Source: Kiritimatiellia bacterium (GTDB taxonomy: Bacteria; Verrucomicrobiota; Kiritimatiellia; CAIQIC01; JAGNIJ01). From it: a DNA stretch of 64,000 bases. The position numbers were made by a program, and so were the translations under genes. Positions 1 to 64,000 of this stretch are shown one piece after another. The notes beneath the pieces were generated by a model. It did not search any database and had not been told where the DNA came from. It saw only the letters and a list, made by a program, of their open reading frames with translations. The DNA lies in NCBI GenBank assembly GCA_018001225.1, contig JAGNIJ010000017.1, positions 10,688-74,687 of the forward strand. The letters are read 5' to 3'. Numbering within the stretch: position 1 is the stretch's first letter; each line of letters starts with the position of its first letter.

Positions 1-76
1 AAGTCGCGGCGGGAGAAAAACCGGCCGACAGGCCCATCACAAAGGCCACAATAATCGAGCGTGTTATGGCTTTCAT
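1..76 (-). CDS. N-terminal fragment of a signal-peptide protein; the gene continues beyond the window start
   Basis: Minus-strand ATG at 74-76 with a GGGAGG RBS just upstream. The peptide MKAITRSIIVAFVMGLSAGFSPAAT is signal-peptide-like. Only about 25 codons are visible. Confidence 0.3.
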   Translation of the reverse strand, partial: MKAITRSIIVAFVMGLSAGFSPAAT

Positions 77-172
77 GGACGCCTCCCGCATGTCCGGCTG
101 AAAGCACCTCCCCACATCAGTTAACGGCGTTCTGCCCGAGGACTCAAGTTGGAAATGAAGGCACCCAAGACG

Positions 173-1060
173 TCACAGGTCTGCCCGCCCGGTGATCCGG
201 CGGTAGGCCTCGAGGTATTTCTCGCGCGTCTTCCGCACGACGTCATCTGGCAGGGGCGGGGCGGGGGGGGTCTTGTCCCACGCGAGCGTTTCGAGGTAGT
301 CGCGGACGTACTGCTTGTCGAAGGACGGCGGCGAGATGCCGGGGGCGTAGGAGTCCGCCGGCCAGAACCGGGAGCTGTCCGGCGTGAAGAGCTCGTCGAT
401 CAGGATCAGTTTGCCGCCGTCGAGCCCGAACTCGAACTTGGTGTCGGCGATGATGATCCCCCGTGTCCGCGCGTGCTCCGCGGCATGGGCGTAGAGGGCC
501 AGCGACACAGAGCGCAGCCGCGCGGCGAGATCGGGGCCGATCATCCGGCCGACCTCCTCGAATGGAATGTTCTCGTCGTGGCCGGTGTCGGCCTTGCGGG
601 CGGGCGTGAAGATCGGCGCGTCGAGCCGGTCGGCCAGCCGGTAGCCGGGGCGCAGGGGCAGGCCGCAGACGGCGCCCGTGGCCTGGTAGTCCTTCCAGCC
701 GGACCCGATCAGGTAGCCGCGGACGACGCACTCGACGGGAAGCGGCTTGGCCTTCCGGACCAGCATGGAGCGGCCGCGCAGGAGATCCTCGAAGGCCCGC
801 AGCGATTCCGGGAATGCGCGGGGCTCGAGGGCGATCACGTGGTTCGGCACGATGGCGGCGGTGCGCTCGAACCACCACGCGGAGAGCCGGTTGAGCACCT
901 CGCCCTTCTGCGGGATGCCGGTCGGCAGGATGCAGTCGAAGGCGGAGATCCGGTCCGTGGCGACCATGAGCAGCCGGTCGTCGAGGTCGAAGACCTCGCG
1001 CACCTTGCCGCTGCGGAGCTTCGGGATGCCGGGGAGGTCGAGGGTGGTGAGGACTGGCAT
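173..1060 (-). CDS. purC: Phosphoribosylaminoimidazole-succinocarboxamide synthase (SAICAR synthetase)
   Basis: 295-aa product MPVLTTLDLPGIPKLRSGKVREVFDL...IIIADTKFEFG...LIDELFTPDSSRFW carries the PurC signature. Start ATG at 1058-1060. The rest of the 526-aa track ORF upstream is a high-GC read-through. Confidence 0.95.
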   Translation of the reverse strand: MPVLTTLDLPGIPKLRSGKVREVFDLDDRLLMVATDRISAFDCILPTGIPQKGEVLNRLSAWWFERTAAIVPNHVIALEPRAFPESLRAFEDLLRGRSMLVRKAKPLPVECVVRGYLIGSGWKDYQATGAVCGLPLRPGYRLADRLDAPIFTPARKADTGHDENIPFEEVGRMIGPDLAARLRSVSLALYAHAAEHARTRGIIIADTKFEFGLDGGKLILIDELFTPDSSRFWPADSYAPGISPPSFDKQYVRDYLETLAWDKTPPAPPLPDDVVRKTREKYLEAYRRITGRADL

Positions 1061-1110
1061 ATCGGGATCTCCGTGGTATGCGGGGCGGGGGCGCCCCGCC
1101 TCCATTGTCC

Positions 1111-2622
1111 TTACAGGTTCCGCAGCCACTCCACGAGCAGGCGCGCGCCGAACATGGTCGGGCCGGCCGGGGCATAAGGTTTCGCGCTCTCCTCGTACGC
1201 GGTATTCGCGATGTCCAGGTGCGCCCACGGGATGGACTCGGGGACGAAGTGCCGGAGGAACGTGCCGCCGATGATCGTGCCCGCGCCGCGGTCGCCGATG
1301 TTCTTCAGGTCGGAGAAGGCACCCTTGATGTCCTCGTCGTATTCCGGCAGCAGGGGGAGGGGCCAGAGCCGCTCGCCCGACGCCTCGCCGGCTTCGATCA
1401 ACCGGTCGACCAGGTTCCCGTTGTTGCCCATGACGGCGGAAAGGACGTAGCCCAGCGCGACGATGGACGCGCCGGTCAGCGTGGCGAGGTCCACGATGGC
1501 GGCGGGTTTGTACTCGGCCGCCAGCGAGAGCGCGTCGGCCAGCAGGAGGCGCCCCTCGGCGTCCGTGTTGAGGATCTCGATGGTCTTGCCCGAGTAGGCG
1601 CGGACGATGTCGCCGGGTCGGGTGGCGTCGCCGCCGGGCATGTTCTCGGCCGCGGGCAGCAGGCCGATGACGGGCCGCGGCAGGCGGAGCCGCGCGGCCA
1701 TGAGGACGGCGGCGAGCACGGCCATGCCGCCGCACTTGTCGTACTTCATCCACTCCATGCCCTTGCCGGACTTGATGGAGATGCCGCCCGTGTCGAAGGT
1801 GACGGTCTTGCCGACGAGGACGACGGGCTTGAGTTTGGAATTCGTGCCGCCGTAGCGGAGGATGATCAGGCGGGGTTCGTGCCGGCTGCCGCGGCCGACG
1901 GCGAGGAGGGCGCGGCAGCCCTTGCGCTGGAGCGCGGCCTTGTCGAGGGCGCGGCAGGAGACCTTGTACTTGCGTCCGAGCGCGCGGGCCGCGTCGGCGA
2001 GGGCGGCGGGCGGGGCCTCGTTGGCCGGGAGGTTGGCGAGATCGCGCACCTCCCGCAGCGCCTCGCCGGCCGCGACCTCATCCGCGAGCCGCCGCGCCAG
2101 GCCGGGCGAGCGCGGGGCGTCGGTGAAGACCAGGTCGGGCATCCGGCGCTCGGGCCCGTCTTCGTCGTCCGAGAGGTAGCGGGTGAACGCGTAGTGGCCG
2201 TAGGGCAGCGCGGCCGCGAGGTGCCCGGCCAGGAGTTCCGGCGCGAGCGGCAGGCCCGGCGCGCGGAGCGAGAAGGCCAGGGTCGAGAGGCGGTGCTTGC
2301 GGAGCGTGCGCGCCGCGGCGGCCGCCGCCTGCCGGAAGCGGGCGATGTTAAAGTCCTTTTTCTTCCCGAGCCCCGCCAGCACGATCGCGCGCGCGGGCAG
2401 CGATTCCCAGGAAGAGATCACGACGACCTGGTTCAGCCGCCCGGTGAAATGGTGGCGGGCGCGCCAGTCCCGGATCATGCGGTCGAGCCGCCGAGCGACC
2501 GGGTCGCCGCCCGGGACGGAGAGCAGCTCGTCCTGGAACGCGAAGAGCAGCCAGCCGTCGGCGGCCTGGCGGACGAGGGGCGCGGGGACGAGGCGTATTT
2601 TCATGGGGGTGTTCAGCGGCAT
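1111..2622 (-). CDS. pepA: Leucyl aminopeptidase (M17 family); the start is possibly the second Met at 2604
   Basis: Motifs VGKTVTFDTGGISIKSGKGMEWMKYDKCGGMA and NTDAEGRLLLADAL are the M17 catalytic-domain signature. Length about 500 aa. Confidence 0.9.
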   Translation of the reverse strand: MPLNTPMKIRLVPAPLVRQAADGWLLFAFQDELLSVPGGDPVARRLDRMIRDWRARHHFTGRLNQVVVISSWESLPARAIVLAGLGKKKDFNIARFRQAAAAAARTLRKHRLSTLAFSLRAPGLPLAPELLAGHLAAALPYGHYAFTRYLSDDEDGPERRMPDLVFTDAPRSPGLARRLADEVAAGEALREVRDLANLPANEAPPAALADAARALGRKYKVSCRALDKAALQRKGCRALLAVGRGSRHEPRLIILRYGGTNSKLKPVVLVGKTVTFDTGGISIKSGKGMEWMKYDKCGGMAVLAAVLMAARLRLPRPVIGLLPAAENMPGGDATRPGDIVRAYSGKTIEILNTDAEGRLLLADALSLAAEYKPAAIVDLATLTGASIVALGYVLSAVMGNNGNLVDRLIEAGEASGERLWPLPLLPEYDEDIKGAFSDLKNIGDRGAGTIIGGTFLRHFVPESIPWAHLDIANTAYEESAKPYAPAGPTMFGARLLVEWLRNL

Positions 2623-2954
2623 TCGGGCGGCAGTTTCGCCCGGGCGTCCGGCCGGCCCGGCTTGTCATTCGCGTCAAACCCCGCGGCGGTCAGGTGGTAC
2701 TCGATGTTGACGATGCCCATCTTGAGCCCGTCGTACCGGACGAAGATGCGCCGCTGGTCCACGTCGATCTCCACCTGCTCGATGCCGTCCACCTTTTTGA
2801 ACGCGTCCTCGACGATCCGGGCGCATTCCGGGGAGCCCATCTGGGGGACCTTGATCTCCAGGGTCCGGATGTCCTGGCGGGCGCAACCTGCGCCCAGGGT
2901 GGCCCAAACGGCCAGCATGGGAAAAAGCCCTATACAGAATTTGCTCTTGGTCAT
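2613..2954 (-). CDS. Heavy-metal-associated (HMA) domain lipoprotein
   Basis: Lipoprotein signal MTKSKFCIGLFPMLAVWATLGAGC. The ferredoxin-like HMA fold pattern is EIKVPQMGSPECARIVEDAFKKVDGIEQVEIDVDQRRIFVRYD. Start ATG at 2952-2954. Only one Cys sits in the metal-binding loop, so the motif is a variant. Confidence 0.6.
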   Translation of the reverse strand: MTKSKFCIGLFPMLAVWATLGAGCARQDIRTLEIKVPQMGSPECARIVEDAFKKVDGIEQVEIDVDQRRIFVRYDGLKMGIVNIEYHLTAAGFDANDKPGRPDARAKLPPECR

Positions 2955-3300
2955 AATATATATCCGCAAGGATGTTCGAGGCCCTGATAATAGGGCATGA
3001 AATCCCGGCCCGTCAAATGCGGGCGCAGTTTTTTTTCTTTGAACACTTGAAATCGGCGAGAGTCTAAGTATATTGATTTTGAAGGGCGGATGTGCGTTCA
3101 CCTATGGGGTTCCTCACCCCGACCTCCTTGGCGCGCAACGCCCTTCTTTCTTTTATCGGTTTGGAGGACCCCCGCGGCCTTGTGCCGCGGGTGAATACGT
3201 CCGGTGGCTGGAGTGCGTCGGCCGATGAGCTTCCTCCCCTGCCGCGCAAGGCGGCAGGGGCCGGGGCCGGCTGGAGTCAGGCCGCCACCCCCGTTCCTTC

Positions 3301-5490
3301 TTACTCCCCGGGGCCGGCCGGCAGGCCGGTCGCCGACGCGGGGTCGGAGCCCGGGGCGAGGAGTTGCATGGCGGCCCTCGCCCGGGATACCAGTTGCGGG
3401 TGCCGCTCGTCGTACTTTTCCGCGAACGCCTGGAAGGCGAGGAAGGCCTCGTTGGTGTGCCCGCGCAGGTAGAGGGCGACCGCGAAGTTCAGGGAGGCGA
3501 TCGGGTGCGCGTCGGGCGCGGCGACCAGCCGCCGGTAGCGGTTCTCGGCCTCTTCCAGTTCGCCGCGCTTGAGCAGGGTGTTGGCCAGCAGCAGTTCCAC
3601 GGTGGGCAGACGGCGACCGCTGGCGAGAATCTTTTCGTACAGCTCCTGCGCCTCGTCGTACCGGCCTTCCTGGTGATAGCGCGTCGCCAGGCCCGTCCAG
3701 GCCGATAGCGTGCCCTCGGGCGGCGCGGTCTTCGAGAGGAAGAGCACGGCGACGGTCGTGAGGCCCAGCGCCAGCAGGCCGACCGCGCCCGAGAGGATCA
3801 CGGAACGGTAACGATCGAGCAGGGCGACGAACGGGGACACGGGCTGGGCGGCGGCGGACTCCTCCGCCCGGGGCGCGCTCAACAGGACGGCCAGCGCCAC
3901 GGCGGCCGGGGTGGCGTGCCGCGGAGCCCCGTCCGGCTCATCCAGCCGGTCCGGCAAGCGGCCGGACTCGCCGTACAGGTCGGCCACCGTCGCGGACAGC
4001 GTCCGCGCCAGAGCCCGCCGCTCGTCCTCGGCGCCCGCGCGCCGCAGGGCCTCGAGCAGCAGGACCTGGTACAAGGCCTGGACCGGCGGCGGCTCGGGGT
4101 CGCCTTCCCAGTGCGCCCAGGCCGGTGCGCCGGCCGGCCCGCCGAACGCGGCCGGATCCCGGAGCGCCTGGAGAATGGCTAGCCGCTGCTCGGCGCGCAG
4201 GCCGGGGACCCGGATCGGCAGCAGGGCGGACAGCGTCGGGCGCTCGATGACGGCCCCCTTGATATACCGGCTGGTGAAGACGCCCCGACGCTCGTCCCAC
4301 AGCGTGTTTTGCAGGGCGTCTTTCAAGCGCTGGATTTCCGCCTGCCAGGTGGCCTCGTCCCCCGCCGTGGTGACGCAGGCGCGGGCGAGATGGAGATAGG
4401 CCTCGATCTCGCAGAGGAGAAAGGCGGCGAGGTCCGGCGAGGCCAGCCCCGCGTCGAACGTGTCCGGGACCAGGGCCTCGTCCGCCGACTGCCAGCACGG
4501 CGGGCCGGTCTGCGCGGGATCGTAGTGCCGGCAGGCCCAGCGCAGATAGCGGCGGAGGCGGGGCGCGGCGAAATCCGGGAAACCCGGTTCGCGGCGCGCA
4601 CGCCAGGCCTGCTCCGCCGCCTGCGCGACCAGCGGCAGCGCCGCCGGCGCGTTCTCGCCGGAGGATTCGGGCGAGACCCACGCCGGGATCCGGCCGTCCG
4701 GCTGCTGGCAGGACAACGCGCATTTCACCAGGTCCTCCGCCACCGCGGGGTCCACCGCGGACCAGGCGAGGACCATCGGGTACAGGTGGCGGAGGCTGAA
4801 CTGCGGCGGGCCGGCGGGATCCTGCGCCATCCATCGGAACGGCAGCGCGCCCTGCGGCGGGCGCAGCCGGGCGAAGAGAAACTCGACCGCGACATGGCCG
4901 ATCGCGGGATCGAGCCCGCGGGGATTCCGGTCGGCCCAGAACGGCGCGCGGCTCGCGCGCTCCGCGGCGAACAGGTCCTCGAATTTCAACTCGAGCCCGC
5001 GCCGGGCGCGCTCCGCGGCCTCCGCGTGTCCGGCCTGCGTTTCCACCGCCAGGCAGAAGCGCGTGCCAGGGCCGGCCGGTTCCTGGATGAGCGCCACGTG
5101 CTGCCCGTTCGCCTCGAGCCAGGTCATCGGGCCGGCGGTGCGGATTTCCGACGCGGCGCAGAACAGGGTGGGGGCGAGGCGCGGCCCCAGGCGCCCGCAC
5201 AGCAGGCCCGGTTCGGCCACGTAGACCGCCGCCGCGGCCGCCGGATCCCTGGCGAAGCGAAGAAGGAATCCGCAGGCGTACAGCACCGACGAGGCAGGCC
5301 CGATTTCCTCCGGGCATTCCAGGTGCAGGCTCCAACCCGGAGGCTCCGAATCCGGTCCGACGGAACCCGGTTGGTTCATGGCGTGGAAGCGGGGGCCGGG
5401 CCGCTCTCCGCGGGCGGCCGCGGGCGGGCTCCATTCCCAGCCGCTGATCCACGGGCCGGTCGGCGAGGCGCTGGTGTCCGGATCGATCAC
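3301..5490 (-). CDS. Six-hairpin (alpha/alpha)6 glycosidase-like domain protein with a C-terminal TM helix and TPR repeats; function uncertain. The GTG start at 5490 has an alternative ATG at 5379.
   Basis: N-terminal 520 aa has motifs WDERRGVF and YQVLLLEALRRAG, suggesting a GH63/GH37-like barrel. A hydrophobic segment AVGLLALGLTTVAVLFL is followed by TPR-like repeats YDEAQELYEKIL...LEEAENRYRRL. Confidence 0.45.
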   Translation of the reverse strand: MIDPDTSASPTGPWISGWEWSPPAAARGERPGPRFHAMNQPGSVGPDSEPPGWSLHLECPEEIGPASSVLYACGFLLRFARDPAAAAAVYVAEPGLLCGRLGPRLAPTLFCAASEIRTAGPMTWLEANGQHVALIQEPAGPGTRFCLAVETQAGHAEAAERARRGLELKFEDLFAAERASRAPFWADRNPRGLDPAIGHVAVEFLFARLRPPQGALPFRWMAQDPAGPPQFSLRHLYPMVLAWSAVDPAVAEDLVKCALSCQQPDGRIPAWVSPESSGENAPAALPLVAQAAEQAWRARREPGFPDFAAPRLRRYLRWACRHYDPAQTGPPCWQSADEALVPDTFDAGLASPDLAAFLLCEIEAYLHLARACVTTAGDEATWQAEIQRLKDALQNTLWDERRGVFTSRYIKGAVIERPTLSALLPIRVPGLRAEQRLAILQALRDPAAFGGPAGAPAWAHWEGDPEPPPVQALYQVLLLEALRRAGAEDERRALARTLSATVADLYGESGRLPDRLDEPDGAPRHATPAAVALAVLLSAPRAEESAAAQPVSPFVALLDRYRSVILSGAVGLLALGLTTVAVLFLSKTAPPEGTLSAWTGLATRYHQEGRYDEAQELYEKILASGRRLPTVELLLANTLLKRGELEEAENRYRRLVAAPDAHPIASLNFAVALYLRGHTNEAFLAFQAFAEKYDERHPQLVSRARAAMQLLAPGSDPASATGLPAGPGE

Positions 5491-5568
5491 GCGGACATTC
5501 TTATACCGGCCCTCCCGTCTGACAAGTACGGTTTGCGCGGCCTGCGCCTGAATCTTGACCGCAGGAGC

Positions 5569-5615
5569 GTGACACGGCCGTCTCGGCCGTGAACGGAACG
5601 GGCGAGACCCGCCCG
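5569..5615 (+). repeat. GC-rich dyad element, family copy B: GTGA-CACGGCCG-TCTC-GGCCGTG then CGGGCG-AGACC-CGCCCG
   Basis: Two adjacent perfect inverted repeats read directly. It shares the GTGAC-R-CGGSCG-TCYC-GSCCGTG core with 15195-15241 and 35553-35576. It lies about 130 nt upstream of a sigma70-like promoter. Confidence 0.4.
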
Positions 5616-5698
5616 CCGGCGGGCAGGCCGCCCGTGTCGCCTTTCATCCGATCAGGTTGAACGGCCTTGCATGCTGAAGATTCAGGCGGCCTGCGCGA

Positions 5699-5727
5699 TT
5701 GATTCGCGGGGCGGTCTCGGCTAGAGT
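5699..5727 (+). promoter_or_regulatory. Candidate sigma70-type promoter: TTGATT, 17-nt spacer, TAGAGT
   Basis: -35 TTGATT at 5699-5704 and -10 TAGAGT at 5722-5727. It sits 44 nt upstream of the SH3 gene ATG, with a GGAGAG RBS at 5757-5762. Confidence 0.35.
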
Positions 5728-5770
5728 GCGGCGGGATGGACGGGATCGCGGGGACACGGAGAGTAAAGTT

Positions 5771-6679
5771 ATGAAGCGCCTTTTGTGCATGGTGATCGCG
5801 GGAGTCCTGGCGTCGGGCGCGGCGCGCGCCGAGACCGTCCGCGTGGTCGGGCAGCGGGTCAACCTGCGCGCCCGCGCCGACCTCAAGGCCGAGGTCGTCG
5901 GGCAGGTGGCCGACGGCGAACTGCTGGAGGCGCGCTCGACCCGCGAGGACTGGGTGGAGATCGCGCCTCCGGAGTCGGTGGACCTGTGGGTGCACAAGGA
6001 TTTCGTCCAGGGCGGCAAGGTGGCGGCCACGGAACTGAAGGTACGCGCCGGCCCCGGCATCAACTACACGGTCGTCGCCAATCTTCCGCGCGGCGCCGCG
6101 GTCACCGTCCGGGGCGAATTCACGGACTGGCTGAAGATCGCGCCGCCGCCCGCGGCCTCGCTGTGGGTCAGCCGCGGTTACGTCGAGCCCGCGGGCGCGC
6201 CGAGGCCGGCGCCCCCGCCGGCGGTTCCACCCTCCGCGGCGTCGGTCGAAGAACCGGCCGCGCCGAGTTCCATTCCGCCGCCCCCGCCCGTGGTGCCGTC
6301 CGCCTCCCGCCCGCGGCCGCCGCCCGCGGCGGGGACCGTGGTGAGCCAGCGCGTCGTGCGCGTGCAGACGGGCCGCGAGCCGGTGGTGCGTCCGCCGCCC
6401 GCGGGGCTTGATCTGATCCCGTTCGAGGGGCAGGGCCGCGCGGTGCAGCAGGACGGCGTTCTCAAGCGCGCGCGCCAGTTGCTGCGCGGGCCCGCGCGCT
6501 TCCGGCTCGTGGCCGTCGGCGATGGCCTGGCGACGCTGTGCTACGTGCAAGGGAACGACGACCAGTTGCGGAGTTTCGAAGGGCGCCGGCTGTTGATTCG
6601 CGGCCGCGAATACTGGGCGCGCGGGGTCCAGTACCCGGTGGTCGTGCCGGACCAGATCATTCCGAAGGCGGGGCCCTGA
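5771..6679 (+). CDS. Secreted bacterial SH3 (SH3b) domain protein with a Pro-rich linker
   Basis: Signal peptide MKRLLCMVIAGVLASGAARA. Two SH3_3-like modules (VNLRARADLKAEVVGQVADGELLEAR...WVEIA and ELKVRAGPGINYTVVANLPRGAAVTVRGEFTDWLKIA). A PAPPPAVPP linker follows. Confidence 0.7.
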   Translation: MKRLLCMVIAGVLASGAARAETVRVVGQRVNLRARADLKAEVVGQVADGELLEARSTREDWVEIAPPESVDLWVHKDFVQGGKVAATELKVRAGPGINYTVVANLPRGAAVTVRGEFTDWLKIAPPPAASLWVSRGYVEPAGAPRPAPPPAVPPSAASVEEPAAPSSIPPPPPVVPSASRPRPPPAAGTVVSQRVVRVQTGREPVVRPPPAGLDLIPFEGQGRAVQQDGVLKRARQLLRGPARFRLVAVGDGLATLCYVQGNDDQLRSFEGRRLLIRGREYWARGVQYPVVVPDQIIPKAGP

Positions 6680-6719
6680 TCGCGGCGGCGCGCCGCCGGG
6701 AAAAGGAGACGAGCATCGC

Positions 6720-8360
6720 GTGCCGGGATTGAACCAGTTGCACCGGTGGTCCATTCACCGGCTGCTCCGGTGGCTGCTGCCGCTGGTCATGATGATCGGC
6801 GTGCTGGCCGCGCTCCTCGCGGAGCGGCGGGCGGCGGGCGGCTCGGTCTTCGTGTCCGACCGCGCCTACGCCGACATGGCCGTCGCCCGCACGCTGGTGC
6901 TCGACGGCACCTACGGTCTGCAGCCGGGCGCGCCGTGCCCGGCGGTGCGCGACACGCTCTGGCGGCTGGCCCTCGCGGCCGCGGGCTGGCTCGTCGGCAG
7001 CGTCCGCGTCGCCGCCCTGCTGCTGGCCACGGTCTGCGCGATCGGGACCCTGCTGCTTATTCTCCGGCTGGCCCGGCTGCTGTTCCCGTTCCCGCCGTTC
7101 ATCCTCTATGCCGCCGTGCTGCTGATCGCGGCGCCCGGCCTCCTGACGAACGCGCTGTCCGGGACGTCGCTGCCCCTGGCCACGCTCCTGGCGACGGCGG
7201 CCTGCCTCCTGCACGTCGAGGGCCTGCGCGACCGGCGGCCCGTGCTGTCGTTCGGCTGCGCGCTCCTCGTCGGGTTGCTGGCGTGGATCCGGCTGGAATT
7301 CGTGCTGCTCTGGATCGTCTTCTGGGCGCAGGCGGCGCTGCGGATCACGCCGGACGGGCCCGGGAAGGGCCGGCGCGCCGCGGCGATGGTCAAGGGGCTC
7401 ACCGGGCTGCTGCTGCTGGCGGTGCTGCTGCTGCCGCTCTTTGCCTGGAACCTGCACTGGCTGGGCGTGGCGTGGCCGCAGGCGGCGGGCGCGCCCATGA
7501 CCCTGAACGCATGGGCGGACCGGCCGCTCGGCGAGGCGGCGGAGCGGCAGATCGTCTTTTCGCTCCGCACGCTGCCCGCGCTGTTCGGCTCCGCGTCGGG
7601 CGTTCCGCTGCTGCAGGGGTTCGCGGGTCGGCTGTTCGCCTGGTTCGGCGCGGGCCTGCTGGTCGTGCTGACCCTGCGGCGCGGGGAGGAATACCCGTTC
7701 CTGCTCGTGCCGTTGCTGCTGGTCCTGCTGCCGGCGGGCCTGGCGTTGCTCTATCCTTATATGGGCGCGGATTCGGCGCCCGTCGTCCTGGGCGCCATGG
7801 GGCCGCTGTTCCTGCTGGCCGCCGCGTTCGGAATATTCCGGCTGCCCTTCGCGGTGGAGAACCTCTACCGCAAGTGGAAGGCGGGACTGCCCGAGGCGAC
7901 GGGCTTCGACATATGGTGGACCGCCGTCGGCGGGCTGCTCCTGCTGTGGGCGCTCGTGGGCATGGGGCGGTTCGCGGCCCGGACCGCCGTGGAACGGGCG
8001 GACCGGGTCCAGGCCCGGCAGTTCATCTCCGACACGCTGGTCTCCGGCCGGGTGCGCGCCGGCCGGATTCTCACCGACGCGCCGGGCTGGCTGGCCTTCA
8101 CGCACGCCGTGCCCGTGGCCGATCTCGGCGGCGAGTTCACGCCGGCCCTCCTGCCCGCCCTGCGGCCCGACGGCCGCTGGCGGCGCGAGGGCCTGGCGGA
8201 ATACCTGCTGGAACAGCCGGCCGACCTGCTGATCCTCTGGCGCGGGGGGCAGGAGGAACTCACGGGGTGGTTGGGCGGCGCGGAGTTGAATCCGCCCCCG
8301 CTGCGCCGGCTCCCTCCGCCGGTGGTCCGGCAGCTCGGGCCGCTTCCCGGTGCTTCCTGA
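6720..8360 (+). CDS. Polytopic inner-membrane protein, GT-C-like (ArnT/PMT-type glycosyltransferase fold suspected)
   Basis: GTG start preceded by an AAGGAGA RBS. More than ten hydrophobic helices, then a roughly 150-aa C-terminal soluble domain. No catalytic motif could be verified by eye. Confidence 0.5.
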   Translation: MPGLNQLHRWSIHRLLRWLLPLVMMIGVLAALLAERRAAGGSVFVSDRAYADMAVARTLVLDGTYGLQPGAPCPAVRDTLWRLALAAAGWLVGSVRVAALLLATVCAIGTLLLILRLARLLFPFPPFILYAAVLLIAAPGLLTNALSGTSLPLATLLATAACLLHVEGLRDRRPVLSFGCALLVGLLAWIRLEFVLLWIVFWAQAALRITPDGPGKGRRAAAMVKGLTGLLLLAVLLLPLFAWNLHWLGVAWPQAAGAPMTLNAWADRPLGEAAERQIVFSLRTLPALFGSASGVPLLQGFAGRLFAWFGAGLLVVLTLRRGEEYPFLLVPLLLVLLPAGLALLYPYMGADSAPVVLGAMGPLFLLAAAFGIFRLPFAVENLYRKWKAGLPEATGFDIWWTAVGGLLLLWALVGMGRFAARTAVERADRVQARQFISDTLVSGRVRAGRILTDAPGWLAFTHAVPVADLGGEFTPALLPALRPDGRWRREGLAEYLLEQPADLLILWRGGQEELTGWLGGAELNPPPLRRLPPPVVRQLGPLPGAS

Positions 8361-8772
8361 AAAAATCCTGCAGCAGGGCGCGGCACTCCTCCTCGAGCAC
8401 CCCGCCTTCGTACTCCACGCGGTGATTCAGCCGGGGGTTCTGGAATATCTGGAAGAGCGAGACCGCGCCGCCCCGGGCGGGGTCGGCCACGCCCCACACG
8501 ACCCGCGGGATGCGCGCCAGGACGATCGCCCCCGCGCACATGGGGCAGGGCTCCTTGGTCACGTAGAGGACCGTGCCGGCGAGCCGCCAGTCCTGCAGCG
8601 CGGCGGCCGCCTGCGTGATCGCGAGGATCTCCGCGTGGGCGGTCGGATCCTTGAGCAACTCGACCTGGTTGTGCGCCTGGGCGATCAACTGCCCGTCGCG
8701 CGCGATCACGGCGCCCACGGGCACCTCCTCGAGGTCGGCGGCCCGGCGCGCCTGCCGAAGCGCCGCGCGCAT
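8260..8772 (-). CDS. tadA: tRNA-specific adenosine deaminase
   Basis: HAEILAI and PCPMCAGAI carry the CDA zinc-binding motifs (H-A-E and PC-x2-C). Start ATG at 8770-8772. A low-complexity C-terminal tail overlaps the 3' end of the convergent membrane-protein gene by about 100 nt. Confidence 0.85.
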   Translation of the reverse strand: MRAALRQARRAADLEEVPVGAVIARDGQLIAQAHNQVELLKDPTAHAEILAITQAAAALQDWRLAGTVLYVTKEPCPMCAGAIVLARIPRVVWGVADPARGGAVSLFQIFQNPRLNHRVEYEGGVLEEECRALLQDFFRKHREAARAAGPPAEGAGAAGADSTPRRPTTP

Positions 8773-8884
8773 GAAGCGCTCGTGCGGCGGCGAGGCCGGT
8801 ATCTCGGGTTGTGTTTCGTTCACCGCGCGAATCTGGCTCAACGGCCTTTTACGCTCAAGCCCGAAAGCGGTATTCTTTTCTGCG

Positions 8885-10621
8885 ATGACGCCAGTCCCAA
8901 AGCGGCGCGGTCGGGCGGGGTGCCTTGCGGGGTGGTGTTTCCTGCTGGCCGCCGCGGCGCACGCGGACGATCTTGCGCTGCCGGTGGGGATGCCGATTCC
9001 TCCGCCGGGGCCCGGCGCGGGGCCGTACGCCGCGCCGCCGCTCGCCGAGTTCCAGGCGATGGAACAGGAGGTGCTGGCCGAGGGTCTGCAGGGCCCCGAC
9101 GGGCTGGCCGTGCACCCGTTGACCGGAGAGATTTTCTTTTCCGAGGAGGACGCGGCCCGCGTGCTCGTGCTGCGCGACGGGCAGCCGCTCCGCGTCGTGG
9201 ATCGGGACACGCCGCTCTACCGGCTCCGCGACGGGCGCCGCACGGCCGATCCGACGGAGCCGCTGCGCAACCCCGAGGGCATCGCCTTCTCGCCGTCCGG
9301 CGACCTGTACGTGGCGGAGGATATTTCCGGCGGGCGGCTGCTCCGCTTCCCGGGCCGTCCGGACGGCCGGTACCCGGAGGGCGAGGTGATCGAATTTCCG
9401 GGCGAGTGGCGCGCCTTCGCGTGGGAGGGCGTGGCCGTCGGCCCGCAGAACGACATCCTGCTGGCGGGCTCCGACGTCGAGTTCGCCATGGCCGGCAGCG
9501 GCGCCAAGCCGTTCATGGGCGCCATCCTCTACCGCGACAACGTCGGCCAATGGTGGGTGCCGTACCGCCGGCCGTTCGCGAGTTTCTCCTCCGTGCAGTT
9601 CACGCGGGGCGGGCGGCAGGCCGTCTACACGTGCGAAGTGTCGGGCGAGGTAGGCTGGCTGGACCTGCAGGGGCGCCGGCCCATCGGCGGCTGTAGTGCC
9701 ACGGCGGTCAAGGCCCCGGAAGGCATCGCCGTGCTGCCGGACGGCCGGCTGGCGGTGGCCTCGGAGGCGGGCGCCCTGCTGATCGTGGACCCCGCGGTGG
9801 ACCGCCACACGGTGGCGGCGGAGGGGTTCGGGTCGCTCGAATCGGCGCAGTGGGATCCGCTCGCGGAGCGCCTGCTGCTCACGGAGCAATCGAAGGGCCG
9901 CGTGCTGTCGCTCAAGGCCCGGCCCGACTTCCCGGCGGAGGTGAACCGCATGGACATGGCGGTCTACCATCCGCTGTTCAACCCGCGCCATGTCCCCGAG
10001 TACTGCCCCCCGTACCTGGCCCGCATCCTGGCCCTGGGCGGGCTCGACTACGGCCGGCCGGGCCTGCCGCCGATCTCCTTCCGCGAGTTCACCGAGCGCG
10101 TGCCGCTGATCGCGGCGGACGCGCGCGCGGTGCCCGCGGAAGACCAGGAACCGGTCGAGGATCCGTTGGAGCGCGTGCAGTTCGTCGTCTTCAAGCCGAA
10201 CCAGATGGTCATGGGCGAGACCGGCCCGCAGACGGCGCTGGCGCTGTTCGCCAGCCGTTCGAAATCGGGACGCGTGACGGCCACGAGCGTCCTGCGGGCG
10301 GAGACGATGGGGATCAGCCTGGACCGGCCGAAGACCGAGCGGATCGGCACGGCGGCCCTGGCCGTGCCGATGCCCGGGGGGGTCGGGGTGTCCTCGCTGG
10401 GCATCGCCAACATCAACTTCATGGGGCTGGGCCGGACGCCGGACTACTCGGTGGTGCTCAACCCGGGGCAGCCGTTCGACAGCTATCTCGTCGTATACGA
10501 AACCGGCGGAAGGCGTGTACATTATAGGTTGGAGTTCTCGGAGGAAGGGTCGGGGCTGGATTCGTGGGTCGTGGCGTTCACCGCCTCGCGGCCTGACGAA
10601 TGGCTGTTCCTCGGCCGATAA
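8885..10621 (+). CDS. Secreted beta-propeller (NHL/SMP-30/gluconolactonase-like repeats) protein, paralog 1 of 3
   Basis: Signal peptide MTPVPKRRGRAGCLAGWCFLLAAAAHADD. Repeated GPDGLAVHP...IFFSEE / NPEGIAFSPSGDLYVAE blade motifs. The C-terminal domain shares the motifs RVQFVVFKPNQMVMGETGPQ, FASRSKSGRV and NFMGLGRTPDY with the ORFs at 10622 and 16937. Confidence 0.7.
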   Translation: MTPVPKRRGRAGCLAGWCFLLAAAAHADDLALPVGMPIPPPGPGAGPYAAPPLAEFQAMEQEVLAEGLQGPDGLAVHPLTGEIFFSEEDAARVLVLRDGQPLRVVDRDTPLYRLRDGRRTADPTEPLRNPEGIAFSPSGDLYVAEDISGGRLLRFPGRPDGRYPEGEVIEFPGEWRAFAWEGVAVGPQNDILLAGSDVEFAMAGSGAKPFMGAILYRDNVGQWWVPYRRPFASFSSVQFTRGGRQAVYTCEVSGEVGWLDLQGRRPIGGCSATAVKAPEGIAVLPDGRLAVASEAGALLIVDPAVDRHTVAAEGFGSLESAQWDPLAERLLLTEQSKGRVLSLKARPDFPAEVNRMDMAVYHPLFNPRHVPEYCPPYLARILALGGLDYGRPGLPPISFREFTERVPLIAADARAVPAEDQEPVEDPLERVQFVVFKPNQMVMGETGPQTALALFASRSKSGRVTATSVLRAETMGISLDRPKTERIGTAALAVPMPGGVGVSSLGIANINFMGLGRTPDYSVVLNPGQPFDSYLVVYETGGRRVHYRLEFSEEGSGLDSWVVAFTASRPDEWLFLGR

Positions 10622-12568
10622 ATGACCATGCATGAGCCGAGTCCAAGTCGGAAGGCAGCCCGGCGCCGGTGGGGCGTGGGCCTGCTCTGGGCCGCGGCCG
10701 GGCTGGCGCTGCCGCCGGGACCCGCGCCCGCGCTGCGCCTGGAGACGTCCCGCGAGCTGCTCGCGGTCGAGGTCGTCGCCGGCGGGTTGAAGGAACCCGG
10801 CGGCATGGCGACGGATCCCCGGCACGGCGAAGTCTACGTGGCCGAGCGGGGCGCCCACCGCGTATCCCTGATCCGCGACAAGCAGGTCCTCCCCGTGCTG
10901 GAGGGGGCGTTCGCCCTCGCCGAGAAAAAGCGCGGCCCGCGAAAAGCCTCCACGCTGGACGCCCCGTCCGCCATCGCCTTCGACGCCGACGGCCGCCTGT
11001 ACGTGGTCGAAAGCCACGGCCCGGCGCGGCTGCTGAAGTTCGAGCCGCTCTACGAAGGCTTGCGCCTGGCCTCGGTGATCGAGACCCCGTGGGTGGAAAC
11101 GCCGCAGGTCTGCACGGGCGTCGCCGCGGACCGCCGCGGCCGGCTGTTCGTCACCACGCAGAACCGCGAGCGCCGCGTGGTCACGGTCTTCGGCGCCGTG
11201 CTGATGCGGGAGGCGGACGGCAACTGGAAGCTGGTGGACCACGGCCCGTTCTCGGATTTCTCCAACGCCGCGGTGGACCCGGAGGGGCGCACCCTGGTCG
11301 TGGGCGAGCGCCGGGGCGCGGACTTGAGCTGGTACGACGCGCGCCGCCAGGTCGAGATCCGCAGCCTGGAGAAAATGGAAGGGCTGCGCCACCTGGCCCT
11401 GCTGCCGGACGGCACCACGGTCGCCAGCCTGAACCGCGCCGACGGCACCTGGAGCCTGGCGGAGGTGGACGGCCTCTCGGGCATCGTCTGGGAGTGGGTC
11501 GGCGGACTCGGGGAGATCGGCGGCTTGTGCGCCCACCCGGACACCGGGGATCTCTACGTCACGCTGGCGGGCGAGGGCAAGGTCATGCGGGTGCACCGGC
11601 TGGAGCCGCGGAAGGAGACGCCGGCGCCGCAGAGCCGGATCGGCCGCATGATGCGGGTGTTCGAGCTGGAAAACGCGATCCCGCCGCCCGAGTGGCCGGA
11701 GTTCTTCCGCACGTTCATCGAACAGTTGGGGCTGGTCCGGCCCGTCAACGAGCACACGGCGCGCCGGCCCGGCGAGCCCCGGCCGGAGGGCATCCCGCTG
11801 ACGATCGCGGAGTTCGCCTCCAGCGTGCCCGTGGTCGCCGCCAAGGTCCGGGCGCGCCTCGTCGGCCCGGAGGATCAGGAGGCGGACCCCGTCGAGGAGT
11901 TGAGCTTCCTCCTGTTCCATCCCAACCGGAGCATGCTGACGCGGCAGACCATGGCGCCCAGCTTGAGCCTGTTCTGGGCGCGGCACCGGAGCGGCCGGGT
12001 CGTCCGCAGCCAGTTCATGCCGAACCGGGCGGGCCGCCCGTTGAGCGAAGACATCCCGTGGGACGAGATGCCCGAAATGCTGGTCGCGTTCCCCGCCGGC
12101 TTCTACGCGCCCGAGACCGGCGTGTCCGAGAACAGCCTGCTGCGCGTCTACTTCCTGGGCATGGGCATGGGGCCGGACTACTGGATCGACCTCGACCGCG
12201 AGGACATGGGCCGGAGCCGCATGGTGGTCGAGAAGCAGGGCGGCCGGCGCGTGGACTATATCCTCGAGCCCTACCTCGAGACGCCCTCCGCCGGCGGGCA
12301 GACCGTCCTCGTCGCCGGCCTCAAGGAAGTGGAGATGGGCTGGCACGACCTGGGCCAGGACCCGATCCCGTGGAAGATTGTTCCCCCGGACGCGCGCCCC
12401 GTCCAGACCCGGCACCTGATGAACCTGGACCAGGTCCGCGCCCGGCCGATGCCCCGGGAACCCGCCGTGGCGGACGTGTACCTGCCCCAGCCGACCTTGC
12501 AGGGTACGGACCTCTCCCGGCGCATCGTCCTGCGCGCCGCCTCCCGCTGGGCCACGAACCCGTTTTAA
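10622..12568 (+). CDS. Secreted beta-propeller protein, paralog 2 of 3
   Basis: Its ATG is immediately after the TAA of paralog 1. Signal peptide GVGLLWAAAGLALPP. Blade motifs LKEPGGMATDPRHGEVYVAERGAHRVSLI. C-terminal motifs LSFLLFHPNRSMLTRQTMAPSLSLFWARHRSGRV and YFLGMGMGPDYW. Confidence 0.7.
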   Translation: MTMHEPSPSRKAARRRWGVGLLWAAAGLALPPGPAPALRLETSRELLAVEVVAGGLKEPGGMATDPRHGEVYVAERGAHRVSLIRDKQVLPVLEGAFALAEKKRGPRKASTLDAPSAIAFDADGRLYVVESHGPARLLKFEPLYEGLRLASVIETPWVETPQVCTGVAADRRGRLFVTTQNRERRVVTVFGAVLMREADGNWKLVDHGPFSDFSNAAVDPEGRTLVVGERRGADLSWYDARRQVEIRSLEKMEGLRHLALLPDGTTVASLNRADGTWSLAEVDGLSGIVWEWVGGLGEIGGLCAHPDTGDLYVTLAGEGKVMRVHRLEPRKETPAPQSRIGRMMRVFELENAIPPPEWPEFFRTFIEQLGLVRPVNEHTARRPGEPRPEGIPLTIAEFASSVPVVAAKVRARLVGPEDQEADPVEELSFLLFHPNRSMLTRQTMAPSLSLFWARHRSGRVVRSQFMPNRAGRPLSEDIPWDEMPEMLVAFPAGFYAPETGVSENSLLRVYFLGMGMGPDYWIDLDREDMGRSRMVVEKQGGRRVDYILEPYLETPSAGGQTVLVAGLKEVEMGWHDLGQDPIPWKIVPPDARPVQTRHLMNLDQVRARPMPREPAVADVYLPQPTLQGTDLSRRIVLRAASRWATNPF

Positions 12569-12698
12569 TTCCGGCGGACCCCGGCGGGCTTAGCCGGCAG
12601 GGGGCGATCTCCCTCTTTGGACCCCGGCGGGCTTGTCCCGCCGGTGAACGAGGTCAGGGAGCCCGCGCCGCGCGCGGTGTTCTCCGCCTTCCCTGCGC

Positions 12699-12741
12699 CG
12701 GAAAAACAAAAACGCCGGGATCCGCGTGAGCGAATCCCGGC
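12699..12741 (-). terminator. Rho-independent terminator for the PPIase gene
   Basis: On the minus strand: hairpin GCCGGGAT...ATCCCGGC (8-bp stem) followed by GUUUUUGUUUUUCC, 17 nt after the stop at 12758. Confidence 0.5.
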
Positions 12742-12757
12742 GCCGTATGCAAACCGT

Positions 12758-13984
12758 CTACTCTTCAGCCGGGGCCGCCGGCGCTTCCTCGGGGGCCGGC
12801 TCGGCCGCCGCCTCGGGTTCCGCCGGAGCGGTCTCGGGCTCGGCCGTCTCTTCCACCGGGGGACGCATCATCGGCATCGACATCGGCGGCGGCATGCTCG
12901 CCGCGCCGAGGAACTGGATGTCGGCCTTGGCCTTGATCCCGTCGATGTACTCGCGGACGGCCAGCTGGCGCTTCTGCGCCTTCATGCCGCGGACCAGGTC
13001 GGGACGCACCTCGTCCAGTGTCATCGCGTGGGCCTCGTCGTGCTTGGTGACCTTGATGACGTGGTAGCCGAACCGGGTTTCCACCACCGGCCCGATCTCG
13101 TCCACCTTCTGGGCGAACGCCGCATCCTCGAAGGGCTTGACCATGTCGCCCCGGCGGAAGGGCGGCAGCTCGCCGCCGCGCGCCTTGCTGGGGCAATCGG
13201 AGTGCTCGGTCGCCAGCGCCGCGAAGTCGGCGCCTTCGATCAGCTTCGCGCGGAGTTCCTCCGCCTTGGCCTGCGCCGCCTTCTTCTGCTCCTCCGTCGC
13301 GTCCGGCTCCACGGCGATCAGGATATGGCTCGCGGCCACGGTCTCCGGCATGTCCATGCGGTCCTTGTGGTCCTCATAGAACTTGGCGACTTCCTCATCG
13401 GTCGGCTCGGCGATCTGCTTTTCGACCTCGGACTCCACGAGCTTGTTGATCCGCAGCTCCGTGGCGAATTCCTTGTCGAACTCCGCCTTGGAAATGCCCT
13501 GCTTGTCCAGGGCGTCTTCCAGCGTCATGCCGGGCGGGAAGCGGCCCGTGAACTCGGCGCGCGCCTTGTCGATCTCCTCGGGCGTGAGTTCCACCTTCTG
13601 CCGGTCCGCCTCGCGGAGCAGCAGGCGCTTGACGATCAGCGCCTCGGCGGCCTGCCGGGTGATCTGGCCCCGCATTTGGGCCAGTTGCTCCGGCGGGACC
13701 TGGCGCTGCGCGGCGATCTTCATGGCGCGGTCCACCTCGGCGCGGACTTCGCCCCAGGTGAGCTGGTCGCCGTCGATCGAGGCGATCGCCTCGTCGTCCG
13801 CGGGTTCCGGGGCCGCGCTGCGTACGGGCTGGGAAAACAGGTCGCCCGGCTGCGACAGATCCACTTCGGCGTCGGCCGCCGGCTCTTCCTTCTGCCCGCA
13901 GCCCGTGAGCGGGAAGGCGACGAGGACCGCCGCCGTCAGTATCCACCGGGCCGTTCTCCACGCCGTGTCGCTATGCTTCTTCAT
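12758..13984 (-). CDS. Peptidyl-prolyl cis-trans isomerase, SurA/PrsA-like parvulin lipoprotein
   Basis: Lipobox AFPLTGCGQ. A SurA-N-like chaperone region is followed by a PpiC domain (SHILIAVEPDAT...GGELPPFRRGDMVKPFEDAAF...GYHVIKV). An acidic Pro/Glu/Ala C-terminal tail follows. Confidence 0.8.
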   Translation of the reverse strand: MKKHSDTAWRTARWILTAAVLVAFPLTGCGQKEEPAADAEVDLSQPGDLFSQPVRSAAPEPADDEAIASIDGDQLTWGEVRAEVDRAMKIAAQRQVPPEQLAQMRGQITRQAAEALIVKRLLLREADRQKVELTPEEIDKARAEFTGRFPPGMTLEDALDKQGISKAEFDKEFATELRINKLVESEVEKQIAEPTDEEVAKFYEDHKDRMDMPETVAASHILIAVEPDATEEQKKAAQAKAEELRAKLIEGADFAALATEHSDCPSKARGGELPPFRRGDMVKPFEDAAFAQKVDEIGPVVETRFGYHVIKVTKHDEAHAMTLDEVRPDLVRGMKAQKRQLAVREYIDGIKAKADIQFLGAASMPPPMSMPMMRPPVEETAEPETAPAEPEAAAEPAPEEAPAAPAEE

Positions 13985-14152
13985 CCGCGTGCCATCCTTT
14001 CCTTGGTGTCCTTCCGACAGTTCGAGACGGAATTCGTTCAAAACGCGGCATACTCTGGACTCCCGGTCTCCCGGTGTCAAACACACATTAGAGCACTTGA
14101 ACCTTGGGATTTTTTTTGGATTTCGATATTCGAAAATCGAGTTTGGACTCCT

Positions 14153-15136
14153 TTATGGCACGGGCCAGCGGAACGCGCCGGTGCGCAGGAAGCGCGCGAC
14201 CTCGGCGGCCGCCTGTTCGGCCTTGCGCCGGACGGCCTCCGCGGTGTTGAAGGCGTTGTGCGGGGTGAGCAGGACGTTCGGCCGGCGGGCCAGCCGGCGC
14301 AGGGCCCGGGCGGCGCGGCCGGCGCGGCCGGTCCGGAACGCGACGGCCACCTCGCTTTCGTCCTCGAACACGTCCAGGCCCGCCCCGGCGAGCCGGCCGG
14401 TGTCCAGCGCCCAGGCGAGGTCCGCCGTGGGGGCCAGTTCGCCGCGCGCGATGTTCACGAAGAGGGCCCCGGGCCGGACTCGCCGCCAGGCGGCGCGGTT
14501 GAAGTAGCCCGCGTTCCGTGCCGTCAGGTTCATCGCGCAGACGATCACGTCCGCCTCCGCGAGCCCGCGGGCGGGCGGGACGTAGTCGATCTCCGGATGG
14601 CGCCGCGCGAGGTCCACGCCCCGCACGCGCAGGCCGAGGCCGCGCCCGACCCGCGCGATCTCGCGGCCGATGTTCCCGACGCCCACGACGGTCAGCGTCC
14701 GGCCGAGGCATTCGCCGCCGGTCAGCCCGTCGCGGTCGAAGGCGGCGAACTGCCGGAGCTGGAGGGGGAGGCGGCGGAGGAGCGCCAGCCAGAGCATCGC
14801 CGCGTGTTCCGCGACGGCGCGGGCGCAGTAGCGGGGGAGGTAGCCGCAGGGCAGGGGCCGGCCCGCCCGTTCGCGGTAGCGCCGGAGATGGTCGTAGCCG
14901 GTGCTGCGCGTGAGCACGCCGGAGAGCCGGGGCGCCCAGGCCGGCGGGAGGATCGACTGGGTGCGGATGCTGACCAGGGCGGCGGGGGGCTCCGCGTCGC
15001 CGCGCTCCTGGATCGTGCGGCCGGTCAGCACGGCCCGCACCCCCCGGGGCAGGAGCGCCCGCAGCGCGGCCGCCTCCTCCGCAAAGGCCTCGTAGAACAC
15101 CACGTCGGCCGGCCGCTGCCGCGCTTTTTTCATCAC
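14153..15136 (-). CDS. D-isomer-specific 2-hydroxyacid dehydrogenase (NAD-binding)
   Basis: Rossmann motif TLTVVGVGNIGREIARVG. The catalytic region ARGELAPTADL...LDVFEDE...LLTPHNAFNT is typical of D-2-HDH (LdhA/GyaR family). Confidence 0.85.
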   Translation of the reverse strand: MMKKARQRPADVVFYEAFAEEAAALRALLPRGVRAVLTGRTIQERGDAEPPAALVSIRTQSILPPAWAPRLSGVLTRSTGYDHLRRYRERAGRPLPCGYLPRYCARAVAEHAAMLWLALLRRLPLQLRQFAAFDRDGLTGGECLGRTLTVVGVGNIGREIARVGRGLGLRVRGVDLARRHPEIDYVPPARGLAEADVIVCAMNLTARNAGYFNRAAWRRVRPGALFVNIARGELAPTADLAWALDTGRLAGAGLDVFEDESEVAVAFRTGRAGRAARALRRLARRPNVLLTPHNAFNTAEAVRRKAEQAAAEVARFLRTGAFRWPVP

Positions 15137-15194
15137 CGTTTTTTTCGTCCTGCATCTTTAGCGCGCGTGACTTTCCTGTACGATCCGGTGAAAT

Positions 15195-15241
15195 GTGACA
15201 CGGGCGTCTCGCCCGTGCTTTTCACGGCCGGGACGGCCGTG
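15195..15241 (+). repeat. GC-rich dyad element, family copy A: GTGA-CACGGGCG-TCTC-GCCCGTG-CTTTT-CACGGCCG-GGAC-GGCCGTG
   Basis: Two 8-bp-stem perfect inverted repeats separated by CTTTT. Same core and orientation as 5569-5615. It lies about 180 nt upstream of the motA/exbB-like gene. Confidence 0.4.
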
Positions 15242-15304
15242 CCACACTCCAGATCCAATCCTTCGCTAAAGATACAGTTTTCCGCCCCCGGGCCATTTCG
15301 CCCA

Positions 15305-15340
15305 TTGACTTGAATAGCCGCTTGGAGGATGATAGACAAT
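15305..15340 (+). promoter_or_regulatory. Weak candidate promoter upstream of the stator-like operon
   Basis: TTGACT at 15305-15310 with a poor -10 (GATGAT) after a 17-nt spacer. It is included only because it is the single -35-like hexamer in the 280-nt divergent intergenic region. Confidence 0.2.
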
Positions 15341-15417
15341 CTAATTAGTCGGGTTCCGCGTGGACGCGCGGAGCCCCCGAAAAGAGCCGAGAAACTTCTC
15401 TCCAGTCGAGGTGCGCA

Positions 15418-16926
15418 ATGGCGGAAGAAACGGAAGTCGGCGTAACCGAGTTGACCGAGCCCGAACTCCAGGTGGCCAAGGGCGGGCGCCCCGGAACCGA
15501 CGCCAACGTGGTGATCCAGGTGCTGGTGGGGCTCATCGGCACCGTCGCGGTGGCGTTTGCCGTGTTCCCCCTGAAGGGCCGGAGCGCGGCGCTGGATTAC
15601 ATCTACCAGCTCATCAACCAGCGCGGCCCCATTCAGTACATCGAGCTGTTCATGGGCTTCATGGTGGCGGCCCAGATCTTCCTGAAGTCGCGCATCCTGA
15701 AAAAGCAGACGCGCACCTTCATTGAAAGCCCCGTGGACTCCAGCATCGACCTCAACGACGACGTGCACGTGCAGGAGCTCCGCAAGCGCATCGTCGCCAA
15801 CCCGCTCTTCACCGAGAGCATCGCGTTGAGCCGCATGGACCGCATCCTGGCCCTGTGGCTGGCGACCAAGGACGTTGGCCGTATCTCCGGCTGGGCGGCC
15901 TCGGAGTCCGACCGCGACACGTCGTCCTCCGACTCCTCCTACGCCCTCTCGCGCGTGCTGATCTGGGCCATTCCCATCCTGGGGTTCATCGGGACGGTGC
16001 AGGGCCTCGGGTCCGCCGTGTCCGGGTTCGCGGACTTTCTGAAGAGCAGCGCCGAATTGAGCGCCATCAAGGGCGCCATCGCGAACGTGACCATCGGCCT
16101 CGGCGTCGCCTTCGACACCACCTTCCTCGCCCTGATCCTGGTGACCCTGCTGATGTTCCCGCTCTCCTCGCTGCAGCGCCGCGAGGAAAACCTCTTCGTC
16201 GAAATCGACATCTACCTGGACGAGGTGCTCATCTCGCGCCTGCCCTCGCCCGAGAGCAAGCCGATCGTGATCGAGAACCTCGAGGACTCCATCGAGGCCG
16301 CCTTCCGCCGGTACATCCCCGACCCGGACCGCTACGACGAGGTGTTCACCCGGTCCATCGAGAAGGCCGCCGCCAGCGTGGAGCAGAAGTTCGACGGCTT
16401 GAGCCAGAACTACGTCTCCACGCTGCGGGGCTTGAGCGAGCACTTGTCCAGCAGCTTCGGCACCGTGGGCGACGCGATGGAGACCGCCCTGCGCAAGGTC
16501 ACCGCGGACCTGCGCGCCCAGGAGGACGCCGTCCTCGAAAGCCGCCGGAAGCTGGCGGAGGAGGAGGCGGGCCGGATGAAGGGCGTGTTCGCCGGCGTCA
16601 ACGACGCCGTGGTCAAGGCGGCGGGCGAGTACACGCGCAGCGCGGACGCGCTCACGAGCGCCACGCGCGAGAGCTCCGAGCAATCCGTCCAGGCCGCGCG
16701 GGAGCTGGTCACGCGCATGAGCGAGGTCCGGCAGCTGGCCTCGGGCATCCAGGACCTTTTCAAGATCCAGCAGGCCATGGAGAAGAGCCTCGCGGGGATC
16801 GCCGCCTCGGCGGAGTTCCGCACGGCGCTCGAGGATCTGCGCAAGCACCTGACCACGACCGACGCGCTGGTCAGCCGCTTGAGCCGTCCGCGCGTGATCA
16901 CGCTGCGCGAGGAGACCGGCGCGTGA
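15418..16926 (+). CDS. MotA/TolQ/ExbB-family proton-channel (stator) protein with a roughly 260-aa C-terminal coiled-coil extension
   Basis: GAGGTG RBS 6 nt upstream. TM1 VVIQVLVGLIGTVAVAFAVF, a large cytoplasmic loop, then the family signature PILGFIGTVQGLGSAVSGF and IANVTIGLGVAFDTTFLALILVTLLMFPL. Residues about 245-502 are predicted helical and Glu/Ala/Arg-rich with no TM. Confidence 0.75.
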   Translation: MAEETEVGVTELTEPELQVAKGGRPGTDANVVIQVLVGLIGTVAVAFAVFPLKGRSAALDYIYQLINQRGPIQYIELFMGFMVAAQIFLKSRILKKQTRTFIESPVDSSIDLNDDVHVQELRKRIVANPLFTESIALSRMDRILALWLATKDVGRISGWAASESDRDTSSSDSSYALSRVLIWAIPILGFIGTVQGLGSAVSGFADFLKSSAELSAIKGAIANVTIGLGVAFDTTFLALILVTLLMFPLSSLQRREENLFVEIDIYLDEVLISRLPSPESKPIVIENLEDSIEAAFRRYIPDPDRYDEVFTRSIEKAAASVEQKFDGLSQNYVSTLRGLSEHLSSSFGTVGDAMETALRKVTADLRAQEDAVLESRRKLAEEEAGRMKGVFAGVNDAVVKAAGEYTRSADALTSATRESSEQSVQAARELVTRMSEVRQLASGIQDLFKIQQAMEKSLAGIAASAEFRTALEDLRKHLTTTDALVSRLSRPRVITLREETGA

Positions 16927-16936
16927 GGCCGCGGCG

Positions 16937-18964
16937 ATGTCGCTAGGCCTTACAGCGCGCGGGCGGCGGATCGCGGCGGCCCTGGCTGCGGCGGGCTGCC
17001 TCTGGCCGCGGGTCGGCGAAGCGCAGGTGGTGGACACCGCCAAGAGCGACTTCAACATGCAGGTCAGGGCCCGCGGCCTCAAGAACCCGGAGGGCGTGGC
17101 CCTGCATCCCTCGAGCCGCGACATCTACGTGGCCGAGCGGGGCGCCAACCGCGTCGTCGTCCTGCGCAACAACACCCCGGCCCCGGCCATCGAGTCCGGC
17201 TGGACGGTGGAGACCAATTATCCCAAGTGGGTCATCAGCAAGAACCGCCCGCGGGAGGCGGTCGAGCGGGGGCAGTTGCAAAGCCCCGGGGCCCTCTCGT
17301 TTTCCACCAACGGCCACCTGTTCGTGGTCGAACAGGTGCCGTGGGGCCGGGTCCTCGAGTTCATTCCCGACGACGCGGGCCAATACAAGAAGGCCCAGGT
17401 CGTCGGCGTGCCGTGGCTGGAGAAGCCGTACGTGTGGGAGGATCTCAAGGCCGCGGACGACGGGCGCCTGTTCGTGGCGGGAAACGACAGCGCGGCGCGC
17501 GGCGGGCTGACCTTCGGCGTGGTGCTGGTCCGGGATCTCGAGGGCGACTGGTGGGTGGTGGATTACGGGCCGTTCATGAATTTCAGCGGCGTGAGCCTCT
17601 CCCGGAAGCAGGACGTGGTCGTCATCGGCGAGCGGCCCGAGGGCGGCATCGTGTGGTGGGACGCCGTCCGGCACCTGCCCATCGGCACCGCGGGCAACCT
17701 GACCCCGCAGTCCGAGATCGAGGCCGTGGGACTGCTCGGCAACGGGGCCATCGTGCTCGCGCAGCGCGCCAGCACGAAGGGCAAGGACGCCCGGCTGCTC
17801 TCCCTCGACCCGACCAGCGGCGCCCTGAAGCAGCTGGTCGAAGGGCTCGATTCCCTCGGCGCGATCTGCCTCGTGCCGGAGACCGGGAACCTGCTCGTGA
17901 CCGATCCCCAGGCCGGCCTCCTGGCCGAGTGCTCGCCTAAGACGCCCCTCCCGCCGGGCGAGTACCTGATCCAGCGCAGCCTCGAGGGCTACGAAATGGC
18001 GACGGGCTTCACGCCCCGGTCGTCGCCGCAGTTCCTCCGCAGCTTCTTCAGCCAGGCCGGCGTCGGCCTGGACCAGCAGACCACCAAGGGTTCGGCCGGC
18101 GGGGAGGACGAGGGCGAGGCCGGCGGCGGCATGGCCGTCTCGGTGTCCCTGCGCGACTTCGCGAGCAAGCTCCCGCTGGTCGCCGGCAAGGTGAAGGTGA
18201 TGCAGGCCGAGAACCTGGAGGGCGAGGACAAGGACCCGGTCACGGAGGTCAACTTCGTGCTGCTCTTCCCCGGCCGCATGGTGCTCGGCGGGGAATACGC
18301 GACGCCCAGCATGAGCTACTTCGCCGCCACGCGCAAGAGCGGCAAGGTCGAGCAGACCCGCGAACTGCTCTCGGGCATGGCGATGGACCAGCGGGTGCAG
18401 GGCGAGGGCTGGACGCGCCTCGGGAAGGGCGGGGCCATCAGCGTGCCGCTGGTCACGTGCAGCATGCAGAAGCGCGACGACGGCATGGAACTGAACCTCG
18501 TGTTCCTCGGCATGGGCCTCTACGACGATTACTACCTTTCGATGATGAGCGGCGTGGACGAGGAGGTCGGCACCCTGGTGGTGAACGGGATCAAGGGCGA
18601 CCGGCGGGTCTACAAGACCTCCTTCCGCGAGGTCGTCAACGACGGGTCGGAGGTCAAGAACCTGGTTGTCGCGGGGTTCGATCCGAAGGAGAAGATCGGC
18701 GTGGGGTGGCTGAACATCGGCCGGTGGCCGGTGGGGTCCTATGTCGGCCTGGGCGAGATGCAGTCCGGGGCGTTCCAGGGGGTCAGCGAGGACTTGGCGC
18801 GGCTGATAGAGCGCAAGCAGATGGAGTGGCGCGCGACGGAAGTCGGCGCCGCGACGGAAGGCGGCGAGGTTCCGGCCGGCGAACCCGGGGCGGAGCCGGT
18901 CCCCGCGCCGGTCGGGGGCGGGGAAGCCGGTGCGCCGGTCCCGGCGCCCGCGGCGACGCCGTGA
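16937..18964 (+). CDS. Secreted beta-propeller protein, paralog 3 of 3, embedded in the stator operon
   Basis: Starts 10 nt after the stator gene stop. Signal peptide RRIAAALAAAGCLWP. Blade motifs LKNPEGVALHPSSRDIYVAERGANRVVVL. C-terminal motifs EVNFVLLFPGRMVLGGEYATPSMSYFAATRKSGKV and VFLGMGLYDDYY match paralogs 1 and 2. Confidence 0.7.
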   Translation: MSLGLTARGRRIAAALAAAGCLWPRVGEAQVVDTAKSDFNMQVRARGLKNPEGVALHPSSRDIYVAERGANRVVVLRNNTPAPAIESGWTVETNYPKWVISKNRPREAVERGQLQSPGALSFSTNGHLFVVEQVPWGRVLEFIPDDAGQYKKAQVVGVPWLEKPYVWEDLKAADDGRLFVAGNDSAARGGLTFGVVLVRDLEGDWWVVDYGPFMNFSGVSLSRKQDVVVIGERPEGGIVWWDAVRHLPIGTAGNLTPQSEIEAVGLLGNGAIVLAQRASTKGKDARLLSLDPTSGALKQLVEGLDSLGAICLVPETGNLLVTDPQAGLLAECSPKTPLPPGEYLIQRSLEGYEMATGFTPRSSPQFLRSFFSQAGVGLDQQTTKGSAGGEDEGEAGGGMAVSVSLRDFASKLPLVAGKVKVMQAENLEGEDKDPVTEVNFVLLFPGRMVLGGEYATPSMSYFAATRKSGKVEQTRELLSGMAMDQRVQGEGWTRLGKGGAISVPLVTCSMQKRDDGMELNLVFLGMGLYDDYYLSMMSGVDEEVGTLVVNGIKGDRRVYKTSFREVVNDGSEVKNLVVAGFDPKEKIGVGWLNIGRWPVGSYVGLGEMQSGAFQGVSEDLARLIERKQMEWRATEVGAATEGGEVPAGEPGAEPVPAPVGGGEAGAPVPAPAATP

Positions 18965-18994
18965 CGACGCAGAGAAACCAAGGGAGCATGGGAA

Positions 18995-19681
18995 ATGGGT
19001 AGGAGATCCAGAGGCGCGGCCATGGACTTCTCGTCGTTCATGTGCGTGATTCTCATGCTCATCGGCGTGCTCATGATCCTGCTCATCAGCAACGTGCTCA
19101 CGATCATCAGCAACCCCGAAAACGTGCAGATCAGCGCCGTGATCAAGGGCGCGCTCTACGCCGAGAAAACCGAGGCGGATGAGGACCAGGGCCTGATGCT
19201 GGTGCCGAAGTTCGGCAACAAGTTCAAGGACCCCGTGTACGTGGACGTCTACGGCGACCAGATCGTCATCTATCCCGAGGGGAAGATCGTCCCGGTCGTC
19301 GACCTGGAGCGCTCCGGGAACGCCTTCGAACGCATGCTGAACACCGTGGCCGCGAAAAAGGACGAGCGCTACATCGTGCTGCTCGCCCGGCCCCGTTCGG
19401 CGCGCGTCCTGCGCCGGCTGCGCACCGCCATCCACGACCGCGAGGTCGACCTGGGATTCGAGCTGTACGAGGAGGGCCGCACCGTCGAGGTGGCGGCCGG
19501 CCAGGCGGCGTCGGGCGAGGCGGAAGGGGAAACCCCGCCGGAAGGCGAACCGGGCGGGGAACCCGTCGCACCCTCCGCGGAAGGCGCGGAACCGGGCGCG
19601 GCGCCGGAGGAGGGCGGAACGCCGCCGGCCGAACCGCCGGCCGAACCGGCGGCCGCCGCGCCCGTGGCACCCCAGGAGTAA
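18995..19681 (+). CDS. ExbD/TolR-family protein with a Pro/Glu/Ala-rich C-terminal extension
   Basis: AGGGAG RBS at 18981-18986. N-terminal TM FMCVILMLIGVLMILLI. The ExbD-like periplasmic fold pattern is DPVYVDVYGDQIVIYPEGKIVPVVDLE...YIVLLARPRSARVLRRL...DREVDLGFELYEE. A 55-aa tail ETPPEGEPGGEPVAPSAEGAEPGAAPEEGGTPPAEPPAEPAAAAPVAP follows. Confidence 0.65.
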   Translation: MGRRSRGAAMDFSSFMCVILMLIGVLMILLISNVLTIISNPENVQISAVIKGALYAEKTEADEDQGLMLVPKFGNKFKDPVYVDVYGDQIVIYPEGKIVPVVDLERSGNAFERMLNTVAAKKDERYIVLLARPRSARVLRRLRTAIHDREVDLGFELYEEGRTVEVAAGQAASGEAEGETPPEGEPGGEPVAPSAEGAEPGAAPEEGGTPPAEPPAEPAAAAPVAPQE

Positions 19682-19687
19682 CCGGCC

Positions 19688-20320
19688 ATGGCGAAAAAAG
19701 AACGAGGCAACTCCGTCAACCTGGACTCGTTCCTGGATATCATGACGTGCATGCTGGGCATCATCATCCTGATGATTCTCCTGACCGGCATCGACGCCTC
19801 GCAGATCAAGGTCCTCGTCCCCACGCCCATGGAGCAGCCCACGGACAAGCGGCCGATCTTCATCGAGTGCCGGAACAACGAGCTCTTTCTCGTGCCGATC
19901 GAGGACATCACGCGCATGGTCTACGACGAGATGGGCGCGCTGGCCGAGAAGGCGAAGGGCGACCAGTCGGCGTTCGCCCAGTTGCTCGAGACGGCGACGG
20001 TCAAGACCGAGGCGCACCAGGTGGACCTGGCCTTCGCCCTGATGAGCCAGTTCGCGCTCACGTCGCTGCCCGGGGTCAGCGGGTACAGGCTGGAATCCGT
20101 CTCCCGCGAGACCGCGCAGGACTGGTTCGGCAAGATCCTGAACGAGGTGCACAAGGACGAGGAGATGATCACCTTCCTCGTGCGCGACGACAGCTACGTC
20201 GTCTTCAAGAAGGCCCGCGCCCTCGCCTGGCTGGCCAATGTCCAGGTCTCGTGCGAACTGCTCGACGTCAACGAGCCCATCAAGTTCGGCCTCGGCGGCA
20301 CCCGCTCCATGGCGCAGTAG
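19688..20320 (+). CDS. Second ExbD/TolR-family protein
   Basis: CAGGAGT RBS. ExbD-type N-terminus VNLDSFLDIMTCMLGIIILMILL (cytoplasmic stretch then TM). A diverged periplasmic domain ITFLVRDDSYVVFKKARALAWLANVQVSCELL follows. Confidence 0.6.
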   Translation: MAKKERGNSVNLDSFLDIMTCMLGIIILMILLTGIDASQIKVLVPTPMEQPTDKRPIFIECRNNELFLVPIEDITRMVYDEMGALAEKAKGDQSAFAQLLETATVKTEAHQVDLAFALMSQFALTSLPGVSGYRLESVSRETAQDWFGKILNEVHKDEEMITFLVRDDSYVVFKKARALAWLANVQVSCELLDVNEPIKFGLGGTRSMAQ

Positions 20321-20333
20321 GGGTGGGCAAGGC

Positions 20334-20645
20334 ATGTCAGACCAGGGTTGGAATGAACTGGTGAGCCGGATCGTGGGAGCGGTACACCCCTTGCAGATCA
20401 TTCTTTTCGGATCCTCCGCTCGGGAAGGCGGGGGCGTCAGGGGCGACGTGGATGTACTCGTGGTCATGCCCGATGGTACGCCACGGCGCGCGACAGCGCA
20501 GAAACTCCACCTGGAAATGTTCGGACTGCCCTTCGCCGTGGATATCCTCGTCGCGACACCGTCCGATCTGCAGAGGCATCGTACGAATATCGGGTTGATC
20601 TACAAAACCATCCTGGAAGAGGGGAAACAACTCTATGCCGCCTGA
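20334..20645 (+). CDS. Minimal nucleotidyltransferase (MNT/MntA-type antitoxin)
   Basis: The GSSAREGGGVRGDVDVLVV motif (G-S-x9-13-D-x-D) of the Pol-beta superfamily. 103 aa. Its stop overlaps the downstream HEPN start. Confidence 0.75.
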   Translation: MSDQGWNELVSRIVGAVHPLQIILFGSSAREGGGVRGDVDVLVVMPDGTPRRATAQKLHLEMFGLPFAVDILVATPSDLQRHRTNIGLIYKTILEEGKQLYAA

Positions 20646-20820
20646 TGTCCCCGTTCCGGGTTCCGCGGCAGACTGGCTTCGGCATGCGAAAGCGGACCTG
20701 GCCTTGGCCCGCGTTCCGCTTCCGGAGGAAGGGCTGTATCTTTCCCTGTGTTTTCATGCTCATCAAGCGGCTAAAAAGGCGATCAAGGCCGTACTGAATT
20801 TCTTCCCGAACACTGCCTGA
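20635..20820 (+). pseudogene. HEPN-domain toxin gene (COG2250-type), 3'-truncated
   Basis: Its ATG overlaps the MNT stop by 11 nt. The N-terminal helix-1/2 pattern is AADWLRHAKADLALARV...LSLCFHAHQAAKKAIKAVL. The ORF stops after 61 aa and the downstream R-x4-6-H catalytic motif is absent. A palindromic element begins about 38 nt later. Confidence 0.55.
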
Positions 20821-20857
20821 AACTTCAATGCCGGCTTGGTGATTATGAGGGGTGAGT

Positions 20858-20930
20858 GTCATCCCGAACGAAGTGAGGGATCTCCGACTTGTTGGGCAGC
20901 GCAGAGATCCCTCGCTGCGCTCGGGATGAC
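20858..20930. repeat. Imperfect palindromic MITE/REP-like element
   Basis: GTCATCCCGAACGAAGTGAGGGATCTC, 19 nt, GAGATCCCTCGCTGCGCTCGGGATGAC: 27-nt inverted arms at about 85% identity. Both-strand translations give the CHPERSEGS-type peptides that often appear as spurious hypothetical ORFs. Confidence 0.5.
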
Positions 20931-21071
20931 ATGCTCCACTTTCTATGTCCGGCAAGCACCGCACGGGCCTTGCGCAGTCATCAAAGTTTCATCCGTGAGC
21001 GTTCCGGCCGCCGCCGGAGGCTTTGCTGATCTGAGACACCATCCGTGAAAAGTGCGTGTCACATATTTGTT

Positions 21072-21169
21072 TTCAACGTCCAACGCCCAACGTCCAACAC
21101 CCAACTTCCAAGGCGTGGAACGGCTTCCATTGGACGTTGGAAGTTGGATGTTGGTTGTTGGACGTTGAG
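21072..21169. repeat. Long hairpin element made of inverted arrays of heptamers: (CCAACNN)5, 18-nt spacer, (NNGTTGG)5
   Basis: Left arm TTCAACGTCCAACGCCCAACGTCCAACACCCAACTTCCAA, right arm TTGGACGTTGGAAGTTGGATGTTGGTTGTTGGACGTTGAG. A related copy occurs at 36569-36638. Confidence 0.55.
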
Positions 21170-21212
21170 GTCTCATTGCTGTTTCCATCCGGCCCCTGGG
21201 GCCGGCGGCCCA

Positions 21213-21247
21213 ACCGAACACTGAACACTGAACACTGAACACTGAAC
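21213..21247 (+). repeat. Tandem heptanucleotide repeat (CYGAACA)x5
   Basis: CCGAACA CTGAACA CTGAACA CTGAACA CTGAACA read directly. It lies in the 5' leader/coding start of the YkgJ-like gene. Confidence 0.6.
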
Positions 21248-21582
21248 ACCCCCAATCCTTCTCCTGCCTCCACTGCGGCGCCTGTTGCCGCTGGCCGGGG
21301 CACGTGCTGCTGACGGACGCGGATGTGGCGCAACTGGCGTCCCATCTGGGCATTCCCGAGCGGGATTTCATCGACCGGCACACCGTGCTGGCCTCCAACC
21401 GGGGCCAGTTGAGCCTGGCCGAGACGCCGGAGGGCGCCTGCGTGTTCCTGGAAAACGACGCCTGCCGGGTGTACGTTTCCCGCCCGGCGCAGTGCCGGGA
21501 ATTCCCGGCCGGCTGGTCCGTTCCGGGGTGCCCGGCGGTCGGGGGCCGGGCCGCCGGAGCCCTGGCGCGGCGCCCGGTGTAA
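21232..21582 (+). pseudogene. YkgJ-family (CxxCxxCC zinc/iron-chelating domain) gene lacking an in-frame canonical start in its present repeat configuration
   Basis: The in-frame peptide TLNTEHPQSFSCLHCGACCRWPGHVLLTDADVAQLASHLGIPERDF...CREF carries the CxxCxxCC hallmark upstream of the first possible start (GTG 21304). The frame opens immediately after a TGA inside the heptamer tract. Confidence 0.45.
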
Positions 21583-21732
21583 CATCTTTTCAACTTCTCA
21601 CTTTCACACATTTCGTCCCCGACACATTCCCTCTTAAATTGTTTGTCAGGGCGGGTCGTATTGGGTAATCTCATCATTTAAGAAGCGGGGAAAACGCGGC
21701 CGAACGGTACAGGCCGCCAACAGTCTGATGAG

Positions 21733-22500
21733 ATGGGCTTCGTAAGACACAGCAATCTCAAGGTGTGTTTTCTTGCGGTCCTGGCCGGGCTGCTGGTCGG
21801 AGGGCCCTCCATCGCGGCCGACGATCCCGCCGCGTTGCGGGCCGAACTCGATGCCGTGCGCCGCGAACTGGCCGGGCTGCAGGCCTCCGATCCCCTGGGC
21901 GGCTCCGGCCGCTGGTCGCAGCGGGACCGCGCGGAATACGACGTCCCCGAGGTTGCCGAGCTCCGGGGGCAGGCCAAGGCCCTCGAAAAAAGCCTCGTGG
22001 AAAAACGCGCCGCCCTGCGCGACCGCTTCGCCCTGCTGTTCCCCGAACTCCGCGACCTGTTCCGCGCCCGCGACGCGGCCTACGCGAAGCTCGCGGAGGG
22101 CGGCCGGATGGCCGCCCTGGTGGACAACGAGATTCGCCTGGCCGAGCGCGCGGACCCGCCCGACGCCGCGAAGTTGGAAGGCCTGCGCGCCGATCGCGAG
22201 CGCATGCGGTCGGAACTGGAGACCGCCCGGATAGCGGCGGAAAAGTCCCAGGCGGAATTCCTCGCGCTCCAGAAGGAGCGGGCGGCCGGCGACCCCGAAT
22301 GCGCCGCGCTGCAGGCGGAGATCGCGGACCTCGAGACCCGTTTCGCGCAGGCCCGGCAGCGGATGAACGAGAAGCTGGACGAACTCCCCGCGTCGCAGGC
22401 CGCCGAGGCGGAGCGGAGGGCGCAGTCGGCGCGGGTGGTGGAACTCAAGCAGCGCGAGCAGGCGCTGGTTGGGCAGTTGTCGCTTTTGGAAACGCAGTAA
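21733..22500 (+). CDS. Secreted coiled-coil protein (hypothetical)
   Basis: Signal peptide LKVCFLAVLAGLLVGGPSIAADD. The rest is heptad-like Ala/Glu/Arg/Leu-rich sequence. It ends 52 nt before the giant surface-protein gene. Confidence 0.5.
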   Translation: MGFVRHSNLKVCFLAVLAGLLVGGPSIAADDPAALRAELDAVRRELAGLQASDPLGGSGRWSQRDRAEYDVPEVAELRGQAKALEKSLVEKRAALRDRFALLFPELRDLFRARDAAYAKLAEGGRMAALVDNEIRLAERADPPDAAKLEGLRADRERMRSELETARIAAEKSQAEFLALQKERAAGDPECAALQAEIADLETRFAQARQRMNEKLDELPASQAAEAERRAQSARVVELKQREQALVGQLSLLETQ

Positions 22501-22551
22501 ACACGGCGTGAACAATGGATCGCCCGGGGGCTCGGCGCCCGGGCGCCGGAG

Positions 22552-25500
22552 ATGACCGTTATGAAAAAACAAGAAGCTCGTCGTTCCCGGGATCGCTGGT
22601 TGACGTGGCGCCTGGTGCCGGTCGTGCTGTTCTGCGCCGCCGGCCTGGTGACGGCCCTCGAATCCCCCGGCCCGCGCCCGGAACAGGTCTTCTCCATCCT
22701 GCAGCTCCGGGTCGAGGACGGCCGGGTGTGGTTGTCCGCCGAAAATACCCCGCTGCGCGACATCCTCCGGGAACTTGGCGCGCAGAGCGGCGTCCGCCTC
22801 CAGGTCGACCCGGCGCTTGACGCGCCCGTCACCCTCGCGCTCGAAGGCGTCAGTCTCGAGGACGCGCTGAAGGCGCTCTCCGCCAGCCGCGCGCTCGTGT
22901 ACGAGAAGGACGGGGACGGCTACCGCCTCGCGGCCGCGACCGTGACGGCGCAGGAAGAGGCGGCCCCCGCGGCGCCGGCCGCGGAGGCGGAGAAACCCGC
23001 GCGGGCCGCGCTGCCCCGGGGCATGCTGACCAACGCCGGCCGGTCGCCGGATGAACTCATGCGGCGCGGTGCCGCGGCGATCCTGCTCCAGAACGCCCTG
23101 ATCGACACCGAGGCGGCCGCGGCCGGCCGCGGGCTCGAGGTGCCGGAGGCGTTCCGCGCCCCGGCGGACACGGAATACCACATCGTGCAGTTCGACGGGC
23201 CCGCTTCCGACGCGCAGCGCGAGGCCCTCGAAGAAGCCGGCGCGCTGGTCAGCCACTACGTCCCGCGCTCGGCCTTCGCGGTCCACGCGGACGCGGCGGC
23301 GATGGCCGCGGTGAAGGCCCTGCCCGGCGTGACGCACGTCGAGCCGTACCATCCCTATTTCAAGATGAGCGGCGAGGTGCTGGATTATCTCGTTCACGGC
23401 GAGGAGCAGGCCCTGGCGAACCCGAAGTTCCACGAGGGCGAGTTCAACGTCGTGCTCTTCCGGGGCGTGGAGGACGCGAAGGCGATCGAGGCCGCCGGCC
23501 TGGAGATCGTGCGCGAGCAGTCGGCGGGCGGGCGCGAGGTCCTGACCGTGCGCGGCGACGCGGACAAGCTGACCGACCTGGTGCAGCTCGACGCCGTGCA
23601 GTGGGTCGAGGCCTCCCCGGTGCGCAAGCCGATGAACGACCTGGGCACCGAGCGGATCCGCGCCAAGTCCCTCAAGGCCCTGCACCCGACGCTGACGGGC
23701 GCGGGCGTGATCGTCGGGATCACGGACTCCGGCATCGACTTCATCAACCCCGGCTTCGCCGTGGACCCCACGCAGGCCACGAGCACGAACCTGAACACCC
23801 GCATCGTGTACTACGACCAGCGGCCGAGCGTCACGTCGGACGGCTTCCCGGGCGACAACAACGGCCACGGCACGCACGTCGCGGGCAGCATCCTGGGCAA
23901 CGGGGCGCTCTCCGAGACCGTGCTGAAGGCGGCGGGCTCCGGGACGGGCGAGGGACCTTACAGCACGAATTACTTCGCCGGCGCCGCGCCCGGCGCGCGC
24001 GTGGTGATGATCGAGGACTTCAACAGCTTCACGGACGAGGAGCAGGCCGAGATTTCCTACAACAAGGGCGCCCGGCTCTCGAACAACAGTTGGGGCAACT
24101 CAGTCAACTACTATGGATCAATGTCTATGCTGTGGGACGAACTGGTCCGGGACGCCGTGCCCGGCACGGCGGGCAACCAGGAGTACATCGTCTTTTTCGC
24201 GGCGGGCAACGACGGCGGGGGCAATAACGATGGAACGGGCGGCGAGGCGGAGACCATCGGCCAACCCGGCAACGCCAAGAACGTCATCACCGTCGGCGCC
24301 GTGGAGCAGAAGCGCCTAGCTAACAACCTGCTTAACTACGAGTCCGACAAGGAAACGGATACGGATTGGCAGGTTGCTGGTTTTAGTTCTCGGGGACCGG
24401 TTCTTTATGCAGAAGGATTCGATCGTCGTATCAAGCCTGACATCATGGCGCCCGGTGCCTACGTGCTATCCGTGCAGTCTCGCGAAACGATGCCGGACTT
24501 CATTGAACTAGAAGGCACGGTCCACCGCGACTACCGCTATGGCAACATTGACTCGGGAACGAACTTCGCGTTCTTCAGCGGCACCTCGATGGCTACGCCT
24601 CTGACCGCGGGCGGTGGTGCGCTGATGTTTGAGTACTACACGAATACCTTCGGCAAGGCCCCGAGCCCCGCGATGATGAAGGCCATGATGGTCGGCGGAG
24701 CGCGGATGCTGAATTCGATCGTTTACAAGAACGCGTACGACGTCGGCCTTGTCGAACTCGTGGACCAGGGGTGGGGCCTGCTCGACGTCGTGCGTTCGGT
24801 GAACGGGCCACGCATTCAACCCACAGACGAGATCATCCTGCTGGATCAGGACCAGACGACGCCGCTGTCGGCCGGCCAGTTCTTCACCCGCCAGGTCAAG
24901 ATCAACGCGGGCGAGGGCGGCCTGAAGGTGGCCCTGGCGTGGACCGACCCGGCGGGTACGCCGGGCCTTGGCGTACAACTGGTTAACGACTTGGATCTCT
25001 ATGTCCAGGCCCCGGGCGGCGGCGGCTACATCGCAGGCAATTTCGAACTGGACGGCGCCCATTCGCGGCGGTTTGAGGCCATCGATCCGGAAATGGGTGA
25101 CGAGTACAACAATGTCGAAACGATTGTGATCCCCACGCCGACGCCGGGCACCTATACCATTCAGGTTTATGGGTATGCCGTGCCGCAAGGTCCGCAGGAC
25201 TTTGCGCTGTCCATCATGAAGGGTATCGGCATGGAAAGCCGTAATCCCGGCGACAGTCCCGACGTGGCCATGAGCGGGGATGATCGCCCCGTGATTGCCT
25301 ATTCCACGACGGCGAATGGATTGCGCCAGGTGTATACGAAGCGGTGGATCGGAGAGGTGGGAGATATTTCGGATATTGGCAAGTGGAAGCACATGGATGG
25401 CCAATGGTTCGAGGTAGGGTCTTCGGCCAGCGGCGGCGGCGTCAGCAAGACGTTGGCGGCTTCCGAGCAGCCTTCCGTCGCGGCTTCGGGAACCAACATC

Positions 25501-28500
25501 TTTGTCGCCTGGGCGGAACAGGCCTTGGCACCTTTCAACAAGAGTCGTATTTACTTCCGCCAGTACAATGGCAGTTCGTGGATTGAACTGGGCAGTTCCG
25601 CCAACGACTTCGGAGTGAGCGGGGAGAGCGAATTTGACGCCACGAAGCCGGTCGTGGCGGTGATGTCTGACGGGCGGCCGGTGGTGGCGTGGAAGCGGAC
25701 GCATTCGGTCAGCACGGGCCAGCGCGTGTTCGTCGCGAAGTGGAGCGGGACGAACTGGATCGGCCTGGCGTATTCGCACACCAACGGCATCGCCTACGAC
25801 GGCAACTACCGGCTGGTGGACGACCTGGACATGGTCGTCGACAGTTCCGGGATGCCGGTGGTCTCGTGGGCGGACACGACGCTGCAGCGGATCGTCACGC
25901 GGCGGTGGAACGGCTCGTCGTGGTCGACGCTGCCGAACCAGGGCAACACCTTCGTGCAGTACCCGAAGCTGGCCGCCGGGACCGGCGGCTCGATCTACCT
26001 GACCTGGGTCGAGACCTACGGGTCGGACCCGCTGCCGTACCTCTCGCAGCAGGTGTACGCGTCCCGCTACTCGGGCGGGAGCTGGAGCGCGATCAGCGGC
26101 TCGACGACCTTCCCCGGCATCAGCGCGGCGACCAGCGGCATCCCGCGGCGGCCGTCCATCGCGGTCTCGCCCGCGGGCACGGTGTTCGTCACGTGGGCGG
26201 GCGGGACGAACCTGCTGAATTCGGTCTATGTCAAGCGGGCGCAGGGCGGGGGCTGGGTCGGCGTCGCGGGCGCCGGCGAGCCGCCGGGCGTGGCGCTGGT
26301 CGGCGGCGTGTCCTTCACGCCGGTGTCGGTCACCGACAGCAAGGGCGTGCCGATCGTCGTGTACGAGAACACGGGCAGCGGCGAGAGCGAAGTGCTGGGC
26401 TTCAAGCTCGTCGCGGACACCGCGCCGCCGATCTTCGGCGGCCTGCTGACCGCCGAGGGGGGGACCAACAACAACGTGGCCCTCGGCTGGAACGCCGGGG
26501 CGGACAATTTCTCCACCAACATCTACTACCACATCTACCGCGGCACGAACGCGTGGGACTGCTGGGAAACGCCCATGTGCCCGGCGGGCGAGGTGTTCGG
26601 CAACCTGATCGCCGTGGTCACCAATACCACCGCGTTCACCGTGACGAATCTCACCAACTACAAGACCTACTGCTTCGGCGTCCGCGCCATGGACGACAGC
26701 GGGTTCATGGACAGCAACACCGTCACCCGGTCCGCCGGCCCGACGCAGCCCGGCGTGGACTGCCTGGACCTCGACTCCGACAGCGACGGCATGCCGGACC
26801 ACTGGGAGATCCTGCACGGGTTCGACCCGTTCAACCCGGCGGACGCGGCCCTCGACGCGGACGGCGACGGCCTGACCAACCTCGAGGAGTACGTCCTCGG
26901 CACGCACCCGCGGCACGTGGACAGCGACGGGGACGGCCTGACGGACGGCGCCGAGGTGCTGACGCACCAGACCGACCCGACGAAGGCGGACAGCGACGGG
27001 GACGGCCTGGACGACGGGTTCGAACTCGCGATCGGCACTGATCCGCGCAGCGCGGACTCCAACGCCAACGGCGTGAGCGACGGCGACATCTTCCAACTCG
27101 GGTACGACACGCCGGCCGACGCGTGGACCAACCTGAACATCTACCTCGCGGAGACGTTCGAGACCTCCTCGCGCACGAACTGGGCGCACAGCGCGCCGAA
27201 CGCCTACCTGCCGCTCGACCTCTGGCACCTGTCCACGGCCGAGCCCGGCACGAACGCGGGCATCCGGTCGATGGACGACCACACGCCGTCGAACTCGTAC
27301 CGCCTGGCGTACGACCCGTCCGCGACGAACCCGGCGGCGACCTACAGCCGGGGCCAGCCGCTGATCTGCGCCCTGGACAGCCCGCGCGTGGACGCCCTGG
27401 GGACGGGCAACCTGTACGTGGCGTGGCGGGAGTTCTACGACACCGAGCCGATCAAGGACTTCATCACCGTCCAGGCGCGCGGCGGCGGCAACACGAACTG
27501 GACCGTGGTGGCCGGGGCGCGTTCCGGCGAGAGCGGCGGGTGGTTCCGCCGCGTGGCGAATCTCGGGGCCTTCGCGGGCCAGAGCAACGTCCAGGTCCGC
27601 TTCCTGTTCACGGCCCAGAACGCGATCAACAACGACTTCAACGGCTGGTACGTGGACGACGTGATGATCTACCAGGGCGCGACGATCTTCGGCTGGGTGC
27701 GCGACATCAACGGCCGGCCGATCGTCGGCGCGACCGTCCGCGCGCTGGGGCGCGGCGGCGTGACGAACGTCGTGCAGGGCCACCCGACCATCCCGGCGCC
27801 GAAGATCTTCGGCGAGGCGGCGACGGCGGAGGACGGCAGCTACATGATCGCCGGGATCCCGCTGGGCCGCTACTACCTCAAGGCGGATGAGCCCAGCCAC
27901 CGGGCCGAGTTCTGGAACGGCGCCCTGTTCACCGCGCCGTACAGCTTCGGCAGCGGGTTGAATCCGGGCGTGTACAACCTCGACCAGGTCGGCGCGGGCG
28001 GGTACATCGACGTGCGCACGAACGGCGCGGTCCAGGAGGCCCACTTCGAGCTCGAGCGCGGGGAAAACCAGAGCTTCCTGGGCGTTTCGCACACGGCCTC
28101 GGCCGCCGGGCTGCCGGTGATCGTGGACTACACGGCCGCGACGCTGTGGAACGGCTCCACCTCGGCCCCGGCCCTGGTGGCCTACAGCACGACGAACGTC
28201 TTCCCGCGGCCGAAGCTCTATCCCGACTGGCTGACCAACGCCGTGAAGGCCGAGCTGTTCGCCGCGGCGTCGCCGGGCGAGCACCGCGTCGGCATGGGCG
28301 CGGGCCTGTGGCGGATGGCGCAGCCCGCCGTCGAGACGCGCGAGGGCGAGGTGGTCCAGGTGGACCTGCGGACCAACGCCGCGCAGGGCTATCTCTACGT
28401 GGCCTCGCTGGACGGCATGAGCTATCCCGTCTGGCTGAACGGCCTCAACACCGGCAGCAACACGCCGGCGCGCCTGTATGTCCAGGCCGGGACGCACCTG

Positions 28501-31500
28501 GTGCAACTCGCGCCGACCAACGGCTACAAGGGCTTCGCGCCGCAACTCATCACCGCGCCGATCGGCAACCGGCTGAACGTCAGCTTCACGGAGGAGGAGC
28601 TGACCGACACGCCCGGCGCCCTGATGGTGGACGCCCGCGACGCGTTCGGCAACGTGGTCAGCGGCGCGCAGGTCGTGGTCAACGGGCGGGTGGCGCAGAT
28701 CGGGGACGTGGCGGCCGGCGGGACCAACGTCACGCCGACGGTCCTGACCTCCCTGCGGCCGGGCCCGCACCGCGTGTCCGTGCTCATGGACGGGTTCCGG
28801 CGCTCCGCGGCGCGCGTCATCGACCTGGAGGCCGGCTATACCAACTACACGCAGTTCGCGCTGTACCAGGCGGACCAGGATGCCGACAACGTGGGCGACT
28901 ATTCCGAAATCCAGGGGTACACGAACATCTTCCTCTTCACCGGCGAGGACGATCCGGACGGCGACACGCTGATCAACCGGCTCGAGTACGACCTGTTCCG
29001 GCTGTTCGGCATCCGGCTGAACATCTTCAACCGGGACACCGACGCGGACGCCATGCCCGACGGCGAGGAAGTGGGGTACAAGGGCTGGGCCTCGTCCAAC
29101 GGGTTCCTGACCTACGCCTGGTCCGTGCTCTACACCAATGCCGTGCAGAACACGGAAACCGTGGAGGCCCTCTTCGTGGGCCGGTACCTGGACGGCATCA
29201 GCGCCTTCGGGTCCGGGACCAACGCGGTCAGCATCGAGGGCGACCGGTTCGAGCCGAAGACCATCGCGCATACCGCGCCGCTCGTGCCGACCAAGACCAA
29301 CGCGGTCACCGTGTTCGGCGGCATCCCGACCGCCGGCGTCCACCGCGCCGTGATCGAGGGGCATCCCTCCGGCACGCCGATCTTCGCGGACACCCGGCCG
29401 GACGTGCAGGATACCAGCGGCGACGGCATGTGGGACGGGTTCAAGTGGAAGTACCGCTGGATGACCAACGCCGTGGGCGAGGTCACCCGCATCCTCGACC
29501 CGATCGAGTACGGCGGCAACGACGACGACCCCGACTGGGACGGGCTGAACAACTACCTCGAGTTTCTCGGGCCCGACGCCCTGGCCAACACCAACGATTG
29601 GACCAACCCGGGCCGCAGCGACACGGACAACGACGGGTTGCCGGACGGCTGGGAGTACTTCTACGGGCTCGACCCGAACGACCCGTCTGACGCCTGGCTC
29701 GACCCGGACGACGACGACCTGCCGAACTACATCGAGTACCTCGTCGGCAGCAATCCGTTCCTGGCGGACACCGACGCGGACGGCTTGAACGACGGCAAGG
29801 AGGTCTTCGTCTACGGGTCCGACCCGACGAACCCGGACACGGATTACGACAGCCTGCTTGACGGCCTGGAGGCCCAGCTCGGCACCAGTCCCACCGCCTG
29901 GGACACGGACGGCGACGGCATGCCCGATGGATTCGAAGTCCTGGATGCCCTGGGCAACCTGCGCGATCCGAGCCAGAGGCTGAACCCGCTCGACCCGACG
30001 GATGGCGATGACGATTACGACCACGACGGCCTGACGAACTACGAGGAGTACCTCGTCCGCGATGGCCTCATCGGCAACATGCCGGACGACGCCCTGTGGG
30101 ACTACTGGTCCGATCCGTTCAATCCCGACAGCGACGGCGACGGCATGCCGGACGGCTGGGAGGTCTGGTACGGCTTGCACCCGATGGACCCGGTCGGAAC
30201 CCGCGTGGAAGGCGAGAGCGTGACGCGCTACTCGGTCCTGGCCACCGGCGGGGATCCCGACAGCGACGGTCTGTGGAACCTGCGCGAGTACAACATCCGG
30301 TTCCGTTTCGACGCCGGCGCCGACCCGTACCAGGTCCATGGCGTGAGCACCGATCCGCACAACCCGGACACCGACAACGACGGACTGGGCGACGGCGAGG
30401 AAGACCGCGCCCTGCGCGCGCACCCGCTGAAGCAGGACACCGACGGCGACTGGCTGCTCGACGGCGTGGCCGTCACCACCAAGTGGGGCGAGGTGGAGTC
30501 CACACTGCGCAAGAGCGAGTTCGCCGTGATCCCGTTCGCGGGGACGTGGGCGGGCGCGCTGCAGGATTGCGCGACGAACCCGCTGGCGGTCCGGCACCCG
30601 ATCTACACGAACATCGTCGGGCACCTGGCCGTGCCCAATGACCTGCTGGGCGAGGAGAATGCCGCGATCATGGCGCTGTTGGGTGGCGGCGAGGTGGACA
30701 TCGCCTTGGGCGGCCTGGTGGCGGACGACACGCTGGGGACGATCAGCTGGGTTACCGGTGAGGCGTGGCTGTTCCCGAACTACGGCCTGGGCGAGCCCCT
30801 GACCAAGCCGGGCGTGCTGGGCATGAATGCCGCCGACGGTAAATGGAAGGGGCGAGGCGAGGCGGACCTGTTCGACCATTACGCGGTCGAATGGGAGCTG
30901 GTGCCCCAGGTGACCAACCACTACGACGAGGCGTTGAACGACCTCTGGCAATTGCTGTGGCCCGGCACCTCGGACTTCCCGTACTGGAAGAAGATCAATG
31001 TCTCCGAGGATACCTACATCCCGCCGGCGCGGTGGGGAGCGGCGATGACGTACATCCCGGTGTACGAGACCAAGAATCCCAAGAACGATACCGGCACCAT
31101 CCTGATGGATAACCGCAAGCTCGTAGTCATCGGCGGCCGTGACGGCGTCGCCAAGCATCGCGACGTATGGGAATTCCTTGTCCGGTCCAACATGTGGGTG
31201 CGGAGCCCCGCGCCGCTGAATGCCTCGCCGATCCTCCAGGTGGACGGCATGTCCGAACTCTGTGCCGTGCCGATCTTCGAGACCAAGAACACCAAGCCGA
31301 AGACCTGCCCCTGTACCGACATGCCGTACGATTGCGACGGGGAGGGCTTCGGCCTGCCGAAGAACCGCCCGTGGGACGGGCACCGGAGTTTCGACTGGAC
31401 GTTCATCTTCGGCGGCTGGGACGACAAGAACCAGTACAAGTCCACGCCCCGGTTCTACAAATCCGGCGACAGCATGGACCCCGTGGTGGACACTGTCGCG

Positions 31501-34308
31501 CCGGACGTTTCGGTGGCCCAGGTCCAGACGCCGTCCCAGATCGACGAGTTCAACGTGGTCCTGACCTGGGAGCGCGAGGCGCGCGAGTTCGAGCGCGTCC
31601 TGCCGGTGGGCTACCTGGTGGACGACCAGAGCGGCACGCCCGACGCGGACAAGTCCATCATCTATGACGGGTACAGCGCCATCCACTTCTCCGACACGGC
31701 CCTGACGCCGAATTGCGACCAGATCCTCTTCGCCGAACTGGAGTTCGTGGTCAGCAAGAGCCCGGCGGTGGACCTTCCCTTGACGGTCATCGGCGAGTTT
31801 CTGATCTCGGAAGGATTCTCGCCCGACGACTACAACGGCGACAACGGCGAGAACTGGCCCGAGAAGCGCATCACGGTGGGCGATTGGTTCAATACCACGC
31901 CGACGGCCTTTACCGTGTATACCACCAATGCGCCGGGAACCACGAACCGGGTGGACGTGACGGTTCAGGTCCAGGAGCTGATCTCGGCCGGCGGCTGGAC
32001 CGCCGAGGCCTTCGGGTTTGTGCTGGCGGGCAACGCGGACTACGCGGAGTTCAGCAAGAGCAAGACCAAGCTGACCGTGCATTACCGGCCGTCCTACAAG
32101 ATCAACGCGTACTGGAAGCTGCCCACCACCGTCACGTACATCGGGTGCGGCGAGAAGGCGGACAACCGGAAGTCCGCGGCGATGGCCTACGACTTCGTGC
32201 GCAAGCGCGCCGTCATGTTCGGCGGCATCGACGGCAACCGGGTGCGTGGTGACACGCACGAGGCGCAGATCGGCGGCGGCGCCGGCAGCGTGACGTGGCG
32301 TCAGCAGACGTGCGCCGAGAACCCGCCCGCGCGCTGGGGCCACTCCATGGTTTACGACGCCAAGAACGAGCGCGTGGTGATGTTCGGCGGGTTCGACGCG
32401 AACCATCGGCCGCTGAACGACCTCTGGCTTTACTACGCGTCCGACGAGCAGGTCGTCACGACGACCAACGAGCAAGGCGAGGTGACCGAGACCGCCACGA
32501 ACACCATCCCGGCCGAGTGGGTGCAGGTCACCAGCTTCACCTCCAGCGACCGCCCACAGCCGCGCGCCGGCGCGTGCATGATCTACTGGGGCGACTGGGA
32601 CTACGACCGCGGGCAGGGCGACGCCTACAAGGCCTCCTCCAACAAACGAAAGATCGTCCTTTTCGGCGGCACGGACGGGAAGACCTTCTTCAACGATACC
32701 TGGGTCTACGACGGGAACCGCTGGACGCTCTGCAATCCCGTCGGCGAGCTGTCCGCGGCGCCGCCGCCCCGCGCGTTCGCCTCGATGGCGTTCGCCCAGA
32801 ACGCCCGCAAGCTGCCGGACCGCGCCGGGACGGCCAGCTTCCACGGGGGCCTTGGCGACGATAGCGAGGGAGAGGATGACGACGAGACGCCCACCAAGGC
32901 CGCGAAGATGTCGGCCTTCCTGTTCGGCGGCCGGACAGGCACGATCCCGACGGGCAAGGACACGGACATGGACCTCGTGGACGACGGCATCGAGTTCGCC
33001 CTGGGCGGTCCGACCGCCGGGCGCGACCCGCGGGTGAACAAGCTGGTCTCGCCGACGAACCAGCTCGAGACCATACCCTATGCCCTGCAGCGGTTTGGCC
33101 CGGTCCCGTTGAGCATGCTCACGCCACGCGCGGCGATCGCGGACATGGAGTCCCTGCGCCATGACGAGGGCTTGTATGCCGCCTCGCGCGGTTACCCGTG
33201 GGAGTCCTGGTCGCACCCGGACACCATCATATTCTACGAGACCAAGTTGGGCTCGGGCGTCGAGACACGCATTCCCGAGTTCACCACCCAGTGGTACAGC
33301 CGGCACGGCATCGGGGATCCCTTCGATGCCCGGAACAAGTGGGAACTCGGCGTGCCGCGCCAGGACCTGGCCGGCGTGAAGGCCGCGCCACGCTATGCCT
33401 ATAGCGGGCGCTGGGCGTTCGGCACCACGCTGTCCGGCGCGTACGTCAACGACGCGGTGATGGAACTGTATTCGCCGATCTTCAGCCTGACGATCCCGCC
33501 GTCGGAGCTGACCTCGACGGACACGAACAACATGAACAGTTTCCACCTGGTCTTCCACGAGTGGCTGGACCTGGCGGACGCGAACGACCGGGTCAAGGTC
33601 GAGCTCATCCGGCCCGGCACGCCGGCGGACATCGCCAACCGGGTCTCGGCGACCAACAAGCCGCCGATCAGCGTGGTGCCCGAGCGCAACTTCGCGTACA
33701 ACACGACGGGCGAGTGGCGGCGCGTGGTGGCTCCGCTCGACATCGCGGCCAACGAGGCGAACGTCTACCTGCGGTTCACGCTGGTGTCCGATGCCGGCGG
33801 GGTGGCGGGCGGCTGGTACATCGACGACGTGGCCATCGCCCAGGGCGGCCAGATCCAGGGCACGTACAGCAACCACCCGGGCTTCGACGTGGAATTGCTG
33901 GGCGCCAACGACATCGGCGCGGCGCTGGCGACCACGGAGACGGACGCCAACAGCCTGTTCCAGTTCGGGTTCCTGCCCCAGGGCCAGTACTTCATCTACA
34001 GCAACGGGGAGACCGAGGGCCCGATCGACGTCGGGGCGGGCGGCTGGTCGCCGACCGAGCACCTGACCAACGGCGTCCCCGTGCCGTTCGACCTGGACGG
34101 CGTGGCCGTCGTGCCGGGCCGCAGCCTGTCGTGGGAGGCGGACATCGGCGCATCCTACACGATCCAGTACGCCGACGAGATGGTCAACAACCCGCCGTGG
34201 GCGGATCTGGCGACGGGGGTCGTCGCGGGGAGCGACCCGATGACGTACACCGACGTCAGCGCCCCGCCGGCGAACGGCCGCCGGTTCTACCGGGTGTGGA
34301 AGGAGTAG
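22552..34308 (+). CDS. Giant (3918 aa) membrane-anchored multidomain surface protein. Domain order: STN-like domain, I9-like propeptide plus subtilisin (peptidase S8), repeat region, thrombospondin-type-3 calcium-binding repeats, lectin/ConA-like and Kelch-like modules.
   Basis: N-terminal TM WRLVPVVLFCAAGLV. STN-like LRDILRELGAQSGVRLQVDPALDAPVTLALEGVSLEDALKAL. S8 triad motifs GITDSGID, HGTHVAGSI and GTSMATPLTAGG. Dozens of DxDxDGxxDxxE repeats, for example DSDSDGMPDHWE, DADGDGLTNLEEY and DSDGDGLTDGAE. Kelch-like GxxW runs in the last 1100 aa. Ends with RRFYRVWKE. Confidence 0.85.
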   Translation: MTVMKKQEARRSRDRWLTWRLVPVVLFCAAGLVTALESPGPRPEQVFSILQLRVEDGRVWLSAENTPLRDILRELGAQSGVRLQVDPALDAPVTLALEGVSLEDALKALSASRALVYEKDGDGYRLAAATVTAQEEAAPAAPAAEAEKPARAALPRGMLTNAGRSPDELMRRGAAAILLQNALIDTEAAAAGRGLEVPEAFRAPADTEYHIVQFDGPASDAQREALEEAGALVSHYVPRSAFAVHADAAAMAAVKALPGVTHVEPYHPYFKMSGEVLDYLVHGEEQALANPKFHEGEFNVVLFRGVEDAKAIEAAGLEIVREQSAGGREVLTVRGDADKLTDLVQLDAVQWVEASPVRKPMNDLGTERIRAKSLKALHPTLTGAGVIVGITDSGIDFINPGFAVDPTQATSTNLNTRIVYYDQRPSVTSDGFPGDNNGHGTHVAGSILGNGALSETVLKAAGSGTGEGPYSTNYFAGAAPGARVVMIEDFNSFTDEEQAEISYNKGARLSNNSWGNSVNYYGSMSMLWDELVRDAVPGTAGNQEYIVFFAAGNDGGGNNDGTGGEAETIGQPGNAKNVITVGAVEQKRLANNLLNYESDKETDTDWQVAGFSSRGPVLYAEGFDRRIKPDIMAPGAYVLSVQSRETMPDFIELEGTVHRDYRYGNIDSGTNFAFFSGTSMATPLTAGGGALMFEYYTNTFGKAPSPAMMKAMMVGGARMLNSIVYKNAYDVGLVELVDQGWGLLDVVRSVNGPRIQPTDEIILLDQDQTTPLSAGQFFTRQVKINAGEGGLKVALAWTDPAGTPGLGVQLVNDLDLYVQAPGGGGYIAGNFELDGAHSRRFEAIDPEMGDEYNNVETIVIPTPTPGTYTIQVYGYAVPQGPQDFALSIMKGIGMESRNPGDSPDVAMSGDDRPVIAYSTTANGLRQVYTKRWIGEVGDISDIGKWKHMDGQWFEVGSSASGGGVSKTLAASEQPSVAASGTNIFVAWAEQALAPFNKSRIYFRQYNGSSWIELGSSANDFGVSGESEFDATKPVVAVMSDGRPVVAWKRTHSVSTGQRVFVAKWSGTNWIGLAYSHTNGIAYDGNYRLVDDLDMVVDSSGMPVVSWADTTLQRIVTRRWNGSSWSTLPNQGNTFVQYPKLAAGTGGSIYLTWVETYGSDPLPYLSQQVYASRYSGGSWSAISGSTTFPGISAATSGIPRRPSIAVSPAGTVFVTWAGGTNLLNSVYVKRAQGGGWVGVAGAGEPPGVALVGGVSFTPVSVTDSKGVPIVVYENTGSGESEVLGFKLVADTAPPIFGGLLTAEGGTNNNVALGWNAGADNFSTNIYYHIYRGTNAWDCWETPMCPAGEVFGNLIAVVTNTTAFTVTNLTNYKTYCFGVRAMDDSGFMDSNTVTRSAGPTQPGVDCLDLDSDSDGMPDHWEILHGFDPFNPADAALDADGDGLTNLEEYVLGTHPRHVDSDGDGLTDGAEVLTHQTDPTKADSDGDGLDDGFELAIGTDPRSADSNANGVSDGDIFQLGYDTPADAWTNLNIYLAETFETSSRTNWAHSAPNAYLPLDLWHLSTAEPGTNAGIRSMDDHTPSNSYRLAYDPSATNPAATYSRGQPLICALDSPRVDALGTGNLYVAWREFYDTEPIKDFITVQARGGGNTNWTVVAGARSGESGGWFRRVANLGAFAGQSNVQVRFLFTAQNAINNDFNGWYVDDVMIYQGATIFGWVRDINGRPIVGATVRALGRGGVTNVVQGHPTIPAPKIFGEAATAEDGSYMIAGIPLGRYYLKADEPSHRAEFWNGALFTAPYSFGSGLNPGVYNLDQVGAGGYIDVRTNGAVQEAHFELERGENQSFLGVSHTASAAGLPVIVDYTAATLWNGSTSAPALVAYSTTNVFPRPKLYPDWLTNAVKAELFAAASPGEHRVGMGAGLWRMAQPAVETREGEVVQVDLRTNAAQGYLYVASLDGMSYPVWLNGLNTGSNTPARLYVQAGTHLVQLAPTNGYKGFAPQLITAPIGNRLNVSFTEEELTDTPGALMVDARDAFGNVVSGAQVVVNGRVAQIGDVAAGGTNVTPTVLTSLRPGPHRVSVLMDGFRRSAARVIDLEAGYTNYTQFALYQADQDADNVGDYSEIQGYTNIFLFTGEDDPDGDTLINRLEYDLFRLFGIRLNIFNRDTDADAMPDGEEVGYKGWASSNGFLTYAWSVLYTNAVQNTETVEALFVGRYLDGISAFGSGTNAVSIEGDRFEPKTIAHTAPLVPTKTNAVTVFGGIPTAGVHRAVIEGHPSGTPIFADTRPDVQDTSGDGMWDGFKWKYRWMTNAVGEVTRILDPIEYGGNDDDPDWDGLNNYLEFLGPDALANTNDWTNPGRSDTDNDGLPDGWEYFYGLDPNDPSDAWLDPDDDDLPNYIEYLVGSNPFLADTDADGLNDGKEVFVYGSDPTNPDTDYDSLLDGLEAQLGTSPTAWDTDGDGMPDGFEVLDALGNLRDPSQRLNPLDPTDGDDDYDHDGLTNYEEYLVRDGLIGNMPDDALWDYWSDPFNPDSDGDGMPDGWEVWYGLHPMDPVGTRVEGESVTRYSVLATGGDPDSDGLWNLREYNIRFRFDAGADPYQVHGVSTDPHNPDTDNDGLGDGEEDRALRAHPLKQDTDGDWLLDGVAVTTKWGEVESTLRKSEFAVIPFAGTWAGALQDCATNPLAVRHPIYTNIVGHLAVPNDLLGEENAAIMALLGGGEVDIALGGLVADDTLGTISWVTGEAWLFPNYGLGEPLTKPGVLGMNAADGKWKGRGEADLFDHYAVEWELVPQVTNHYDEALNDLWQLLWPGTSDFPYWKKINVSEDTYIPPARWGAAMTYIPVYETKNPKNDTGTILMDNRKLVVIGGRDGVAKHRDVWEFLVRSNMWVRSPAPLNASPILQVDGMSELCAVPIFETKNTKPKTCPCTDMPYDCDGEGFGLPKNRPWDGHRSFDWTFIFGGWDDKNQYKSTPRFYKSGDSMDPVVDTVAPDVSVAQVQTPSQIDEFNVVLTWEREAREFERVLPVGYLVDDQSGTPDADKSIIYDGYSAIHFSDTALTPNCDQILFAELEFVVSKSPAVDLPLTVIGEFLISEGFSPDDYNGDNGENWPEKRITVGDWFNTTPTAFTVYTTNAPGTTNRVDVTVQVQELISAGGWTAEAFGFVLAGNADYAEFSKSKTKLTVHYRPSYKINAYWKLPTTVTYIGCGEKADNRKSAAMAYDFVRKRAVMFGGIDGNRVRGDTHEAQIGGGAGSVTWRQQTCAENPPARWGHSMVYDAKNERVVMFGGFDANHRPLNDLWLYYASDEQVVTTTNEQGEVTETATNTIPAEWVQVTSFTSSDRPQPRAGACMIYWGDWDYDRGQGDAYKASSNKRKIVLFGGTDGKTFFNDTWVYDGNRWTLCNPVGELSAAPPPRAFASMAFAQNARKLPDRAGTASFHGGLGDDSEGEDDDETPTKAAKMSAFLFGGRTGTIPTGKDTDMDLVDDGIEFALGGPTAGRDPRVNKLVSPTNQLETIPYALQRFGPVPLSMLTPRAAIADMESLRHDEGLYAASRGYPWESWSHPDTIIFYETKLGSGVETRIPEFTTQWYSRHGIGDPFDARNKWELGVPRQDLAGVKAAPRYAYSGRWAFGTTLSGAYVNDAVMELYSPIFSLTIPPSELTSTDTNNMNSFHLVFHEWLDLADANDRVKVELIRPGTPADIANRVSATNKPPISVVPERNFAYNTTGEWRRVVAPLDIAANEANVYLRFTLVSDAGGVAGGWYIDDVAIAQGGQIQGTYSNHPGFDVELLGANDIGAALATTETDANSLFQFGFLPQGQYFIYSNGETEGPIDVGAGGWSPTEHLTNGVPVPFDLDGVAVVPGRSLSWEADIGASYTIQYADEMVNNPPWADLATGVVAGSDPMTYTDVSAPPANGRRFYRVWKE

Positions 34309-34312
34309 GGGT

Positions 34313-34406
34313 TCTGGAGGGCGAGCCTCCGGCGAGCCGCGTTTCGGGCTTCAAGCGCGGCTCGCGGGGACGCTCGGGGACGGCTCGCGGGGACGCTCGC
34401 CCTCCA
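34313..34406 (+). terminator. Large stem-loop structure after the giant gene: a 13-nt inverted repeat enclosing two 19-nt direct repeats
   Basis: CTGGAGGGCGAGC (34313-34325) pairs with GCTCGCCCTCCAG (34394-34406). Inside are CGGCTCGCGGGGACGCTCG twice (34357-34375 and 34380-34398) and a hairpin AGCCGCG...CGCGGCT. An AT-richer stretch follows. Its function (terminator or attenuator) is uncertain. Confidence 0.35.
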
Positions 34407-34504
34407 GGAGCGGGGGCAGGGTAAAATAAAGCATGACAATTTGGAGCGAATGGCGTAAGAAGCAGCAAAGAATCATCGCATGTGACTCGGGCAAGGAGAA
34501 TAAG

Positions 34505-35491
34505 ATGAAAAAAATGTGGATCTGGAGTGCCGTCGCTGGTTTGGCCGCGGTCTCGGCTATTCTCCTCGGCTGCGAATGGTCGACCAGCACGGATTCGTTC
34601 AACACCTCGAAGGGCGCCGGGATCTCCATTAATTTCTCCGGCGTGTATTACGGCAATCTTTCGGGCGGGCGGGCCGTGGCCGGCACGTCCGGCAGCACGA
34701 TCACCCGGCTGGTGGTCCAGCACGCGGGCAATGCCGTCAAGGTGCTCGACAACAACGGTTCGGAATACTCCGGCACGATCGGCTCGCCCGGCGTGATCGC
34801 GCCGCCTTCGTCGAGCGGCGTGTACCCGGCGGGGGCCCTCCTGGCGCAGGCGCAGATCAATTTCTCCGGCCATGACAACGTGGCGGCCCGGAACGTCAAC
34901 TTCGCCGGCATCATCCACGGCGTGGCCGTGGACGATGTCCAGGGCCAGACGGAAACCGAGACCACGACCATCACCCAGAGCGATGTGCAGCGGGACAGCG
35001 CGACCAGTTCGGTTTCGTACACGGAGAATTTCTCCTGGACCACCAACTCGACCACGATCACCACGGACGGCACCAATATCACGACCAAGCTGACCATCGT
35101 GGCCTACGACGAGTTCGGCAACGAGGTCTATCGCTCGGAGCAGACGTACACGGTCACGCCCTCCGGGAGCAGCAACCTCGTGAGCCAGAGCATCACCGAC
35201 AACCGCTCCAACGGCCGCACGCGCAGCCGCGACCAGGTGCAGGATTACAATCAGAAGAACGAGACGGTCGAGTACACCAAGTACTACATCACCGAGGCCA
35301 ATACCCAGTACCGCATGCAGGGGACCTGGGTGGAGGAGGCGGGCGTATCTTCCGGTGTGGACGCACTTTCCGCTGGCACGGCAGGGGTGATCACCGAGGT
35401 GACCCCGAGCGGCGCGCCGGGCGGCACGGAGGGCGGCGGCACGGAGGGAACCACGGATAGCACGGCCACGTCGACTTCGACCTCCCTGTAG
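34505..35491 (+). CDS. Thr/Ser/Asn-rich lipoprotein (hypothetical)
   Basis: AAGGAGA RBS. Lipobox AILLGCEW after MKKMWIWSAVAGLAAVS. Low-complexity T/S/N-rich beta-rich sequence with no recognisable enzymatic motif. Confidence 0.55.
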   Translation: MKKMWIWSAVAGLAAVSAILLGCEWSTSTDSFNTSKGAGISINFSGVYYGNLSGGRAVAGTSGSTITRLVVQHAGNAVKVLDNNGSEYSGTIGSPGVIAPPSSSGVYPAGALLAQAQINFSGHDNVAARNVNFAGIIHGVAVDDVQGQTETETTTITQSDVQRDSATSSVSYTENFSWTTNSTTITTDGTNITTKLTIVAYDEFGNEVYRSEQTYTVTPSGSSNLVSQSITDNRSNGRTRSRDQVQDYNQKNETVEYTKYYITEANTQYRMQGTWVEEAGVSSGVDALSAGTAGVITEVTPSGAPGGTEGGGTEGTTDSTATSTSTSL

Positions 35492-35512
35492 CGGCCGGTC
35501 ACGTTAAGCGCG

Positions 35513-35548
35513 CGCCCCTCGCCTCCCGGCGGGGGGCGTTCTGTTTTG
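35513..35548 (+). terminator. Rho-independent terminator
   Basis: CGCCCCTCGCC-TCCC-GGCGGGGGGCG (11-bp stem with one G.U) followed by TTCTGTTTTGG, 22 nt after the lipoprotein stop. Confidence 0.55.
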
Positions 35549-35552
35549 GCAA

Positions 35553-35576
35553 GTGACGCGGCCGTCCCGGCCGTGG
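35553..35576 (+). repeat. GC-rich dyad element, family copy C (single-hairpin variant): GTGAC-GCGGCCG-TCCC-GGCCGTG
   Basis: Same core and orientation as copies A and B. It sits between the convergent lipoprotein and mtnP genes. Confidence 0.3.
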
Positions 35577-36458
35577 TTACTTCAGATACTTCCCGACGAT
35601 CGGCTCCAGTTCCTTGCGCCGGGCGGGCGGAATCTTGTCCGGGCTCGTCAGGATGGCGTTTTCCAGCGCGCGGCCGCAGGAGCAGGGCCGCTGGTCCGTC
35701 AGGCGGGCCGCGAGGCGCCGGATCAACTCCCCGGCGAACCCCGCGTTGGCCTTGAGGTTGCTGATGATCATCTCCAGCGACACGGTCTCCTCGGACTCGT
35801 GCCAGCAGTCGTAGTCCGTCACCATGCAGGCCGAGGCGTAGCAGAGTTCCGCCTCGCGGCACAGCTTGGCCTCCGCCAGGCTGGTCATGCCGATCACGTC
35901 GAACCCGAACCGCCGGTAGTAGAGCGACTCGGCCTTCGTGGAAAACGCGGGGCCCTCCATGTTGACGTAGGTGCCGCCGTTCTGGACGCGCTGGCCCTGG
36001 TGCCGCGCGTCGCCGGAAACGATCTCCTGCGCGACGGCGTGCAGGTGGTGCCGCAGGTCCGGGCAGACGGGCTCGGCGAAGGCGACGTGGGCGACCAGGC
36101 CCTTCCCGAAGAACGTGTGCTCGGCGGCGTGCTTGGTCCGGTCGAAGTACTGGTCCGGCAGGCAGACGTCCCGGGGGCGCAGGTCCTCGCGCAGGCTGCC
36201 GACGGCGCTGATCCCGATGACGCGCTCCACGCCCAGGGTCTTGAACCCGAAGATGTTGGCCCGGTGGTTCAGTTCCGACGGCATGATGTGGTGCCCGTGC
36301 CCGTGACGGGGGAGGAAGTAGACGTCCACGGCGCCCAGCTTGCCGTGGATGTACGGCTCCGAGGGCTTGCCGAAAGGGGTCTCGACGGCCCGGTGCTCCA
36401 CATCCCGGAGCCCGACCAGGTCGTACAAGCCCGTCCCGCCGATGATGCCGAGTTTCAT
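35577..36458 (-). CDS. mtnP: S-methyl-5'-thioadenosine phosphorylase
   Basis: MKLGIIGGTGLYDL start, then the PNP/MTAP family motifs HGHGHHIMPSELNHRANIFG and GMTSLAEAKLCREAELCYASACMVTDYD. Start ATG at 36456-36458. Confidence 0.85.
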   Translation of the reverse strand: MKLGIIGGTGLYDLVGLRDVEHRAVETPFGKPSEPYIHGKLGAVDVYFLPRHGHGHHIMPSELNHRANIFGFKTLGVERVIGISAVGSLREDLRPRDVCLPDQYFDRTKHAAEHTFFGKGLVAHVAFAEPVCPDLRHHLHAVAQEIVSGDARHQGQRVQNGGTYVNMEGPAFSTKAESLYYRRFGFDVIGMTSLAEAKLCREAELCYASACMVTDYDCWHESEETVSLEMIISNLKANAGFAGELIRRLAARLTDQRPCSCGRALENAILTSPDKIPPARRKELEPIVGKYLK

Positions 36459-36568
36459 GAATTGATCTCCCCCGCCGTTGGTTGTCAAACAGGCCCGCAC
36501 TATAGCGGAGAGGACGAGAGACGGCAAGCGAGGGGCCGCGACAGCGAGAGCCCGTTGTCCTGGTTGGG

Positions 36569-36638
36569 TTTCAACGCTCAACAATCAACGCCCAACGCTC
36601 AACAATTGAACGTTGAATGTTGGTTGTTGAACGTTGAG
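36569..36638. repeat. Second copy of the inverted heptamer-array hairpin family: (YCAACNN)5 and its mirror, centred on CAATTG
   Basis: TTTCAACGCTCAACAATCAACGCCCAACGCTCAACAATTGAACGTTGAATGTTGGTTGTTGAACGTTGAG. It shares the TTTCAACG start and TTGGTTGTTGRACGTTGAG end with 21072-21169. It lies in the mtnP/glgC divergent intergenic region. Confidence 0.5.
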
Positions 36639-36725
36639 ATCGCCCCCTGACTCCTTCTTCCCCCTCCTTGCCTTTACCGCGGCGGCCGGGGTATAGTGAG
36701 TCATGAAGCAGGACAGTGAGCCATC

Positions 36726-37952
36726 ATGAACGTCGTCGGTGTCATCATGGGCGGGGGCGAGGGGAGCCGGCTGCAGCCGCTCACCCGCGACCGGGCCAAG
36801 CCAGCGGTGCCCATCGCCGGCAAGTACCGGCTGGTGGACATCCCCATCAGCAACTGCATCAACAGCGGCATCCGGCACATCTTCCTGCTGACCCAGTTCA
36901 ACAGCGTGTCCCTGCACCGGCACGTGCAAACGACGTACCGGTTCGACCAATTCTCGCAGGGCTACGTCCAGATCCTGGCGGCCCAGCAGACGCCCGGCTC
37001 CGAGGAGTGGTACCAGGGCACCGCGGACGCCGTCCGCCAGAACTTCCGCTACTTCATGGACGAGAACCCGGACTACATCGTCGTGCTTTCCGGCGACCAG
37101 CTCTTCCGGATGAATTTCGCCGAAGTCCTCAAGCAGCATATCGAGACGGGCGCGGAGGTGACCATCGCCACCAAGCCCGTGCCCCGCGGCGAGGCCGGCT
37201 CGTTGGGTATCATGCAGGTGGACGACCGGAAGCGCATCGTCCGGTTCGTGGAGAAGCCCGGGAATTCCCCCGAGCTCGACGTCCTGCGCGCGCCGATGTA
37301 CCGCGAAGAGCGCTACCTCGCCAGCATGGGCATCTACGTGTTCAACACGGCGGTGCTGCACAAGCTGCTGGACAACGACCTCACGGACTTCGGCAAGCAC
37401 GTGATCCCCTCGTGCATCGAGAAGCACAAGGTGTTCAGTTTCATTTTCGAGGGCTACTGGAAGGACATCGGGACGATCCGTTCCTTCTGGGAGGCCAACG
37501 TCGCGCTGACCGAGGTGGTGCCGGAGTTCAACTTCTACGACGCCAAGGCGCCCATCCACACGCGCATGCGCTACCTGCCGCCGTCCAAGATCAACTGCTG
37601 CGACCTGAACCGGTGCCTGCTCTCGGAGGGCTGCATCATCTCGGGGCACCGCATCCTGCACTCGATCGTCGGCATCCGCGCGATCGTGGGGCAGGGCAGC
37701 GTGATCGAGCACTCGGTGATCATGGGTGCGGACTACTACGAGAAGGAGCCCGAGCCGGGCCGGCCGCCCATCGGCATCGGCCGCGACTGCTTTATCCGCA
37801 ATGCGATCGTGGATAAGAACGCGCGCATCGGCGACGGCGCCTACATCACGCCGGACGGCAAGCCGGACGGCGTGACCGACCGCTATACGATCCGCGACGG
37901 CATCATCGTCATCCCGAAAAATGCGGTGATCCCGGCGGGATCCCGGATCTGA
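36726..37952 (+). CDS. glgC: Glucose-1-phosphate adenylyltransferase
   Basis: [49 protein letters not shown] is the classic ADP-glucose pyrophosphorylase N-terminus. A C-terminal left-handed beta-helix follows. 408 aa. Confidence 0.9.
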
Positions 37953-37997
37953 CGGGGCCGGCTCCCGCGCCGGAAGCGGGAGCGAAGGAGGGGGGGG

Positions 37998-38474
37998 ATG
38001 CGTATCACCGAGGTGGTGTTGGTGGCGGCGCTGGGCGGGGGGGCCTATTATCTTTGGCAAGAGCACAAGGCGGCCGTCACCCCTGCGGGGTCCCAGCCCC
38101 AACCGGAGTCCCCATCCAGGCCTTCTTCTTCACCCGGGGCCTCCGCGCCGGCCAAGTCTTCGGTGGCATCGAGCCCGTCGGCTCCGGCAAGGCTGACCTG
38201 CTATGCCTGCAAGGGAGAAGGCCGATTGATGTTGCGGAAGGAAGGCCGGCGAAGGGGGGCGGATAGTTCCTACATGTGTCCCGTATGCCGCGGGAGCGGG
38301 TTCCGTTCGATCGAATCATCCGGCCCTGTTTGCAAGGACTGCGGCGGGATGGGATTTTGCCTTTATCACCCGGACTATGGGACCGTTACGGTCGAGGAGA
38401 TGGGCCTCTATGCCAGGGACACCGGCAGTGCAATCCGTTGGAGCGCGCGCCCTTGCGGGCGGTGTAGGAAGTAA
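37998..38474 (+). CDS. Membrane-anchored protein with DnaJ-type CxxCxGxG zinc-finger repeats (hypothetical)
   Basis: N-terminal TM VVLVAALGGGAYYLW, a Ser/Pro-rich linker, then CYACKGEG, CPVCRGSG and CKDCGGMG repeats. Confidence 0.5.
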   Translation: MRITEVVLVAALGGGAYYLWQEHKAAVTPAGSQPQPESPSRPSSSPGASAPAKSSVASSPSAPARLTCYACKGEGRLMLRKEGRRRGADSSYMCPVCRGSGFRSIESSGPVCKDCGGMGFCLYHPDYGTVTVEEMGLYARDTGSAIRWSARPCGRCRK

Positions 38475-38495
38475 AGCGTCTTTCGGGGCGATCCA

Positions 38496-39407
38496 ATGAC
38501 GTCGGAACAGGAACCGTCTTCAGGTCTGCGTTTGCGTCCTTCCGGAAGTCATCTCAACGACCCCGGCGAACCCTGCCCGTCGTGCGGGGCGATCATGCCT
38601 TCGCACGTGACCGTCTGCCTGCAGTGCGGCTTCAACCGGGCTACGGGCACGCGGTTGCGGACGGTCCGCGGTCATTCTTCCCGGCGTTGGGCGGGGAGGC
38701 TCCTGCCGCTCGCGGGGCTCCTTTTGGCGGCAGGCTTGGGCGTCGCGGCGTTCCTGGGGTGGCGCTGGTACCCGGGAGCGTGGAAGAAGTTCCAGCGCGA
38801 GCGCATCGGGCAGGCCGTGACGGCCGTCAATGACCAGTATCCGAAATGCGCCATCGGCGAGACAGTGACGCTGCGTCGGGCCAGTGGGCAGGCGGCGACC
38901 GGCGTCCTCGTCGGGGTGGGGCCGGACGGGGTGGTGCTGCAGTCGGTCAAGGGGAGGGTGGCCTCGTTTCCCTTCTACCTCCTCGAGCCCGGGACCCTGC
39001 TGCGCTTTGACGACCGGCTGCGGGAGGAGGTGGTCCGCCTGCAGGTGGTCTGGCCGGAGCACTGGTGGGAGCGCCTGTGGATGCTGCTGATGCCGCCGCC
39101 GTGGCGTTTCGATACCGTCCTGGCCGAGCGGCACGCGGCCACCCGGCACTGCGCCTTCTGCCAGAATACCCGCCAGGTAGCCTGTCCGGGCTGCGGCGGG
39201 CGGGGTTCCGTTTCCGAAGCGGCGCGGAAGCCCTGTCCCCAGTGCAAGGGGACGGGCCAATACGCGCCCCGGATCGGCACGGGCAAGTCGCGCTGCCCCT
39301 TCTGCCAGGGGGCGGGGTACCTCGCCGACACGCATTTCAACCCGTGCCCGACATGCCGCGGGACCGGCCGGGTGCCCTGTCCCCGCTGCAGCCCGCCGGC
39401 GCCATGA
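38496..39407 (+). CDS. Zinc-ribbon, TM, and 4x CxxCxGxG (DnaJ-type zinc-finger) membrane protein (hypothetical)
   Basis: N-terminal CPSCGAIMPSHVTVCLQCG ribbon, TM LLPLAGLLLAAGLGVAAFLGW, a central beta-rich domain, and C-terminal CAFCQNTRQVACPGCGGRGS, CPQCKGTGQ, CPFCQGAGY, CPTCRGTGRVPCPRC. Confidence 0.55.
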   Translation: MTSEQEPSSGLRLRPSGSHLNDPGEPCPSCGAIMPSHVTVCLQCGFNRATGTRLRTVRGHSSRRWAGRLLPLAGLLLAAGLGVAAFLGWRWYPGAWKKFQRERIGQAVTAVNDQYPKCAIGETVTLRRASGQAATGVLVGVGPDGVVLQSVKGRVASFPFYLLEPGTLLRFDDRLREEVVRLQVVWPEHWWERLWMLLMPPPWRFDTVLAERHAATRHCAFCQNTRQVACPGCGGRGSVSEAARKPCPQCKGTGQYAPRIGTGKSRCPFCQGAGYLADTHFNPCPTCRGTGRVPCPRCSPPAP

Positions 39408-39459
39408 GGCCGCGAGGGCGTCGGGCGCAAAAAAAGCGGTCCGGCCGCGCATTCCTTTG

Positions 39460-39489
39460 TTGACTCTATCTTCGGGCTTTTCATATATT
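39460..39489 (+). promoter_or_regulatory. Candidate sigma70-type promoter ahead of the secreted-protein / type IV pilus gene block
   Basis: TTGACT at 39460-39465, an 18-nt spacer, then TATATT at 39484-39489. It is followed at about 39586-39605 by a small GC palindrome plus T7 run (possible attenuator or terminator of the upstream gene). Confidence 0.35.
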
Positions 39490-39636
39490 CCACTGAAGCT
39501 GCGGGGTGTTCGGAGACGTACAGGCGGCAAGCAGCCGCTCCGGTCGGCGGCGTGTATTTCGCGGGGCTGTTCCACGGGGATGGTTCGCGCCGCGCGGGTT
39601 TTTTTCGGATCGGGTATTACAGCGGGAGGAGCCAGG

Positions 39637-40230
39637 ATGAGAAAATGGTCATGCGGCCTGATCGTGGTGATGATCCTGCTGGCGGCAGGCGTGGCGAGCG
39701 AGGTCGCGGCGCAGCAACCCGCGACCGCTTCCCGGCCCGTCAAGATCCGGGCCATGAAGGGCAGCAAGGCCATCACCCCCCAGTACCAGCTGCTCAAAGG
39801 CCAGACCATGGCCCGCACGCGCGAATGGTTCCAGATCCTGACCCAGTACGAGACCGAGCCCGAGTGGATGGATGAGCTGACCTTCACCTACTACGTCCTC
39901 GTCCGCGACAAGGTCGGGCCGCAGAAGGGGCCCGTCCTGTTCCGCGGCGACGTGACCTACGTCACGATCCAGAAGGGCAAGCACATGAGCGACATGTACC
40001 TCCACCCGAGCACGCTGGCCCGGTACGGCGACGTGGAGGCGGTGGCGGTCCTGGTGACCTTCCGGGGGCAGCTGGTCGCCATGGAGAGCCAGCCATCCTC
40101 CCAGCAGCGCTGGTGGGAACAGCTGGCGCCGGTGGACGGCTTCATCCTGAACCGCATGCAGACGCCGTTCGCCATGATCGATTTCGACACGTACGAAGCC
40201 ATCAAGACCGGGGCGCCCGGCGGACGCTGA
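39637..40230 (+). CDS. Secreted hypothetical protein
   Basis: GGGAGGA RBS. Signal peptide MRKWSCGLIVVMILLAAGVASEVAAQ. 197 aa. It lies immediately upstream of pilM with a 3-nt gap. Confidence 0.45.
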   Translation: MRKWSCGLIVVMILLAAGVASEVAAQQPATASRPVKIRAMKGSKAITPQYQLLKGQTMARTREWFQILTQYETEPEWMDELTFTYYVLVRDKVGPQKGPVLFRGDVTYVTIQKGKHMSDMYLHPSTLARYGDVEAVAVLVTFRGQLVAMESQPSSQQRWWEQLAPVDGFILNRMQTPFAMIDFDTYEAIKTGAPGGR

Positions 40231-40233
40231 CCC

Positions 40234-41934
40234 ATGTTCAAAGGCGATCACATACTGGCCCTGGACATCGGCGCCAGCAGCCTGAAGATGGCCGCGTTCG
40301 CCGCCCTGAAATCCGGCGGCGTCGAGCTGGTGAACTTCGGGGTCGCGTCCCTCGACCTCGATCCCCAGGCGGAAGGCGAGCGGTCGGCCTACATCAGCAC
40401 CACCCTGCGCGAAATCATGCAGGACCGGGGCATCCGGCCCGGCCGCGTGCTCCTTTCCGTGTCCGGCCAGGCGGTGTTCTCCCGCTTCGTCAAGCTGCCC
40501 CCCGTCGACCGCGACAAGGTCTACCAGATCATCCTCTACGAGGCGCAGCAGAACGTCCCGTTCCCGATCGAGGAGGTGGTCTGGGACTACCAGCTCATCG
40601 GCGGCGCGACGGGCGAACTGGACGTGATGCTGGCCGCGATCAAGGCGGACATCATCGAGGAACTCACCGGCTGCGTCGAGCAGGCCGGCCTGGTGACGGA
40701 CCTGGTGGACGTGGCGCCGATGGCGCTCTACAACGCCGTCCGCTACAACTACAACGACCTCCCCGAGTGCACGCTCGTCGTGGACATGGGCGCGCGCTCG
40801 ACGGACCTGATCTTCATCGAGAAGGGCCGCGTCTTCAGCCGCAGCATCCCCGTCGCCGGCAACGCGATCACCCAGCAGATCATGACGGAGTTCGGCATGT
40901 CCTTTGCCGACGCCGAGGCCCTGAAGAAGGCCCACGCCTTCGTCGCCTTCGGCGGCGCCTACGAGGGGCCCAAGAGCGAGGTCGTGGACAAGGTCTCCAA
41001 GAGCGTGCGCAGCGTCATGACCCGCCTCCACGCCGAGATCAACCGCTCGGTCAATTTCTACCGCAGCCAGCAGAGCGGGCAGCAGCCGTCCCTCATCCTG
41101 CTCTCCGGCGGCACCGCGGCCATCCCGTACACCGACTCGTTCCTCAAGGACAAGATGAAGGTGAACGTGGATTACCTGAACCCCTTCCTCAACGTCGCCG
41201 TCAGCGAGGGCATCGAGACCGACGAGATCGCGCGCTACGCGGGCCAGATGGGGCAGGTGGTCGGCCTGGCCCTCCGCCGCTTCCTGACCTGCCCGATCGA
41301 GATCAACCTGCTGCCCCCGAAGATCCAGGCCGAGAAGGCCTTCCGCCGCAAGCAGCCGCTCTTCCTCGCGGCCGCCGTCGCCCTGCTGCTCACCCTGGGC
41401 GTCTGGTGCGCCTACTTCGTCAAGATGAGCGGCCTGGCCGAGGAGCGGATGGTCAAGGTGAAGGCCCGGGTCCAAGCCCTGGAGCAGGTCGAGGGCCGGC
41501 TCCGCGAAAGCGAGACCCAGGTGGCCGGCGTGCAGAAGACCATCGGCAGCCTGCTCGGGCTGTCCGCCAAGCGCACGCAGTGGCTGGAGGTCGTGGACCA
41601 GGTCCACGGCAGCCTGCCGGAGGGCGTCTGGCTGATCTCCCTCAAGCCGGCGTCCGACGCGTCCGCGGCGCCGGCCGATCCCAACCTCCCGCCGCCGGAC
41701 GAGTCGGCCGCGCGGAAGGATTCGGGGCCGGTCAGGACGCTGGAGATTTCGGGCCTGGCCTACGAGGACAAGGCGGGCGCCGGCGGCACGATCCGCGAGT
41801 TCCGCGACAAGCTGCGGCAGATGCCCCTGTTCGGGCCCGACACCGAGATCATCTGGGCGCCCTCGCCGGGCCAGGACGATTTCGTCCGCCAGTTCAAGAT
41901 CCTGCTCGTGCTTAAAACCCCGTTGAACGTATGA
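40234..41934 (+). CDS. pilM: Type IV pilus assembly protein PilM fused to PilN
   Basis: Actin-like ATPase fold start ILALDIGASSLKMAAF...VDMGARSTDLIFIEKG (PilM). A single TM LFLAAAVALLLTLGVWCAYFV and a coiled-coil/periplasmic PilN-like C-terminus follow, in one 566-aa ORF. Confidence 0.8.
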   Translation: MFKGDHILALDIGASSLKMAAFAALKSGGVELVNFGVASLDLDPQAEGERSAYISTTLREIMQDRGIRPGRVLLSVSGQAVFSRFVKLPPVDRDKVYQIILYEAQQNVPFPIEEVVWDYQLIGGATGELDVMLAAIKADIIEELTGCVEQAGLVTDLVDVAPMALYNAVRYNYNDLPECTLVVDMGARSTDLIFIEKGRVFSRSIPVAGNAITQQIMTEFGMSFADAEALKKAHAFVAFGGAYEGPKSEVVDKVSKSVRSVMTRLHAEINRSVNFYRSQQSGQQPSLILLSGGTAAIPYTDSFLKDKMKVNVDYLNPFLNVAVSEGIETDEIARYAGQMGQVVGLALRRFLTCPIEINLLPPKIQAEKAFRRKQPLFLAAAVALLLTLGVWCAYFVKMSGLAEERMVKVKARVQALEQVEGRLRESETQVAGVQKTIGSLLGLSAKRTQWLEVVDQVHGSLPEGVWLISLKPASDASAAPADPNLPPPDESAARKDSGPVRTLEISGLAYEDKAGAGGTIREFRDKLRQMPLFGPDTEIIWAPSPGQDDFVRQFKILLVLKTPLNV

Positions 41935-42887
41935 ACCTCAAGAAGAACATGACGTTGATCGTGGGCGGCGCGATCGCCGGGGTGCTGCTCGTCATCCTGC
42001 TGGTCCTCCTGTTTAGGTTCAACTCTTCCTACCAGAAGGTGAACCGGGAACTGCAGTCGGCCCAGCAGCGCCTGACCATCCTGAACGGCCGCGACCCGTT
42101 CCCCTCCGAGGAGAACGTGGCCGTGGTCCGGACCAACCTGGCGGTGCTCCAGGATTTCTTCGGCACGCTGATGAAATCCCTGCAGGAGGGCCAACCCGAG
42201 ATCGCGGAGATGGAGCCGGCCGAGTTCAACCTGCTGTTAGACCAGACGCGCCGGCGCCTGTTCGGCGCGGCGGCCAAGGTGAAGGTGGCGCTGCCCCCGG
42301 GGTTTTCCTTCGGGTTCGACCGCTACGCGGCCGGCACGCTGCCCGATGCGGTGGACGTGCCGAGGCTGGTGGCCCAGATGAAGGAAGTCGAGTTCCTGTG
42401 CGGCCTGCTCTACGCCTCGAAGATCGGCGAGATCTCGTCCATCGAGCGGGCGGTGTTTGAAGCCTCGGCCCGCCCGACGGTCGCGACGGAGACCTTCGTG
42501 GATCCGCGCATGGCGCGGTACGGCGGCGGGGCGCCGGCGGCGACGGCGGCCGCGACGGCGGATACCTACAAGGACGCCTCGGGCCTCTTCAGCCGGCAGC
42601 GGTACACGGTAACCTTCCGCGGCCGCGATGCCGCCGTGGAGGATTTCCTCAACCGGGTCGCTTCCAGCAAGCGGTTCCTCGTGGTGACCCGGCTGCAGTT
42701 GGAGAACGAAACGGGCGTGCCGAAAGTGACGGCCCCGCTTCCGGCCACGGCCGCGCCGGGAACGGCGCCCGCCGCGCCGCTGGCGCGGGAGAAACGCGTC
42801 TCGGCCGGCCGGGAGCCCGTCAAGGTGATCGTCGAGGTGGAGGTGTACCGCTTCCATTCGCCGCAGGACGGGGAGGCTTCATCGTGA
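41931..42887 (+). CDS. pilO: PilO-like type IV pilus assembly protein
   Basis: Start overlaps the pilMN stop. N-terminal TM LIVGGAIAGVLLVILLVLLF and coiled-coil QKVNRELQSAQQRLTIL, then a periplasmic domain. The call rests on position between PilN and PilQ. Confidence 0.6.
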   Translation: MNLKKNMTLIVGGAIAGVLLVILLVLLFRFNSSYQKVNRELQSAQQRLTILNGRDPFPSEENVAVVRTNLAVLQDFFGTLMKSLQEGQPEIAEMEPAEFNLLLDQTRRRLFGAAAKVKVALPPGFSFGFDRYAAGTLPDAVDVPRLVAQMKEVEFLCGLLYASKIGEISSIERAVFEASARPTVATETFVDPRMARYGGGAPAATAAATADTYKDASGLFSRQRYTVTFRGRDAAVEDFLNRVASSKRFLVVTRLQLENETGVPKVTAPLPATAAPGTAPAAPLAREKRVSAGREPVKVIVEVEVYRFHSPQDGEASS

Positions 42888-43945
42888 GCACCGATCCGCG
42901 CCAGAAATCAAGCTGGTTGAGCCAGATGTACGACAAGGTGCTGGTCGTCGTCATGCTGCTGGCGCTGCTCTTCTCCGCCGTGATCCTGATCTTCCAGATC
43001 GGAAGCATCCGCCGGCAGCTGGCGCTGGGCCAGTGGGACCAGGCGCCGACCGCCCCGCGGCCGGCCAAACCCGCGGACCTCGAGGCCTTCAAGCCCAGCC
43101 TGGAGCAGCTCGCGAGGCCGTTCCAGGCGGAAACCCGCAACCAGCGCCTGATGGTCAGCGAGGTGCGCGTCAGTTGCGTGAAATGTTCCAAGCCCATCGC
43201 GTTCAACGCCGCGCAGTGCCCTTTCTGCGGGAAGGAGCAGCCCCAGGCCATTGATCCCCTGAAGATCGATCTCGACGCGGACGGCATCAAGGACTGGTGG
43301 GAAACCAAGTACGGCCTGAATCCCTCCGACAAGGCGGACGCCCAGGGCGACCTGGACGGGGACGGATTCTTGAATCTCGAGGAGTTCCTGGCGCAGACGG
43401 ATCCCACCGACTCCAAGGATTTCCCGGAACTCCCGGCCAAGCTCCGCCTCCGGAAGGTGGTCACCGAGCCATTCTTCCTGCGGTTCCAGGGCGTCAACGA
43501 AATCTCCGACGGCGTGTTCCAGTTCCAGTTGAACCTGCGGACGCTGGAGCGGACGTATTTTGTCAAGATCGGCGAAGCGGTGGAAGGCTTCACGGCGATC
43601 GAGTATCTCCCCGGCGCCTCCGCAGGCCCGACGCTGGTCATGCAGCAGGGCGAGAAGAAGATCAACCTGATCAAGGGCCAGGCCGTGCAGCAGGAGGAAC
43701 TGATCGCCCAGTTGGTGTTCCTCCTGGACCGGACGCCCATGCGGGCGCGGGTCGGGGACATGATCACACTCAAGGGGCAGGAGTACAAAGTCGTTGACAT
43801 CAAACGGAATAGCGTTGTAATACGCGACGTGAAGACGGACAAGGACACCGTGGTCCCGATGTTGACCGCCGCGGACATGGCGGCCGGTGGAGCCCCGGGC
43901 GGCTCGGGCTTGCCCGGGGCCGCGAATCCCCTGGGCGGTGAATGA
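42884..43945 (+). CDS. PilP-like pilus assembly protein with an inserted zinc ribbon and calcium-binding DxDxDG motifs
   Basis: TM VLVVVMLLALLFSAVILIF, ribbon CVKCSKPIAFNAAQCPFCG, DLDADGIKDWWE and DLDGDGFLNLEEF. The C-terminal beta domain sits before pilQ. Assignment is by operon position. Confidence 0.45.
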   Translation: MSTDPRQKSSWLSQMYDKVLVVVMLLALLFSAVILIFQIGSIRRQLALGQWDQAPTAPRPAKPADLEAFKPSLEQLARPFQAETRNQRLMVSEVRVSCVKCSKPIAFNAAQCPFCGKEQPQAIDPLKIDLDADGIKDWWETKYGLNPSDKADAQGDLDGDGFLNLEEFLAQTDPTDSKDFPELPAKLRLRKVVTEPFFLRFQGVNEISDGVFQFQLNLRTLERTYFVKIGEAVEGFTAIEYLPGASAGPTLVMQQGEKKINLIKGQAVQQEELIAQLVFLLDRTPMRARVGDMITLKGQEYKVVDIKRNSVVIRDVKTDKDTVVPMLTAADMAAGGAPGGSGLPGAANPLGGE

Positions 43946-44030
43946 TTTTTTTAGCGCGGGCAGCGCCCGGCATTTGGAAACAGTACCATTGAAAAGCGAT
44001 AATCGGAAACGACGCAAGGAGGAGTACTCC

Positions 44031-47000
44031 ATGAGACTCGGCATCACGGCGTTGATACTGGCGGGGGTGTGCGGCGGGATGATGGTCACACCGGCGGCGG
44101 CGCAGGAGGCCGGCTCGCTGGAGGACTTGCTCAAGGATATCGAATCCGCCCCGGCCGAAACGGCCGCGCCCGCGGCCGAAGTGCCGGCCGTTGAAGCGCC
44201 CGCGGCCGAAGCGCCGATGGAAGAAGCCGCCCCGGTGGAGGCGGTGTTGGAAGAGGCCGTGACGGAAGAAGCCGCGCCCGCGGCGCTGGAACCCGTCGAA
44301 GCGGTCGCCGAGGACGTCGCGATCGAGGCCCCCGTGATGGAGGAGGCTGCCGCGGAGGCGCCGGCCGAGCCGCTGATGGAGGAGCCCGCGCCCGCGTTGC
44401 TGGAAGAAGCGGCCCCGATGGAAGAGCCCGCGGTCGCCGAGGAAAGCCTGGAAGCCGCGCCGGCGGAGGAGCCGCTGCTGGAGGCCGCGCCCGTCGAGGA
44501 GCCTGTCGTCGCGGAAGAGCCCGCGGTCCTGGAAGAGCCCGCCGTGGCCGAAGAACCGTCCGTTCTGGAAGAGCCCGCGGTCATCGAGGCCCCGGTCGTG
44601 GAAGAGCCCCCGGCGGAAGTGGTGGAAGAAGCGCCGGCCAGCATCTGGGAAGAAACCCCCGCGGCCGCGCCGGCGGAAGAGTCCCTCTTCGCCGAACCCG
44701 CCGTCGAGCCTGTTATGGAGGCGCCCGCCGCCCTGGAAGCCGCGGCCGAAGAGGCCGCTCCCGAGGAAGCCGCCGAAGCCGAACCGGAGAAGCCGGCCAA
44801 GAAAAAGGTCAGCGCCAAGGAAGCGCGCCAGATCGCCATGCAGGAGGAAGTGAAGCGCCAGGCGATGCAGGTCGACGGCGAGAAGAAACTGGACGCCGGC
44901 TACGCGGCCCTGCAGGGGCAGGACTACGTGGCGGCCGCCGCCGCCTTCGAAGAGGCCGTGAAAAACCTGCCCGAGCGGCCCCAGAACGTCGCGCTGATCG
45001 AGCGCGCCAAGTGGGGGCTGGCGGAATCGTATTACCAGGTGGCCAGCAGCCAGCTTCAGAAGGACGATCTCAAGTCCGCCCGCGAAAACGTGGAGAAGGC
45101 CTTGCGCGCGGTGCCGGAGCACCGGCCGGCCGATGCCCTGCTCAAGCGGATCGCCAAGGCGGAGGATATCGCCGCCCGGCCGAAGCCCCCGGCGGACCGG
45201 CCCGAGACCCTCAAGAAGCAGAAGACCGTCTCCGAACTGCTCGTGGAGGGGCGTCAGTTCTTCGACCTCGAAGACTACAATGCGGCCGAGCGGCTGTACG
45301 AGCAGGTGCTGCTGCAGGACGAGTACAACGTCGAGGCCATGCGCTACCTGCGCCGCATCGACGAGCGCCGTTACAAGCGGCGCACGACCGAGCGCAACGC
45401 CACCATCGCCGACATGATGCAGCAGGTGCGCGACGCGTGGAACCCGCCCGTCCGCGACGAGGCCGAGACCCCGGAGCGCCTGCTGGGCGGGGAAACGACG
45501 GTCGACAAGACCGCGACCCAGAAGTTGCAGGAAAAGCTCACCAAGATCATCATCCCCTCGTTTGAAGTGCGCGACGGGAACATCCATGACGTGGTCCGCA
45601 ACCTGGATGAAATGGCCCGAGCCAACGACCCCGAGGGCTTCGGCGTCAACATCCTGCTGAACCTCAATGTCCCCGGCGCGGAGAGCGCCGCGCCCGCCCC
45701 GGTGCCGATGGCCGCCCCGGTCGCCCCGATGGGCGGCGGGGATGAATTCGACGATTTCTTCGCGGAGCCGGCCATGGCCGCCCCCGTGGCCGCGCCGACG
45801 CCCGGCGTCCGCACGATCACGTTGAGCCTGCGCCGCGTGTCCCTGCTCGACGCCATCAAGTACATCACCGACGTGGCCAACCTGAAGTACCGCATCGAGG
45901 ACAACGTGGTCATCATCACGCCCGCCAACGTGGCGGTGGGCCGCGTGATCACCCGCCTGTATCCGGTGCAGCCCTCCATCCTCGACGTGATCGTGGAAAA
46001 ACAAGAGACGGAGCCGGCCGAGCGCACCGGCGACTTCATCGCCATGGGCGGCGGCACGCAGTCGATGAAGCGCGGCGACGTGAAGGAGTTCTTCGAAAAG
46101 GCCGGCGTGCCGTTCCCCGCGGGAACGTCCATCACGTACAACCCCACCATCAGCCAGTTGATCGTGGCGAACACGGCGGAAAACCTGGACACCTTCGAGC
46201 GTATCCTCTCCCAGTTGAACGTGATCCCGACCCAGGTCGAGATCGAGGCGCGTTTTGTCGAGGTCAACCAGGATGACCTGGAGGAACTGGGCCTGCAGTG
46301 GATCCTGACGGACGACTGGGAAATCGCCCAGAATACGGCGAATGCCGCCCTGGCCGGCACCGAGCGCTTCCAGATCAACGCCGACGAGGCCGGCTTCACC
46401 AAGGGGAACCGCTTCTTCGCGTTCGACAACACCACCCTCGCCGTCAGCCCGGTCAGCCCCACGACGATCCGCGCCGACCAGCAGACCGCCATGGGCGGCA
46501 TCCTGACGGCGGCCAGCGTGCTGACGAACCCCGAGTTGACGGTGATCCTGCAGGCGCTCTCGCAGAGCGGGCACTCGGACCTGCTGTCGGCCCCGCGCAT
46601 CACCACGCGCAGCGGCGCGAACGCGCAGATCCAGGTCGTGAAGGAGATCATTTACCCGACGGAGTTCGAGGTGACCCAGCCCACGGTGCAGAGCCAGGGC
46701 GACCTGGTGACGCCGCCGGTGGTGACCCCGGGCGCCTTCCAGACCCGCGAAGTCGGCGTGATCCTGAACGTCACCCCGACGGTCGGGCCGGACGGGTGGA
46801 CGATCGACCTGACCCTCGTGCCCGAGGTGGCCGAGCTGGTGGACTGGATCCAGTACGGGTCGCGCATCACGCTGCCCCAGAACCGGGTCAACCCCATCAC
46901 GGGGCTCCTGGAAAGCGGCGATCCGCTGATCTACGCCTTCAACATCCCGCAGCCGATTTTCAGCAGCCGCAACGTGACCACGAGCCTGGTGATCTGGGAC

Positions 47001-47261
47001 GGGCAGACGGTCGTCATGGGCGGGCTGATCCGCGAAGAGCTGATCACCTTCAAGGACAAGATTCCTTTCCTGGGCGACATCCCGATCATCGGCCGCCTGT
47101 TCCGTACCGAGGGGCAGAAGAGCCGGAAGACCAACCTGCTGATCTTCGTGACGGCGCGGCTGGTCAACCCGGCCGGCAAGCCCGTGCATAAGCCCGAGGA
47201 CCGGACCCTGCCGGGCACCGGCATGACGGCCGCCGCGACCGATGCGGCCGCCACTCCTTGA
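44031..47261 (+). CDS. pilQ: Type IV pilus secretin PilQ with an N-terminal acidic Ala/Glu/Pro/Val repeat region
   Basis: AAGGAGGAG RBS. Signal peptide MRLGITALILAGVCGGMMVTPAAAQE. The secretin C-domain reads LSAPRITTRSGANAQIQVVKEII...VTPTVGPDGWTIDLTLVPEV...LVIWDGQTVVMGGLIREE...IPFLGDIPIIGRLFRTEGQKSRKTNLLIFVTARLV. Residues about 40-240 are (EEPAV/AEEP)n repeats. Confidence 0.8.
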   Translation: MRLGITALILAGVCGGMMVTPAAAQEAGSLEDLLKDIESAPAETAAPAAEVPAVEAPAAEAPMEEAAPVEAVLEEAVTEEAAPAALEPVEAVAEDVAIEAPVMEEAAAEAPAEPLMEEPAPALLEEAAPMEEPAVAEESLEAAPAEEPLLEAAPVEEPVVAEEPAVLEEPAVAEEPSVLEEPAVIEAPVVEEPPAEVVEEAPASIWEETPAAAPAEESLFAEPAVEPVMEAPAALEAAAEEAAPEEAAEAEPEKPAKKKVSAKEARQIAMQEEVKRQAMQVDGEKKLDAGYAALQGQDYVAAAAAFEEAVKNLPERPQNVALIERAKWGLAESYYQVASSQLQKDDLKSARENVEKALRAVPEHRPADALLKRIAKAEDIAARPKPPADRPETLKKQKTVSELLVEGRQFFDLEDYNAAERLYEQVLLQDEYNVEAMRYLRRIDERRYKRRTTERNATIADMMQQVRDAWNPPVRDEAETPERLLGGETTVDKTATQKLQEKLTKIIIPSFEVRDGNIHDVVRNLDEMARANDPEGFGVNILLNLNVPGAESAAPAPVPMAAPVAPMGGGDEFDDFFAEPAMAAPVAAPTPGVRTITLSLRRVSLLDAIKYITDVANLKYRIEDNVVIITPANVAVGRVITRLYPVQPSILDVIVEKQETEPAERTGDFIAMGGGTQSMKRGDVKEFFEKAGVPFPAGTSITYNPTISQLIVANTAENLDTFERILSQLNVIPTQVEIEARFVEVNQDDLEELGLQWILTDDWEIAQNTANAALAGTERFQINADEAGFTKGNRFFAFDNTTLAVSPVSPTTIRADQQTAMGGILTAASVLTNPELTVILQALSQSGHSDLLSAPRITTRSGANAQIQVVKEIIYPTEFEVTQPTVQSQGDLVTPPVVTPGAFQTREVGVILNVTPTVGPDGWTIDLTLVPEVAELVDWIQYGSRITLPQNRVNPITGLLESGDPLIYAFNIPQPIFSSRNVTTSLVIWDGQTVVMGGLIREELITFKDKIPFLGDIPIIGRLFRTEGQKSRKTNLLIFVTARLVNPAGKPVHKPEDRTLPGTGMTAAATDAAATP

Positions 47262-47360
47262 GCGAAGGCCGGCGGAGCGCGACAGGCGAACCCGGGTCCG
47301 GGCGGCGCGGAGAGGCCCCTGTCTGATGTCAGGCAGGGGCGGGTGTGTATTCCTTAAACC

Positions 47361-48266
47361 ATGTCCAATCCCGTACTTTTGCTGGTGGACGGCCTGGCCG
47401 CGGTCTACCGTGCCTTCCACGCCATTCCGGAGCTCACCGCCCGGGACGGGCGCCCGACCAATGCCCTCTTCGGTTTCATCCGGATGCAGCAGCAACTGGA
47501 GCAGCGGTGGGCGCCCACCCATGTCCTCGTCGCCTTCGACGGCGGCTTGCCGGAAGAGCGCATGGCGCGGCTCCCGACCTACAAGGCCCAGCGCCCGCCG
47601 ATGCCGGAGCCGCTGCACCGTCAACTGGCGTTCATAGAGGACTATCTCGACGCGGCCCGGCGCGCCTGCCTGCGGCTTCCGGGGCAGGAGGCGGACGACG
47701 TCATCGCCACGGTGTCCGGGCGGGCGGTGGAGCGCGGCATGGAGGTGCTGATCGCGACGGGCGACAAGGATATGTACCAGTTGCTCGACGACCGAGTGGG
47801 GATGGTGCCGCTTTCCCGGTCCGAGGAGCGGATGGGGCCCGCCCAGGTGGTGGAGAAGACCGGCGTGCCGCCTGCCCTGGTGGTCGACTGGCTGGCCCTG
47901 ACCGGCGACAGCGTGGACAACATCCCCGGCGTGCCGGGGGTGGGGCCGAAAACGGCCGCGAAGTGGCTCCAGCAGTTCGGCTCGCTGGACCGGTTGCTGG
48001 CCTGCCGGAATGAAATCGGGAACCCGCGCTTCCGGGCCGCCCTGGAGGAGGGGAGCGAGACGCTGGCCCGCAACCGCGAGTTGATGCGGCTGCGCCGCGA
48101 CCTGCCCATTGCGCCGGAGTGGGAGGCGTGGAAGGCGGCGCCCCCGGACCCGGCCGTCCTGCTGCGCTTCTTCGAGAAAATGGACCTGGAATCCCTGGCG
48201 CGGCCCCTGCGTCCCGCCGCGCCGGCCGCCGGGCAGCAGGGGCTGCTCGATTTCGGGGCCGGGTGA
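47361..48266 (+). CDS. 5'-3' exonuclease / flap endonuclease (Pol I N-terminal domain homolog)
   Basis: LLLVDGLAAVYRAFHA..., the GQEADDVIATV acidic cluster, IATGDKDMYQLL, and the helix-hairpin-helix region LTGDSVDNIPGVPGVGPKTAAKWL. Confidence 0.8.
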   Translation: MSNPVLLLVDGLAAVYRAFHAIPELTARDGRPTNALFGFIRMQQQLEQRWAPTHVLVAFDGGLPEERMARLPTYKAQRPPMPEPLHRQLAFIEDYLDAARRACLRLPGQEADDVIATVSGRAVERGMEVLIATGDKDMYQLLDDRVGMVPLSRSEERMGPAQVVEKTGVPPALVVDWLALTGDSVDNIPGVPGVGPKTAAKWLQQFGSLDRLLACRNEIGNPRFRAALEEGSETLARNRELMRLRRDLPIAPEWEAWKAAPPDPAVLLRFFEKMDLESLARPLRPAAPAAGQQGLLDFGAG

Positions 48267-48273
48267 TCGCCGG

Positions 48274-50286
48274 ATGAAACGGGGGCGGACCATCCTGGTG
48301 TGCCTGGCGCTGCTGGCGGTGTATACCGGCGGCCTCGGCATCCGGCGGGCGGTGTTCGACGCGCAGGTCCAAGCCCTGGGCGAGGCCCCGCGCTTCACGC
48401 TCGAGAGCGCCCTGTACTTCCGGCGCGTCGGGCAGGTCTTCCGCGACGGGCGCCTGCCGGCGCGGGACGCGGACCTGCAGTATCCCGAGGGCGTGGCGAC
48501 GGCCGCGACGGACACCGTGGGCTCGGAATACGTCTACGCGGCCCTGGCCCGGCTTTTCCCTTCGTCCCTGCCGCTGGCGGACCGGTTGCGCTGGATCGAG
48601 ACGGGCTGGTTCTGTCTGGGTGCGGTCTGGATGGCCCTCTGGATTCGCTGGCGCGCCGGCTCGTGGACCGGCGGCCTGGTCGCGGCCGGGTTCTATGCCG
48701 TGTCGCTCTCCAGCGTCATCCGCTCCACCGGCCAGGAGTTGCTGCACGAGAATTTCGCGCTGCCGTGGCTGATCGCCCACTTGGCCTTCGAGGCGCTGGC
48801 CTCGCGGGCCGGCACCCGCGCCGTCCGCTGGGCCGCCATCGTCCTGTCCGCCCTCGGCCTGGCTCTGGCCCTGGTGTCGTGGGACCTGGTGCAGTTCTAC
48901 GTCCTTTTCTGGATGCTGGCCTCCGCGTTCCGCCTGCTCGGCGGCCGCCACGGCCCGGCGGGCCGCTGGGCCTGGGTGCAATGGGCCGTCGCCTATGCCG
49001 CGCTGGCGCTGGCCGGAGGATTGAATCCCTACCTCCGTGCCCACGGATTCCTGCAGTCTCCGGCCATGCTCCTCGGCCTGGGCCTTCTCCTCGCCGGCGT
49101 TTTCCGCCCGGCCTCCCTCCCGCCGCGTTCCGCCGCGTGCGCGACCGCGGGTCTGCTCGTGGCGCCGGTCGTCCTTGGCCTTCTCCTCGCGGGAACCTAC
49201 CGCTCTTCGTACGGCCATTTCATGGACCTGCTCGCGGCGAAGCTGATCTACCTGAACCGCAAGCCGGCGGACCCGGCCTGGTTGAGCTTCGACGCCCGCA
49301 TCCTCTGGGTGCCCGGGTTGAATTCCGCCTCCTGGCCCCTGGCCCGCGAGCTTTTTCCGATCATGCTGCCCTTGACTTTTCTGTCCGGCGCGGTACTCTT
49401 ACTGAAGAAAGCATTTCGTCGGGATTCCAGTCTGGCTCGTCACGTTTTTTTCATTTCAATTTCATCGGCCGCGTTCGTATTTTTTGCCCGCTTCCACGTG
49501 TGGGTGGCCGTATGGGCGGCCGGGTGGCTGGGCCTCGCGGCGGCCTCCCTGCTGGAAGGACGCCGCGCGGCCCGGGGGCTGGTGATCCTGTGGCTCGCCG
49601 CGATGGGCGCCGAGGCGGCGCACACTCTGGAAAGGCCCGAACGCTGGGGCCGCGGCGGGGTCTATTACAAGGAAATGGGGGAATTGACGGAATGGCTGGG
49701 ACGGCACGCGCGGCCCGAGCCGGTCCTGGCCAATTTCGGAATCAGCGCCTCGGTCCTCGCGTACGCGGAGTGCCCGGTGCTCCTGCATCCGAAGTTCGAG
49801 TCGGAAGCGGCCCGCGAGCGGGTGCGGCTGTACGGGGAAAAGCTGTTCCTGGGCACCGAGCGGGAATTGAGGGACTGGGCGGACGGGCTGGGGGCCCGCT
49901 ACCTGGTCTACGGGCTCGGCGAATTCGCGTCCGTGGAGCCCGAGCGGCAGATGCGGTACCTCGTGAACGCCCTGAATCCCCCGGCGTACGCGGCGGCCCG
50001 ACGGCTCGAGCATGAGCCCGGGCAGTGCCGCTGGTTCCGGATGGTCTGGGAGAACAGGAAGTACCGCGTGTTCCGCATCCTGACCCGGGCCGACGAGGGC
50101 GCGGCGCGGCGGTACGGGATCGAGGCCCTGGAGGCGTTGCAGCAGGGGGCATTGGATCGGGCCGAGGCGCGGGCGACCTCCGCGCTGCTCCTGGACGCCC
50201 GCGAGGAAACGGCGCAAGAGGTGCTGCGGCATGTCGGATCGCTTCGGCAACAAGGGTTTCGCGCGGGCGGGGAAGCCGCCCCGTAA
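48274..50286 (+). CDS. Polytopic membrane protein with a large C-terminal soluble domain (GT-C-like, hypothetical)
   Basis: ATG at 48274. At least 12 hydrophobic helices, then a roughly 230-aa hydrophilic C-terminus. The architecture resembles the ORF at 6720-8360. Confidence 0.5.
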   Translation: MKRGRTILVCLALLAVYTGGLGIRRAVFDAQVQALGEAPRFTLESALYFRRVGQVFRDGRLPARDADLQYPEGVATAATDTVGSEYVYAALARLFPSSLPLADRLRWIETGWFCLGAVWMALWIRWRAGSWTGGLVAAGFYAVSLSSVIRSTGQELLHENFALPWLIAHLAFEALASRAGTRAVRWAAIVLSALGLALALVSWDLVQFYVLFWMLASAFRLLGGRHGPAGRWAWVQWAVAYAALALAGGLNPYLRAHGFLQSPAMLLGLGLLLAGVFRPASLPPRSAACATAGLLVAPVVLGLLLAGTYRSSYGHFMDLLAAKLIYLNRKPADPAWLSFDARILWVPGLNSASWPLARELFPIMLPLTFLSGAVLLLKKAFRRDSSLARHVFFISISSAAFVFFARFHVWVAVWAAGWLGLAAASLLEGRRAARGLVILWLAAMGAEAAHTLERPERWGRGGVYYKEMGELTEWLGRHARPEPVLANFGISASVLAYAECPVLLHPKFESEAARERVRLYGEKLFLGTERELRDWADGLGARYLVYGLGEFASVEPERQMRYLVNALNPPAYAAARRLEHEPGQCRWFRMVWENRKYRVFRILTRADEGAARRYGIEALEALQQGALDRAEARATSALLLDAREETAQEVLRHVGSLRQQGFRAGGEAAP

Positions 50287-50893
50287 GACGTCGGCCCCGC
50301 AAGTCATCGGGCTGACCGGCGGGCTGGCCTGCGGCAAGAGCGAGGTCGGCCGGATCCTCGCGCGCCTGGGCGCGGCCGTGCTCGACACGGACGAGGTCAC
50401 GCGCGAGCTGCAGCGGCCGGGCCGCCCGGTCTTCCGGGCGATCGCGCGCCGGTTCGGCCGGGGCGTGCTGACGCCGGAAGGAGAGCTGGATCGCCGGGCG
50501 CTGGCCCGGCGGGTGTTCGCGGACCCCCGGGCGCGGCGCGCGCTGGAGGCCCTCGTGCACCCGGCGGTGTACGCCGAGGTCGAGCGATGGATCCGCGCCC
50601 GCCGGCGGGAGCGCCGGGCGGCCGCGGTGATCGTCCCGCTCCTGTACGAGACGGGACGGACGAAGGATTGGGATGCCGTGTGGTGCGTGACCGCGCCGAA
50701 ACGGTCCGCGATGGCCCGCCTGAAGCGGCGCGGCCTGACGGCCGCGGAGGCGCAGGCGCGCTGGGCGGCCCAGTGGCCGCCGTCGGAAAAGGCGCGCCGC
50801 GCGGACGTGGTGATTCGAAACAACCGAAGCCTGGACGAACTCGAAAAAAAGGTCCGGGCCCTATGGAACAACAGGACGAGAGAGGAGCCGTAA
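50231..50893 (+). CDS. coaE: Dephospho-CoA kinase
   Basis: P-loop VIGLTGGLACGKSEV, then the CoaE pattern DTDEVTRELQRPGRPVFRAIARRFG...LVHPAVYAEV. A 20-aa N-terminal extension overlaps the upstream gene by 56 nt. Confidence 0.8.
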   Translation: MSDRFGNKGFARAGKPPRKTSAPQVIGLTGGLACGKSEVGRILARLGAAVLDTDEVTRELQRPGRPVFRAIARRFGRGVLTPEGELDRRALARRVFADPRARRALEALVHPAVYAEVERWIRARRRERRAAAVIVPLLYETGRTKDWDAVWCVTAPKRSAMARLKRRGLTAAEAQARWAAQWPPSEKARRADVVIRNNRSLDELEKKVRALWNNRTREEP

Positions 50894-50896
50894 GCC

Positions 50897-52366
50897 ATGC
50901 CTGAACCCCGAGGACGATACCGCAGGACCAGAACCCCGCACGCCGGCAGCAGCCATGCGCCCGTGTCCGAGCCGCCGCTGCGCCGGCAGCACGAGCCCGC
51001 GCCGCCGATGCCCCCGCCGCCGCCCGCGCCGCCGGTGGCGAACGGCAACGTGGCGGAACCGGCCGCCGCCGCGAACGGCGCGCCGCCCCCGCCGCCCGTC
51101 CAGGGCGCCGGCCGCACGCTGCACCTCTTCGACCTCCAGGTTCAGTCCGTCCCCGACCTGCTCAAGATGGCCGACAGCTATGGGCTCCAGGACCTCGGCG
51201 CCCTCCGCAAGCACGAGCTGATCTTCGAGATCCTCAAGGCCAACGGCCGCCTCAACGGCGCCATGTATGGCCGCGGCGTGCTGGAAATCCTGCCCGACGG
51301 CTTCGGCTTCCTGCGCTCGCCGAACTACAACTACCTGCCGTGTCCCGAGGACATCTACGTCTCGCCCTCCCAGATCCGCCGTTTCGCCCTGCGCACCGGC
51401 GACCTGGTGGACGGCGAGATCCGCGCCCCGAAGGACAAGGAGCGCTTCTTCGCGCTCCTCAAGGTCGACCGCATCAACGAGACCGACCCGGAAGCCCAGC
51501 GGCACAAGGTCCCGTTCGAGAACCTGACGCCGCTCTTCCCGGACCGGCGCTTTGTGCTCGAGACGACGAAGGAGGAGGTCTCCATGCGGGTCCTGGATCT
51601 GCTGACCCCGATCGGCATGGGCCAGCGCGGCCTCATCGTCGCGCCGCCCCGGACCGGCAAGACCGTCCTGCTCCAGAAGATCGCGAACAGCATCACGGCC
51701 AACAATCCCAAGGCCAAGCTCATCGTCCTGCTGATCGACGAGCGGCCCGAGGAAGTGACGGACATGGAACGCAACACGAAGGCCGAGGTGTTGAGCTCCA
51801 CGTTCGACGAGCCGCCCGAGCGGCACGTCCAGGTGGCCGAGATCGTCATCGAGATGGCCAAGCGCATGGTCGAGTGCGGCCGGGACGTGGTGATCCTGCT
51901 CGACAGCATCACCCGCCTCGCGCGCGCCTACAACACCCTGCAGCCGCACAGCGGGAAGATCCTCTCCGGTGGCGTGGACGCCAACGCCCTGCACAAGCCC
52001 AAGCGCTTCTTCGGCGCGGCCCGGAACATCGAGGGCGGCGGGAGCCTGACCATCGTGGCGACGGCCCTGGTGGACACGGGCAGCCGCATGGACGAGGTGA
52101 TCTTCGAGGAGTTCAAGGGCACCGGCAACATGGAGCTGGGCCTGGACCGGCACCTCGTGGACAAGCGCATCTTCCCGGCCATCAACATCGAGAAGTCCGG
52201 GACGCGCAAGGAGGAGCTCCTGCTGCACCCGGACGAGCTGCAGAAGATATGGCTCATGCGCAAGGCGCTCAACGGCGTCCCGCCCGTCGAGGCCATGGAG
52301 TTGCTGGTCAACCGCCTGAAGAAGACCGGCAGCAACGCGGAGTTCCTCCTGACCGTGCAGGGGTAG
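50897..52366 (+). CDS. rho: Transcription termination factor Rho with an N-terminal Pro-rich extension
   Basis: [41 protein letters not shown] (N-terminal helix bundle), an OB-fold, Walker [16 protein letters not shown], and the RecA-like core to ...EFLLTVQG. Roughly the first 80 aa are a Pro/Ala-rich insertion. Confidence 0.95.
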
Positions 52367-52370
52367 CCGG

Positions 52371-54137
52371 ATGAGCTTCGCGGGGGAGAGCGCGCCGGGT
52401 GCGTGGAGCCGTCCTTCGGGCCGGCACCTGCCCGCGGCCGCGGCGGCCGTGCTCCTTTCGCTGGCGGCGCACTGGGCGGCCTGGGAGCGCGCCCCCGCGT
52501 TGCCCATCGGCACCCTGGCGCGCGTGCGGGACGAGGTGCGCTTCCCCTCCCTGCGGTTGAACGAGGTGCGGCCGACGCCGACGGAGCCGCTCCAGCGGCC
52601 CGCCCGGTTCCGGCCCGAGGATCCGGGCCGACAGGCCGACCTGGCCGCGGAGACCGCGGACTGGGCCGAGCAGGTCCGCGAGGCGCTGCCCCCGTCGCCG
52701 GATCTCTCCGGGGTCAAGCTGGCCGGCGAATCGGCCGCCCTGGCGGAACCCGCGGCGCCCCCGGCCCGGGAACGCTGGGAGCCCCGCCAGGAAATCCTCC
52801 AGGTCGAGGAACAGCTGTACGCCGAGGAGATCAGCGCCCTGCCGCGGCGCTATGCGCCCGCCGCGCCCCGGGTCGCGCGTGCGCCGGATATCGTCGCACC
52901 CGCGCCCGCGGAGTGGGCGGCCTCCGCCGCCGCCGACGCCGCGCCGGCTGCGGGATCCGGCGGGACCGGGGACTGGCTGCGCCAGCTCCCGGATCCGGCC
53001 CTGGCGCCGGCCGCGGATCTGCCGCCGGGTCCCGGCCTCCCGGCCGCCGTCACGGAGGAGTCCGCCTTGATGGACGAGAAGCTCCCCGAGGTGACGGAGC
53101 TCAAGCCGGTGGAGCGGATGCTCGCCATCGAGGTCCGGACCTTCCAGCCGCCGGACGAGCCGGAGTCCGGTTTCTTCGAGCTGCGCATCCGGCGCGAGGG
53201 GGAGACCCTGCTGCCCGTGCTGCCGAAGGACGTCCTGCTGATCCAGGACTGCTCCGAGAGCATGACCCAGGCCAAGCTCAACCATTGCAAGGAAGGACTG
53301 CAGCGGTGGGTCGCGCAGGTGGATCCGGCCGACCGGTTCGACCTGCTCTCCTTCCGCGATACCACCGAGCGCCTGTTCGGAACCTGGACGCCGCTCACGA
53401 CGGTCAACCGGTCCATCGCGGCCGGGTACATCGAGCGGCTCGTGGCGCGCGGGCGGACCGACGTGTACGCGTCGCTCGAGCAAGTCCTGGCGCTGGAGAA
53501 GGACGCCGCGCGGCCCGTCGTCGCGGTCCTCGTCACGGACGGGCGTCCGACGATGGGCATGGTGGACAGCTCGGACATCATCGAGGCCTTCACGCGGGCC
53601 AGCGCGGGCTCGGTGTCGATGTTCTGCGTGGGCGGAGGCGCCCGGGTGAACCGGTTCCTGCTGGACCTGCTGGGCTACAAGAACCGGGGCGATTCGCTCG
53701 TGGTCGAGGACAGCCGGAACATCCCCGACGCCGTGCAGGAGCTGGCGCGCCAGGTCAGCCGGCCCGTGCTGACCGACCTCTCGTACCGGTTTTCCGGCGT
53801 GCCCGAGGAGGACGTCTTTCCGCGGACCCTGACGCACCTGTACTTGGACCGCCCGCTTGTGATTTACGGCCGTTACCCCGCGGGCACCCCGCGCGTGGTG
53901 TTCCAGATCGTCGGGCAGGCCCGGGGGCAGCGGGCGGACCTGGTCTTCGAGTGGGACTGGACCCAAGTGCAGCCCGGGGACGAGTCCCTTCGCACCACAT
54001 GGGCCTGGCAGCGGATCTACCACCTCATCGGCGAACACGTCCGCGAACCGAGCCAGGAGACCTTGAACGCGATCCACGCCCTGGCCAACCGCTACGGCCT
54101 GATCGTCCCGTACGGCACGGACATTCCGACGCGCTGA
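52371..54137 (+). CDS. Membrane-anchored von Willebrand factor A (VWA) domain protein
   Basis: N-terminal [19 protein letters not shown], a Pro/Ala-rich region, then a VWA/MIDAS-like [10 protein letters not shown]...[10 protein letters not shown]...[11 protein letters not shown]. Confidence 0.65.
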
Positions 54138-54141
54138 CCCG

Positions 54142-54993
54142 TCAGCTCGTGAGGTCCGGCGACGCGCCCAGCACCGCGGCCTCGGCGTGTTCCTCCGGCA
54201 TGCGCTCCATGGCCAGCAGGTCGCCGCCGACGCTCGACGCGCCGCCGTCCACGTGGAGGACCTGGCCCGTGATCTTCCTGGCGTAGGGGCCCAGCAGGAA
54301 CAGGGCCGCGTGGGCGACCTCGGTCTTGTCCTCGATCGTGTCCCACGGCAGCGGGCTGACCTTGCGCCAGATGCGCGCGAGGTAGGCGAAGTGCGGGATC
54401 GCCTTCGCCGCCTTCGTGGTCAGCGGGCCGGCGGAGATGGCGTTGACGCGGATCAGGTCGCGCCCGTGCCGGCGGGCCAGCCCGCGCACGACGGCCTCGA
54501 GCGCCGCCTTGTTCACGCCCATCCAGTTGTAATAGGGGAAGGCCAGCCGCGACTCGAAGGTCATGGCCACGATCGAGCCGCCGTCGGGCATGTGCGGGTG
54601 CGCGTGGCGCGCCACGGTGGCGAGCGAGACGCAGCTGATGTGGAACGCGGTCTTCAGGTCGTCGTACGCAGCCGTGTGGAAGTCCGCGCCGAGGCAGGTC
54701 TTCGGGTTGGCGTAGGCGATGGAGTGGACCACGCCGGCAATCGGCCCGGTGCGTTCGAACAGCCCGGCGACCTGGCCGTCGTCCAGCACGTCGCAGAACT
54801 CGAAGCGCAGCGCGCTCTTCTCCGCTTCCGGCAGCTTGTCGCTGCGGTCGAGGAAGATCTTTTTCAGCCGCTCGTTCTGCACGGTGTAGATGACCTTCCC
54901 GCCCCAGCGTTCGATCCCCTTGCCGATGGCGTAGGCAATGGAGTCCGCGTCCAGCAGTCCCATCACGACGTAAGTGGCGCCCGGTTGAATCAT
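54142..54993 (-). CDS. fabI: Enoyl-[acyl-carrier-protein] reductase (NADH)
   Basis: GGAGGA RBS. ATYVVMGLLDADSIAYAIGKG is the FabI N-terminal Rossmann pattern. The catalytic Tyr/Lys region is HSIAYANP...SRLAFPYYNWMGVNKAALEA. Confidence 0.85.
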   Translation of the reverse strand: MIQPGATYVVMGLLDADSIAYAIGKGIERWGGKVIYTVQNERLKKIFLDRSDKLPEAEKSALRFEFCDVLDDGQVAGLFERTGPIAGVVHSIAYANPKTCLGADFHTAAYDDLKTAFHISCVSLATVARHAHPHMPDGGSIVAMTFESRLAFPYYNWMGVNKAALEAVVRGLARRHGRDLIRVNAISAGPLTTKAAKAIPHFAYLARIWRKVSPLPWDTIEDKTEVAHAALFLLGPYARKITGQVLHVDGGASSVGGDLLAMERMPEEHAEAAVLGASPDLTS

Positions 54994-55123
54994 GGCTAGT
55001 TCCTCCGCTTGCTCCAAAGGAAGCATAACCTACCGCACTTGGCGGAAAAAGCAAAAGGCCACCGCGCGGTTGATTCCGGCGGCGTCCCGGGTCCATAATA
55101 CAAGCTCATTTGGAGGAGGGGGC

Positions 55124-55426
55124 ATGGCGGACAGGAAACCGGCGGGCATCAAGAGCGCATACGAACTGGCCCTGGAGCGGATGGCGGGGCGGGGGGAGAC
55201 CCCGTCTGCGCTCACTCCGGAGCAGAAGAAGGCCCTGGCCGAGGTCGACGCGCAGGTCCGCGCCAAGGTGGCCGAGGTGGAGATCCTGATGGACGGCCAG
55301 ATCGCCGAGGCCCTGGCCCGGCCGGACCCCGAGGAGGCGCGGAAGCTGGCGGAGCAGCGGCAGGCCGAGATCCGGCGCCTCCGCGAACGCGGCGAACGGG
55401 ACAAGGACGCGATCCGGCGGGGATGA
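55124..55426 (+). CDS. Small Ala/Glu/Arg-rich coiled-coil protein (hypothetical)
   Basis: GGAGGAGG RBS 5 nt upstream. A 101-aa helical product. No homolog was recognised by eye. Confidence 0.35.
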   Translation: MADRKPAGIKSAYELALERMAGRGETPSALTPEQKKALAEVDAQVRAKVAEVEILMDGQIAEALARPDPEEARKLAEQRQAEIRRLRERGERDKDAIRRG

Positions 55427-55462
55427 GGGGCTCATCTTCCCTTTGCGCATCGTTGCATTTTG

Positions 55463-55490
55463 CGGCGGACCTTCTAGTATTCGCCGCGGG
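55463..55490 (+). promoter_or_regulatory. Candidate speA promoter: TTGCAT, 16-nt spacer, TAGTAT
   Basis: -35 at 55463-55468 and -10 at 55485-55490, 42 nt upstream of the speA ATG. Confidence 0.3.
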
Positions 55491-55531
55491 GCGGGCTGGG
55501 CCCGCGGGGAACGACAACAGGAGAATGCGGA

Positions 55532-57448
55532 ATGAAGCCGGATGCGCTCACGCGCTGGACGTCCGAGGATTCGGCGGAGCTGTACGGGGTGCGGAACTGG
55601 GGGGCCGGGTACTTCGACATCGCCGAGAACGGCGAGGTGATCGTGCGCCCGCGCGGCCGGGGCGGCGAGGTCAGCATCAGCCTGATGGAGATCGTCTCGG
55701 GCCTGAAGGCCCGCGGGCTGGGCATGCCGGTGCTCCTGCGGTTCGGGGACATCCTGGCGTCCCGCGTCGCCCAGATCAACGCCAGCTTCGCCAAGGCGAT
55801 GGCGGATGCCGGGTACGGCGGCGGGTACCGCGGCGTGTACCCGATCAAGGTCAACCAGCAGCAGCAGGTGGTCGAGGACGTGGTCGCGTTCGGCCGCCCC
55901 TTCCACCACGGGCTCGAGGCCGGCAGCAAGGCGGAACTGATCGCGGCGCTGGCCTACATGAGCGATCCCGAAGCGTTCATCGTCTGCAACGGCTACAAGG
56001 ACGAGGAGTTCGTCGAGCTGGCCCTGCACGCGCTGAAGATGGGCCTCCAGACCATGATCGTCCTCGAGATGGCCAGCGAGCTGCCCCTGGTCCTGGAGCG
56101 GGCGCGGGCGATCGGCGTGCGGCCGCGGCTCGGCGTGCGCGTGAAGCTCGCGGCGCGCGGCGGCGGCCATTGGACGGATTCCGGCGGCGACCGGAGCATG
56201 TTCGGCCTCAACGCTTCGCAGATCATCGACGTCGTGGACCGGCTGCGGACCGAGAACGCGCTGGACTGCCTGCACATGCTGCACTACCACATCGGCTCGC
56301 AGATCCCGAACATCCGCAGCGTCCGGGCGGCCGCCTCGGAGGCTTGCCGGTTCTACGTGGACCTGGTGAAGGAAGGCGCGAAGATGGGCGTGCTGAACGT
56401 CGGCGGCGGCCTGGCGGTCGACTACGACGGATCCCACACGAACTTCTCGAGCAGCAGCAACTACGCGATGGACGAGTACGCGGCGGACATCGTGGAGGTG
56501 GTCATGAAGGCCTGCGACGCCGCGCAGGTGCAGCACCCCGTGCTTGTCAGCGAGTCCGGCCGGGCGACGGTGGCCCACCATTCCGTCCTGCTGTTCAACG
56601 TGCTGGAAGCCACGCGGTTCGAGAGCCACGGGCTGCCCGACGGGCTTCCGCCGGACGCCCCCGAGCCCCTGCGCCAGCTCATGGACGTCAGCGCCTCGCT
56701 CACGTCCAAGAACGTTCAGGAATGCTACCACGACGCCGTGTACTACCGGGACGAGACGCGCGCCCTGCACGAGGTCGGCTCGGTTTCCCTCCGCTACCGC
56801 GCGCTCGCGGAGCGCATCTTCTGGAGCATCGTCACGCGGATCGCCGCGGAGATCCGGGACCGCAAGTACGTGCCCGACGAGTTGAGCGGCCTCGAGGTCG
56901 CCATCGCGGACGTGTACTACGGGAACTTCAGCGTGTTCCAGTCGCTGCCCGACGTCTGGGCCATCGACCAGCTCTTTCCCGTCATGCCGGTGCACCGCCT
57001 CAAGGAGGCGCCGACCCGGCAGGCGACGATCTCGGACATCACCTGCGACTGCGACGGCAAGATCGACCGGTTCATCGACCTGCATGACGTGCGCCAGACG
57101 CTGCCGGCGCACGAGCTCAACGACACCGGCGAGTACTACATGGGCGTTTTCCTCATCGGTGCGTACCAGGAGACGCTCGGCGACCTGCACAACCTGCTGG
57201 GCGACACGAACGTGGTCAACCTTCGCATCGGCGACGGCGGCGCGGTGGAGTACGCGCACGAGATCGCGGGCGACACGGTGGCCGACGTGCTCTCGTACGT
57301 CGAGTACAACCCGCAGGAGATGCTCGACCGCGTGCGGAAGAATGCCGAGCAGGCCGTCCGGTCCGGCCGCATCACGGTGGAGGAGCGGCGCCAGTTGGTG
57401 GAAGCCTACGAGACCGGGCTGCGCGGGTACACGTATTTCGAGAAGTAA
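55532..57448 (+). CDS. speA: Biosynthetic arginine decarboxylase
   Basis: 638 aa with the SpeA-specific N-terminus WTSEDSAELYGVRNWGAGYFDI. The PLP-binding region is YPIKVNQQQQVVEDVV. The C-terminal region includes CDCDGKIDRFID. Confidence 0.95.
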   Translation: MKPDALTRWTSEDSAELYGVRNWGAGYFDIAENGEVIVRPRGRGGEVSISLMEIVSGLKARGLGMPVLLRFGDILASRVAQINASFAKAMADAGYGGGYRGVYPIKVNQQQQVVEDVVAFGRPFHHGLEAGSKAELIAALAYMSDPEAFIVCNGYKDEEFVELALHALKMGLQTMIVLEMASELPLVLERARAIGVRPRLGVRVKLAARGGGHWTDSGGDRSMFGLNASQIIDVVDRLRTENALDCLHMLHYHIGSQIPNIRSVRAAASEACRFYVDLVKEGAKMGVLNVGGGLAVDYDGSHTNFSSSSNYAMDEYAADIVEVVMKACDAAQVQHPVLVSESGRATVAHHSVLLFNVLEATRFESHGLPDGLPPDAPEPLRQLMDVSASLTSKNVQECYHDAVYYRDETRALHEVGSVSLRYRALAERIFWSIVTRIAAEIRDRKYVPDELSGLEVAIADVYYGNFSVFQSLPDVWAIDQLFPVMPVHRLKEAPTRQATISDITCDCDGKIDRFIDLHDVRQTLPAHELNDTGEYYMGVFLIGAYQETLGDLHNLLGDTNVVNLRIGDGGAVEYAHEIAGDTVADVLSYVEYNPQEMLDRVRKNAEQAVRSGRITVEERRQLVEAYETGLRGYTYFEK

Positions 57449-57486
57449 TACCACGTGCGGGTGAGAGGCGATACGAACGGCGTCGC

Positions 57487-57533
57487 AGAGCTCCGCCCTC
57501 CAGTGGCAGGAATCATGGAGGGGCGAGCTCCTG
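57487..57533. terminator. Candidate bidirectional terminator hairpin between convergent genes
   Basis: GAGCTCCGCCCTCCA...TGGAGGGGCGAGCTC is a roughly 15-bp imperfect stem with a 13-nt loop. It sits between the speA stop (57448) and the minus-strand gene stop (57572). No strong U-tract. Confidence 0.3.
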
Positions 57534-57571
57534 CGAGCCCGAAATCTGCCCGCCTTCACCCGGATTCGGTG

Positions 57572-59137
57572 TCAGTCCTTCTTCCGGCGGAAGCGGATAT
57601 CCCGCTCCATTGTTTCCAGTTCCTTGCCGTCCTGCAGGAGCTGGCTCTTCAGCGTCCAGATCACGCCCGGGCGCAGGCGCGCGGTGGGGATCATGATCTC
57701 GGTCAGCTTGCGCGCCTCGCGCGGCGCCAGGTCGAATTTCTCTTCTCCCTCGCCCAGAATCCGGCCGGCCTTGTCCGACAGGCGCCAGCGCTCGGAAAAA
57801 CCTTTCAGCGGCTCCGCCGACAGGGACCGCGCCCACAGCGACGCCTGCAGCAGGTCGCCGGCCATCGGGGTCAGCGAGTCCGTTTCGAACCACCAGTACG
57901 TGCCCGGCAGCTTGCGCGAGAGCGAGCGAATGGCCTTGCGATGGAGCGTGCGCCGGTACTCCGTGCTCCGGCATTCGGACTTCGTCCGCAGCCCGGCGCG
58001 CGCCGCGGGATCGGACTGGAAGGCCCTCCACAATACGCTGCGCTCCAGGGAGTTGGCCATGGCCAGGAACAGGCGTGCCTGGTGGTCCGTCGAGTAGTAG
58101 CGCGCCCGCTCGCCCGTCCGCCAGTTGATGTGGTCGCAGAACCCGACGGAGGATTTGCGCAGTCCGCGCGTCGGGGGCAGCAGGGCCCCCATCTGTTCCA
58201 GCGCCTCGAAATTACGGAACACCTCCCGCGGGAAAAACGGCATCGCCTGCGCCGACACGTAAGGGTGGATCACGGGGAACGTCGGGGCCTCCGTGGGAGG
58301 GATCTTGGCGGCCGGATCCCAGCCCCACGCGGGAGCGCCGATGTTGAGGGCGTGCTCGATCTGGCGCCACGCGGCCAGCATGTCCGACTGGCCGAAGCAC
58401 GTTCCCCGGGGATCGAGAAAGACACTGCCGTGCACCGGGCGGAGCGGCGTGGAGGAAATCTCGCCCGGGGCCGGCCACGTCGAGGGGGGCACCGCGCCGG
58501 AGGCGAGCATCAGGAAGTGCGCCAGGCGCAGGCCGTCGTCCGAGCGCGGCTCCGCCGGCTCCCGCGCCGACCTTCTGAAGATGTCGAATCGGCGGTAGAG
58601 GCGCCCCGTTTCCCGGTCGTAGAACGCGGCCCACGGGATGGCGTCCAGGAATTCCGTGCAGCGTCTCGCGAGCCGCGGATAGGTGGCGCGCACGACCATC
58701 AGGCCCGCGGGCAGGTTGGCATACGAGGCCAGTTCGCCGTCACCGGGGATCGGCTTGCGGTCCTCGCCGTCGGCGGGCAGCGTGTCCGGGTAGATGCGGT
58801 TCCAGTGCGGCAGGGTGTCGAGGCTCGAGAGGATGCGCTCGATCCGCCGAACGGCTTCGTCTTCCCCGATGTACTCCAGCCGCTGGGCGACGCACAGGGC
58901 GGCCAGGTAGAGGCCGATGGTGGACGACGTGGTCCGGCCGCGGGACAGCGTGGATTCGTAGGGCAGCCCGCTTGCCTCCGAGCACATTTCGTCCAGGCCG
59001 GCCCAGGTGTTCTGCATGAGCGTTTGCAGGCGGCGGCGCTCGTTGCGCGTGAGGTTGTCGGGCCACGACGCGGCCGGAGCCCAGGCGGCGGCGAACAGGA
59101 CGGCCCCGACGGCCGCGATCAAATGCTTCTTCACCAT
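57572..59137 (-). CDS. Secreted hypothetical protein (possible alpha/alpha-barrel glycoside-hydrolase-like fold)
   Basis: GAGAGGAG RBS. Signal peptide MVKKHLIAAVGAVLFAAAWAPAAS. A 520-aa Trp/Arg-rich product. The fold assignment is a guess from composition only. Confidence 0.45.
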   Translation of the reverse strand: MVKKHLIAAVGAVLFAAAWAPAASWPDNLTRNERRRLQTLMQNTWAGLDEMCSEASGLPYESTLSRGRTTSSTIGLYLAALCVAQRLEYIGEDEAVRRIERILSSLDTLPHWNRIYPDTLPADGEDRKPIPGDGELASYANLPAGLMVVRATYPRLARRCTEFLDAIPWAAFYDRETGRLYRRFDIFRRSAREPAEPRSDDGLRLAHFLMLASGAVPPSTWPAPGEISSTPLRPVHGSVFLDPRGTCFGQSDMLAAWRQIEHALNIGAPAWGWDPAAKIPPTEAPTFPVIHPYVSAQAMPFFPREVFRNFEALEQMGALLPPTRGLRKSSVGFCDHINWRTGERARYYSTDHQARLFLAMANSLERSVLWRAFQSDPAARAGLRTKSECRSTEYRRTLHRKAIRSLSRKLPGTYWWFETDSLTPMAGDLLQASLWARSLSAEPLKGFSERWRLSDKAGRILGEGEEKFDLAPREARKLTEIMIPTARLRPGVIWTLKSQLLQDGKELETMERDIRFRRKKD

Positions 59138-59256
59138 GCGCTCCTCTCGACAAGCGAACAGGTATACCATAACGGGCCCGGGGCCGGGGTCAATCCCGCA
59201 TTCATGCGGGCCCCTGCGGGATTGCGCGCCGGTTCCCGTTGGGTCAGGATAGCGCC

Positions 59257-60639
59257 ATGTCCGAACATTACCATATGGTCGGCGTCGCCGGCGTCGGCAT
59301 GAGCGCGCTGGCGCAGGCCCTGCTGGCGCGCGGATGCCGCGTGTCGGGTTCCGACCGGTTCCTGGACCAGGGCCGGCCGACGGACACGCTGGAAGTCCTG
59401 CGGGCCGCCGGCGTGGAACTGACGCCGCAGGATGGTTCGGGCGTGCGCGCGGACACCGCCGGCGTGATCGTCAGCACGGCCATCGAACCGGACAACCCGG
59501 ACCTGGAGGCGGCCCGCGCGAAGGGCCGGCCGGTCCTGCACCGGGCCGAGATGCTGGCGCGCCTGGTGCGCGGCCGGCGCCTGCTGGCCGTGGCCGGCAC
59601 GTCCGGAAAGACCACGGTGACCGGCCTCCTGGGCTGGCTGCTGGATTGGTGCGGCCGGCGGCCGACCGTCGTCAACGGCGGCGCGGTGCTGAATTGGAAG
59701 GGGCCCGGAGCCCTCGGCAATTTCCGGAACGGGCGCGATGACCTCTGGGTGATCGAGGCGGACGAAAGCGACCGGTCGTTCCTGCAATTCGAGCCGGAGT
59801 GGGCGATCGTCACCAACATCTCGCGCGACCATTTTGAGCTCCGGGAGACCGAGGACCTGTTCCGCGAGTTCGCGCGCCGGGCGCGGGAGGGGGTCGTCTG
59901 CGGCCGCGGCGTCGCCGGCCGGCTGCGCCGCGGCCCCGGGGATGCGTTCCCCGCGATGCTCTTCGAAGAGCAACTCGAACCGGCCGCGGACGGGTTCGTG
60001 CGGGAGGGGGTCCATTTCCGCGTGCCGCTGCCCGGCCGGCACAATATCGAGAATGCCTGGCTGGCCGTGCTTCTCGCCCGGCATCTCGGCGTTCACGCCG
60101 TCCCCCTGCGCGATGCTCTCCTCGCGTTCCGCGGCATCGAGCGCCGACTGGAGCGGGTGGGGGAGGCGGGCGGGGTCGCGGTGGTGGACGACTACGCCCA
60201 CAACCCGGCCAAGATTTCCGCGGCCTGGACCACGATGGCGGGAGGGGGCGGCCGGGTCCTCGGCGTGTGGCGGCCGCACGGTTTCGGCCCGCTCGCGGCG
60301 ATGATGCCGGAGCTGGAGGCGGCGTGGCTCCGCGTGATGCGCCCCGCGGACCGCCTATTCCTCCTGCCCGTTTTCTACGCGGGCGGAACGGCCCGCGCGG
60401 CGGCGGACTCCGGGGATCTTGCCCGGCGCCTGCAGGAGGGCGGCCGGGCGGCCACCGCCGTGGCCTCATACGAGGATCTCGAGCAGGAACTCCGGGCGGC
60501 CGCGCGGCCGGGGGACACGATTCTCGTCATGGGCGCGCGCGACCCGGAATTGCCGCGCTTCGCGCGGCGGATGGTCGAGGGCCTCAAGACCGCGACGCCT
60601 CGGGACGGCGGCGCAGCGCCAGGTTCAGGATGTGGTTGA
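59257..60639 (+). CDS. murC: UDP-N-acetylmuramate-L-alanine ligase family (MurC/Mpl)
   Basis: HMVGVAGVGMSALAQALLARGCRVSGSD (Mur ligase N-terminal Rossmann), the central P-loop AVAGTSGKTTVTGLL, and HNIENAWLAVLLARHLG. The track ORF begins at a TTG at 59239; ATG 59257 is preferred. Confidence 0.75.
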   Translation: MSEHYHMVGVAGVGMSALAQALLARGCRVSGSDRFLDQGRPTDTLEVLRAAGVELTPQDGSGVRADTAGVIVSTAIEPDNPDLEAARAKGRPVLHRAEMLARLVRGRRLLAVAGTSGKTTVTGLLGWLLDWCGRRPTVVNGGAVLNWKGPGALGNFRNGRDDLWVIEADESDRSFLQFEPEWAIVTNISRDHFELRETEDLFREFARRAREGVVCGRGVAGRLRRGPGDAFPAMLFEEQLEPAADGFVREGVHFRVPLPGRHNIENAWLAVLLARHLGVHAVPLRDALLAFRGIERRLERVGEAGGVAVVDDYAHNPAKISAAWTTMAGGGGRVLGVWRPHGFGPLAAMMPELEAAWLRVMRPADRLFLLPVFYAGGTARAAADSGDLARRLQEGGRAATAVASYEDLEQELRAAARPGDTILVMGARDPELPRFARRMVEGLKTATPRDGGAAPGSGCG

Positions 60640-61597
60640 TCAGGGCCGGGTATTCCATGCCGGCCTGCCCCGCCGCCATCGGCAGTTCGGCGTCGCGCGA
60701 GATGTCCGGGTTCGGGTTGGCCTCGAGGAAGACGATCTCACCCGCCGGCGTCAGCCGCAGGTCGACGCGCCCGTAGTCGCGCAGCTTCAGCAACTCGAAC
60801 ACGCGCCGGCTGAAGCGGGCGATCCGCCGCATCGTGGCGGCGTCCAGCTCGGCCGGCTGGTAGCGGATGTCCCATTTTTTCCTGTAGGCCGGATCCCATT
60901 TGACCTTCGCCGTGGCGATCGGCGGTCCGCCTTCGTTTGCCTTCCCAAAGAGCAACTCCCAGGGGGGGAAGGCGTGCCGCTTGAGGTTGCCGAGCACCCC
61001 GACGTAGAGTTCCCGGCCCTCGATGTACTCCTCGCAGATCGCCGGCTGCTGCCGCCCCTCGTGGATCATGCGGACGCGTTCCTGCAATTCGGCCGGCGTG
61101 TTCACCACCGAGGCCAGGGAGATGCCGTCCGAGCCGTCCTCGAACATGGGCTTGACGATGACGGGGAACCGGAGGCGGCTCGGCGGCTTGTGCCGCCCGA
61201 CCGGCACCTCGTCGAAACGCGGCACGCGGATGCGGTGATAGCCCAGGATCCGCTTGCCGGCGGCCTTGTCCCGGCACAGCCATAGTCCCGCGGGGCCCGT
61301 GCCCGTGTACGGGAGGTGGAGCAGTTCCAGCACGGCGGCGACGTTCAGGTCCTTGCGCCGGTCGCCCTCGAAGCGCTCGGTGAGGTTGAAGACAAGGTCC
61401 GCCCCGGCGGCCTGCAGCGCCTGCATCGTCTGCAGGACGTCGGGGCCGAAGGCAAGGGCGACGACCTCGTGCCCCAGCCCGCGCACGGCCGCGGCGACGT
61501 GGCATTCCATCTCGCCGCGCGCCGCCTCCGTCCGCCCCTCGAACTGCGGGTCGTCGGGCCGGACGGCTTCGAGGTCCACCAGCAGCAGGATTTTCAT
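60584..61597 (-). CDS. ddl: D-alanine--D-alanine ligase-family ATP-grasp protein
   Basis: MKILLLVDLEAV... N-domain, then the ATP-grasp pattern PVIVKPMFEDGSDGISLASV...EEYIEGRELYVGVLGN...GRVDLRLTPAGEIVFLEANPNP. Its 3' end overlaps the 3' end of murC by 56 nt (convergent). Confidence 0.7.
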   Translation of the reverse strand: MKILLLVDLEAVRPDDPQFEGRTEAARGEMECHVAAAVRGLGHEVVALAFGPDVLQTMQALQAAGADLVFNLTERFEGDRRKDLNVAAVLELLHLPYTGTGPAGLWLCRDKAAGKRILGYHRIRVPRFDEVPVGRHKPPSRLRFPVIVKPMFEDGSDGISLASVVNTPAELQERVRMIHEGRQQPAICEEYIEGRELYVGVLGNLKRHAFPPWELLFGKANEGGPPIATAKVKWDPAYRKKWDIRYQPAELDAATMRRIARFSRRVFELLKLRDYGRVDLRLTPAGEIVFLEANPNPDISRDAELPMAAGQAGMEYPALINHILNLALRRRPEASRS

Positions 61598-61671
61598 GCG
61601 CGCCTTCTCGGCCCATTCAATTCTATTTATGTCCGGGGCGCAAGGGGTTAAAAGCGGTCCGCGTTCTGCAT

Positions 61672-61699
61672 TTGAACATCGGGCCGCGAAGACTATAAT
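61672..61699 (+). promoter_or_regulatory. Candidate metG promoter: TTGAAC, 16-nt spacer, TATAAT
   Basis: -35 at 61672-61677 and a perfect -10 at 61694-61699, 62 nt upstream of the metG ATG in a divergent intergenic region. Confidence 0.45.
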
Positions 61700-61761
61700 G
61701 CCCGCGTTTTTCCAGGCCCGGCGCCGGGGCGGCGCGGGGACGGGGACCCGAAAGGCCCGAT

Positions 61762-63741
61762 ATGAACAGAACGAAATTTTACGTCACGACGCCGATTTAT
61801 TACGTCAACGACGAGCCGCACATCGGCCACGCGTACACCACGATCCTGGCCGATGTGCTCGCGCAGTACCACCGGCTGCTCAAGGTGCCGACGCATTTCC
61901 TGACCGGCTCGGACGAGCACGGCCAGAAGGTCCAGAAGGCCGCGCAGGCCGCCGGCATCACACCGCAGGAGCAGGCCGACCGGACCGTGGTCCGCTTCCA
62001 GCTCCTGTGGAAGAAGCTCCATATCACGAACGACGACTTCATCCGCACCACGGAGGAGCGCCACAAGAAAGTCGTGCAGCAGATCCTGCAGAACCTCTAC
62101 GACCGCGGCGAGATCTACCGCGCCGAGTACGACGGCTGGTACTGCGTGCCCTGCGAGCGGTTCTTCACCGAGAAGGACCTGGCGGACGGCAAGTGCCCCG
62201 AATGCGGCAGGCCGGTCGAGAAACTCACCGAGGCGAACTATTTCTTCCGTATGGGCAAGTACCAGGAATGGCTCGTCCGCTACATCGAGGAGAACCCGAA
62301 GTTCATCCAGCCGGACTCCCGGCGCAACGAGACGCTCGGGTTTCTGCGCAAGCCGCTCAACGACCTGTGCATCTCCCGGCCGAAGAGCCGGATGGGGTGG
62401 GGCATCGACCTGCCGTTCGATTCCGAGTACGTGACCTACGTCTGGTTCGACGCGCTGGTCAACTACATCAGCGCCGTGGGCTACCGGGCGGACGACGAGG
62501 CCTTCCGGAAGTGGTGGCCCGCGAGCTACCACCTGGTCGGCAAGGACATCCTCACGACGCACACCGTGTACTGGCCGACAATGCTCAAGGCCATGGACCT
62601 GCCGATGCCCGAGACCGTGTTCGCGCACGGCTGGTGGCTCTCCGGCGAGGACAAGATGAGCAAGTCGCTGGGCAATGTCGTCAAGCCGATGGACATGATC
62701 GAGCGGGTGGGCGTGGACGCGTTCCGCTATTTCTTGATCGCGGAGATGGTGCTCGGGCAGGACGCGTCGTTCACGGAGGACTCGTTCACGCGCCGGTACA
62801 ACGCCGATCTCGCGAACGACCTCGGCAATCTCCTGAACCGCGTGCTCGCGATGATCGGCAAGTATTGCGAGGGCAAAATGCCCGAGCCGTCCGCGGCGGC
62901 GCTGGAGGAGCCCGATGCCAAGGCGCTCTGGGAGAAGGTGCAGGCCTCCGTGAAGGGCATGGAGGCCGCGCTCGAGCAGATGAAGCTCAACGAGGGCGTC
63001 GGCCAGGTGATCGCCGCCGTGCGCGAAGTCAACCGCTACCTCGAGCTGCGCCAGCCTTGGACGCTGGCCAAGGCGGAGGATCCGGTGCCGCTGCGGAACT
63101 GCCTGTATACCGCGTCCGAGGCCCTGCGGGTGCTCGGCGGGCTGCTCTATCCCGTCATGCCCGGGAAAATGGCCGAGTTGAGGAAAGCCCTGGGCATGGC
63201 TCGCCCCAAGCCGGACATCCGCCGTTTCGGGACGTGGGGCGTTTTGAAACCGGGCGTGCCCGTGCGCGCGCCGGGAGCGCTGTTCCCGCGTCTGGTCGAT
63301 GAAAAAGAGAAGGTCGCGGAGCAGCAGATCGAACTGATTCCCGCCGCGCCGGCGGCGCCCGAGGCGCCGAAAGTCGCCGCGCCGCCGTCCGCCGCGGAGA
63401 AGCCGTCGGCGGTCGAGGGGCTGATCGAGTACGAGGACTTCGCGAAGATCCAGCTCCGCACGGCGAAGATTCTCCAGGCCTTCAAGATCCAGGGCGCGAC
63501 GAAGCTGCTGCGGCTCGAGGTGCTGATGGGCGAGGAGCGGCGGCAGATCGTCGCCGGCATCGCGCTGCACTACGATCCGGAGAAGCTGATCGGCAAGACC
63601 ATCGTCATGGTGGCCAACCTGAAGCCCGCCGTCATCCGCGGCATCGAGTCGCAGGGCATGCTGCTCGCCGCGACCAGGGGCGAGCGGATGCGCCTCGTCA
63701 CCGTGGACGGCGACCAGGCCAGCGGCGCCGTGGTGAAGTAG
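61762..63741 (+). CDS. metG: Methionyl-tRNA synthetase with a C-terminal tRNA-binding (EMAP/Trbp111-like) domain
   Basis: The HIGH motif in PIYYVNDEPHIGHAYTT, a zinc knuckle CVPCERFF...CPECG, KMSKS, and the C-terminal domain LDIRVGKI-equivalent (IQLRTAKILQA...VVMVANLKP). Confidence 0.95.
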   Translation: MNRTKFYVTTPIYYVNDEPHIGHAYTTILADVLAQYHRLLKVPTHFLTGSDEHGQKVQKAAQAAGITPQEQADRTVVRFQLLWKKLHITNDDFIRTTEERHKKVVQQILQNLYDRGEIYRAEYDGWYCVPCERFFTEKDLADGKCPECGRPVEKLTEANYFFRMGKYQEWLVRYIEENPKFIQPDSRRNETLGFLRKPLNDLCISRPKSRMGWGIDLPFDSEYVTYVWFDALVNYISAVGYRADDEAFRKWWPASYHLVGKDILTTHTVYWPTMLKAMDLPMPETVFAHGWWLSGEDKMSKSLGNVVKPMDMIERVGVDAFRYFLIAEMVLGQDASFTEDSFTRRYNADLANDLGNLLNRVLAMIGKYCEGKMPEPSAAALEEPDAKALWEKVQASVKGMEAALEQMKLNEGVGQVIAAVREVNRYLELRQPWTLAKAEDPVPLRNCLYTASEALRVLGGLLYPVMPGKMAELRKALGMARPKPDIRRFGTWGVLKPGVPVRAPGALFPRLVDEKEKVAEQQIELIPAAPAAPEAPKVAAPPSAAEKPSAVEGLIEYEDFAKIQLRTAKILQAFKIQGATKLLRLEVLMGEERRQIVAGIALHYDPEKLIGKTIVMVANLKPAVIRGIESQGMLLAATRGERMRLVTVDGDQASGAVVK

Positions 63742-63768
63742 GCTGGAGGCGCCGAGCCCCCGCGGCGT

Positions 63769-64000
63769 CTATTTGAACTTCCCGTCCTTCTGGAAGACCT
63801 TTCCGTCCACGTGGAGCGCGCCGCCGCGGCGCAGGTCCTTGATCATATCCCAGTGCAGGGCCGAGCGGTTGCGGCCGCCGGTCTCCTTGTACGAGCGGCC
63901 GAGGGCAAGGTGGATCGTGCCGCCGATCTTCTCGTCGAAGAGGATGTTCTTGATGAAGCGGTCGATCCCGTAGTTGGTGCCGATGCCGAGTTCGCCGAGC
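63769..64000 (-). CDS. M29-family aminopeptidase (AmpS/PepS-like), C-terminal fragment; the gene continues beyond the window end
   Basis: Minus-strand translation reads ...[76 protein letters not shown] with the stop at 63769-63771, the conserved M29 C-terminus. Confidence 0.7.

Follow-up and report, generated by a model that had tools for sequence, protein, structure and literature searches.

A candidate PMF-driven envelope motor in Kiritimatiellia combining a tailed ExbB-like subunit, two unlike ExbD-like proteins, and an operon-embedded beta-propeller protein

The locus described here lies in a stretch of 64,000 nucleotides from a Kiritimatiellia bacterium (GCA_018001225.1 JAGNIJ010000017.1:10688-74687), which was analyzed as a whole and is referred to below as the window. 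The genes from 15418 to 20320 on the plus strand constitute one operon, encoding in order the A subunit, or stator (15418..16926, 502 aa), the propeller protein PropC (16937..18964, 675 aa), and two small proteins, B1 (18995..19681, 228 aa) and B2 (19688..20320, 210 aa). Two further propeller genes, propA and propB, lie upstream on the same strand. All six ORFs, predicted in a preliminary description of this DNA, were found to be present at these coordinates with coding-type GC3 values of 0.89–0.95, and the spacings of 10 nt between A and propC and of 30 nt between propC and B1 were confirmed; the B1 and B2 genes are separated by 6 nt. The median gaps across 20 measured four-gene loci of relatives are 25, −4, and 3 nt, and in most deep-clade four-gene loci the propC stop codon overlaps the B1 start codon (ATGA). 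A single sigma-70-like match was detected between 8300 and 21800, with 0.6 expected by chance, namely a promoter-like site (TTGACT-17-GATGAT, 15305..15333, plus strand) upstream of the stator gene, recognized by consensus match only. No terminator-like site was found on the plus strand within 15418–20320, and the window gave no matches to Rfam or in a tRNA search.

Hydropathy analysis of the A subunit located hydrophobic helices at residues ~25–59, 71–94, 173–203, and 214–254 in the membrane domain, which is followed by a highly conserved block (256–330), a long helix (303–463), and a conserved C-terminal tip (SRPRVITLREE). The score of the window protein itself against Pfam MotA_ExbB (PF01618), 18.1 bits, is below the cutoff of 22.9; its family membership was assigned from homologs and a fold search. 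Indeed, PF01618 is found in most of the 120 listed homologs, for which the NCBI name is MotA/TolQ/ExbB family, and distant PVC homologs score 34–40 bits against it. Furthermore, the best 50 Foldseek matches are all ExbB, TolQ, MotA, or PomA proteins, with ExbB on top, and the membrane domain was modeled by AF2 with a pLDDT of ~80. The best among the sequence-profile matches is PADLOC ZorA3 (2e-8), with weak matches of the ZorA1 and ZorA2 models to the tail. In a 26-sequence stator alignment (mean column identity 67%, members 52–93% identical to the window protein), T193, T225, and T234/T235 are invariant; the corresponding motifs, GFIGT193V and VT225xGLGVAFDTT, were matched by eye to TolQ T145/T178, and we take them to be the equivalents of the TolQ/ExbB pore threonines. 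A membrane domain of the ExbB/TolQ/MotA fold with two conserved pore threonines is thus strongly indicated by the model and the alignment. Foldseek, AF2, and the homologs bore out the proposal that the subunit has the MotA/ExbB/TolQ fold and a long tail in the cytoplasm, and the lack of any match to the MotA_ExbB family, named beforehand as an observation that would speak against it, was not encountered, though the window protein itself stays below the Pfam cutoff. To our knowledge, a long helical cytoplasmic tail in such motors is known otherwise only from ZorA.

B1 and B2 are both single-pass proteins. Ortholog alignment showed Asp17 in the transmembrane helix of B2 (SFLDIMTC) to be invariant, whereas B1 carries Cys18 where this Asp would stand, and C, N, A, P, or S takes its place in the aligned B1 orthologs, 23 of which were searched against Pfam without a match. 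The N-in single transmembrane helix with an essential Asp (D25 in ExbD, D23 in TolR) is therefore present in B2 but not in B1. Where the transmembrane helix of B1 meets the periplasm, an invariant SN..TIISNPEN motif is found; the periplasmic domain of B1 spans ~110 aa, and that of B2 contains, relative to it, an insertion of ~50 aa. Comparison of the two families by hhalign (probability 98.2%, E 4.5e-14) strongly indicates that B1 and B2 are paralogs of each other. B1 itself matched neither Pfam nor PDB sequence profiles. B2 was matched by NCBIfam ExbD (8e-4) and by Pfam ExbD (PF02472; E 0.045, 14.3 bits, the cutoff being 25.4), and among its 23 orthologs, seven matched ExbD (best 0.0055) and four MotB_plug, none reaching the cutoff. 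With E. coli ExbD, hhalign placed D17 on D25 (E 0.0028), and a putative periplasmic alpha/beta domain of the ExbD/TolR fold is suggested by the pattern of strands and helices as judged by eye and by a short hhalign match of KPVYLSV to DPVYVDV. When E. coli ExbD was run by phmmer on 7,156 ORFs from the loci, B2 orthologs were the only matches (E 1.7e-4), and a PDB profile search returned only the MotB transmembrane/plug region (E 0.1). These several ExbD/MotB signals for B2, weak but consistent, agree on one register. In the attempts to bridge B1/B2 to ExbD, which also included hmmsearch against E. coli ExbD/TolR, a profile search of 5.8e9 proteins recovered only family members without Pfam domains; B2 homologs bearing an NCBI name are called 'hypothetical protein', the A subunit alone being recognized by public annotation. 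The description of two ExbD/TolR-family genes thus stands as to two single-pass, ExbD-like proteins, but the family support is weak and B1 lacks the Asp. The Pro/Ala/Glu tail of B1 (167–228), which had been likened to a TonB/TolA tail grafted onto an ExbD protein, is missing from the majority of orthologs and does not end in a globular domain, and this comparison is abandoned.

PropC comprises a signal peptide, a six-bladed NHL/SGL beta-propeller (39–334), a helical linker, a beta-rich domain (~414–595), a conserved amphipathic helix (618–638), and, finally, a disordered Pro/Ala/Glu tail. It is 100% identical to the NCBI protein KA248_07400, labeled 'hypothetical protein', and is matched by Pfam NHL (3.9e-6); its AF2 model has a mean pLDDT of 75, with values >90 in the propeller. 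Lactonases and sugar dehydrogenases are among its closest structural counterparts; the propeller is like lactonase/NHL enzymes and binding domains rather than TolB. E67, E132, R138, R199, and D242 are invariant across deep PropC paralogs. A search of 1.84e9 proteins with the beta-rich C-terminal domain yielded only 65 cluster matches, nearly all of them placed alike within their proteins, and the domain is judged from these searches to be exclusive to the PropC family. The idea that PropC is a lipoprotein was dropped because the Cys of the signal peptide is not conserved.

The stator–propeller–B1–B2 operon was found in at least 26 Kiritimatiellia loci, with stator identities of 42–93%. A secreted two-domain propeller gene between the stator and ExbD-like genes, as initially reported, is thus part of a conserved operon; the expected synteny held in 26 loci but not in 25 of the 51 Kiritimatiellia loci, where embedded propC is absent, nor in the other PVC homologs, all of which consist of stator, B1, and B2 only. 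This three-gene core was found in Planctomycetota, Verrucomicrobiales, Akkermansia, and Lentisphaerae, and a relative is encoded in at least 575 species-level genomes; the A, B1, and B2 core is conserved across the PVC superphylum. Since roughly half of the Kiritimatiellia loci, and all other PVC versions, have no propC in the operon, PropC is regarded as an accessory rather than a core part, and the motor should work without it. The PropC orthologs of the operon form one clade mirroring the stator tree. An earlier view, from two relatives, of the propeller as a recent insertion peculiar to the window lineage was overturned by a scan of 79 loci. In addition, the locus behaves in a housekeeping-like manner, with high stator conservation and with surA and a dehydrogenase gene as constant syntenic neighbors.

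The upstream propA (8885..10621, within ORF 8573–10621, plus strand; 578 aa) encodes a propeller and the C-terminal domain, without the C-terminal helix or tail, and propB (10622..12568, plus strand; 648 aa), whose ATG directly follows the propA stop codon, encodes the C-terminal motif LSRRIVLRAASRWATNPF. Their paralogy to propC and head-to-tail arrangement without a gap were confirmed, BLASTP of propC extending over both domains of propA (E 1e-46, 28% identity) and of propB (E 8e-65, 29% identity). The propA/propB type was seen only in the window's own clade (loci L005, L006, and L009), and in the tree propA forms a long branch outside the embedded-PropC clade. The LSRRIVLRAASRWATNPF motif of propB is common to the proteins P0136–P0138, encoded far from any stator gene, and stand-alone relatives of propA and propB have no motor gene within 8 kb. 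The genes propA and propB are old, divergent paralogs whose membership in the machine is doubtful, and the propeller triplication can no longer be counted as part of the system. Paralogs routinely occurring without motor genes, together with a canonical TonB elsewhere, had been named as grounds against the proposal; the former half of this was observed, in that propeller paralogs do occur without motor genes.

A gene for a YkgJ-like CxxCxxCC protein (21235..21582, plus strand; Pfam CxxCxxCC 4.4e-6) follows the operon. This gene lies 5–215 nt after B2 in 21 of the 26 four-gene loci versus 5 of the 25 three-gene loci; frequently, in most relatives, it forms a fifth operon gene. In the window it has been displaced by an insertion of ~900 bp and lacks a canonical start codon, and a heptamer repeat was seen; its product is nonetheless 74% identical to the L005 ortholog, CLHCGACC motif included, and from this comparison, the repeat, and the missing start codon, a 5′ truncation was rejected. 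Two minus-strand genes separate the operon from propB. One encodes a SurA-like periplasmic PPIase/chaperone (12758..14086; Pfam Rotamase 4e-28, SurA_N_3 1e-11), a syntenic neighbor in relatives that offers a hint, and only a hint, of envelope biogenesis. The other, divergently transcribed, encodes a D-2-hydroxyacid dehydrogenase (14153..15136; Pfam 2-Hacid_dh_C 7e-34), which holds the same position in the window-side Kiritimatiellia clade and probably plays no part in the working of the motor system. In the window, L001, and L005, a 3918-aa surface-type protein (giant subtilase/Kelch) is encoded 3′ of B2; T2SS genes lie 3′ of the operon in locus L003, with lpxA/fabZ nearby; and the window contains a PilM...secretin pilus-like cluster at 40234–47261.

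A scan of ~35 window ORFs turned up none of the Pfam families of TonB, TolA, Pal, OmpA/MotB, or flagellar proteins. The absence of such genes stated in the preliminary description therefore holds for these families, but a TonB/TolA-like candidate had been overlooked, namely a vWA protein (52371–54137) in which S-x3-H lies within a transmembrane helix and a long linker rich in Pro and Ala is combined with a VWA domain. A metagenome scan with this protein returned only two close relatives, and tblastn found no vWA homolog within 10 kb of any of 89 loci; these searches gave no link between it and the motor. Further Ton/Tol genes may lie beyond the sampled 64 kb of the genome.

The explanation that we favor, tentatively and at somewhat less than even confidence, is that the operon encodes a PVC-lineage PMF motor of the 5:2 type with a heterodimeric axle and, in Kiritimatiellia, a dedicated periplasmic propeller partner, performing Tol-Pal-like envelope work. 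The motor's task is probably in the envelope, as argued from the neighbors (surA, and lpxA/fabZ and T2SS genes in L003) and by analogy. We infer the 5:2 stoichiometry, the B1–B2 heterodimer, and the docking of PropC: five A subunits would surround one B1–B2 heterodimer, and protons would bind Asp17 of B2 and pass the Thr ring, which would make the ring of A subunits turn relative to the axle. On the periplasmic side, the ExbD-like domains of B1 and B2, which lack a peptidoglycan-binding OmpA domain, would engage PropC; this presumably soluble protein would in turn bind an envelope component through its propeller or its beta domain. Motor work would then be passed to the outer envelope in a Tol-Pal-like manner, in a lineage of which a representative has been reported to have no discernible TolA/TonB (PMC12204202). 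The cytoplasmic tail of ~250 aa, very conserved at its base and tip, may link rotation to a cytoplasmic partner or, alternatively, act as a sensor or brake, as in ZorA, while propA and propB would not be required parts. A broader version is doubtful, namely that this is a PVC-wide new class of 5:2 motor with a ZorA-like tail, an obligate one-Asp heterodimer, and, in Kiritimatiellia, an ancestral five-gene unit including the propeller and YkgJ-like genes, standing in for Tol-Pal/Ton in bacteria without TolA/TonB.

An unlikely alternative is that the motor is real and PropC a passenger—a periplasmic NHL/SGL-type enzyme, such as a lactonase-like hydrolase, or a binding protein—that merely shares its transcript, with the motor doing the same job as in PropC-less PVC bacteria. 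The many loci without embedded propC, the location of the paralogs propA, propB, P0136, and P0138 outside motor operons, and the lactonases and sugar dehydrogenases among the best structural matches all fit such a passenger, of which the five invariant residues could mark the active site. However, propC sits between A and B1 rather than at the operon end and has been kept there from 42% to 93% stator identity, mostly with the ATGA overlap in the deep clade; moreover, the embedded orthologs group in a clade of their own and conserve a C-terminal helix missing in propA, and their C-terminal domain is exclusive to the family.

It is distinctly less probable that the A5–B1B2 complex is a Ton-like energizer powering unlinked TonB/TolA-like transducers, such as the vWA protein of the window, for uptake or another outer-membrane task, with PropC as an accessory. 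For the architecture of that protein—transmembrane helix, Pro-rich linker, and vWA domain—a role in force transduction has been proposed in PVC bacteria, Kiritimatiellota among them, and tonB genes are often unlinked from exbBD (PMC12204202). Against this stand the lack of any vWA homolog within 10 kb of the 89 loci, the equipment of the published vWA clusters with TPR, tolQ-like, and two tolR-like genes of their own, and the retention by the window protein of only S-x3-H of the SHLS motif; in addition, the window showed no TonB-dependent receptor, and for the cultured relative K. glycovorans none has been reported (PMC5148204). A surface motility or secretion motor like GldLM or AglRQS, driving the subtilase/Kelch protein, the PilM–secretin cluster, or the T2SS, is improbable: the composition of one TolQ-like and two TolR-like proteins and the presence of these neighbors would suit it, but the neighbors are not conserved across loci, no Glt/Gld homologs were seen, and K. 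glycovorans is a non-motile coccus (PMC5148204). Finally, the ZorA profile matches and the tail itself would suit anti-phage defense or envelope sensing of a Zorya-like kind, with periplasmic signals passed on through the tail to effectors in the cytoplasm. This is very improbable: a peptidoglycan-binding domain of the ZorB type and ZorC/D/E-like genes are lacking, PADLOC matched none of PropC, B1, and B2 at E ≤ 0.001, the tail is about half the ZorA length, and the locus is syntenic and strongly conserved across the class and beyond, unlike patchy defense islands.

The 5:2 motors described so far make up a few classes, namely flagellar MotAB, Ton, Tol, GldLM, Zorya, and AglRQS. If the favored explanation of an envelope motor with a propeller partner is true, it would add a further class with a conserved cytoplasmic tail outside a defense context, with an axle of two unlike subunits carrying the proton-binding Asp in just one, and, in one bacterial class, with a built-in periplasmic propeller partner. 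It would also give PVC cell-envelope biology, in which outer-membrane energization and division are poorly understood and TolA/TonB can be missing, a concrete and genetically testable machine; if the broader version is true, a five-gene unit would replace Tol-Pal/Ton in bacteria without TolA/TonB. The core could be tested in tractable organisms having relatives of it, such as Akkermansia and Planctomycetes such as Gimesia.

Judged by the defining parts of these systems, the module is neither Tol-Pal nor Ton, nor is it Zorya or a flagellar stator. No published description of it was found in the literature on Kiritimatiellota, PVC, and Akkermansia motor genes; thus, the earlier statement that no described system has this gene set agrees with what was found, and no characterized system sharing it emerged. 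Tol-Pal likewise has single-pass B subunits with an Asp-bearing transmembrane helix and no OmpA domain, a six-bladed periplasmic propeller protein encoded in the operon, and envelope-biogenesis genes nearby. The window operon differs in having no TolA or Pal, two unlike B subunits of which one has the Asp, a 250-aa cytoplasmic tail on the A subunit, and the order A–propeller–B1–B2; TolA (SHLS transmembrane helix, domain II, and domain III) did not accompany the operon in the 51 Kiritimatiellia loci, and neither the TolB architecture of an N-terminal alpha/beta domain and C-terminal propeller nor Pal was found here. With Ton, the module shares ExbB as the best Foldseek match of A and, for B2, profile signals of ExbD and MotB_plug only, and exbB-exbD-exbD operons are common. 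It departs from Ton in that neither TonB nor a TonB-dependent receptor is encoded in the window, that both B1 and B2 stay short of the Pfam ExbD cutoff and B1 is without the Asp, and that the operon encodes a long-tailed A subunit and contains an embedded propeller gene.

Zorya resembles the module in the fold of its A subunit and the long helical cytoplasmic tail, ZorA3 being the best sequence-profile match, but differs in its ZorB peptidoglycan-binding domain and effector genes, its tail of about twice the length, and the lack of the putative heterodimeric axle and housekeeping-like conservation seen here. At E ≤ 0.001, PADLOC matched the A subunit alone, and no conserved nuclease or helicase neighbors were found at the compared loci. 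The flagellar MotAB stator is set apart by the MotB OmpA domain and a flagellar gene context, neither of which is present in the window. Myxococcus AglRQS has the same one TolQ-like and two TolR-like subunits but no known tail or propeller, and no Glt/Agl partners were seen here. Also comparable are PVC clusters of TPR, tolQ-like, two heterologous tolR-like, and vWA transducer genes, in the description of which a tailed A subunit is not mentioned (PMC12204202). The present operon differs from them in having no TPR gene, no vWA gene within 10 kb of any locus, and a propeller protein as the partner. In common with it, these clusters occur in PVC bacteria including Kiritimatiellota, place two unlike B-type genes after one A-type gene, and have been proposed to encode a new PMF-driven envelope machine with no known phenotype (PMC12204202).

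The window has a G+C content of ~69%, and the proteins nearest to those it encodes belong to Kiritimatiellia MAGs: the stator (A subunit; 15418-16926, + strand) shares 93% identity with a protein labelled 'MAG TPA Kiritimatiellia', and the propeller protein PropC (16937-18964, +) is 100% identical to NCBI KA248_07400 (Kiritimatiellae MAG). All six ORFs claimed in the preliminary description—these two, the ExbD-like B1 (18995-19681, +) and B2 (19688-20320, +), and the upstream PropC paralogs propA (8885-10621, +) and propB (10622-12568, +)—are present where it placed them, with coding-type third-position GC. The stator, PropC, B1, and B2 genes are separated by 10, 30, and 6 nt, the propB ATG directly abuts the propA stop, and a SurA-like PPIase and a 2-hydroxyacid dehydrogenase are encoded on the minus strand between the two clusters. 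The sole promoter-like site in 8300-21800 lies ahead of the stator gene (15305-15333), and no terminator-like site was detected on the + strand within 15418-20320. The motor genes form an operon, and the original observation is real.

The 502-aa stator scored 18.1 bits against Pfam MotA_ExbB, below the cutoff of 22.9, yet its homologs contain PF01618 and bear the NCBI name MotA/TolQ/ExbB. In an AF2 model built from a 26-sequence input, the membrane domain reached a pLDDT of ~80, and the best 50 Foldseek matches of this model in the PDB were all ExbB, TolQ, MotA, or PomA chains. Two motifs, GFIGT193V and VT225xGLGVAFDTT, are invariant in the stator alignment, and we take them to be counterparts of the pore-lining threonines of TolQ/ExbB; the A subunit thus has the fold and motifs of this family. 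Four hydrophobic segments in the hydropathy profile, together with a zinc ribbon at the N-terminus of distant homologs, favor four TM helices and an N-terminus in the cytoplasm, with an ExbB-like, three-TM topology as an alternative that could still apply. The best-conserved stretch, residues 256-330 (PIVIENLEDSIEAAFRRYIPDPDRYDEVFTRSIEKAA), follows the last TM helix; residues 303-463 are predicted to form a single helix, variable in sequence and with a hydrophobic periodicity of 3.5-3.67 residues, and the C-terminal tip SKPRVITLREE is conserved. The earlier reading of a ~260-aa cytoplasmic coiled-coil tail is therefore fair, and the low model confidence of the tail is expected because it was modelled as a monomer. 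The zinc ribbon (CxxC…CxxC) opens homologs from Planctomycetota, Akkermansia, and other Verrucomicrobiota (L056, L069, L077, and L087), with a low-complexity linker of ~50 aa before the first TM helix; Kiritimatiellia stators have neither ribbon nor linker.

Family alignments of B1 and B2, built from 22 other loci, revealed the two to be paralogs (hhalign probability 98.2%, E 4.5e-14), with no match by pairwise BLAST. They are asymmetric at one position of the TM helix: Asp17 is invariant in B2 (SFLDIMTC), whereas in B1 this site holds Cys, Asn, Ala, Pro, or Ser, and the periplasmic end of the B1 helix bears an SN..TIISNPEN motif that is invariant. External signals for B2 are each weak and all ExbD/MotB—NCBIfam ExbD at 8e-4, and Pfam ExbD and MotB_plug in 7 and 4 of 23 orthologs, respectively, all below cutoff—and every displayed alignment places Asp17 on ExbD D25, including that by hhalign with E. 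coli ExbD. A phmmer search with E. coli ExbD against the 7,156 ORFs of the loci retrieved B2 orthologs only. By the curated threshold, neither protein is thus a PF02472 member; B2 nonetheless probably works like ExbD/TolR and, via its paralogy to B2, B1 probably does so too. The Pro/Ala/Glu tail of the window B1, initially seen as a TonB/TolA-like tail grafted onto an ExbD protein, is missing in most orthologs and has no globular domain at its end; it is no such graft.

Stator relatives were scanned in one genome per GTDB species; at least 575 genomes contained one, and 79 loci were kept. Within Kiritimatiellia, where gene order was determined by tblastn with the window proteins, stator-PropC-B1-B2 occurs in 26 loci (stator identity 42%-93%) and stator-B1-B2 in 25, the latter with 4-55 nt at the propeller position. 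In rough neighbor-joining trees, one deep stator clade is entirely four-gene and the other mostly three-gene, with the window clade and locus L024 nested within the latter as four-gene, and the PropC tree mirrors the stator tree; most simply, the embedded propeller would thus be ancestral to the class, with several subsequent losses or relocations. Median gaps in the 20 four-gene loci measured are 25, -4, and 3 nt, the -4 nt being an ATGA overlap of PropC stop and B1 start seen in the deep clade. Outside Kiritimatiellia (Planctomycetota, Verrucomicrobiales, Akkermansia, and Lentisphaerae), stator homologs share 28-38% identity and are followed in most loci by ORFs matching the B1/B2 profiles; about half of the loci have two such ORFs, of about 265 and 370 aa, and several more have one. 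No propeller gene was found in these PVC loci. The conserved core across the PVC superphylum is therefore A, B1, and B2, and PropC is a Kiritimatiellia accessory.

In the PropC model (pLDDT 75), two linker helices and a disordered segment join a six-bladed propeller (residues 39-334, pLDDT >90) to a beta-rich domain (414-595), after which come a conserved helix at 618-638 and a disordered tail. Both domains are common to propA (E 1e-46) and propB (E 8e-65), so that the paralogy of all three propellers stands; as part of a conserved system, however, the triplication does not, propA/propB being present besides the window only in L005, L006, and L009, and sitting on long branches apart from the clade that the operon-embedded orthologs form. 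The finding of the preliminary description is real and mostly well read, but its emphasis shifts, the 'three propellers' and the 'TonB-like tail' being lineage decorations. The motif L(S/T)..(I/V)L.RA...W....F-COOH ends propB (12515-12568) and the stand-alone PropC-family proteins P0136-P0138, could be a sorting or docking signal, and is absent from propA and the embedded orthologs; the latter have a Pro/Ala/Glu-rich tail whose last residue is nearly always Pro (L027-L048; window 18950-18964). Many embedded-propeller signal peptides have Arg-Arg ahead of the hydrophobic core, making Tat export possible.

A YkgJ-like CxxCxxCC gene follows B2 by 5-215 nt in 21 of 26 four-gene and 5 of 25 three-gene loci, counts that are not phylogenetically independent; this distribution suggests an ancestral five-gene unit. 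The window copy (21218-21582, +) keeps its Cys motif (CLHCGACC) and has no ATG, GTG, or TTG upstream of it, the frame opening at 21232 inside about five tandem ACTGAAC heptamers; either the start codon has been lost or a non-canonical one is used, and the repeat may be prone to slippage. A lower-GC patch (0.62; 20320-21300) inserted between B2 and this gene resembles a decayed toxin-antitoxin or mobile insertion: an MNT nucleotidyltransferase ORF extends to 20645, a HEPN at 20635-20820 is truncated, covering profile positions 2-43 of 117, and inverted repeats lie at 20848-20940 and 21073-21168. Farther downstream, 22552-34308 (+) encodes a 3918-aa protein with subtilase S8, bacterial TSP3 repeat, PEGA, Kelch propeller, and MAM-like domains; L001 and L005 likewise have a comparable giant gene downstream of their motor operons. 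In what looks like a pilus- or secretion-type cluster (40234-47261, +), two to three unannotated genes separate a PilM-like gene from a downstream 1124-aa secretin (TPR and STN regions); in L003, T2SS genes immediately follow the motor operon. A 725-aa membrane protein (48109-50286, +) matches the Dpy19-type (C-mannosyltransferase-like) Pfam family (1.2e-11), which is unusual in bacteria.

In the proposed mechanism, five A subunits would ring a B1-B2 heterodimer, and rotation would be driven by protons passing via Asp17 of B2 and the Thr ring; the B1/B2 periplasmic domains would engage PropC, which would bind an envelope component, and the stator tail would couple to something cytoplasmic. It is highly probable that the four genes code for a motor of the 5:2 type whose axle is a heterodimer, the chances of PropC being its physical partner are about even, and a job in Tol-like envelope maintenance is tentative; taken whole, the statement falls somewhat short of an even chance. 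PropC could instead be a passenger enzyme, a reading considered unlikely; no motor gene lies within 8 kb of the stand-alone family members P0136 and P0138.

No published description of the motor module was found, with subscription journals only partly covered. The nearest item reports no discernible TolA/TonB in Tichowtungia (Kiritimatiellota) and describes PVC gene clusters that combine TPR, tolQ-like, and vWA 'force transducer' genes with two heterologous tolR-like genes (PMC12204202, 2025 MBE). These clusters differ from the present motor, no vWA or TPR gene lying ≤10 kb from any stator locus, and that paper makes no mention of a tailed A subunit or of a propeller partner. The window does encode, after rho and with no adjoining motor gene, a 588-aa protein (52371-54137, +) in which a Pro/Ala-rich linker of ~200 aa connects an N-terminal TM helix (…-x3-H) to a C-terminal VWA domain, the architecture proposed as a 'vWA force transducer' in Kiritimatiellota and other PVC bacteria (PMC12204202).

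Compared with known systems, the operon differs from Tol-Pal in lacking TolA, Pal, and the TolB architecture. A Ton-like energizer whose transducers are encoded elsewhere, for example the vWA protein at 52371-54137, is improbable, and neither TonB nor a TonB-dependent receptor is encoded within the window. A motor for motility or secretion is more doubtful still. Unlike flagellar stators, the system has no OmpA-type MotB and no flagellar genes. Least credible is a Zorya-like sensor: PADLOC at E ≤ 0.001 matches the A subunit alone, with no effector gene, and the locus is syntenic and strongly conserved rather than patchy. The motor is thus none of Tol-Pal, Ton, flagellar stator, or Zorya; what is of interest is an unannotated family of motors, PVC-wide, that has a tail and an asymmetric axle and belongs, as a variant, among the 5:2 PMF motors.

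Follow-up and report, generated by a model that had tools for sequence, protein, structure and literature searches.

The operon and its distribution

On the forward strand of the window, that is, the whole 64,000-nucleotide stretch of Kiritimatiellia DNA that we analyzed, four genes form an operon with intergenic gaps of 10, 30 and 6 nt (Table 1). The first, here called A, encodes a membrane protein with a long cytoplasmic tail. It is followed by a gene for an NHL-propeller protein and by two genes, X and Y, for single-pass membrane proteins.

Table 1. Genes of the operon and segments of the A protein, with positions in the window
Feature	Position	Strand	Basis
A subunit, MotA/ExbB/TolQ superfamily, 502 aa, long cytoplasmic tail	15418..16926	+	ORF, homologues, fold
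TM1, aa 31-52 of A	15508..15573	+	Kyte-Doolittle 2.59; AF2 helix 31-48, pLDDT >85
Probable TM2, aa 71-90 of A	15628..15687	+	AF2 helix 71-102
TM3, aa 176-198 of A, with GFIGTVQGLG	15943..16011	+	Hydropathy, alignment
TM4, aa 222-250 of A, with AFDTT	16081..16167	+	Hydropathy, alignment
Neck, aa 276-317 of A, ...PIVIENLEDSIEAAFRRYIPDPDRYDEVFTRSIEKAA	16243..16368	+	Alignment; highest conservation in A
Hendecad coiled-coil segment, aa 303-412 of A	16324..16653	+	Period 3.65-3.7, register display, no Pro
Distal helical segment, aa 413-489 of A	16654..16884	+	Hydrophobic period ~3.4-3.5; AF2 helix
C-terminal motif HLxxTDxF(C)xxLS(K/R)PRVITLREE, aa 477-499 of A	16846..16914	+	49/49 family loci
NHL-propeller protein, periplasmic, 675 aa	16937..18964	+	Pfam NHL; PDB profile matches
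X, 228-aa single-pass B-like protein	18995..19681	+	Alignment; hhalign paralogue of Y
Y, 210-aa single-pass B subunit	19688..20320	+	Alignments, hhalign to ExbD, AF2 pLDDT 85

The original prediction of a MotA/ExbB-type protein with an unusually long tail is confirmed, as the ORF is both intact and conserved. It starts with ATG, with GAGGTG just 5' of it, contains no internal stop, and has a uniformly high GC3 of 0.95, which marks it as strongly coding. Homologues of A form at least 611 protein clusters, mostly from Kiritimatiellia; among the best 120 of these, nearly all are 466 to 509 aa long with a query coverage of 93 to 100%, the exception being one 309-aa fragment. The full-length architecture recurs across NCBI, JGI, ENA and Logan assemblies, and about 46 genomes at the species level contain it as well. 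An artefact in which a misassembly or frameshift fused two genes, one for a short channel and one for a coiled coil, is so improbable under these conditions that we consider it refuted. Nothing was found in its favour, and against it stand the uninterrupted frame, the presence of one architecture in that many independent clusters and genomes, the GC3 sustained throughout, and the fact that the junction region is the best-conserved part of A. A scan for promoters and terminators returned sites no commoner than chance.

The gene order A-X-Y or A-NHL-X-Y recurs in about 48 species-level loci. X and Y are encoded together with one A in about 45 loci, and in 23 of about 50 loci of the Kiritimatiellia type the NHL gene separates A from X. 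Flanking genes in related loci comprise surA-like, fabZ-lpxA and secretin/GspE/GspF genes, as well as genes for a YfhO-like membrane protein and a YkgJ-like protein; in the present operon, the neighbours are, besides the NHL propeller, a surA-like gene, a 2-hydroxyacid dehydrogenase gene and a YkgJ-like gene. A nucleotidyltransferase/HEPN pair just downstream of the operon is an insertion that is missing from related loci. Among the loci compared, none of the conserved neighbours is a gene for a cytoplasmic partner, and no relatives of A were found in 2.9 million viral contigs. The best reading is that the operon is a class-wide, syntenic chromosomal feature of Kiritimatiellia, of a housekeeping rather than mobile nature.

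Membrane core and partner proteins

In A, the motifs PILGFIGTVQGLG and AFDTTFLALI are found at aa 186-198 and aa 231-240, respectively, and the last hydrophobic helix stops near aa 250. The helix of TM2 continues on the cytoplasmic side as far as aa 102 and is followed by KSRILKKQTR. We infer a MotA-like topology with four membrane helices, rather than regard it as demonstrated, because the hydrophobic stretch IELFMGFMVAAQIFL in TM2 is short.

Residues 30-270 have an ExbB/TolQ/MotA/ZorA-like fold (pLDDT 80-90 for the core of the AF2 model). When this model was compared to the PDB with Foldseek, the top matches, including the first 22, were all ExbB, TolQ, MotA, PomA or ZorA chains, which are the A subunits of 5:2 motors, and the MotA/ExbB-like core that had been proposed is thereby borne out. 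ExbB gave the best matches, with target-normalised TM scores of 0.55-0.59, followed by TolQ, MotA and ZorA, at E values of 7e-3 or weaker. Because the Pfam MotA_ExbB model (PF01618) scores 18.1 bits on A, under its gathering cut-off of 22.9, the family assignment rests on the fold, the conserved residues and the relatives. As for the relatives, PF01618 matches 59 of 64 wider ones at E<=1e-3 (best, 5.9e-13), and those from Gimesia and Akkermansia clear its threshold. As for the residues, hhalign places T193 on T145 and T235 on T178 of E. coli TolQ; both are invariant in the wide alignment of 64 distant relatives, and D233 is invariant inside the Kiritimatiellia family. Among the E. coli motor chains, TolQ was the best hhalign match to the A family, although a weak one (62-71%); the match to the single ExbB sequence was weak as well, and that to MotA (0.7%) meaningless. 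A PDB profile search with A returned no MotA, ExbB or ZorA chain at E<=1. At the sequence level, A is only marginally similar to characterised members of the superfamily.

Comparison by hhalign identifies X and Y as paralogues of each other (98.4%, E 7.6e-15); only Y keeps an aspartate in its membrane helix. This residue, D17 (nt 19736-19738), is invariant in 33 orthologues derived from the loci and conserved in at least 90% of 49 database homologues; it aligns with D25 of E. coli ExbD in an hhalign comparison covering the membrane helix and the first strand (probability 42%, E 2.6e-4). In X, Cys17 occupies the same position, where none of 31 orthologues has D or E, and D11 is near-invariant. 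Both proteins have a periplasmic alpha/beta domain, compact in X and with an insertion of about 70 aa in Y; X ends in a lineage-specific P/E/A-rich tail (aa 170-228). The residue pattern suggests that D17 of Y is the proton-binding aspartate, in which case an X/Y heterodimer used as axle would hold a single one.

The partners had been described as ExbD-type, a description supported weakly at best, and for Y only. Y matches the ExbD family (PF02472) over its N-terminal segment, at E 0.045 with Pfam and 8e-4 with NCBIfam. Sub-threshold ExbD matches with Pfam were obtained for 17 of 49 Y orthologues and none of 31 X orthologues, and the threshold was never reached; MotB_plug was found, also sub-threshold, in 9 of the 49. 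These matches of Y are limited to the Asp-bearing membrane helix. X matched nothing in Pfam, in any of 31 members. With the AF2 model of Y (pLDDT 85), TolR appeared at rank 12 only (E 0.43); PDB profile searches with the X and Y families retrieved no motor subunit, and hhalign against the single E. coli TolR was meaningless. The accompanying claim that the partners have no peptidoglycan-binding domain stands, as no OmpA or other peptidoglycan-binding domain was detected in X, in Y, or in the 49 Y and 31 X orthologues. A flagellar stator of the MotAB/PomAB type differs from this operon in having a MotB with plug and OmpA domains, and no flagellar genes were seen in the scanned stretches of the window.

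The NHL protein consists of a signal peptide, a six-bladed NHL beta-propeller (aa ~40-340), a C-terminal domain of about 300 aa and a P/A/G/E-rich end. In PDB profile searches, the propeller matches those of PknD and Pizza at 1e-18 to 1e-30, and the C-terminal half has no match. The X/Y paralogy, the single aspartate and the recurrent NHL gene between A and X had not been noted in the original prediction.

Organization of the cytoplasmic tail

Measured by one method, 252 residues follow the last membrane helix of A, against 41 in TolQ, 49 in ExbB, 68 in MotA and 526 in ZorA1 of E. coli; the tails of canonical relatives are indeed short. The tail contains 12% A, 11% E, 9% R, 10% L and 10% S, has no Pro from aa 320 to 470, and is modelled by AF2 as helices at 305-463 and 465-489, the monomer model being of low confidence in this region (pLDDT 50-70). 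A long, Glu/Ala/Arg/Leu-rich helical tail is thus present as predicted. Its PDB profile matches are compositional ones only, to helical bundles and apolipoproteins, and give no indication of a known globular domain.

The tail is not uniform: a conserved neck and a conserved C-terminal motif enclose a variable rod. The 27-residue core of the neck is almost invariant in the 46 loci listed, with rare single substitutions, and AF2 models the neck as a loop, a helix (288-299), a second loop and the start of the long helix. The hendecad segment displays hydrophobic a-d-h positions over about ten repeats of 11 residues (~110 residues); around aa 369-380 the register is irregular. At the tip, the C-terminal motif is kept in all 49 family loci examined, even at 42% overall identity. 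Constraint is therefore unevenly distributed, neck and tip being almost invariant and the middle variable. The coiled-coil tail announced in the original prediction is retained in that the tail is helical with a coiled-coil-type repeat; the repeat, however, is hendecad and not heptad. We also considered a hairpin, in which the tail would fold back so that neck meets tip; the hendecad register over ~110 residues and the lack of a conserved break argue against it, rather than exclude it.

To our knowledge, ZorA is so far the only described case of an ion-driven 5:2 motor with a rod in the cytoplasm, or of a MotA/ExbB core with a long tail. The Zorya rod is thought to carry an envelope signal to DNA-targeting effectors. 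With the same script, we obtained a hydrophobic period of 3.64 for the A tail and 3.63 for the EcZorA1 tail, and both tails switch from a hendecad-like proximal part to a distal part near 3.5, which makes the proposed likeness to ZorA a quantitative one. For the proximal part of the ZorA tail, whose structure has been solved, a right-handed pentameric coiled coil is reported, with Leu250/254/258/261 in its core (spacing 4-4-3), and the authors modelled the rest likewise (PMC11946911).

It is conceivable, but improbable, that the A tail forms no shaft, and that its 11-residue amphipathic repeats lie instead on the inner membrane face or another lipid surface, as part of a scaffold or channel. 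Such repeats lie on lipid in apolipoproteins, perilipins and alpha-synuclein, and an 11-residue periodicity is typical of lipid-binding helices. Moreover, the Pfam models Apolipoprotein and ApoLp-III match 15 and 4 of 64 relatives, respectively, and appear in precomputed annotations; PDB profile matches to apolipophorin III and ApoA-I were obtained at E 0.006-0.03. However, these matches are weak and compositional, the tail runs over 150 residues without proline punctuation, its hydrophobic residues form a narrow stripe, at 3 of every 11 positions, as in the ZorA tail core, and its period pattern is that of the experimentally observed ZorA rod.

A candidate motor with a cytoplasmic rod

Our preferred reading, to which we give a probability of about 0.45, is that A would be the pentamer-forming subunit of a proton-driven 5:2-type motor with a ZorA-style rod, conserved on the chromosome in Kiritimatiellia. 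By analogy, we infer the 5:2 stoichiometry, the pentameric rod and its rotation; which part of the motor would be fixed, and the function that it would serve, are drawn in the same conditional way. T193 and T235 of the TolQ/ExbB-like core would ring D17 of Y, and the central axle would consist of Y alone or of Y with the Asp-less X, a Y2 axle with X at the periphery being equally possible as an X/Y heterodimer. Past TM4, each A chain would continue as the acidic neck and then as the proline-free hendecad helix. Five such helices could pack into a ZorA-like, right-handed coiled-coil rod of about 25-28 nm, whose tip would present five copies of KPRVITLREE. Proton flow would rotate the A ring and the rod against an X/Y axle held in the periplasm, as proposed for ZorAB, and the NHL-propeller protein may help to hold this axle. 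The tip would engage a putative cytoplasmic partner, much as the original prediction envisaged a possible coupling to an intracellular effector, and a rotating rod with such a contact would connect a process in the cytoplasm with envelope state or with the proton motive force. A role in envelope or outer-membrane homeostasis is more likely than one in phage defence, because of the gene neighbourhood.

The closest precedent for such a rod is ZorA-ZorB (E. coli type I; PDB 8QYD). ZorA and A share a MotA/ExbB-fold core continued by a very long, proline-poor cytoplasmic helix; in both, the region where the last membrane helix passes into the tail is conserved, and ZorB shares a membrane aspartate with Y. 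Nevertheless, the A tail, with about 190 helical residues (~25-28 nm), reaches about a third of the length of that of ZorA (507 residues, ~70 nm); four membrane helices are predicted in A versus three in ZorA; unlike ZorB, the B side consists of two paralogues without an OmpA-type domain, one of them Asp-less; and the operon is class-wide and syntenic, whereas Zorya occurs sporadically in defence islands.

Could the operon then be a divergent Zorya-type or other anti-phage system, in which a tailed motor detects damage to the envelope and recruits effectors whose genes lie elsewhere? Apart from the precedent of the ZorA tail itself, this would be in line with the nucleotidyltransferase/HEPN pair downstream and with the PADLOC ZorA3 models, which are the best library matches to the A core (E 2e-8, at most 31 bits). 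We hold it to be very unlikely, given the PADLOC and NCBIfam scores, the surrounding genes and the lack of relatives in viral contigs. Over the 64 relatives, PADLOC ZorA reaches 2.4e-18 at best, compared with ~6e-13 for the generic Pfam model, so that its matches are weak and generic; NCBIfam ZorA_1 scores 15.8 bits on A, in the tail only, versus a cut-off of 190. No meaningful alignment was obtained by hhalign between the A family and the EcZorA1 core, or between Y and EcZorB1 (3%). Among the operon neighbours, neither ZorC, D, E, F or G nor any PADLOC match was found, the B side has no ZorB-type OmpA domain, synteny is kept class-wide in an envelope-biogenesis setting, and the HEPN pair is an insertion of this locus. 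The original prediction had already held that this is not a Zorya locus, and we agree.

A more serious competitor, although less probable than a rod-bearing motor, is a Tol/Ton-like energiser whose output is periplasmic: X and Y, with or without the NHL protein, would act on the outer membrane or peptidoglycan, and the tail would only help to assemble the ring, anchor it or target it to a place such as the division site. The A core is closest to TolQ/ExbB in fold (ExbB) and in hhalign comparison (TolQ), both channel threonines are conserved, X and Y are small B subunits without an OmpA domain, as are TolR and ExbD, and the operon shares with Tol an envelope-related gene context (surA, fabZ-lpxA and secretin genes) and a beta-propeller gene, which recalls tolB. 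The lack of a conserved cytoplasmic partner gene nearby points the same way. Removal of the ZorA tail is reported to abolish assembly of the membrane motor (PMC11946911), and a tail can therefore serve assembly alone. Furthermore, a cultured Kiritimatiellota species is reported to be without TolA and TonB (PMC12204202).

The operon also differs from the Tol and Ton motors: the tail is of 252 residues versus 41-49 in TolQ/ExbB, an extra N-terminal membrane helix is predicted in A, and the B subunits are two divergent paralogues, unlike TolR/ExbD. Several points weigh against a periplasmic output. Within the operon we found no TolA, Pal or OmpA domain, nor a TonB-like transducer, which would combine an SHLS helix with a Pro-rich spacer and a C-terminal domain: the membrane helix of X is devoid of His, its Pro-rich stretch is not followed by a globular domain, and the Pro/Glu-rich end itself is present in the source lineage only. 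The propeller is of the NHL type with another second domain, not a TolB-type protein (PD40 and N-domain), and is missing from half of the operons. Finally, assembly alone does not explain a tip kept invariant at 42% overall identity.

Other motors resemble the operon in part. In GldL-GldM/PorL-PorM, the motor of type IX secretion and gliding, also of the 5:2 type, the A subunit has a sizeable C-terminal cytoplasmic extension and the B subunit no peptidoglycan-binding domain; GldL, however, has two membrane helices and lacks TM3-TM4 motifs of the MotA/ExbB type, and GldM is a long dimer that spans the periplasm. Presumably, type IX secretion (T9SS) genes are missing from the A locus. AglR-AglQ-AglS, of Myxococcus gliding, combines one TolQ-like A subunit with two different TolR-like single-pass proteins, and the operon has this heteromeric B side, with X and Y encoded alongside one A. 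Clusters of the order TPR, tolQ-like, two heterologous tolR-like and vWA genes are reported from PVC bacteria, including a Kiritimatiellota isolate (PMC12204202). They share with the operon a TolQ-like A subunit, two TolR-like proteins, a non-flagellar and non-Ton nature, and the superphylum. In contrast, their TPR and vWA-transducer genes are missing at the A loci examined, the available text of that report describes no Asp loss in one of the two paralogues, and in what is reported of AglRQS and the PVC clusters the A subunits are not long-tailed.

More broadly, it is a speculative possibility that tailed 5:2 motors form a large, mostly non-defence class of which Zorya is one specialised branch, and that in Kiritimatiellia, which seemingly have no Ton or Tol transducers, the operon is a principal envelope motor, whose right-handed pentameric rod would transmit rotation or torque to a target in the cytoplasm and whose axle would hold only one proton-binding aspartate. 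If so, a shorter rod of the same type in a class-wide, syntenic and non-mobile operon would mean that tailed motors serve generally to connect the membrane with the cytoplasm and are not confined to defence. Independently of Zorya, the operon gives a second setting in which the task of a motor tail can be studied, with three handles: the 27-residue neck, the C-terminal peptide, and a two-paralogue axle with one proton-binder. How Kiritimatiellia power their outer envelope in the absence of TolA and TonB is another matter on which it may shed light. A literature search found neither ZorA-like non-defence motors nor the A family in Kiritimatiellia.

Relatives of A from Akkermansia and Gimesia are only 29-33% identical to it and have different partners; a link to the Akkermansia mucin-utilisation locus was pursued in the literature and led nowhere. 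The rod of A belongs to a wider long-tailed clade with thousands of members (about 3,700 clusters at 50% identity, whose tails span 213-771 residues), drawn from PVC bacteria and at least one cyanobacterium.

Channel core and tail of the A subunit

The operon encodes a channel subunit of TolQ/ExbB fold with a conserved Thr pair (A), together with a single-pass protein (Y) that carries the matching Asp. The A gene opens with an ATG 6 nt past GAGGTG and has no internal stops; GC at its third codon positions is 0.95, against ~69% GC for the window overall, a pattern like that of the window's real genes. A search of 5.8 billion proteins gave at least 611 clusters of homologues. The 120 listed are 52-93% identical to A (the closest among them, at 93%, is from a Kiritimatiellia MAG) and, with a single exception (a fragment of 309 aa), have lengths of 466-509 aa and 93-100% query coverage. 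With an intact ORF and the full-length architecture in 119 of the 120, a fusion artefact is ruled out.

Features of the motor operon and its surroundings (window coordinates)
Feature	Position	Strand	Description
NHL paralogues	8573..10621; 10622..12568	+	upstream of A
A	15418..16926	+	502 aa
A neck	aa 276-317		alignment A1 (A family)
NHL gene	16937..18964	+	signal peptide, six-bladed NHL propeller
NHL protein end	18854..18961		aa ~640-675, low complexity
X	18995..19681		228 aa
X end	19502..19678		aa 170-228, low complexity
Y	19688..20320		210 aa, one membrane helix
Nucleotidyltransferase (MNT-like) and HEPN ORF	20238..20820	+	between Y and YkgJ-like gene
YkgJ-like gene	21304..21582	+	PF03692, small, CxxCxxCC
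Coiled-coil protein	21733..22500		255 aa, signal-peptide-like N-terminus
Giant protein	22552..34308	+	3,918 aa, with subtilase
Type IV pilus-like assembly block	40234..47261	+

Despite a Pfam MotA_ExbB score of 18.1 bits, below the threshold of 22.9, the predicted core is clearly of MotA/ExbB/TolQ type. Its AlphaFold2 model (38 homologues; pLDDT 80-90 across aa 30-270) has ExbB, TolQ, MotA, PomA and ZorA chains as top Foldseek PDB matches, the best being ExbB with a target-normalised TM of 0.55-0.59; E values of these matches are only 7e-3 and weaker, and an A-family profile search found no motor subunit among PDB sequences. Using hhalign, TM3-TM4 were aligned with E. coli TolQ (probability 62-71%), T193 being paired with TolQ T145 and T235 with T178, and both threonines are invariant across 64 relatives at identities down to ~20%. 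We only infer a topology of four membrane helices (aa 31-52, 71-90, 176-198 and 222-250), because the second is short. The last stops near aa 250, close to the core end originally predicted (residue 245), and the two motifs quoted in that prediction are found at aa 186-198 (PILGFIGTVQGLG) and aa 231-240 (AFDTTFLALI).

Past this helix A has 252 residues, compared with 41 in E. coli TolQ, 49 in ExbB, 68 in MotA and 526 in ZorA1 (same script); the canonical lengths assumed earlier (30-60 for ExbB/TolQ, ~70 for MotA) are therefore right. The tail, predicted as ~260 helical residues rich in Glu, Ala, Arg and Leu, is indeed enriched in A, E, R, L and S and has no proline within aa 320-470; its monomer model, of low confidence, shows helices 305-463 and 465-489. 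It matches no known globular domain, and matches to apolipoproteins and designed bundles are weak and compositional. The long-tailed MotA/ExbB-type protein is confirmed overall.

The alignment divides the tail into a neck, a variable helical stretch and a C-terminal motif. The 27-residue neck core, IENLEDSIEAAFRRYIPDPDRY(D/E)EVF, is nearly invariant over the 46 species-level loci printed, even where overall identity is only 42-47%, and the neck is more conserved than the channel; the C-terminal motif, HLxxTDxFCxxLSKPRVITLREE, occurs in 49/49 loci examined. The repeat is a hendecad, not a classical heptad: in rows of eleven, positions 1, 4 and 8 are hydrophobic over some ten rows, apart from an irregular stretch near aa 369-380, and between aa 305 and ~400 the alignment-averaged hydrophobic period measures 3.65-3.7, falling to 3.4-3.5 from ~aa 420. 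In ZorA, the tail core Leu250/254/258/261 is spaced 4-4-3, which is one hendecad (PMC11946911). When E. coli ZorA1 (NC_009801.1) was run through the same script as A, the best periods were 3.63 and 3.64, respectively, both proximal parts were hendecad-like, and the distal period of ZorA1 was near 3.5. As far as coiled-coil type goes, this supports the proposed ZorA-like architecture. The rods differ in length, as the ~185 helical residues of A would give 25-28 nm whereas that of ZorA is 70 nm. Judged by sequence, A and ZorA are not orthologues: the NCBIfam ZorA model gives 15.8 (cut-off 190) with a match confined to the tail, PADLOC ZorA models reach 31 bits at most, ZorA models have no advantage over the generic Pfam model across the 64 relatives, and hhalign against the ZorA1 core gave nothing meaningful. 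We found no description in the literature of the A family or of non-defence ZorA-like tails.

Partners and propeller proteins

The A, NHL, X and Y genes are separated by 10, 30 and 6 nt. The Y membrane helix carries D17, which does not vary among 33 loci-derived orthologues, shows conservation of at least 90% across 49 database homologues and is paired by hhalign with ExbD D25. X and Y are paralogues (98.4% by hhalign, E 7.6e-15); X has C, A, N, S or P at the Asp position in 31/31 orthologues and D/E in none, and its D11, at the cytoplasmic edge, is nearly invariant. The axle may be a heterodimer of X and Y, which would have one Asp, or a Y dimer with peripheral X. No match to an OmpA-type peptidoglycan-binding domain turned up in X, Y, 49 Y or 31 X orthologues, as foreseen. 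The ExbD label is weak: ExbD matches are sub-threshold, limited to the membrane segment, and occur in 17/49 Y orthologues and 0/31 of X; PDB profile searches with both families gave no ExbD/TolR chain (Y: weak MotB matches only, E 0.2-3); and in the confident Y model (pLDDT 85) TolR comes no higher than rank 12 (E 0.43). The original prediction for the locus thus stands for the ZorA-type tail and the lack of OmpA-type partners, and falters on the ExbD label.

X and the NHL protein, both periplasmic, have Pro/Glu/Ala/Gly-rich ends that are absent from most orthologues; those of X were gained independently in several other lineages (L020, L030, L036, L040, L044). The NHL protein matches PknD and 'Pizza' propellers (1e-18 to 1e-30), and its ~300-residue C-terminal domain has no Pfam or PDB match. 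Operon mapping over 79 loci (one genome per GTDB species) ruled out the NHL gene as a local insertion, since about half of the Kiritimatiellia loci are A-NHL-X-Y and the other half A-X-Y. The three NHL paralogues, two upstream of surA and one within the motor operon, are ~650-aa secreted proteins of 27-29% mutual identity that share the N-terminal six-bladed propeller and the conserved, unmatched C-terminal domain.

Long-tailed relatives

Searched with a family profile, 1.84 billion representatives yielded 3,723 clusters at E <= 1e-3, 2,300 at 1e-10 and 533 at 1e-30; among the best 150 matches listed, most full-length proteins align over roughly aa 20-275, and fragments are also present. Tails span 213-771 residues in 64 sampled members, and hendecad-like windows outnumber heptad-like ones (936 vs 466). 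Among the genomes with names are Gimesia, Rhodopirellula, Thermoguttaceae, Phycisphaeraceae, Akkermansia and Lentisphaerae, so a long hendecad tail on a MotA/ExbB core is a common arrangement beyond Zorya. The clade is not confined to PVC bacteria: at least one cyanobacterium, Gloeothece verrucosa (P0153, WP_013322210.1), has a member. Some proteins of the clade (P0153, P0194, P0195, P0261 entry) are 980-1,033 aa long, with tails of 700-770 residues that exceed the tail of E. coli ZorA. Partners of distant relatives differ from X/Y, being 264-aa and 300-460-aa coiled-coil single-pass proteins. In Gimesia (L073, 7788..10056) and Akkermansia (L065, 7776..11072), A subunits of 450-490 aa (29-33% identical) precede such proteins of 264, 301 and 459 aa, and the Gimesia subunit has a zinc-ribbon-like match at its N-terminus.

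Gene neighbourhood and proposed mechanism

Synteny of the motor operon is kept across class Kiritimatiellia. The upstream genes encode a SurA-like chaperone and, divergently, a 2-hydroxyacid dehydrogenase; in loci of the NHL type their place is taken by those for a YfhO-like membrane protein and an ABC-F ATPase. Downstream lies a YkgJ-like gene in 22 loci, then a tightly packed fabZ-lpxA-secretin-GspE-GspF block in 16-18. This housekeeping neighbourhood is one of envelope biogenesis, not a defence island, and no relative was found in 2.9 million viral contigs. A recent survey (PMC12204202) reports TolA and TonB as not recognisable in Tichowtungia, a Kiritimatiellota isolate; the PVC motor cluster that it describes is a different one (TPR / tolQ-like / two tolR-like / vWA).

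If the system works like the 5:2 motors of known structure, two B-type helices would sit inside a ring of five A chains, and proton flow via Y D17 would turn this ring against the axle; the tails of all five chains would form a right-handed rod turning with the ring, and its conserved tip would engage a cytoplasmic partner. We give this tentative reading a probability of about 0.45. Its main rival, in which useful work is periplasmic as in Tol/Ton and the tail serves just to assemble or anchor the ring, is somewhat less likely.

In L003 (12717..18775) and ~16-18 other loci, all without the NHL gene, fabZ-lpxA-secretin(GspD)-GspE-GspF directly follows Y, with overlapping stops and starts at lpxA/gspD and gspE/gspF; such joining of lipid A and secretion genes beside a motor is unusual. 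The YkgJ-like gene may belong functionally to the cluster, because its homologue lies just downstream in the 22 Kiritimatiellia loci. The nucleotidyltransferase (start probably near 20334) and HEPN ORF (61 aa, apparently truncated) resemble a toxin-antitoxin-type insertion and are missing from related loci examined; GC drops to 0.62 across 20001-22000. The coiled-coil gene precedes that of the giant protein, whose 3,937-aa counterpart in L001 has Pfam S8 peptidase, TSP3, PEGA and Kelch-type matches. The pilus-like block comprises a 566-aa PilM-family protein, unassigned proteins of 318 and 353 aa and a secretin that, at 1,124 aa, is unusually large.

Follow-up and report, generated by a model that had tools for sequence, protein, structure and literature searches.

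N0 and STN domains mediate protein-protein docking in secretins, TonB-dependent transducers, and FecR-type regulators, and in the first two they bind their partners by β-strand augmentation. A window of 64,000 nt from a Kiritimatiellia bacterium, the whole stretch of DNA that we analyzed here, whose source sequence is a metagenome-assembled genome (MAG), encodes a protein of almost 4,000 residues in which such a domain appears to head the precursor of a subtilisin-like protease. This raises the questions of whether so long a gene is real, what its product might do, and what an N0 domain might contribute to it.

Results

A Giant Gene Is Conserved in Kiritimatiellia

The giant gene (22552..34308, forward strand, as for all features with coordinates below) is an uninterrupted ORF, and its translation agrees with the initial annotation in giving a protein of 3918 aa that ends in RRFYRVWKE. 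A second ATG, at 22561, is an alternative start with a better spacing from a GGAG motif than the ATG at 22552, and the gene may begin there. We searched for homologues and related loci with the N-terminal 900 aa as the query (an alignment of residues 1-900). Collinear and intact ORFs of 3,527-4,198 aa, with 27-73% identity per segment, were found in 18 aligned MAGs, and additional homologues of up to 4,245 aa are either intact or cut by a contig end. The same domain order recurs, at a similar length (3,500-4,250 aa), across ~20 independent MAG assemblies from Kiritimatiellia/"Lentisphaerae". Since collinear full-length homologues occur in that many independent assemblies, the gene is not an assembly chimera, which the initial annotation had raised as a concern. 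This shows that the giant gene is real and intact.

A Secretin-Type N0 Domain at the N Terminus

The protein begins with a hydrophobic segment (residues ~16-40; 22597..22671), with a Kyte-Doolittle maximum of 1.79, which may be either a signal peptide or a signal anchor. Its h-region comprises only ~16 residues and is followed by VTA/LE, and in most homologues the segment resembles a cleavable Sec signal. Across the family the N-termini are mostly signal-peptide-like, with an n-h-c organization, while those of members without an N0 domain are longer and more anchor-like. Only two other hydropathy windows in the 3918 aa exceed the cut-off, at residues 2705-2706, and scanning the full protein for hydropathy revealed no C-terminal sorting helix or hydrophobic segment. 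Of the "membrane-anchored" protein described originally, the N-terminal hydrophobic segment thus stands, while the anchor is only one of its two possible readings.

The following domain (residues ~44-140; 22681..22971) was identified as a secretin-type N0, or STN, domain by several approaches. In the window protein itself, the STN match reaches 25.1 bits, below the Pfam gathering score of 28.4, and 19.5 bits in a longer context (PF07660 and PF21305 were tested). Among 26 family members, however, 19 match Pfam STN (best 2e-6) and 14 match FecR_C. When compared with the PDB, the family profile matched the N0 structures of PilQ, HofQ, and GspD at 1.5e-5 to 3e-3. Furthermore, when the N0 profile was compared with 1.84 billion representatives, its best matches outside the family were true secretins that carry N0 in 3-8 tandem copies and in which Pfam recognizes Secretin, STN, and GspD_N0. 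An AF2 model of the domain has a mean pLDDT of 71.5, a confidence that is only moderate because the underlying alignment contained 7 sequences. Nevertheless, nearly all of its leading Foldseek matches in the PDB are N0/STN domains, including those of a FecR-like protein, PilQ, XcpQ, PupA/PupB, and InvG (probability 0.9-1.0, TMq 0.55-0.66). The proposal that this is an STN domain, rather than a generic β-α-β fold, is therefore well founded.

In profile and predicted fold, residues 44-140 resemble the N0 domains of secretins (PilQ, HofQ, GspD/XcpQ, and InvG), the STN domains of transducers, and the C-terminal domains of FecR proteins. In contrast to these systems, the N0 domain of the giant protein is present as a single copy at the N terminus of a protease precursor, and no secretin C-domain (PF00263), plug, barrel, or anti-sigma domain was found in the 3918 aa using Pfam and NCBIfam. 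As judged from its sequence, the giant protein is thus predicted to borrow only the N0 module and to be neither a secretin nor a TonB-dependent transducer. The N0 domain is missing from five family members (L027, L028, L031, L033, and L034) and is therefore dispensable for core function. As suspected in the initial annotation, an STN domain on a protease is unusual; it is in fact the sole unusual element, because giant proteins with an N-terminal S8 protease are common in PVC bacteria. In the literature on STN domains with subtilisins and on Kiritimatiella giant proteins, we did not find a single N0 domain ahead of a protease precursor described.

A Putative Double Prodomain and a KP-43-Type S8 Protease

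The pro-region (residues ~175-355; 23074..23616) appears to consist of a conserved hairpin (AILLxNAxIDT) and two I9-like β-α-β modules. While its Pfam matches are below threshold (Fervidolysin_NPro-like, E 0.0098 and 16.7 bits against a cut-off of 21; Inhibitor_I9, E 0.2), AF2 predicts two modules of β-α-β-β-α-β type with a pLDDT of 85-95. Foldseek matched this model to POIA1, the CspB prodomain, and pro-subtilisin E, each at a probability of 1.0, which supports an earlier assignment of an I9-like propeptide.

The catalytic domain (residues 383-718) and a C-terminal β-barrel of KP-43 type (to residue ~889) are encoded by 23698..25218. The former matches the S8 subtilase family PF00082 with 140.6 bits (cut-off 21.8; E 8e-41). 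The catalytic triad, D392 (TDSGID), H439 (HGTHVAG), and S678 (SGTSMATP), as well as the oxyanion residue N512 (NNSWG), are invariant in 19 sequences, confirming the S8 domain proposed before. No PA-domain insertion was matched by Pfam within the catalytic domain. The KP-43 and SubHal subtilases (PDB 1wmd and 5fax) align with catalytic domain and barrel over residues 432-889 at E ~1e-42, and triad and oxyanion Asn are present in the giant protein as well. However, these are mature proteins of ~430 aa, whereas the giant protein adds an N0 domain and a double prodomain before this unit and ~3,000 residues after it. KP-43-type enzymes are degradative proteases of broad specificity.

A Long Tail of TSP3 Repeats and β-Rich Modules

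Beyond the barrel lies a propeller-like region (residues ~895-1295; 25234..26436) of ~6-7 repeats of ~55 aa, with a family-conserved pattern of PxVAW ... [WY]xGxxW and a motif spacing of 54-59 aa. In Pfam it has a weak BNR_4 match only, and its profile found no sequence relative in the PDB. It is followed by a putative fn3-like domain (residues ~1299-1386; 26446..26709), with a PF00041 match below threshold (E 0.0014), and by a first block of thrombospondin type 3 (TSP3) repeats (residues ~1406-1513; 26767..27090; PF18884), with 4 strict motifs and, at the DNA level, repeat families D1-D4 of 60-80% identity. Next comes a β-sandwich stalk (residues ~1601-2103; 27352..28860) composed of MAM-like (InhA-like_MAM, E 0.003), CarboxypepD_reg (E 5e-6), and PEGA modules (33 bits, cut-off 20.8), which are also the families listed in the precomputed annotation of homologues. 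TSP3 blocks 2 and 3 (residues ~2108-2643; 28873..30480), with ~12 strict motifs, are the best conserved stretch of the C-terminal half. Overall, TSP3_bac (PF18884) matches in 6 stretches with 76.2 bits (cut-off 25), and these repeats are predicted to bind calcium. The three blocks contain 16 strict DxDxDGxxDxxE motifs (15 when counted in the DNA), and loose DxDxD positions number 24. This puts the TSP3 repeats at about 16-20, and an earlier count of more than 30 motifs was too high. Membership in the families of the gliding-motility protein CglD and the cohesion protein MtsD was rejected, since the matches to NCBIfam NF033765 (75.9 bits, full-length cut-off 400) and NF047639 (60.8 bits, cut-off 800) are confined to the TSP3 repeats.

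As for the C-terminal third, Pfam families and the conservation profile indicate a Kelch-type β-propeller region (residues ~2644-3450; 30481..32900), interrupted by poorly conserved insertions at residues 2650-2800 and 2950-3200. The Kelch family PF24681 matches residues 3216-3417 with 81 bits (cut-off 50), a weaker Kelch match is found near residue 2850, and Kelch_3, Kelch_4, Kelch_1, and Kelch_6 likewise exceed their cut-offs. A C-type-lectin-like reading of residues ~2660-2790 was dropped, as no Pfam match backs it. A second MAM-like domain of ConA fold (residues ~3657-3767; 33517..33852) is matched by PF20773 (28.4 bits against a cut-off of 26.9). The chain ends with an fn3-like domain (residues ~3844-3918; 34081..34305) that contains the terminal RRFYRVWKE and has fn3-like PDB profile matches at E ~1e-3. 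This domain occurs at the extreme C terminus of three different protein architectures in PVC genomes; a word-index search with its alignment added nothing, retrieving no more than 14 short fragments.

Together, Pfam, profile, and model evidence shows that the domain order in the initial annotation, including a C-terminal third of Kelch and ConA-like character, is essentially right. The β-rich stretch that it described as "WxxW, Ig and CarboxypepD-like" does contain CarboxypepD_reg, PEGA, fn3, and MAM-like modules, but WxxW occurs just 6 times in 3918 aa and is not a repeat signature.

The Protease Gene Lies in a Conserved Three-Gene Cassette

Directly upstream, on the same strand, is a gene for a secreted coiled-coil protein of 255 aa (21733..22500), whose translation starts with a Sec signal peptide ending in PSIA and followed by ADD. 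A gap of 51 nt without a terminator separates it from the giant gene. Coiled-coil homologues, each with a signal peptide, are encoded immediately upstream of the giant gene and on the same strand in 23 loci. Pfam and NCBIfam gave coiled-coil noise only for this protein, and an exact look-up retrieved only a 2-kb Logan contig.

On the other side, a gene for a lipoprotein of 328 aa (34505..35491), with a lipobox (LLG-C), an acidic +2 residue, and a Thr-rich linker, directly follows the giant gene. At least 14 loci show this arrangement, and in L008 the lipoprotein gene has been relocated yet still adjoins the cassette. Its start is most likely at 34505, which is preceded by AAGGAG at 7 nt, rather than at 34433. 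This conserved family has no match in Pfam, NCBIfam, or the PDB, and no rotamase/PPIase domain was recognized there. The two neighbors and their properties had been noted before, and the test then proposed, co-occurrence with giant homologues, was positive for both. Since housekeeping genes further downstream (PNP, glgC, lpxL-like, and rhomboid) are syntenic too, linkage of the lipoprotein gene could partly be inherited gene order.

A "structured terminator region" had also been reported after the giant gene. There is indeed a GC-rich hairpin with 12-nt tandem repeats in this intergenic region (34310..34410; -72.4 kcal/mol, z = -3.7), but it lacks a T tract and is not a canonical terminator. 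A strong intrinsic terminator, with a 12-bp stem containing 10 GC pairs and a T-rich tail, is instead located at 35512..35539, after the lipoprotein gene, and none was detected between it and the start of the coiled-coil gene. The giant protease thus appears to be encoded by the middle gene of a three-gene cassette conserved in a clade of uncultured Kiritimatiellia.

Discussion

Our favored explanation, to which we give a probability of roughly 0.55, is that this middle gene of the cassette encodes an exported protease-adhesin, stiffened by Ca2+ and made as a zymogen, in which an active, KP-43-like S8 head is joined to binding modules and spacers that span ~3,000 residues. The precursor would be carried across the inner membrane by the Sec pathway, via its N-terminal signal peptide or signal anchor. 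The N0/STN domain and the two I9-like prodomains would form an extended pro-region that maintains the catalytic domain in a folded, inhibited state and places the zymogen in the periplasm through a β-strand-augmentation contact, after which the protease would process itself. The long C-terminal part, from the propeller-like region through fn3, TSP3, MAM-like, CarboxypepD_reg, and PEGA sandwiches to the Kelch propeller and the terminal fn3-like domain, would be a Ca2+-rigidified stalk with heads that bind substrates or surfaces. The product would be a cell-envelope or extracellular protease-adhesin with proteins or glycoproteins as its substrates. For the two neighbors, the coiled-coil protein and the lipoprotein, both without a recognizable domain, a role as helpers in export, maturation, or anchoring is a guess. 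The surface display suggested in the initial annotation is a candidate role only. OmpA-type proteins also carry bacterial TSP3 repeats, in linkers that lie in the periplasm (Dai et al. 2017, cited in bioRxiv 10.1101/2023.11.21.568195), and because of this the giant protein may instead act inside the envelope.

Several known systems resemble this arrangement in part. Among the close ones are giant proteins with an N-terminal S8 protease in Verrucomicrobiota (loci L035-L080), with which we group the S8-headed giant proteins of Omnitrophota (bioRxiv 10.1101/2023.11.21.568195). The Verrucomicrobiota giants share the head of prodomain, S8 domain, and barrel (30-33% identity over residues ~113-890) and the terminal fn3-like RxYRV domain, but they lack N0, and their tails consist of PPC, Laminin_G_3, P_proprotein, and Big_9 instead of TSP3 and Kelch modules. 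A common head combined with other adhesive tails points to a modular protease-adhesin design.

Gram-positive cell-envelope proteinases (CEPs) include lactocepin PrtP, with its lipoprotein maturase PrtM, and the C5a peptidase ScpA. Like the giant protein, they are very large S8 proteases with a pre-pro region, a catalytic head, a fibronectin-type stalk or spacer, and an adjacent lipoprotein gene. By analogy, the giant protein plausibly works as they do, as a surface protease on a stalk. However, in contrast to CEPs, it has no detected PA insertion and no LPXTG or other C-terminal anchor, its neighboring lipoprotein has no PPIase domain, its host is diderm, and it is twice their size; to our knowledge, CEPs also have none of its TSP3, Kelch, and N0 modules. 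Similarly, the dentilisin complex of Treponema combines an S8 protease (PrtP) with accessory envelope (lipo)proteins (PrcA/PrcB) in a small operon, but the corresponding NCBIfam match is insignificant (E 0.062) and the partners are unrelated in sequence.

The relatives of its N0 domain invite another interpretation, in which this domain contacts a secretin of PilQ/Amuc_1098 type, by insertion into its periplasmic N0 ring or by docking there, or else docks on the PilP/GspC-like partner of the secretin. The secretin would then serve the giant protein as an export channel or as a tether, and the giant protein would be cargo or accessory of the PVC "Amuc_1100 pilus-like" machine. We consider this unlikely. 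The nearest non-family relatives of the N0 profile are secretin N0 modules in 3-8 tandem copies, and the profile cross-matches the secretins encoded beside the giants in L030 and L022. In the window, a PilM/Amuc_1100-like/Amuc_1099-like/secretin operon lies 6 kb downstream, and an equivalent operon adjoins the giant gene on the same strand after a gap of 286 nt in L029, in divergent orientation in L030, and also in L022. Such operons accompany 4 of 29 loci with an N0 domain and none of the 46 Verrucomicrobiota loci without one, in whose flanks no secretin was found (one-sided Fisher p ~0.02, uncorrected for phylogeny). However, most loci have no secretin within the stored flanks, including L082-L084, where there is none in 10 kb downstream, and between the giant gene and the operon of the window lie housekeeping genes in both orientations. 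Moreover, a folded multidomain protein of 420 kDa would be a difficult substrate for a T2SS-type system, and family members without N0 exist. The N0 domain of the window secretin is not detectably close to that of the giant protein (E 1.2), for which reason we also rejected the idea that the giant protein captured its N0 domain from the neighboring secretin.

Alternatively, the S8 domain might mainly cut its own tail of 3,000 residues into several separate envelope or surface proteins, which we regard as doubtful. The protease does sit at the N terminus of a very long multimodule chain, a design that recurs with other tails in Verrucomicrobiota. Such processing has been raised for giant PVC proteins, and self-cleavage has been proposed for the S8- and C39-headed giants of Omnitrophota (bioRxiv 10.1101/2023.11.21.568195). 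However, the modules of the tail are typical parts of stalks and adhesins and not separate enzymes. The degradative, broad-specificity character of KP-43-type enzymes also argues against it.

A related reading must be seen as a long shot: an N0 domain at the mature N terminus might be a docking tag for the periplasmic N0 ring of the PVC-specific Amuc_1098-1101 secretin machine, with the shared C-terminal fn3-like RxYRV domain marking large cargo proteins for this route. If true, the giant protein would be the first candidate cargo or accessory of the enigmatic Amuc_1100-type system, and diderm PVC bacteria would have a new route by which giant proteins are exported or tethered.

Cell-surface signaling, in which the STN domain would talk to a FecR-type anti-sigma factor or to TonB/ExbBD as in TonB-dependent transducers, is very improbable and largely refuted by context. 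The FecR_C and STN matches, the presence of a FecR-like anti-sigma factor and of PupA/PupB/PupR structures among the top Foldseek hits, and weak MotA/ExbB-like and ExbD-like genes 2-7 kb upstream would fit it. However, the annotated genes of the window include no ECF sigma factor or FecR gene, the giant protein has neither plug nor TonB-dependent barrel, and its N0 profile has its nearest relatives among the N0 domains of secretins rather than the STN domains of transducers. Synteny of the MotA/ExbB- and ExbD-like genes is limited to the three closest loci (L001, L004, and L008), and we therefore rejected a functional coupling to them. Finally, an artefact or pseudogene, with collapsed repeats or a chimeric join posing as a long ORF, might be suggested by the metagenomic origin of the sequence and by the broken-up gene in one other assembly (L084), but it can practically be dismissed given the recurrence of size and domain order in ~20 independent assemblies, the absence of internal DNA repeats above ~80% identity within the gene, a uniform, coding-type GC3 of 0.92 across the ORF, and the invariant catalytic residues.

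The giant gene, which probably encodes a stalked protease-adhesin, is an interesting variant of the large multidomain proteases common in this group rather than a system of a new type. Among polymer degraders, Kiritimatiellia are abundant and for the most part uncultured, and the making and use of their cell surface are very poorly understood. Metaproteomics and structural work have a clearly delimited target in a conserved gene of ~12 kb with two conserved partner genes. If neither a tether nor a link to a secretin holds, the product would be another large modular secreted protease. Still, a single N0 domain on a protease precursor suggests that the zymogen is either tethered in a new way or connected to a secretin machine, for which the Amuc_1098-1101-type cluster, enigmatic even in Akkermansia, is one candidate.

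A family of giant S8 proteases

When the first 900 residues of the giant protease, which is encoded at window positions 22552-34308, were used to query 185,579 species genomes, we found 246 relatives. The first 34 loci (L001-L034, hereafter first-tier), with best-segment identities of 41-80%, are in MAGs labelled Kiritimatiellia, Lentisphaerae, Verrucomicrobia or PVC. The second-tier Verrucomicrobiota giants (L035-L080) have only a pro-S8-barrel head in common with them, their tails consisting of PPC, Laminin_G_3, P_proprotein and Big_9 modules. Large multi-domain proteins with an N-terminal S8 domain are common among PVC bacteria.

Pfam was run on the whole giant protein and on overlapping segments. 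The S8 domain (residues 383-718; 140.6 bits) is followed by a weakly matched PPC-like barrel (802-874), a sub-threshold fn3 domain (~1299-1386), a first InhA-like MAM domain (~1600-1706), a CarboxypepD_reg match (1711-1782; 31.2 bits, cut-off 32.3), PEGA (~1960-2100; 33 bits, cut-off 20.8), Kelch repeats (~2850 and 3216-3417; 81 bits, cut-off 50) and a second InhA-like MAM domain (3657-3767; 28.4 bits, cut-off 26.9). The Kelch region is broken by poorly conserved insertions at residues 2650-2800 and 2950-3200, and TSP3_bac repeats (76 bits) form three blocks. The initial annotation overcounted the latter, listing more than 30 DxDxDGxxDxxE motifs, while there are 16 strict DxDxD[G..]xx[DN]xx[EDW] motifs, 15 copies of the repeat family at the DNA level and 24 loose DxDxD positions. 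Residues 895-1295 display [WY]xGxxW motifs every 54-59 residues together with PxVAW-type strands, a motif pattern typical of propeller blades. Pfam matches this region only weakly (BNR_4), and a family profile search found no PDB relative for it.

In a phmmer search of the PDB, residues 432-889 match the KP-43 and SubHal subtilases (E ~1e-42), whose C-terminal barrel is also covered by the alignment. Since none of the 19 aligned sequences deviates in the D392/H439/S678 triad or the oxyanion residue N512, the protease is predicted to be active. AF2, run on residues 1-370, models two β-α-β modules and a conserved hairpin (AILLxNAxIDT) with a pLDDT of 85-95. Foldseek matches both modules to I9-type inhibitors and propeptides, including POIA1, CspB and pro-subtilisin E (probability 1.0); in Pfam, the pro-region matches Fervidolysin_NPro-like and I9 only below threshold. 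Strong hydrophobicity is confined to residues ~16-40. This segment, whose core of 16 residues precedes VTA|LE, looks like a cleavable Sec signal, and so do the N-termini of most homologues. In family members without N0, the corresponding segments are longer and anchor-like. There is no hydrophobic sorting helix at the C-terminus. That the giant is a self-cleaving polyprotein strikes us as unlikely.

An N0 domain on the protease precursor

Taken alone, residues 44-140 match STN below threshold (25.1 bits, cut-off 28.4), as well as FecR_C and DotD. Across the family, STN is matched in 19 of 26 members and FecR_C in 14 of 26, and a profile of 26 domains finds the N0 structures of PilQ, HofQ and GspD/XcpQ (1.5e-5 to 3e-3). 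The AF2 model of the domain has a β-β-α-β-α-β-β topology (mean pLDDT 71.5). Its Foldseek matches in the PDB are nearly all N0/STN domains (probability 0.9-1.0, TMq 0.55-0.66), including the FecR-like anti-sigma factor 4m0n, PilQ (4av2/4ar0), XcpQ (5ngi), PupA/PupB, InvG and PupR.

We searched 1.84 billion representatives exhaustively with the N0 profile (HMMER) and obtained 1,882 matches at E <= 1e-3. Of the best 150, those with a single, N-terminal match are proteins of ~4,000 residues from the giant-protease family, and the remaining proteins carry 3-8 tandem N0 matches. Ten of these multi-match proteins were scanned with Pfam: Secretin scored above cut-off in eight, together with STN, GspD_N0 and Secretin_N; one had a truncated, sub-threshold Secretin match, and two short proteins had STN/N0 only. 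Together, the family-wide Pfam matches, PDB profile, Foldseek and HMMER relatives uphold the STN assignment of the initial annotation and place the domain, as judged by these comparisons, closest to secretin N0 modules.

The window also encodes a secretin, in an operon (40234-47261) similar to the "pilus-like" Amuc_1101-1098 cluster of Akkermansia. Its genes encode PilM_2 (40234-41934), a protein matching the Amuc_1100 family below threshold (41931-42887; 101 bits, cut-off 180), an Amuc_1099-family protein with TSP3 repeats (42884-43945; 78 bits, cut-off 50) and a 1,124-residue protein with TPR, N0 and Secretin domains (43887-47261). Three other loci have a similar PilM-to-secretin operon next to the giant gene: in L029 it lies directly upstream on the same strand, in L030 it is divergent, and the third is L022. 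The flanks of the remaining first-tier loci, and of all second-tier loci, yielded no secretin. The resulting association (4 of 29 loci versus 0 of 46 second-tier loci, a count that takes no account of phylogeny) is suggestive. We regard coupling of the giant to a secretin via its N0 as improbable, and a TonB or anti-sigma signalling role, which the FecR-like and Pup matches might evoke, as very improbable given the closer kinship with secretin N0 modules. The N0 domain is present in 28 first-tier loci and absent from L027, L028, L031, L033 and L034 and from all 46 second-tier giants. The best-supported reading is that N0 is a docking module added to a protease precursor.

Integrity of the giant gene

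The frame is open without interruption on the + strand from 22552 to 34308 (3,918 residues, ending RRFYRVWKE), with a third-position GC of 0.92, as in other confident genes of the window (window GC 68%). Because GGAG directly abuts the first ATG and lies 9 nt from the second, at 22561, the true start may be the latter, three codons downstream. The antisense ORF (24508-34062, - strand, 3,184 residues) is the usual high-GC shadow, with nothing supporting a gene. Within the giant ORF, GC dips to 0.61 at 24001-26000, versus ~0.70 on both sides; the dip spans residues ~480-1150 (the C-terminal part of S8 and the propeller-like region). The protein encoded downstream shares 100% identity with NCBI "KA248_07440 [Kiritimatiellae bacterium]", which identifies the source as a Kiritimatiellae MAG.

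Repeat collapse is unlikely, as the ORF contains no notable tandem repeat and its TSP3 units share only 60-80% DNA identity. Moreover, in loci with enough sequence, tblastn reveals collinear ORFs of 3,527-4,245 residues spanning almost the entire query, and in a MAFFT alignment of 19 sequences, identity in 50-residue blocks is 27-73% from end to end. These collinear ORFs in other MAGs confirm that the gene is real, as initially annotated, and make an assembly artefact highly improbable. In two of three further contigs with homologues (L082-L084), the gene is split among many called ORFs (L084:1-9914) or called as a 3,184-residue ORF preceded by a small gene (L082:1-9915), which probably reflects assembly indels rather than genuine gene fission.

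A three-gene cassette

The initial annotation had grouped the giant gene with its two neighbors, and both co-occur with its homologues. The upstream gene (21733-22500, + strand) encodes a signal peptide and a coiled coil. Phmmer detects a counterpart in each of 23 loci; it always immediately precedes the giant gene on the same strand, and always carries a signal peptide and a shared C-terminal L-R-x-x-E-x-x-I/L motif. Just 5' of it, a 92-residue ORF (21304-21582) weakly matches CxxCxxCC (PF03692); its region is conserved in L001, L004 and L019, and the surrounding 20300-21700 is poorer in GC (0.62), with no confident gene.

The lipoprotein gene (34505-35491, + strand) most likely starts at 34505, with AAGGAG 7 nt before. 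In the encoded family, the lipobox reads L-x-G-C-[ED]-W and its Cys is invariant; an N-domain of ~125 residues and a ITEANTQYRLEGTW motif are also conserved, and the Thr-rich linker is variable. Its 47 database homologues are all unnamed and contain no Pfam domain, and the lipoprotein has no match in PDB or NCBIfam. In at least 11 genome-scan loci and three more contigs, its gene comes right after the giant gene; in L008 it precedes the coiled-coil gene, still within the cassette. This linkage may in part be inherited gene order, since synteny in L082-L084 extends to the housekeeping genes further downstream (PNP, glgC, lpxL-like, rhomboid). An acidic residue is conserved after the Cys (CE/CD) in the window protein (34505-35491) and its homologues (P0042-P0088). 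In E. coli such a residue is an inner-membrane retention signal, a rule that may not hold in PVC bacteria.

On the + strand of 21733-35491, there is no terminator-like site beyond chance-level internal matches, and a strong terminator follows the lipoprotein gene (35512-35539, + strand). Of the structured terminator region initially proposed after the giant gene, the structure is borne out: 34310-34410 forms a GC-rich, almost perfect 100-nt hairpin (-72 kcal/mol, z = -3.7) containing 12-nt tandem repeats (GCTCGCGGGGAC, 3.5 copies). However, it has no T tract; it could act in mRNA stabilisation or attenuation.

Further upstream is a cluster of four genes (15418-20320) whose matches are all weak. 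The first (15418-16926) encodes a 502-residue MotA/ExbB-like protein whose tail is a long coiled coil; next come an NHL-repeat gene (16937-18964) and two ExbD-like genes (18995-19681 and 19688-20320). L001, L004 and L008 are the only loci where this cluster is syntenic with the giant gene, and two more NHL-repeat paralogues are at 8573-10621 and 10622-12568. Downstream are two DnaJ-type CXXCXGXG zinc-finger proteins (37998-38474 and 38496-39407). In L005, L014, L017 and L021, homologues of the second lie 3-6 kb before the giant gene.

A recurrent C-terminal domain

In nine loci, a ~750-1000-residue protein with WD40-like and TSP3 repeats, the latter containing Cys, and a DUF11-like segment is encoded just before the coiled-coil gene (L026:6966-9332, L011:7177-9414, L015:6282-8744, L021:6763-9060, L020:213-2795, L007:5809-8841, L014:6511-9216, L009:536-2989 and L006:6253-8740); it has no counterpart upstream of the coiled-coil gene in the window. 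Among the ORFs of L001-L080, this protein, the first-tier giants and most second-tier S8 giants have in common a ~70-residue fn3-like domain, whose RxYRV motif ends 3-7 residues before the stop (window copy, 34081-34305). It occupies the extreme C-terminus in all three architectures, sometimes as tandem copies in Verrucomicrobiota S8 giants. Its PDB matches are only Fn3-like (E ~1e-3), and it is possibly a sorting or anchoring domain.

Biological implications

Our best-supported reading is that the giant is a modular, Ca2+-stiffened protease-adhesin that would be made as a zymogen and exported with two dedicated partners assisting; we infer its localisation, processing, substrates and all partner contacts. 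Every recognisable module is of a known type. We found no published description of the N0-protease, cassette and RxYRV combination in the searchable literature. What distinguishes this family is N0 on a protease precursor, a three-gene cassette including two families of unknown fold, and a recurrent RxYRV domain.
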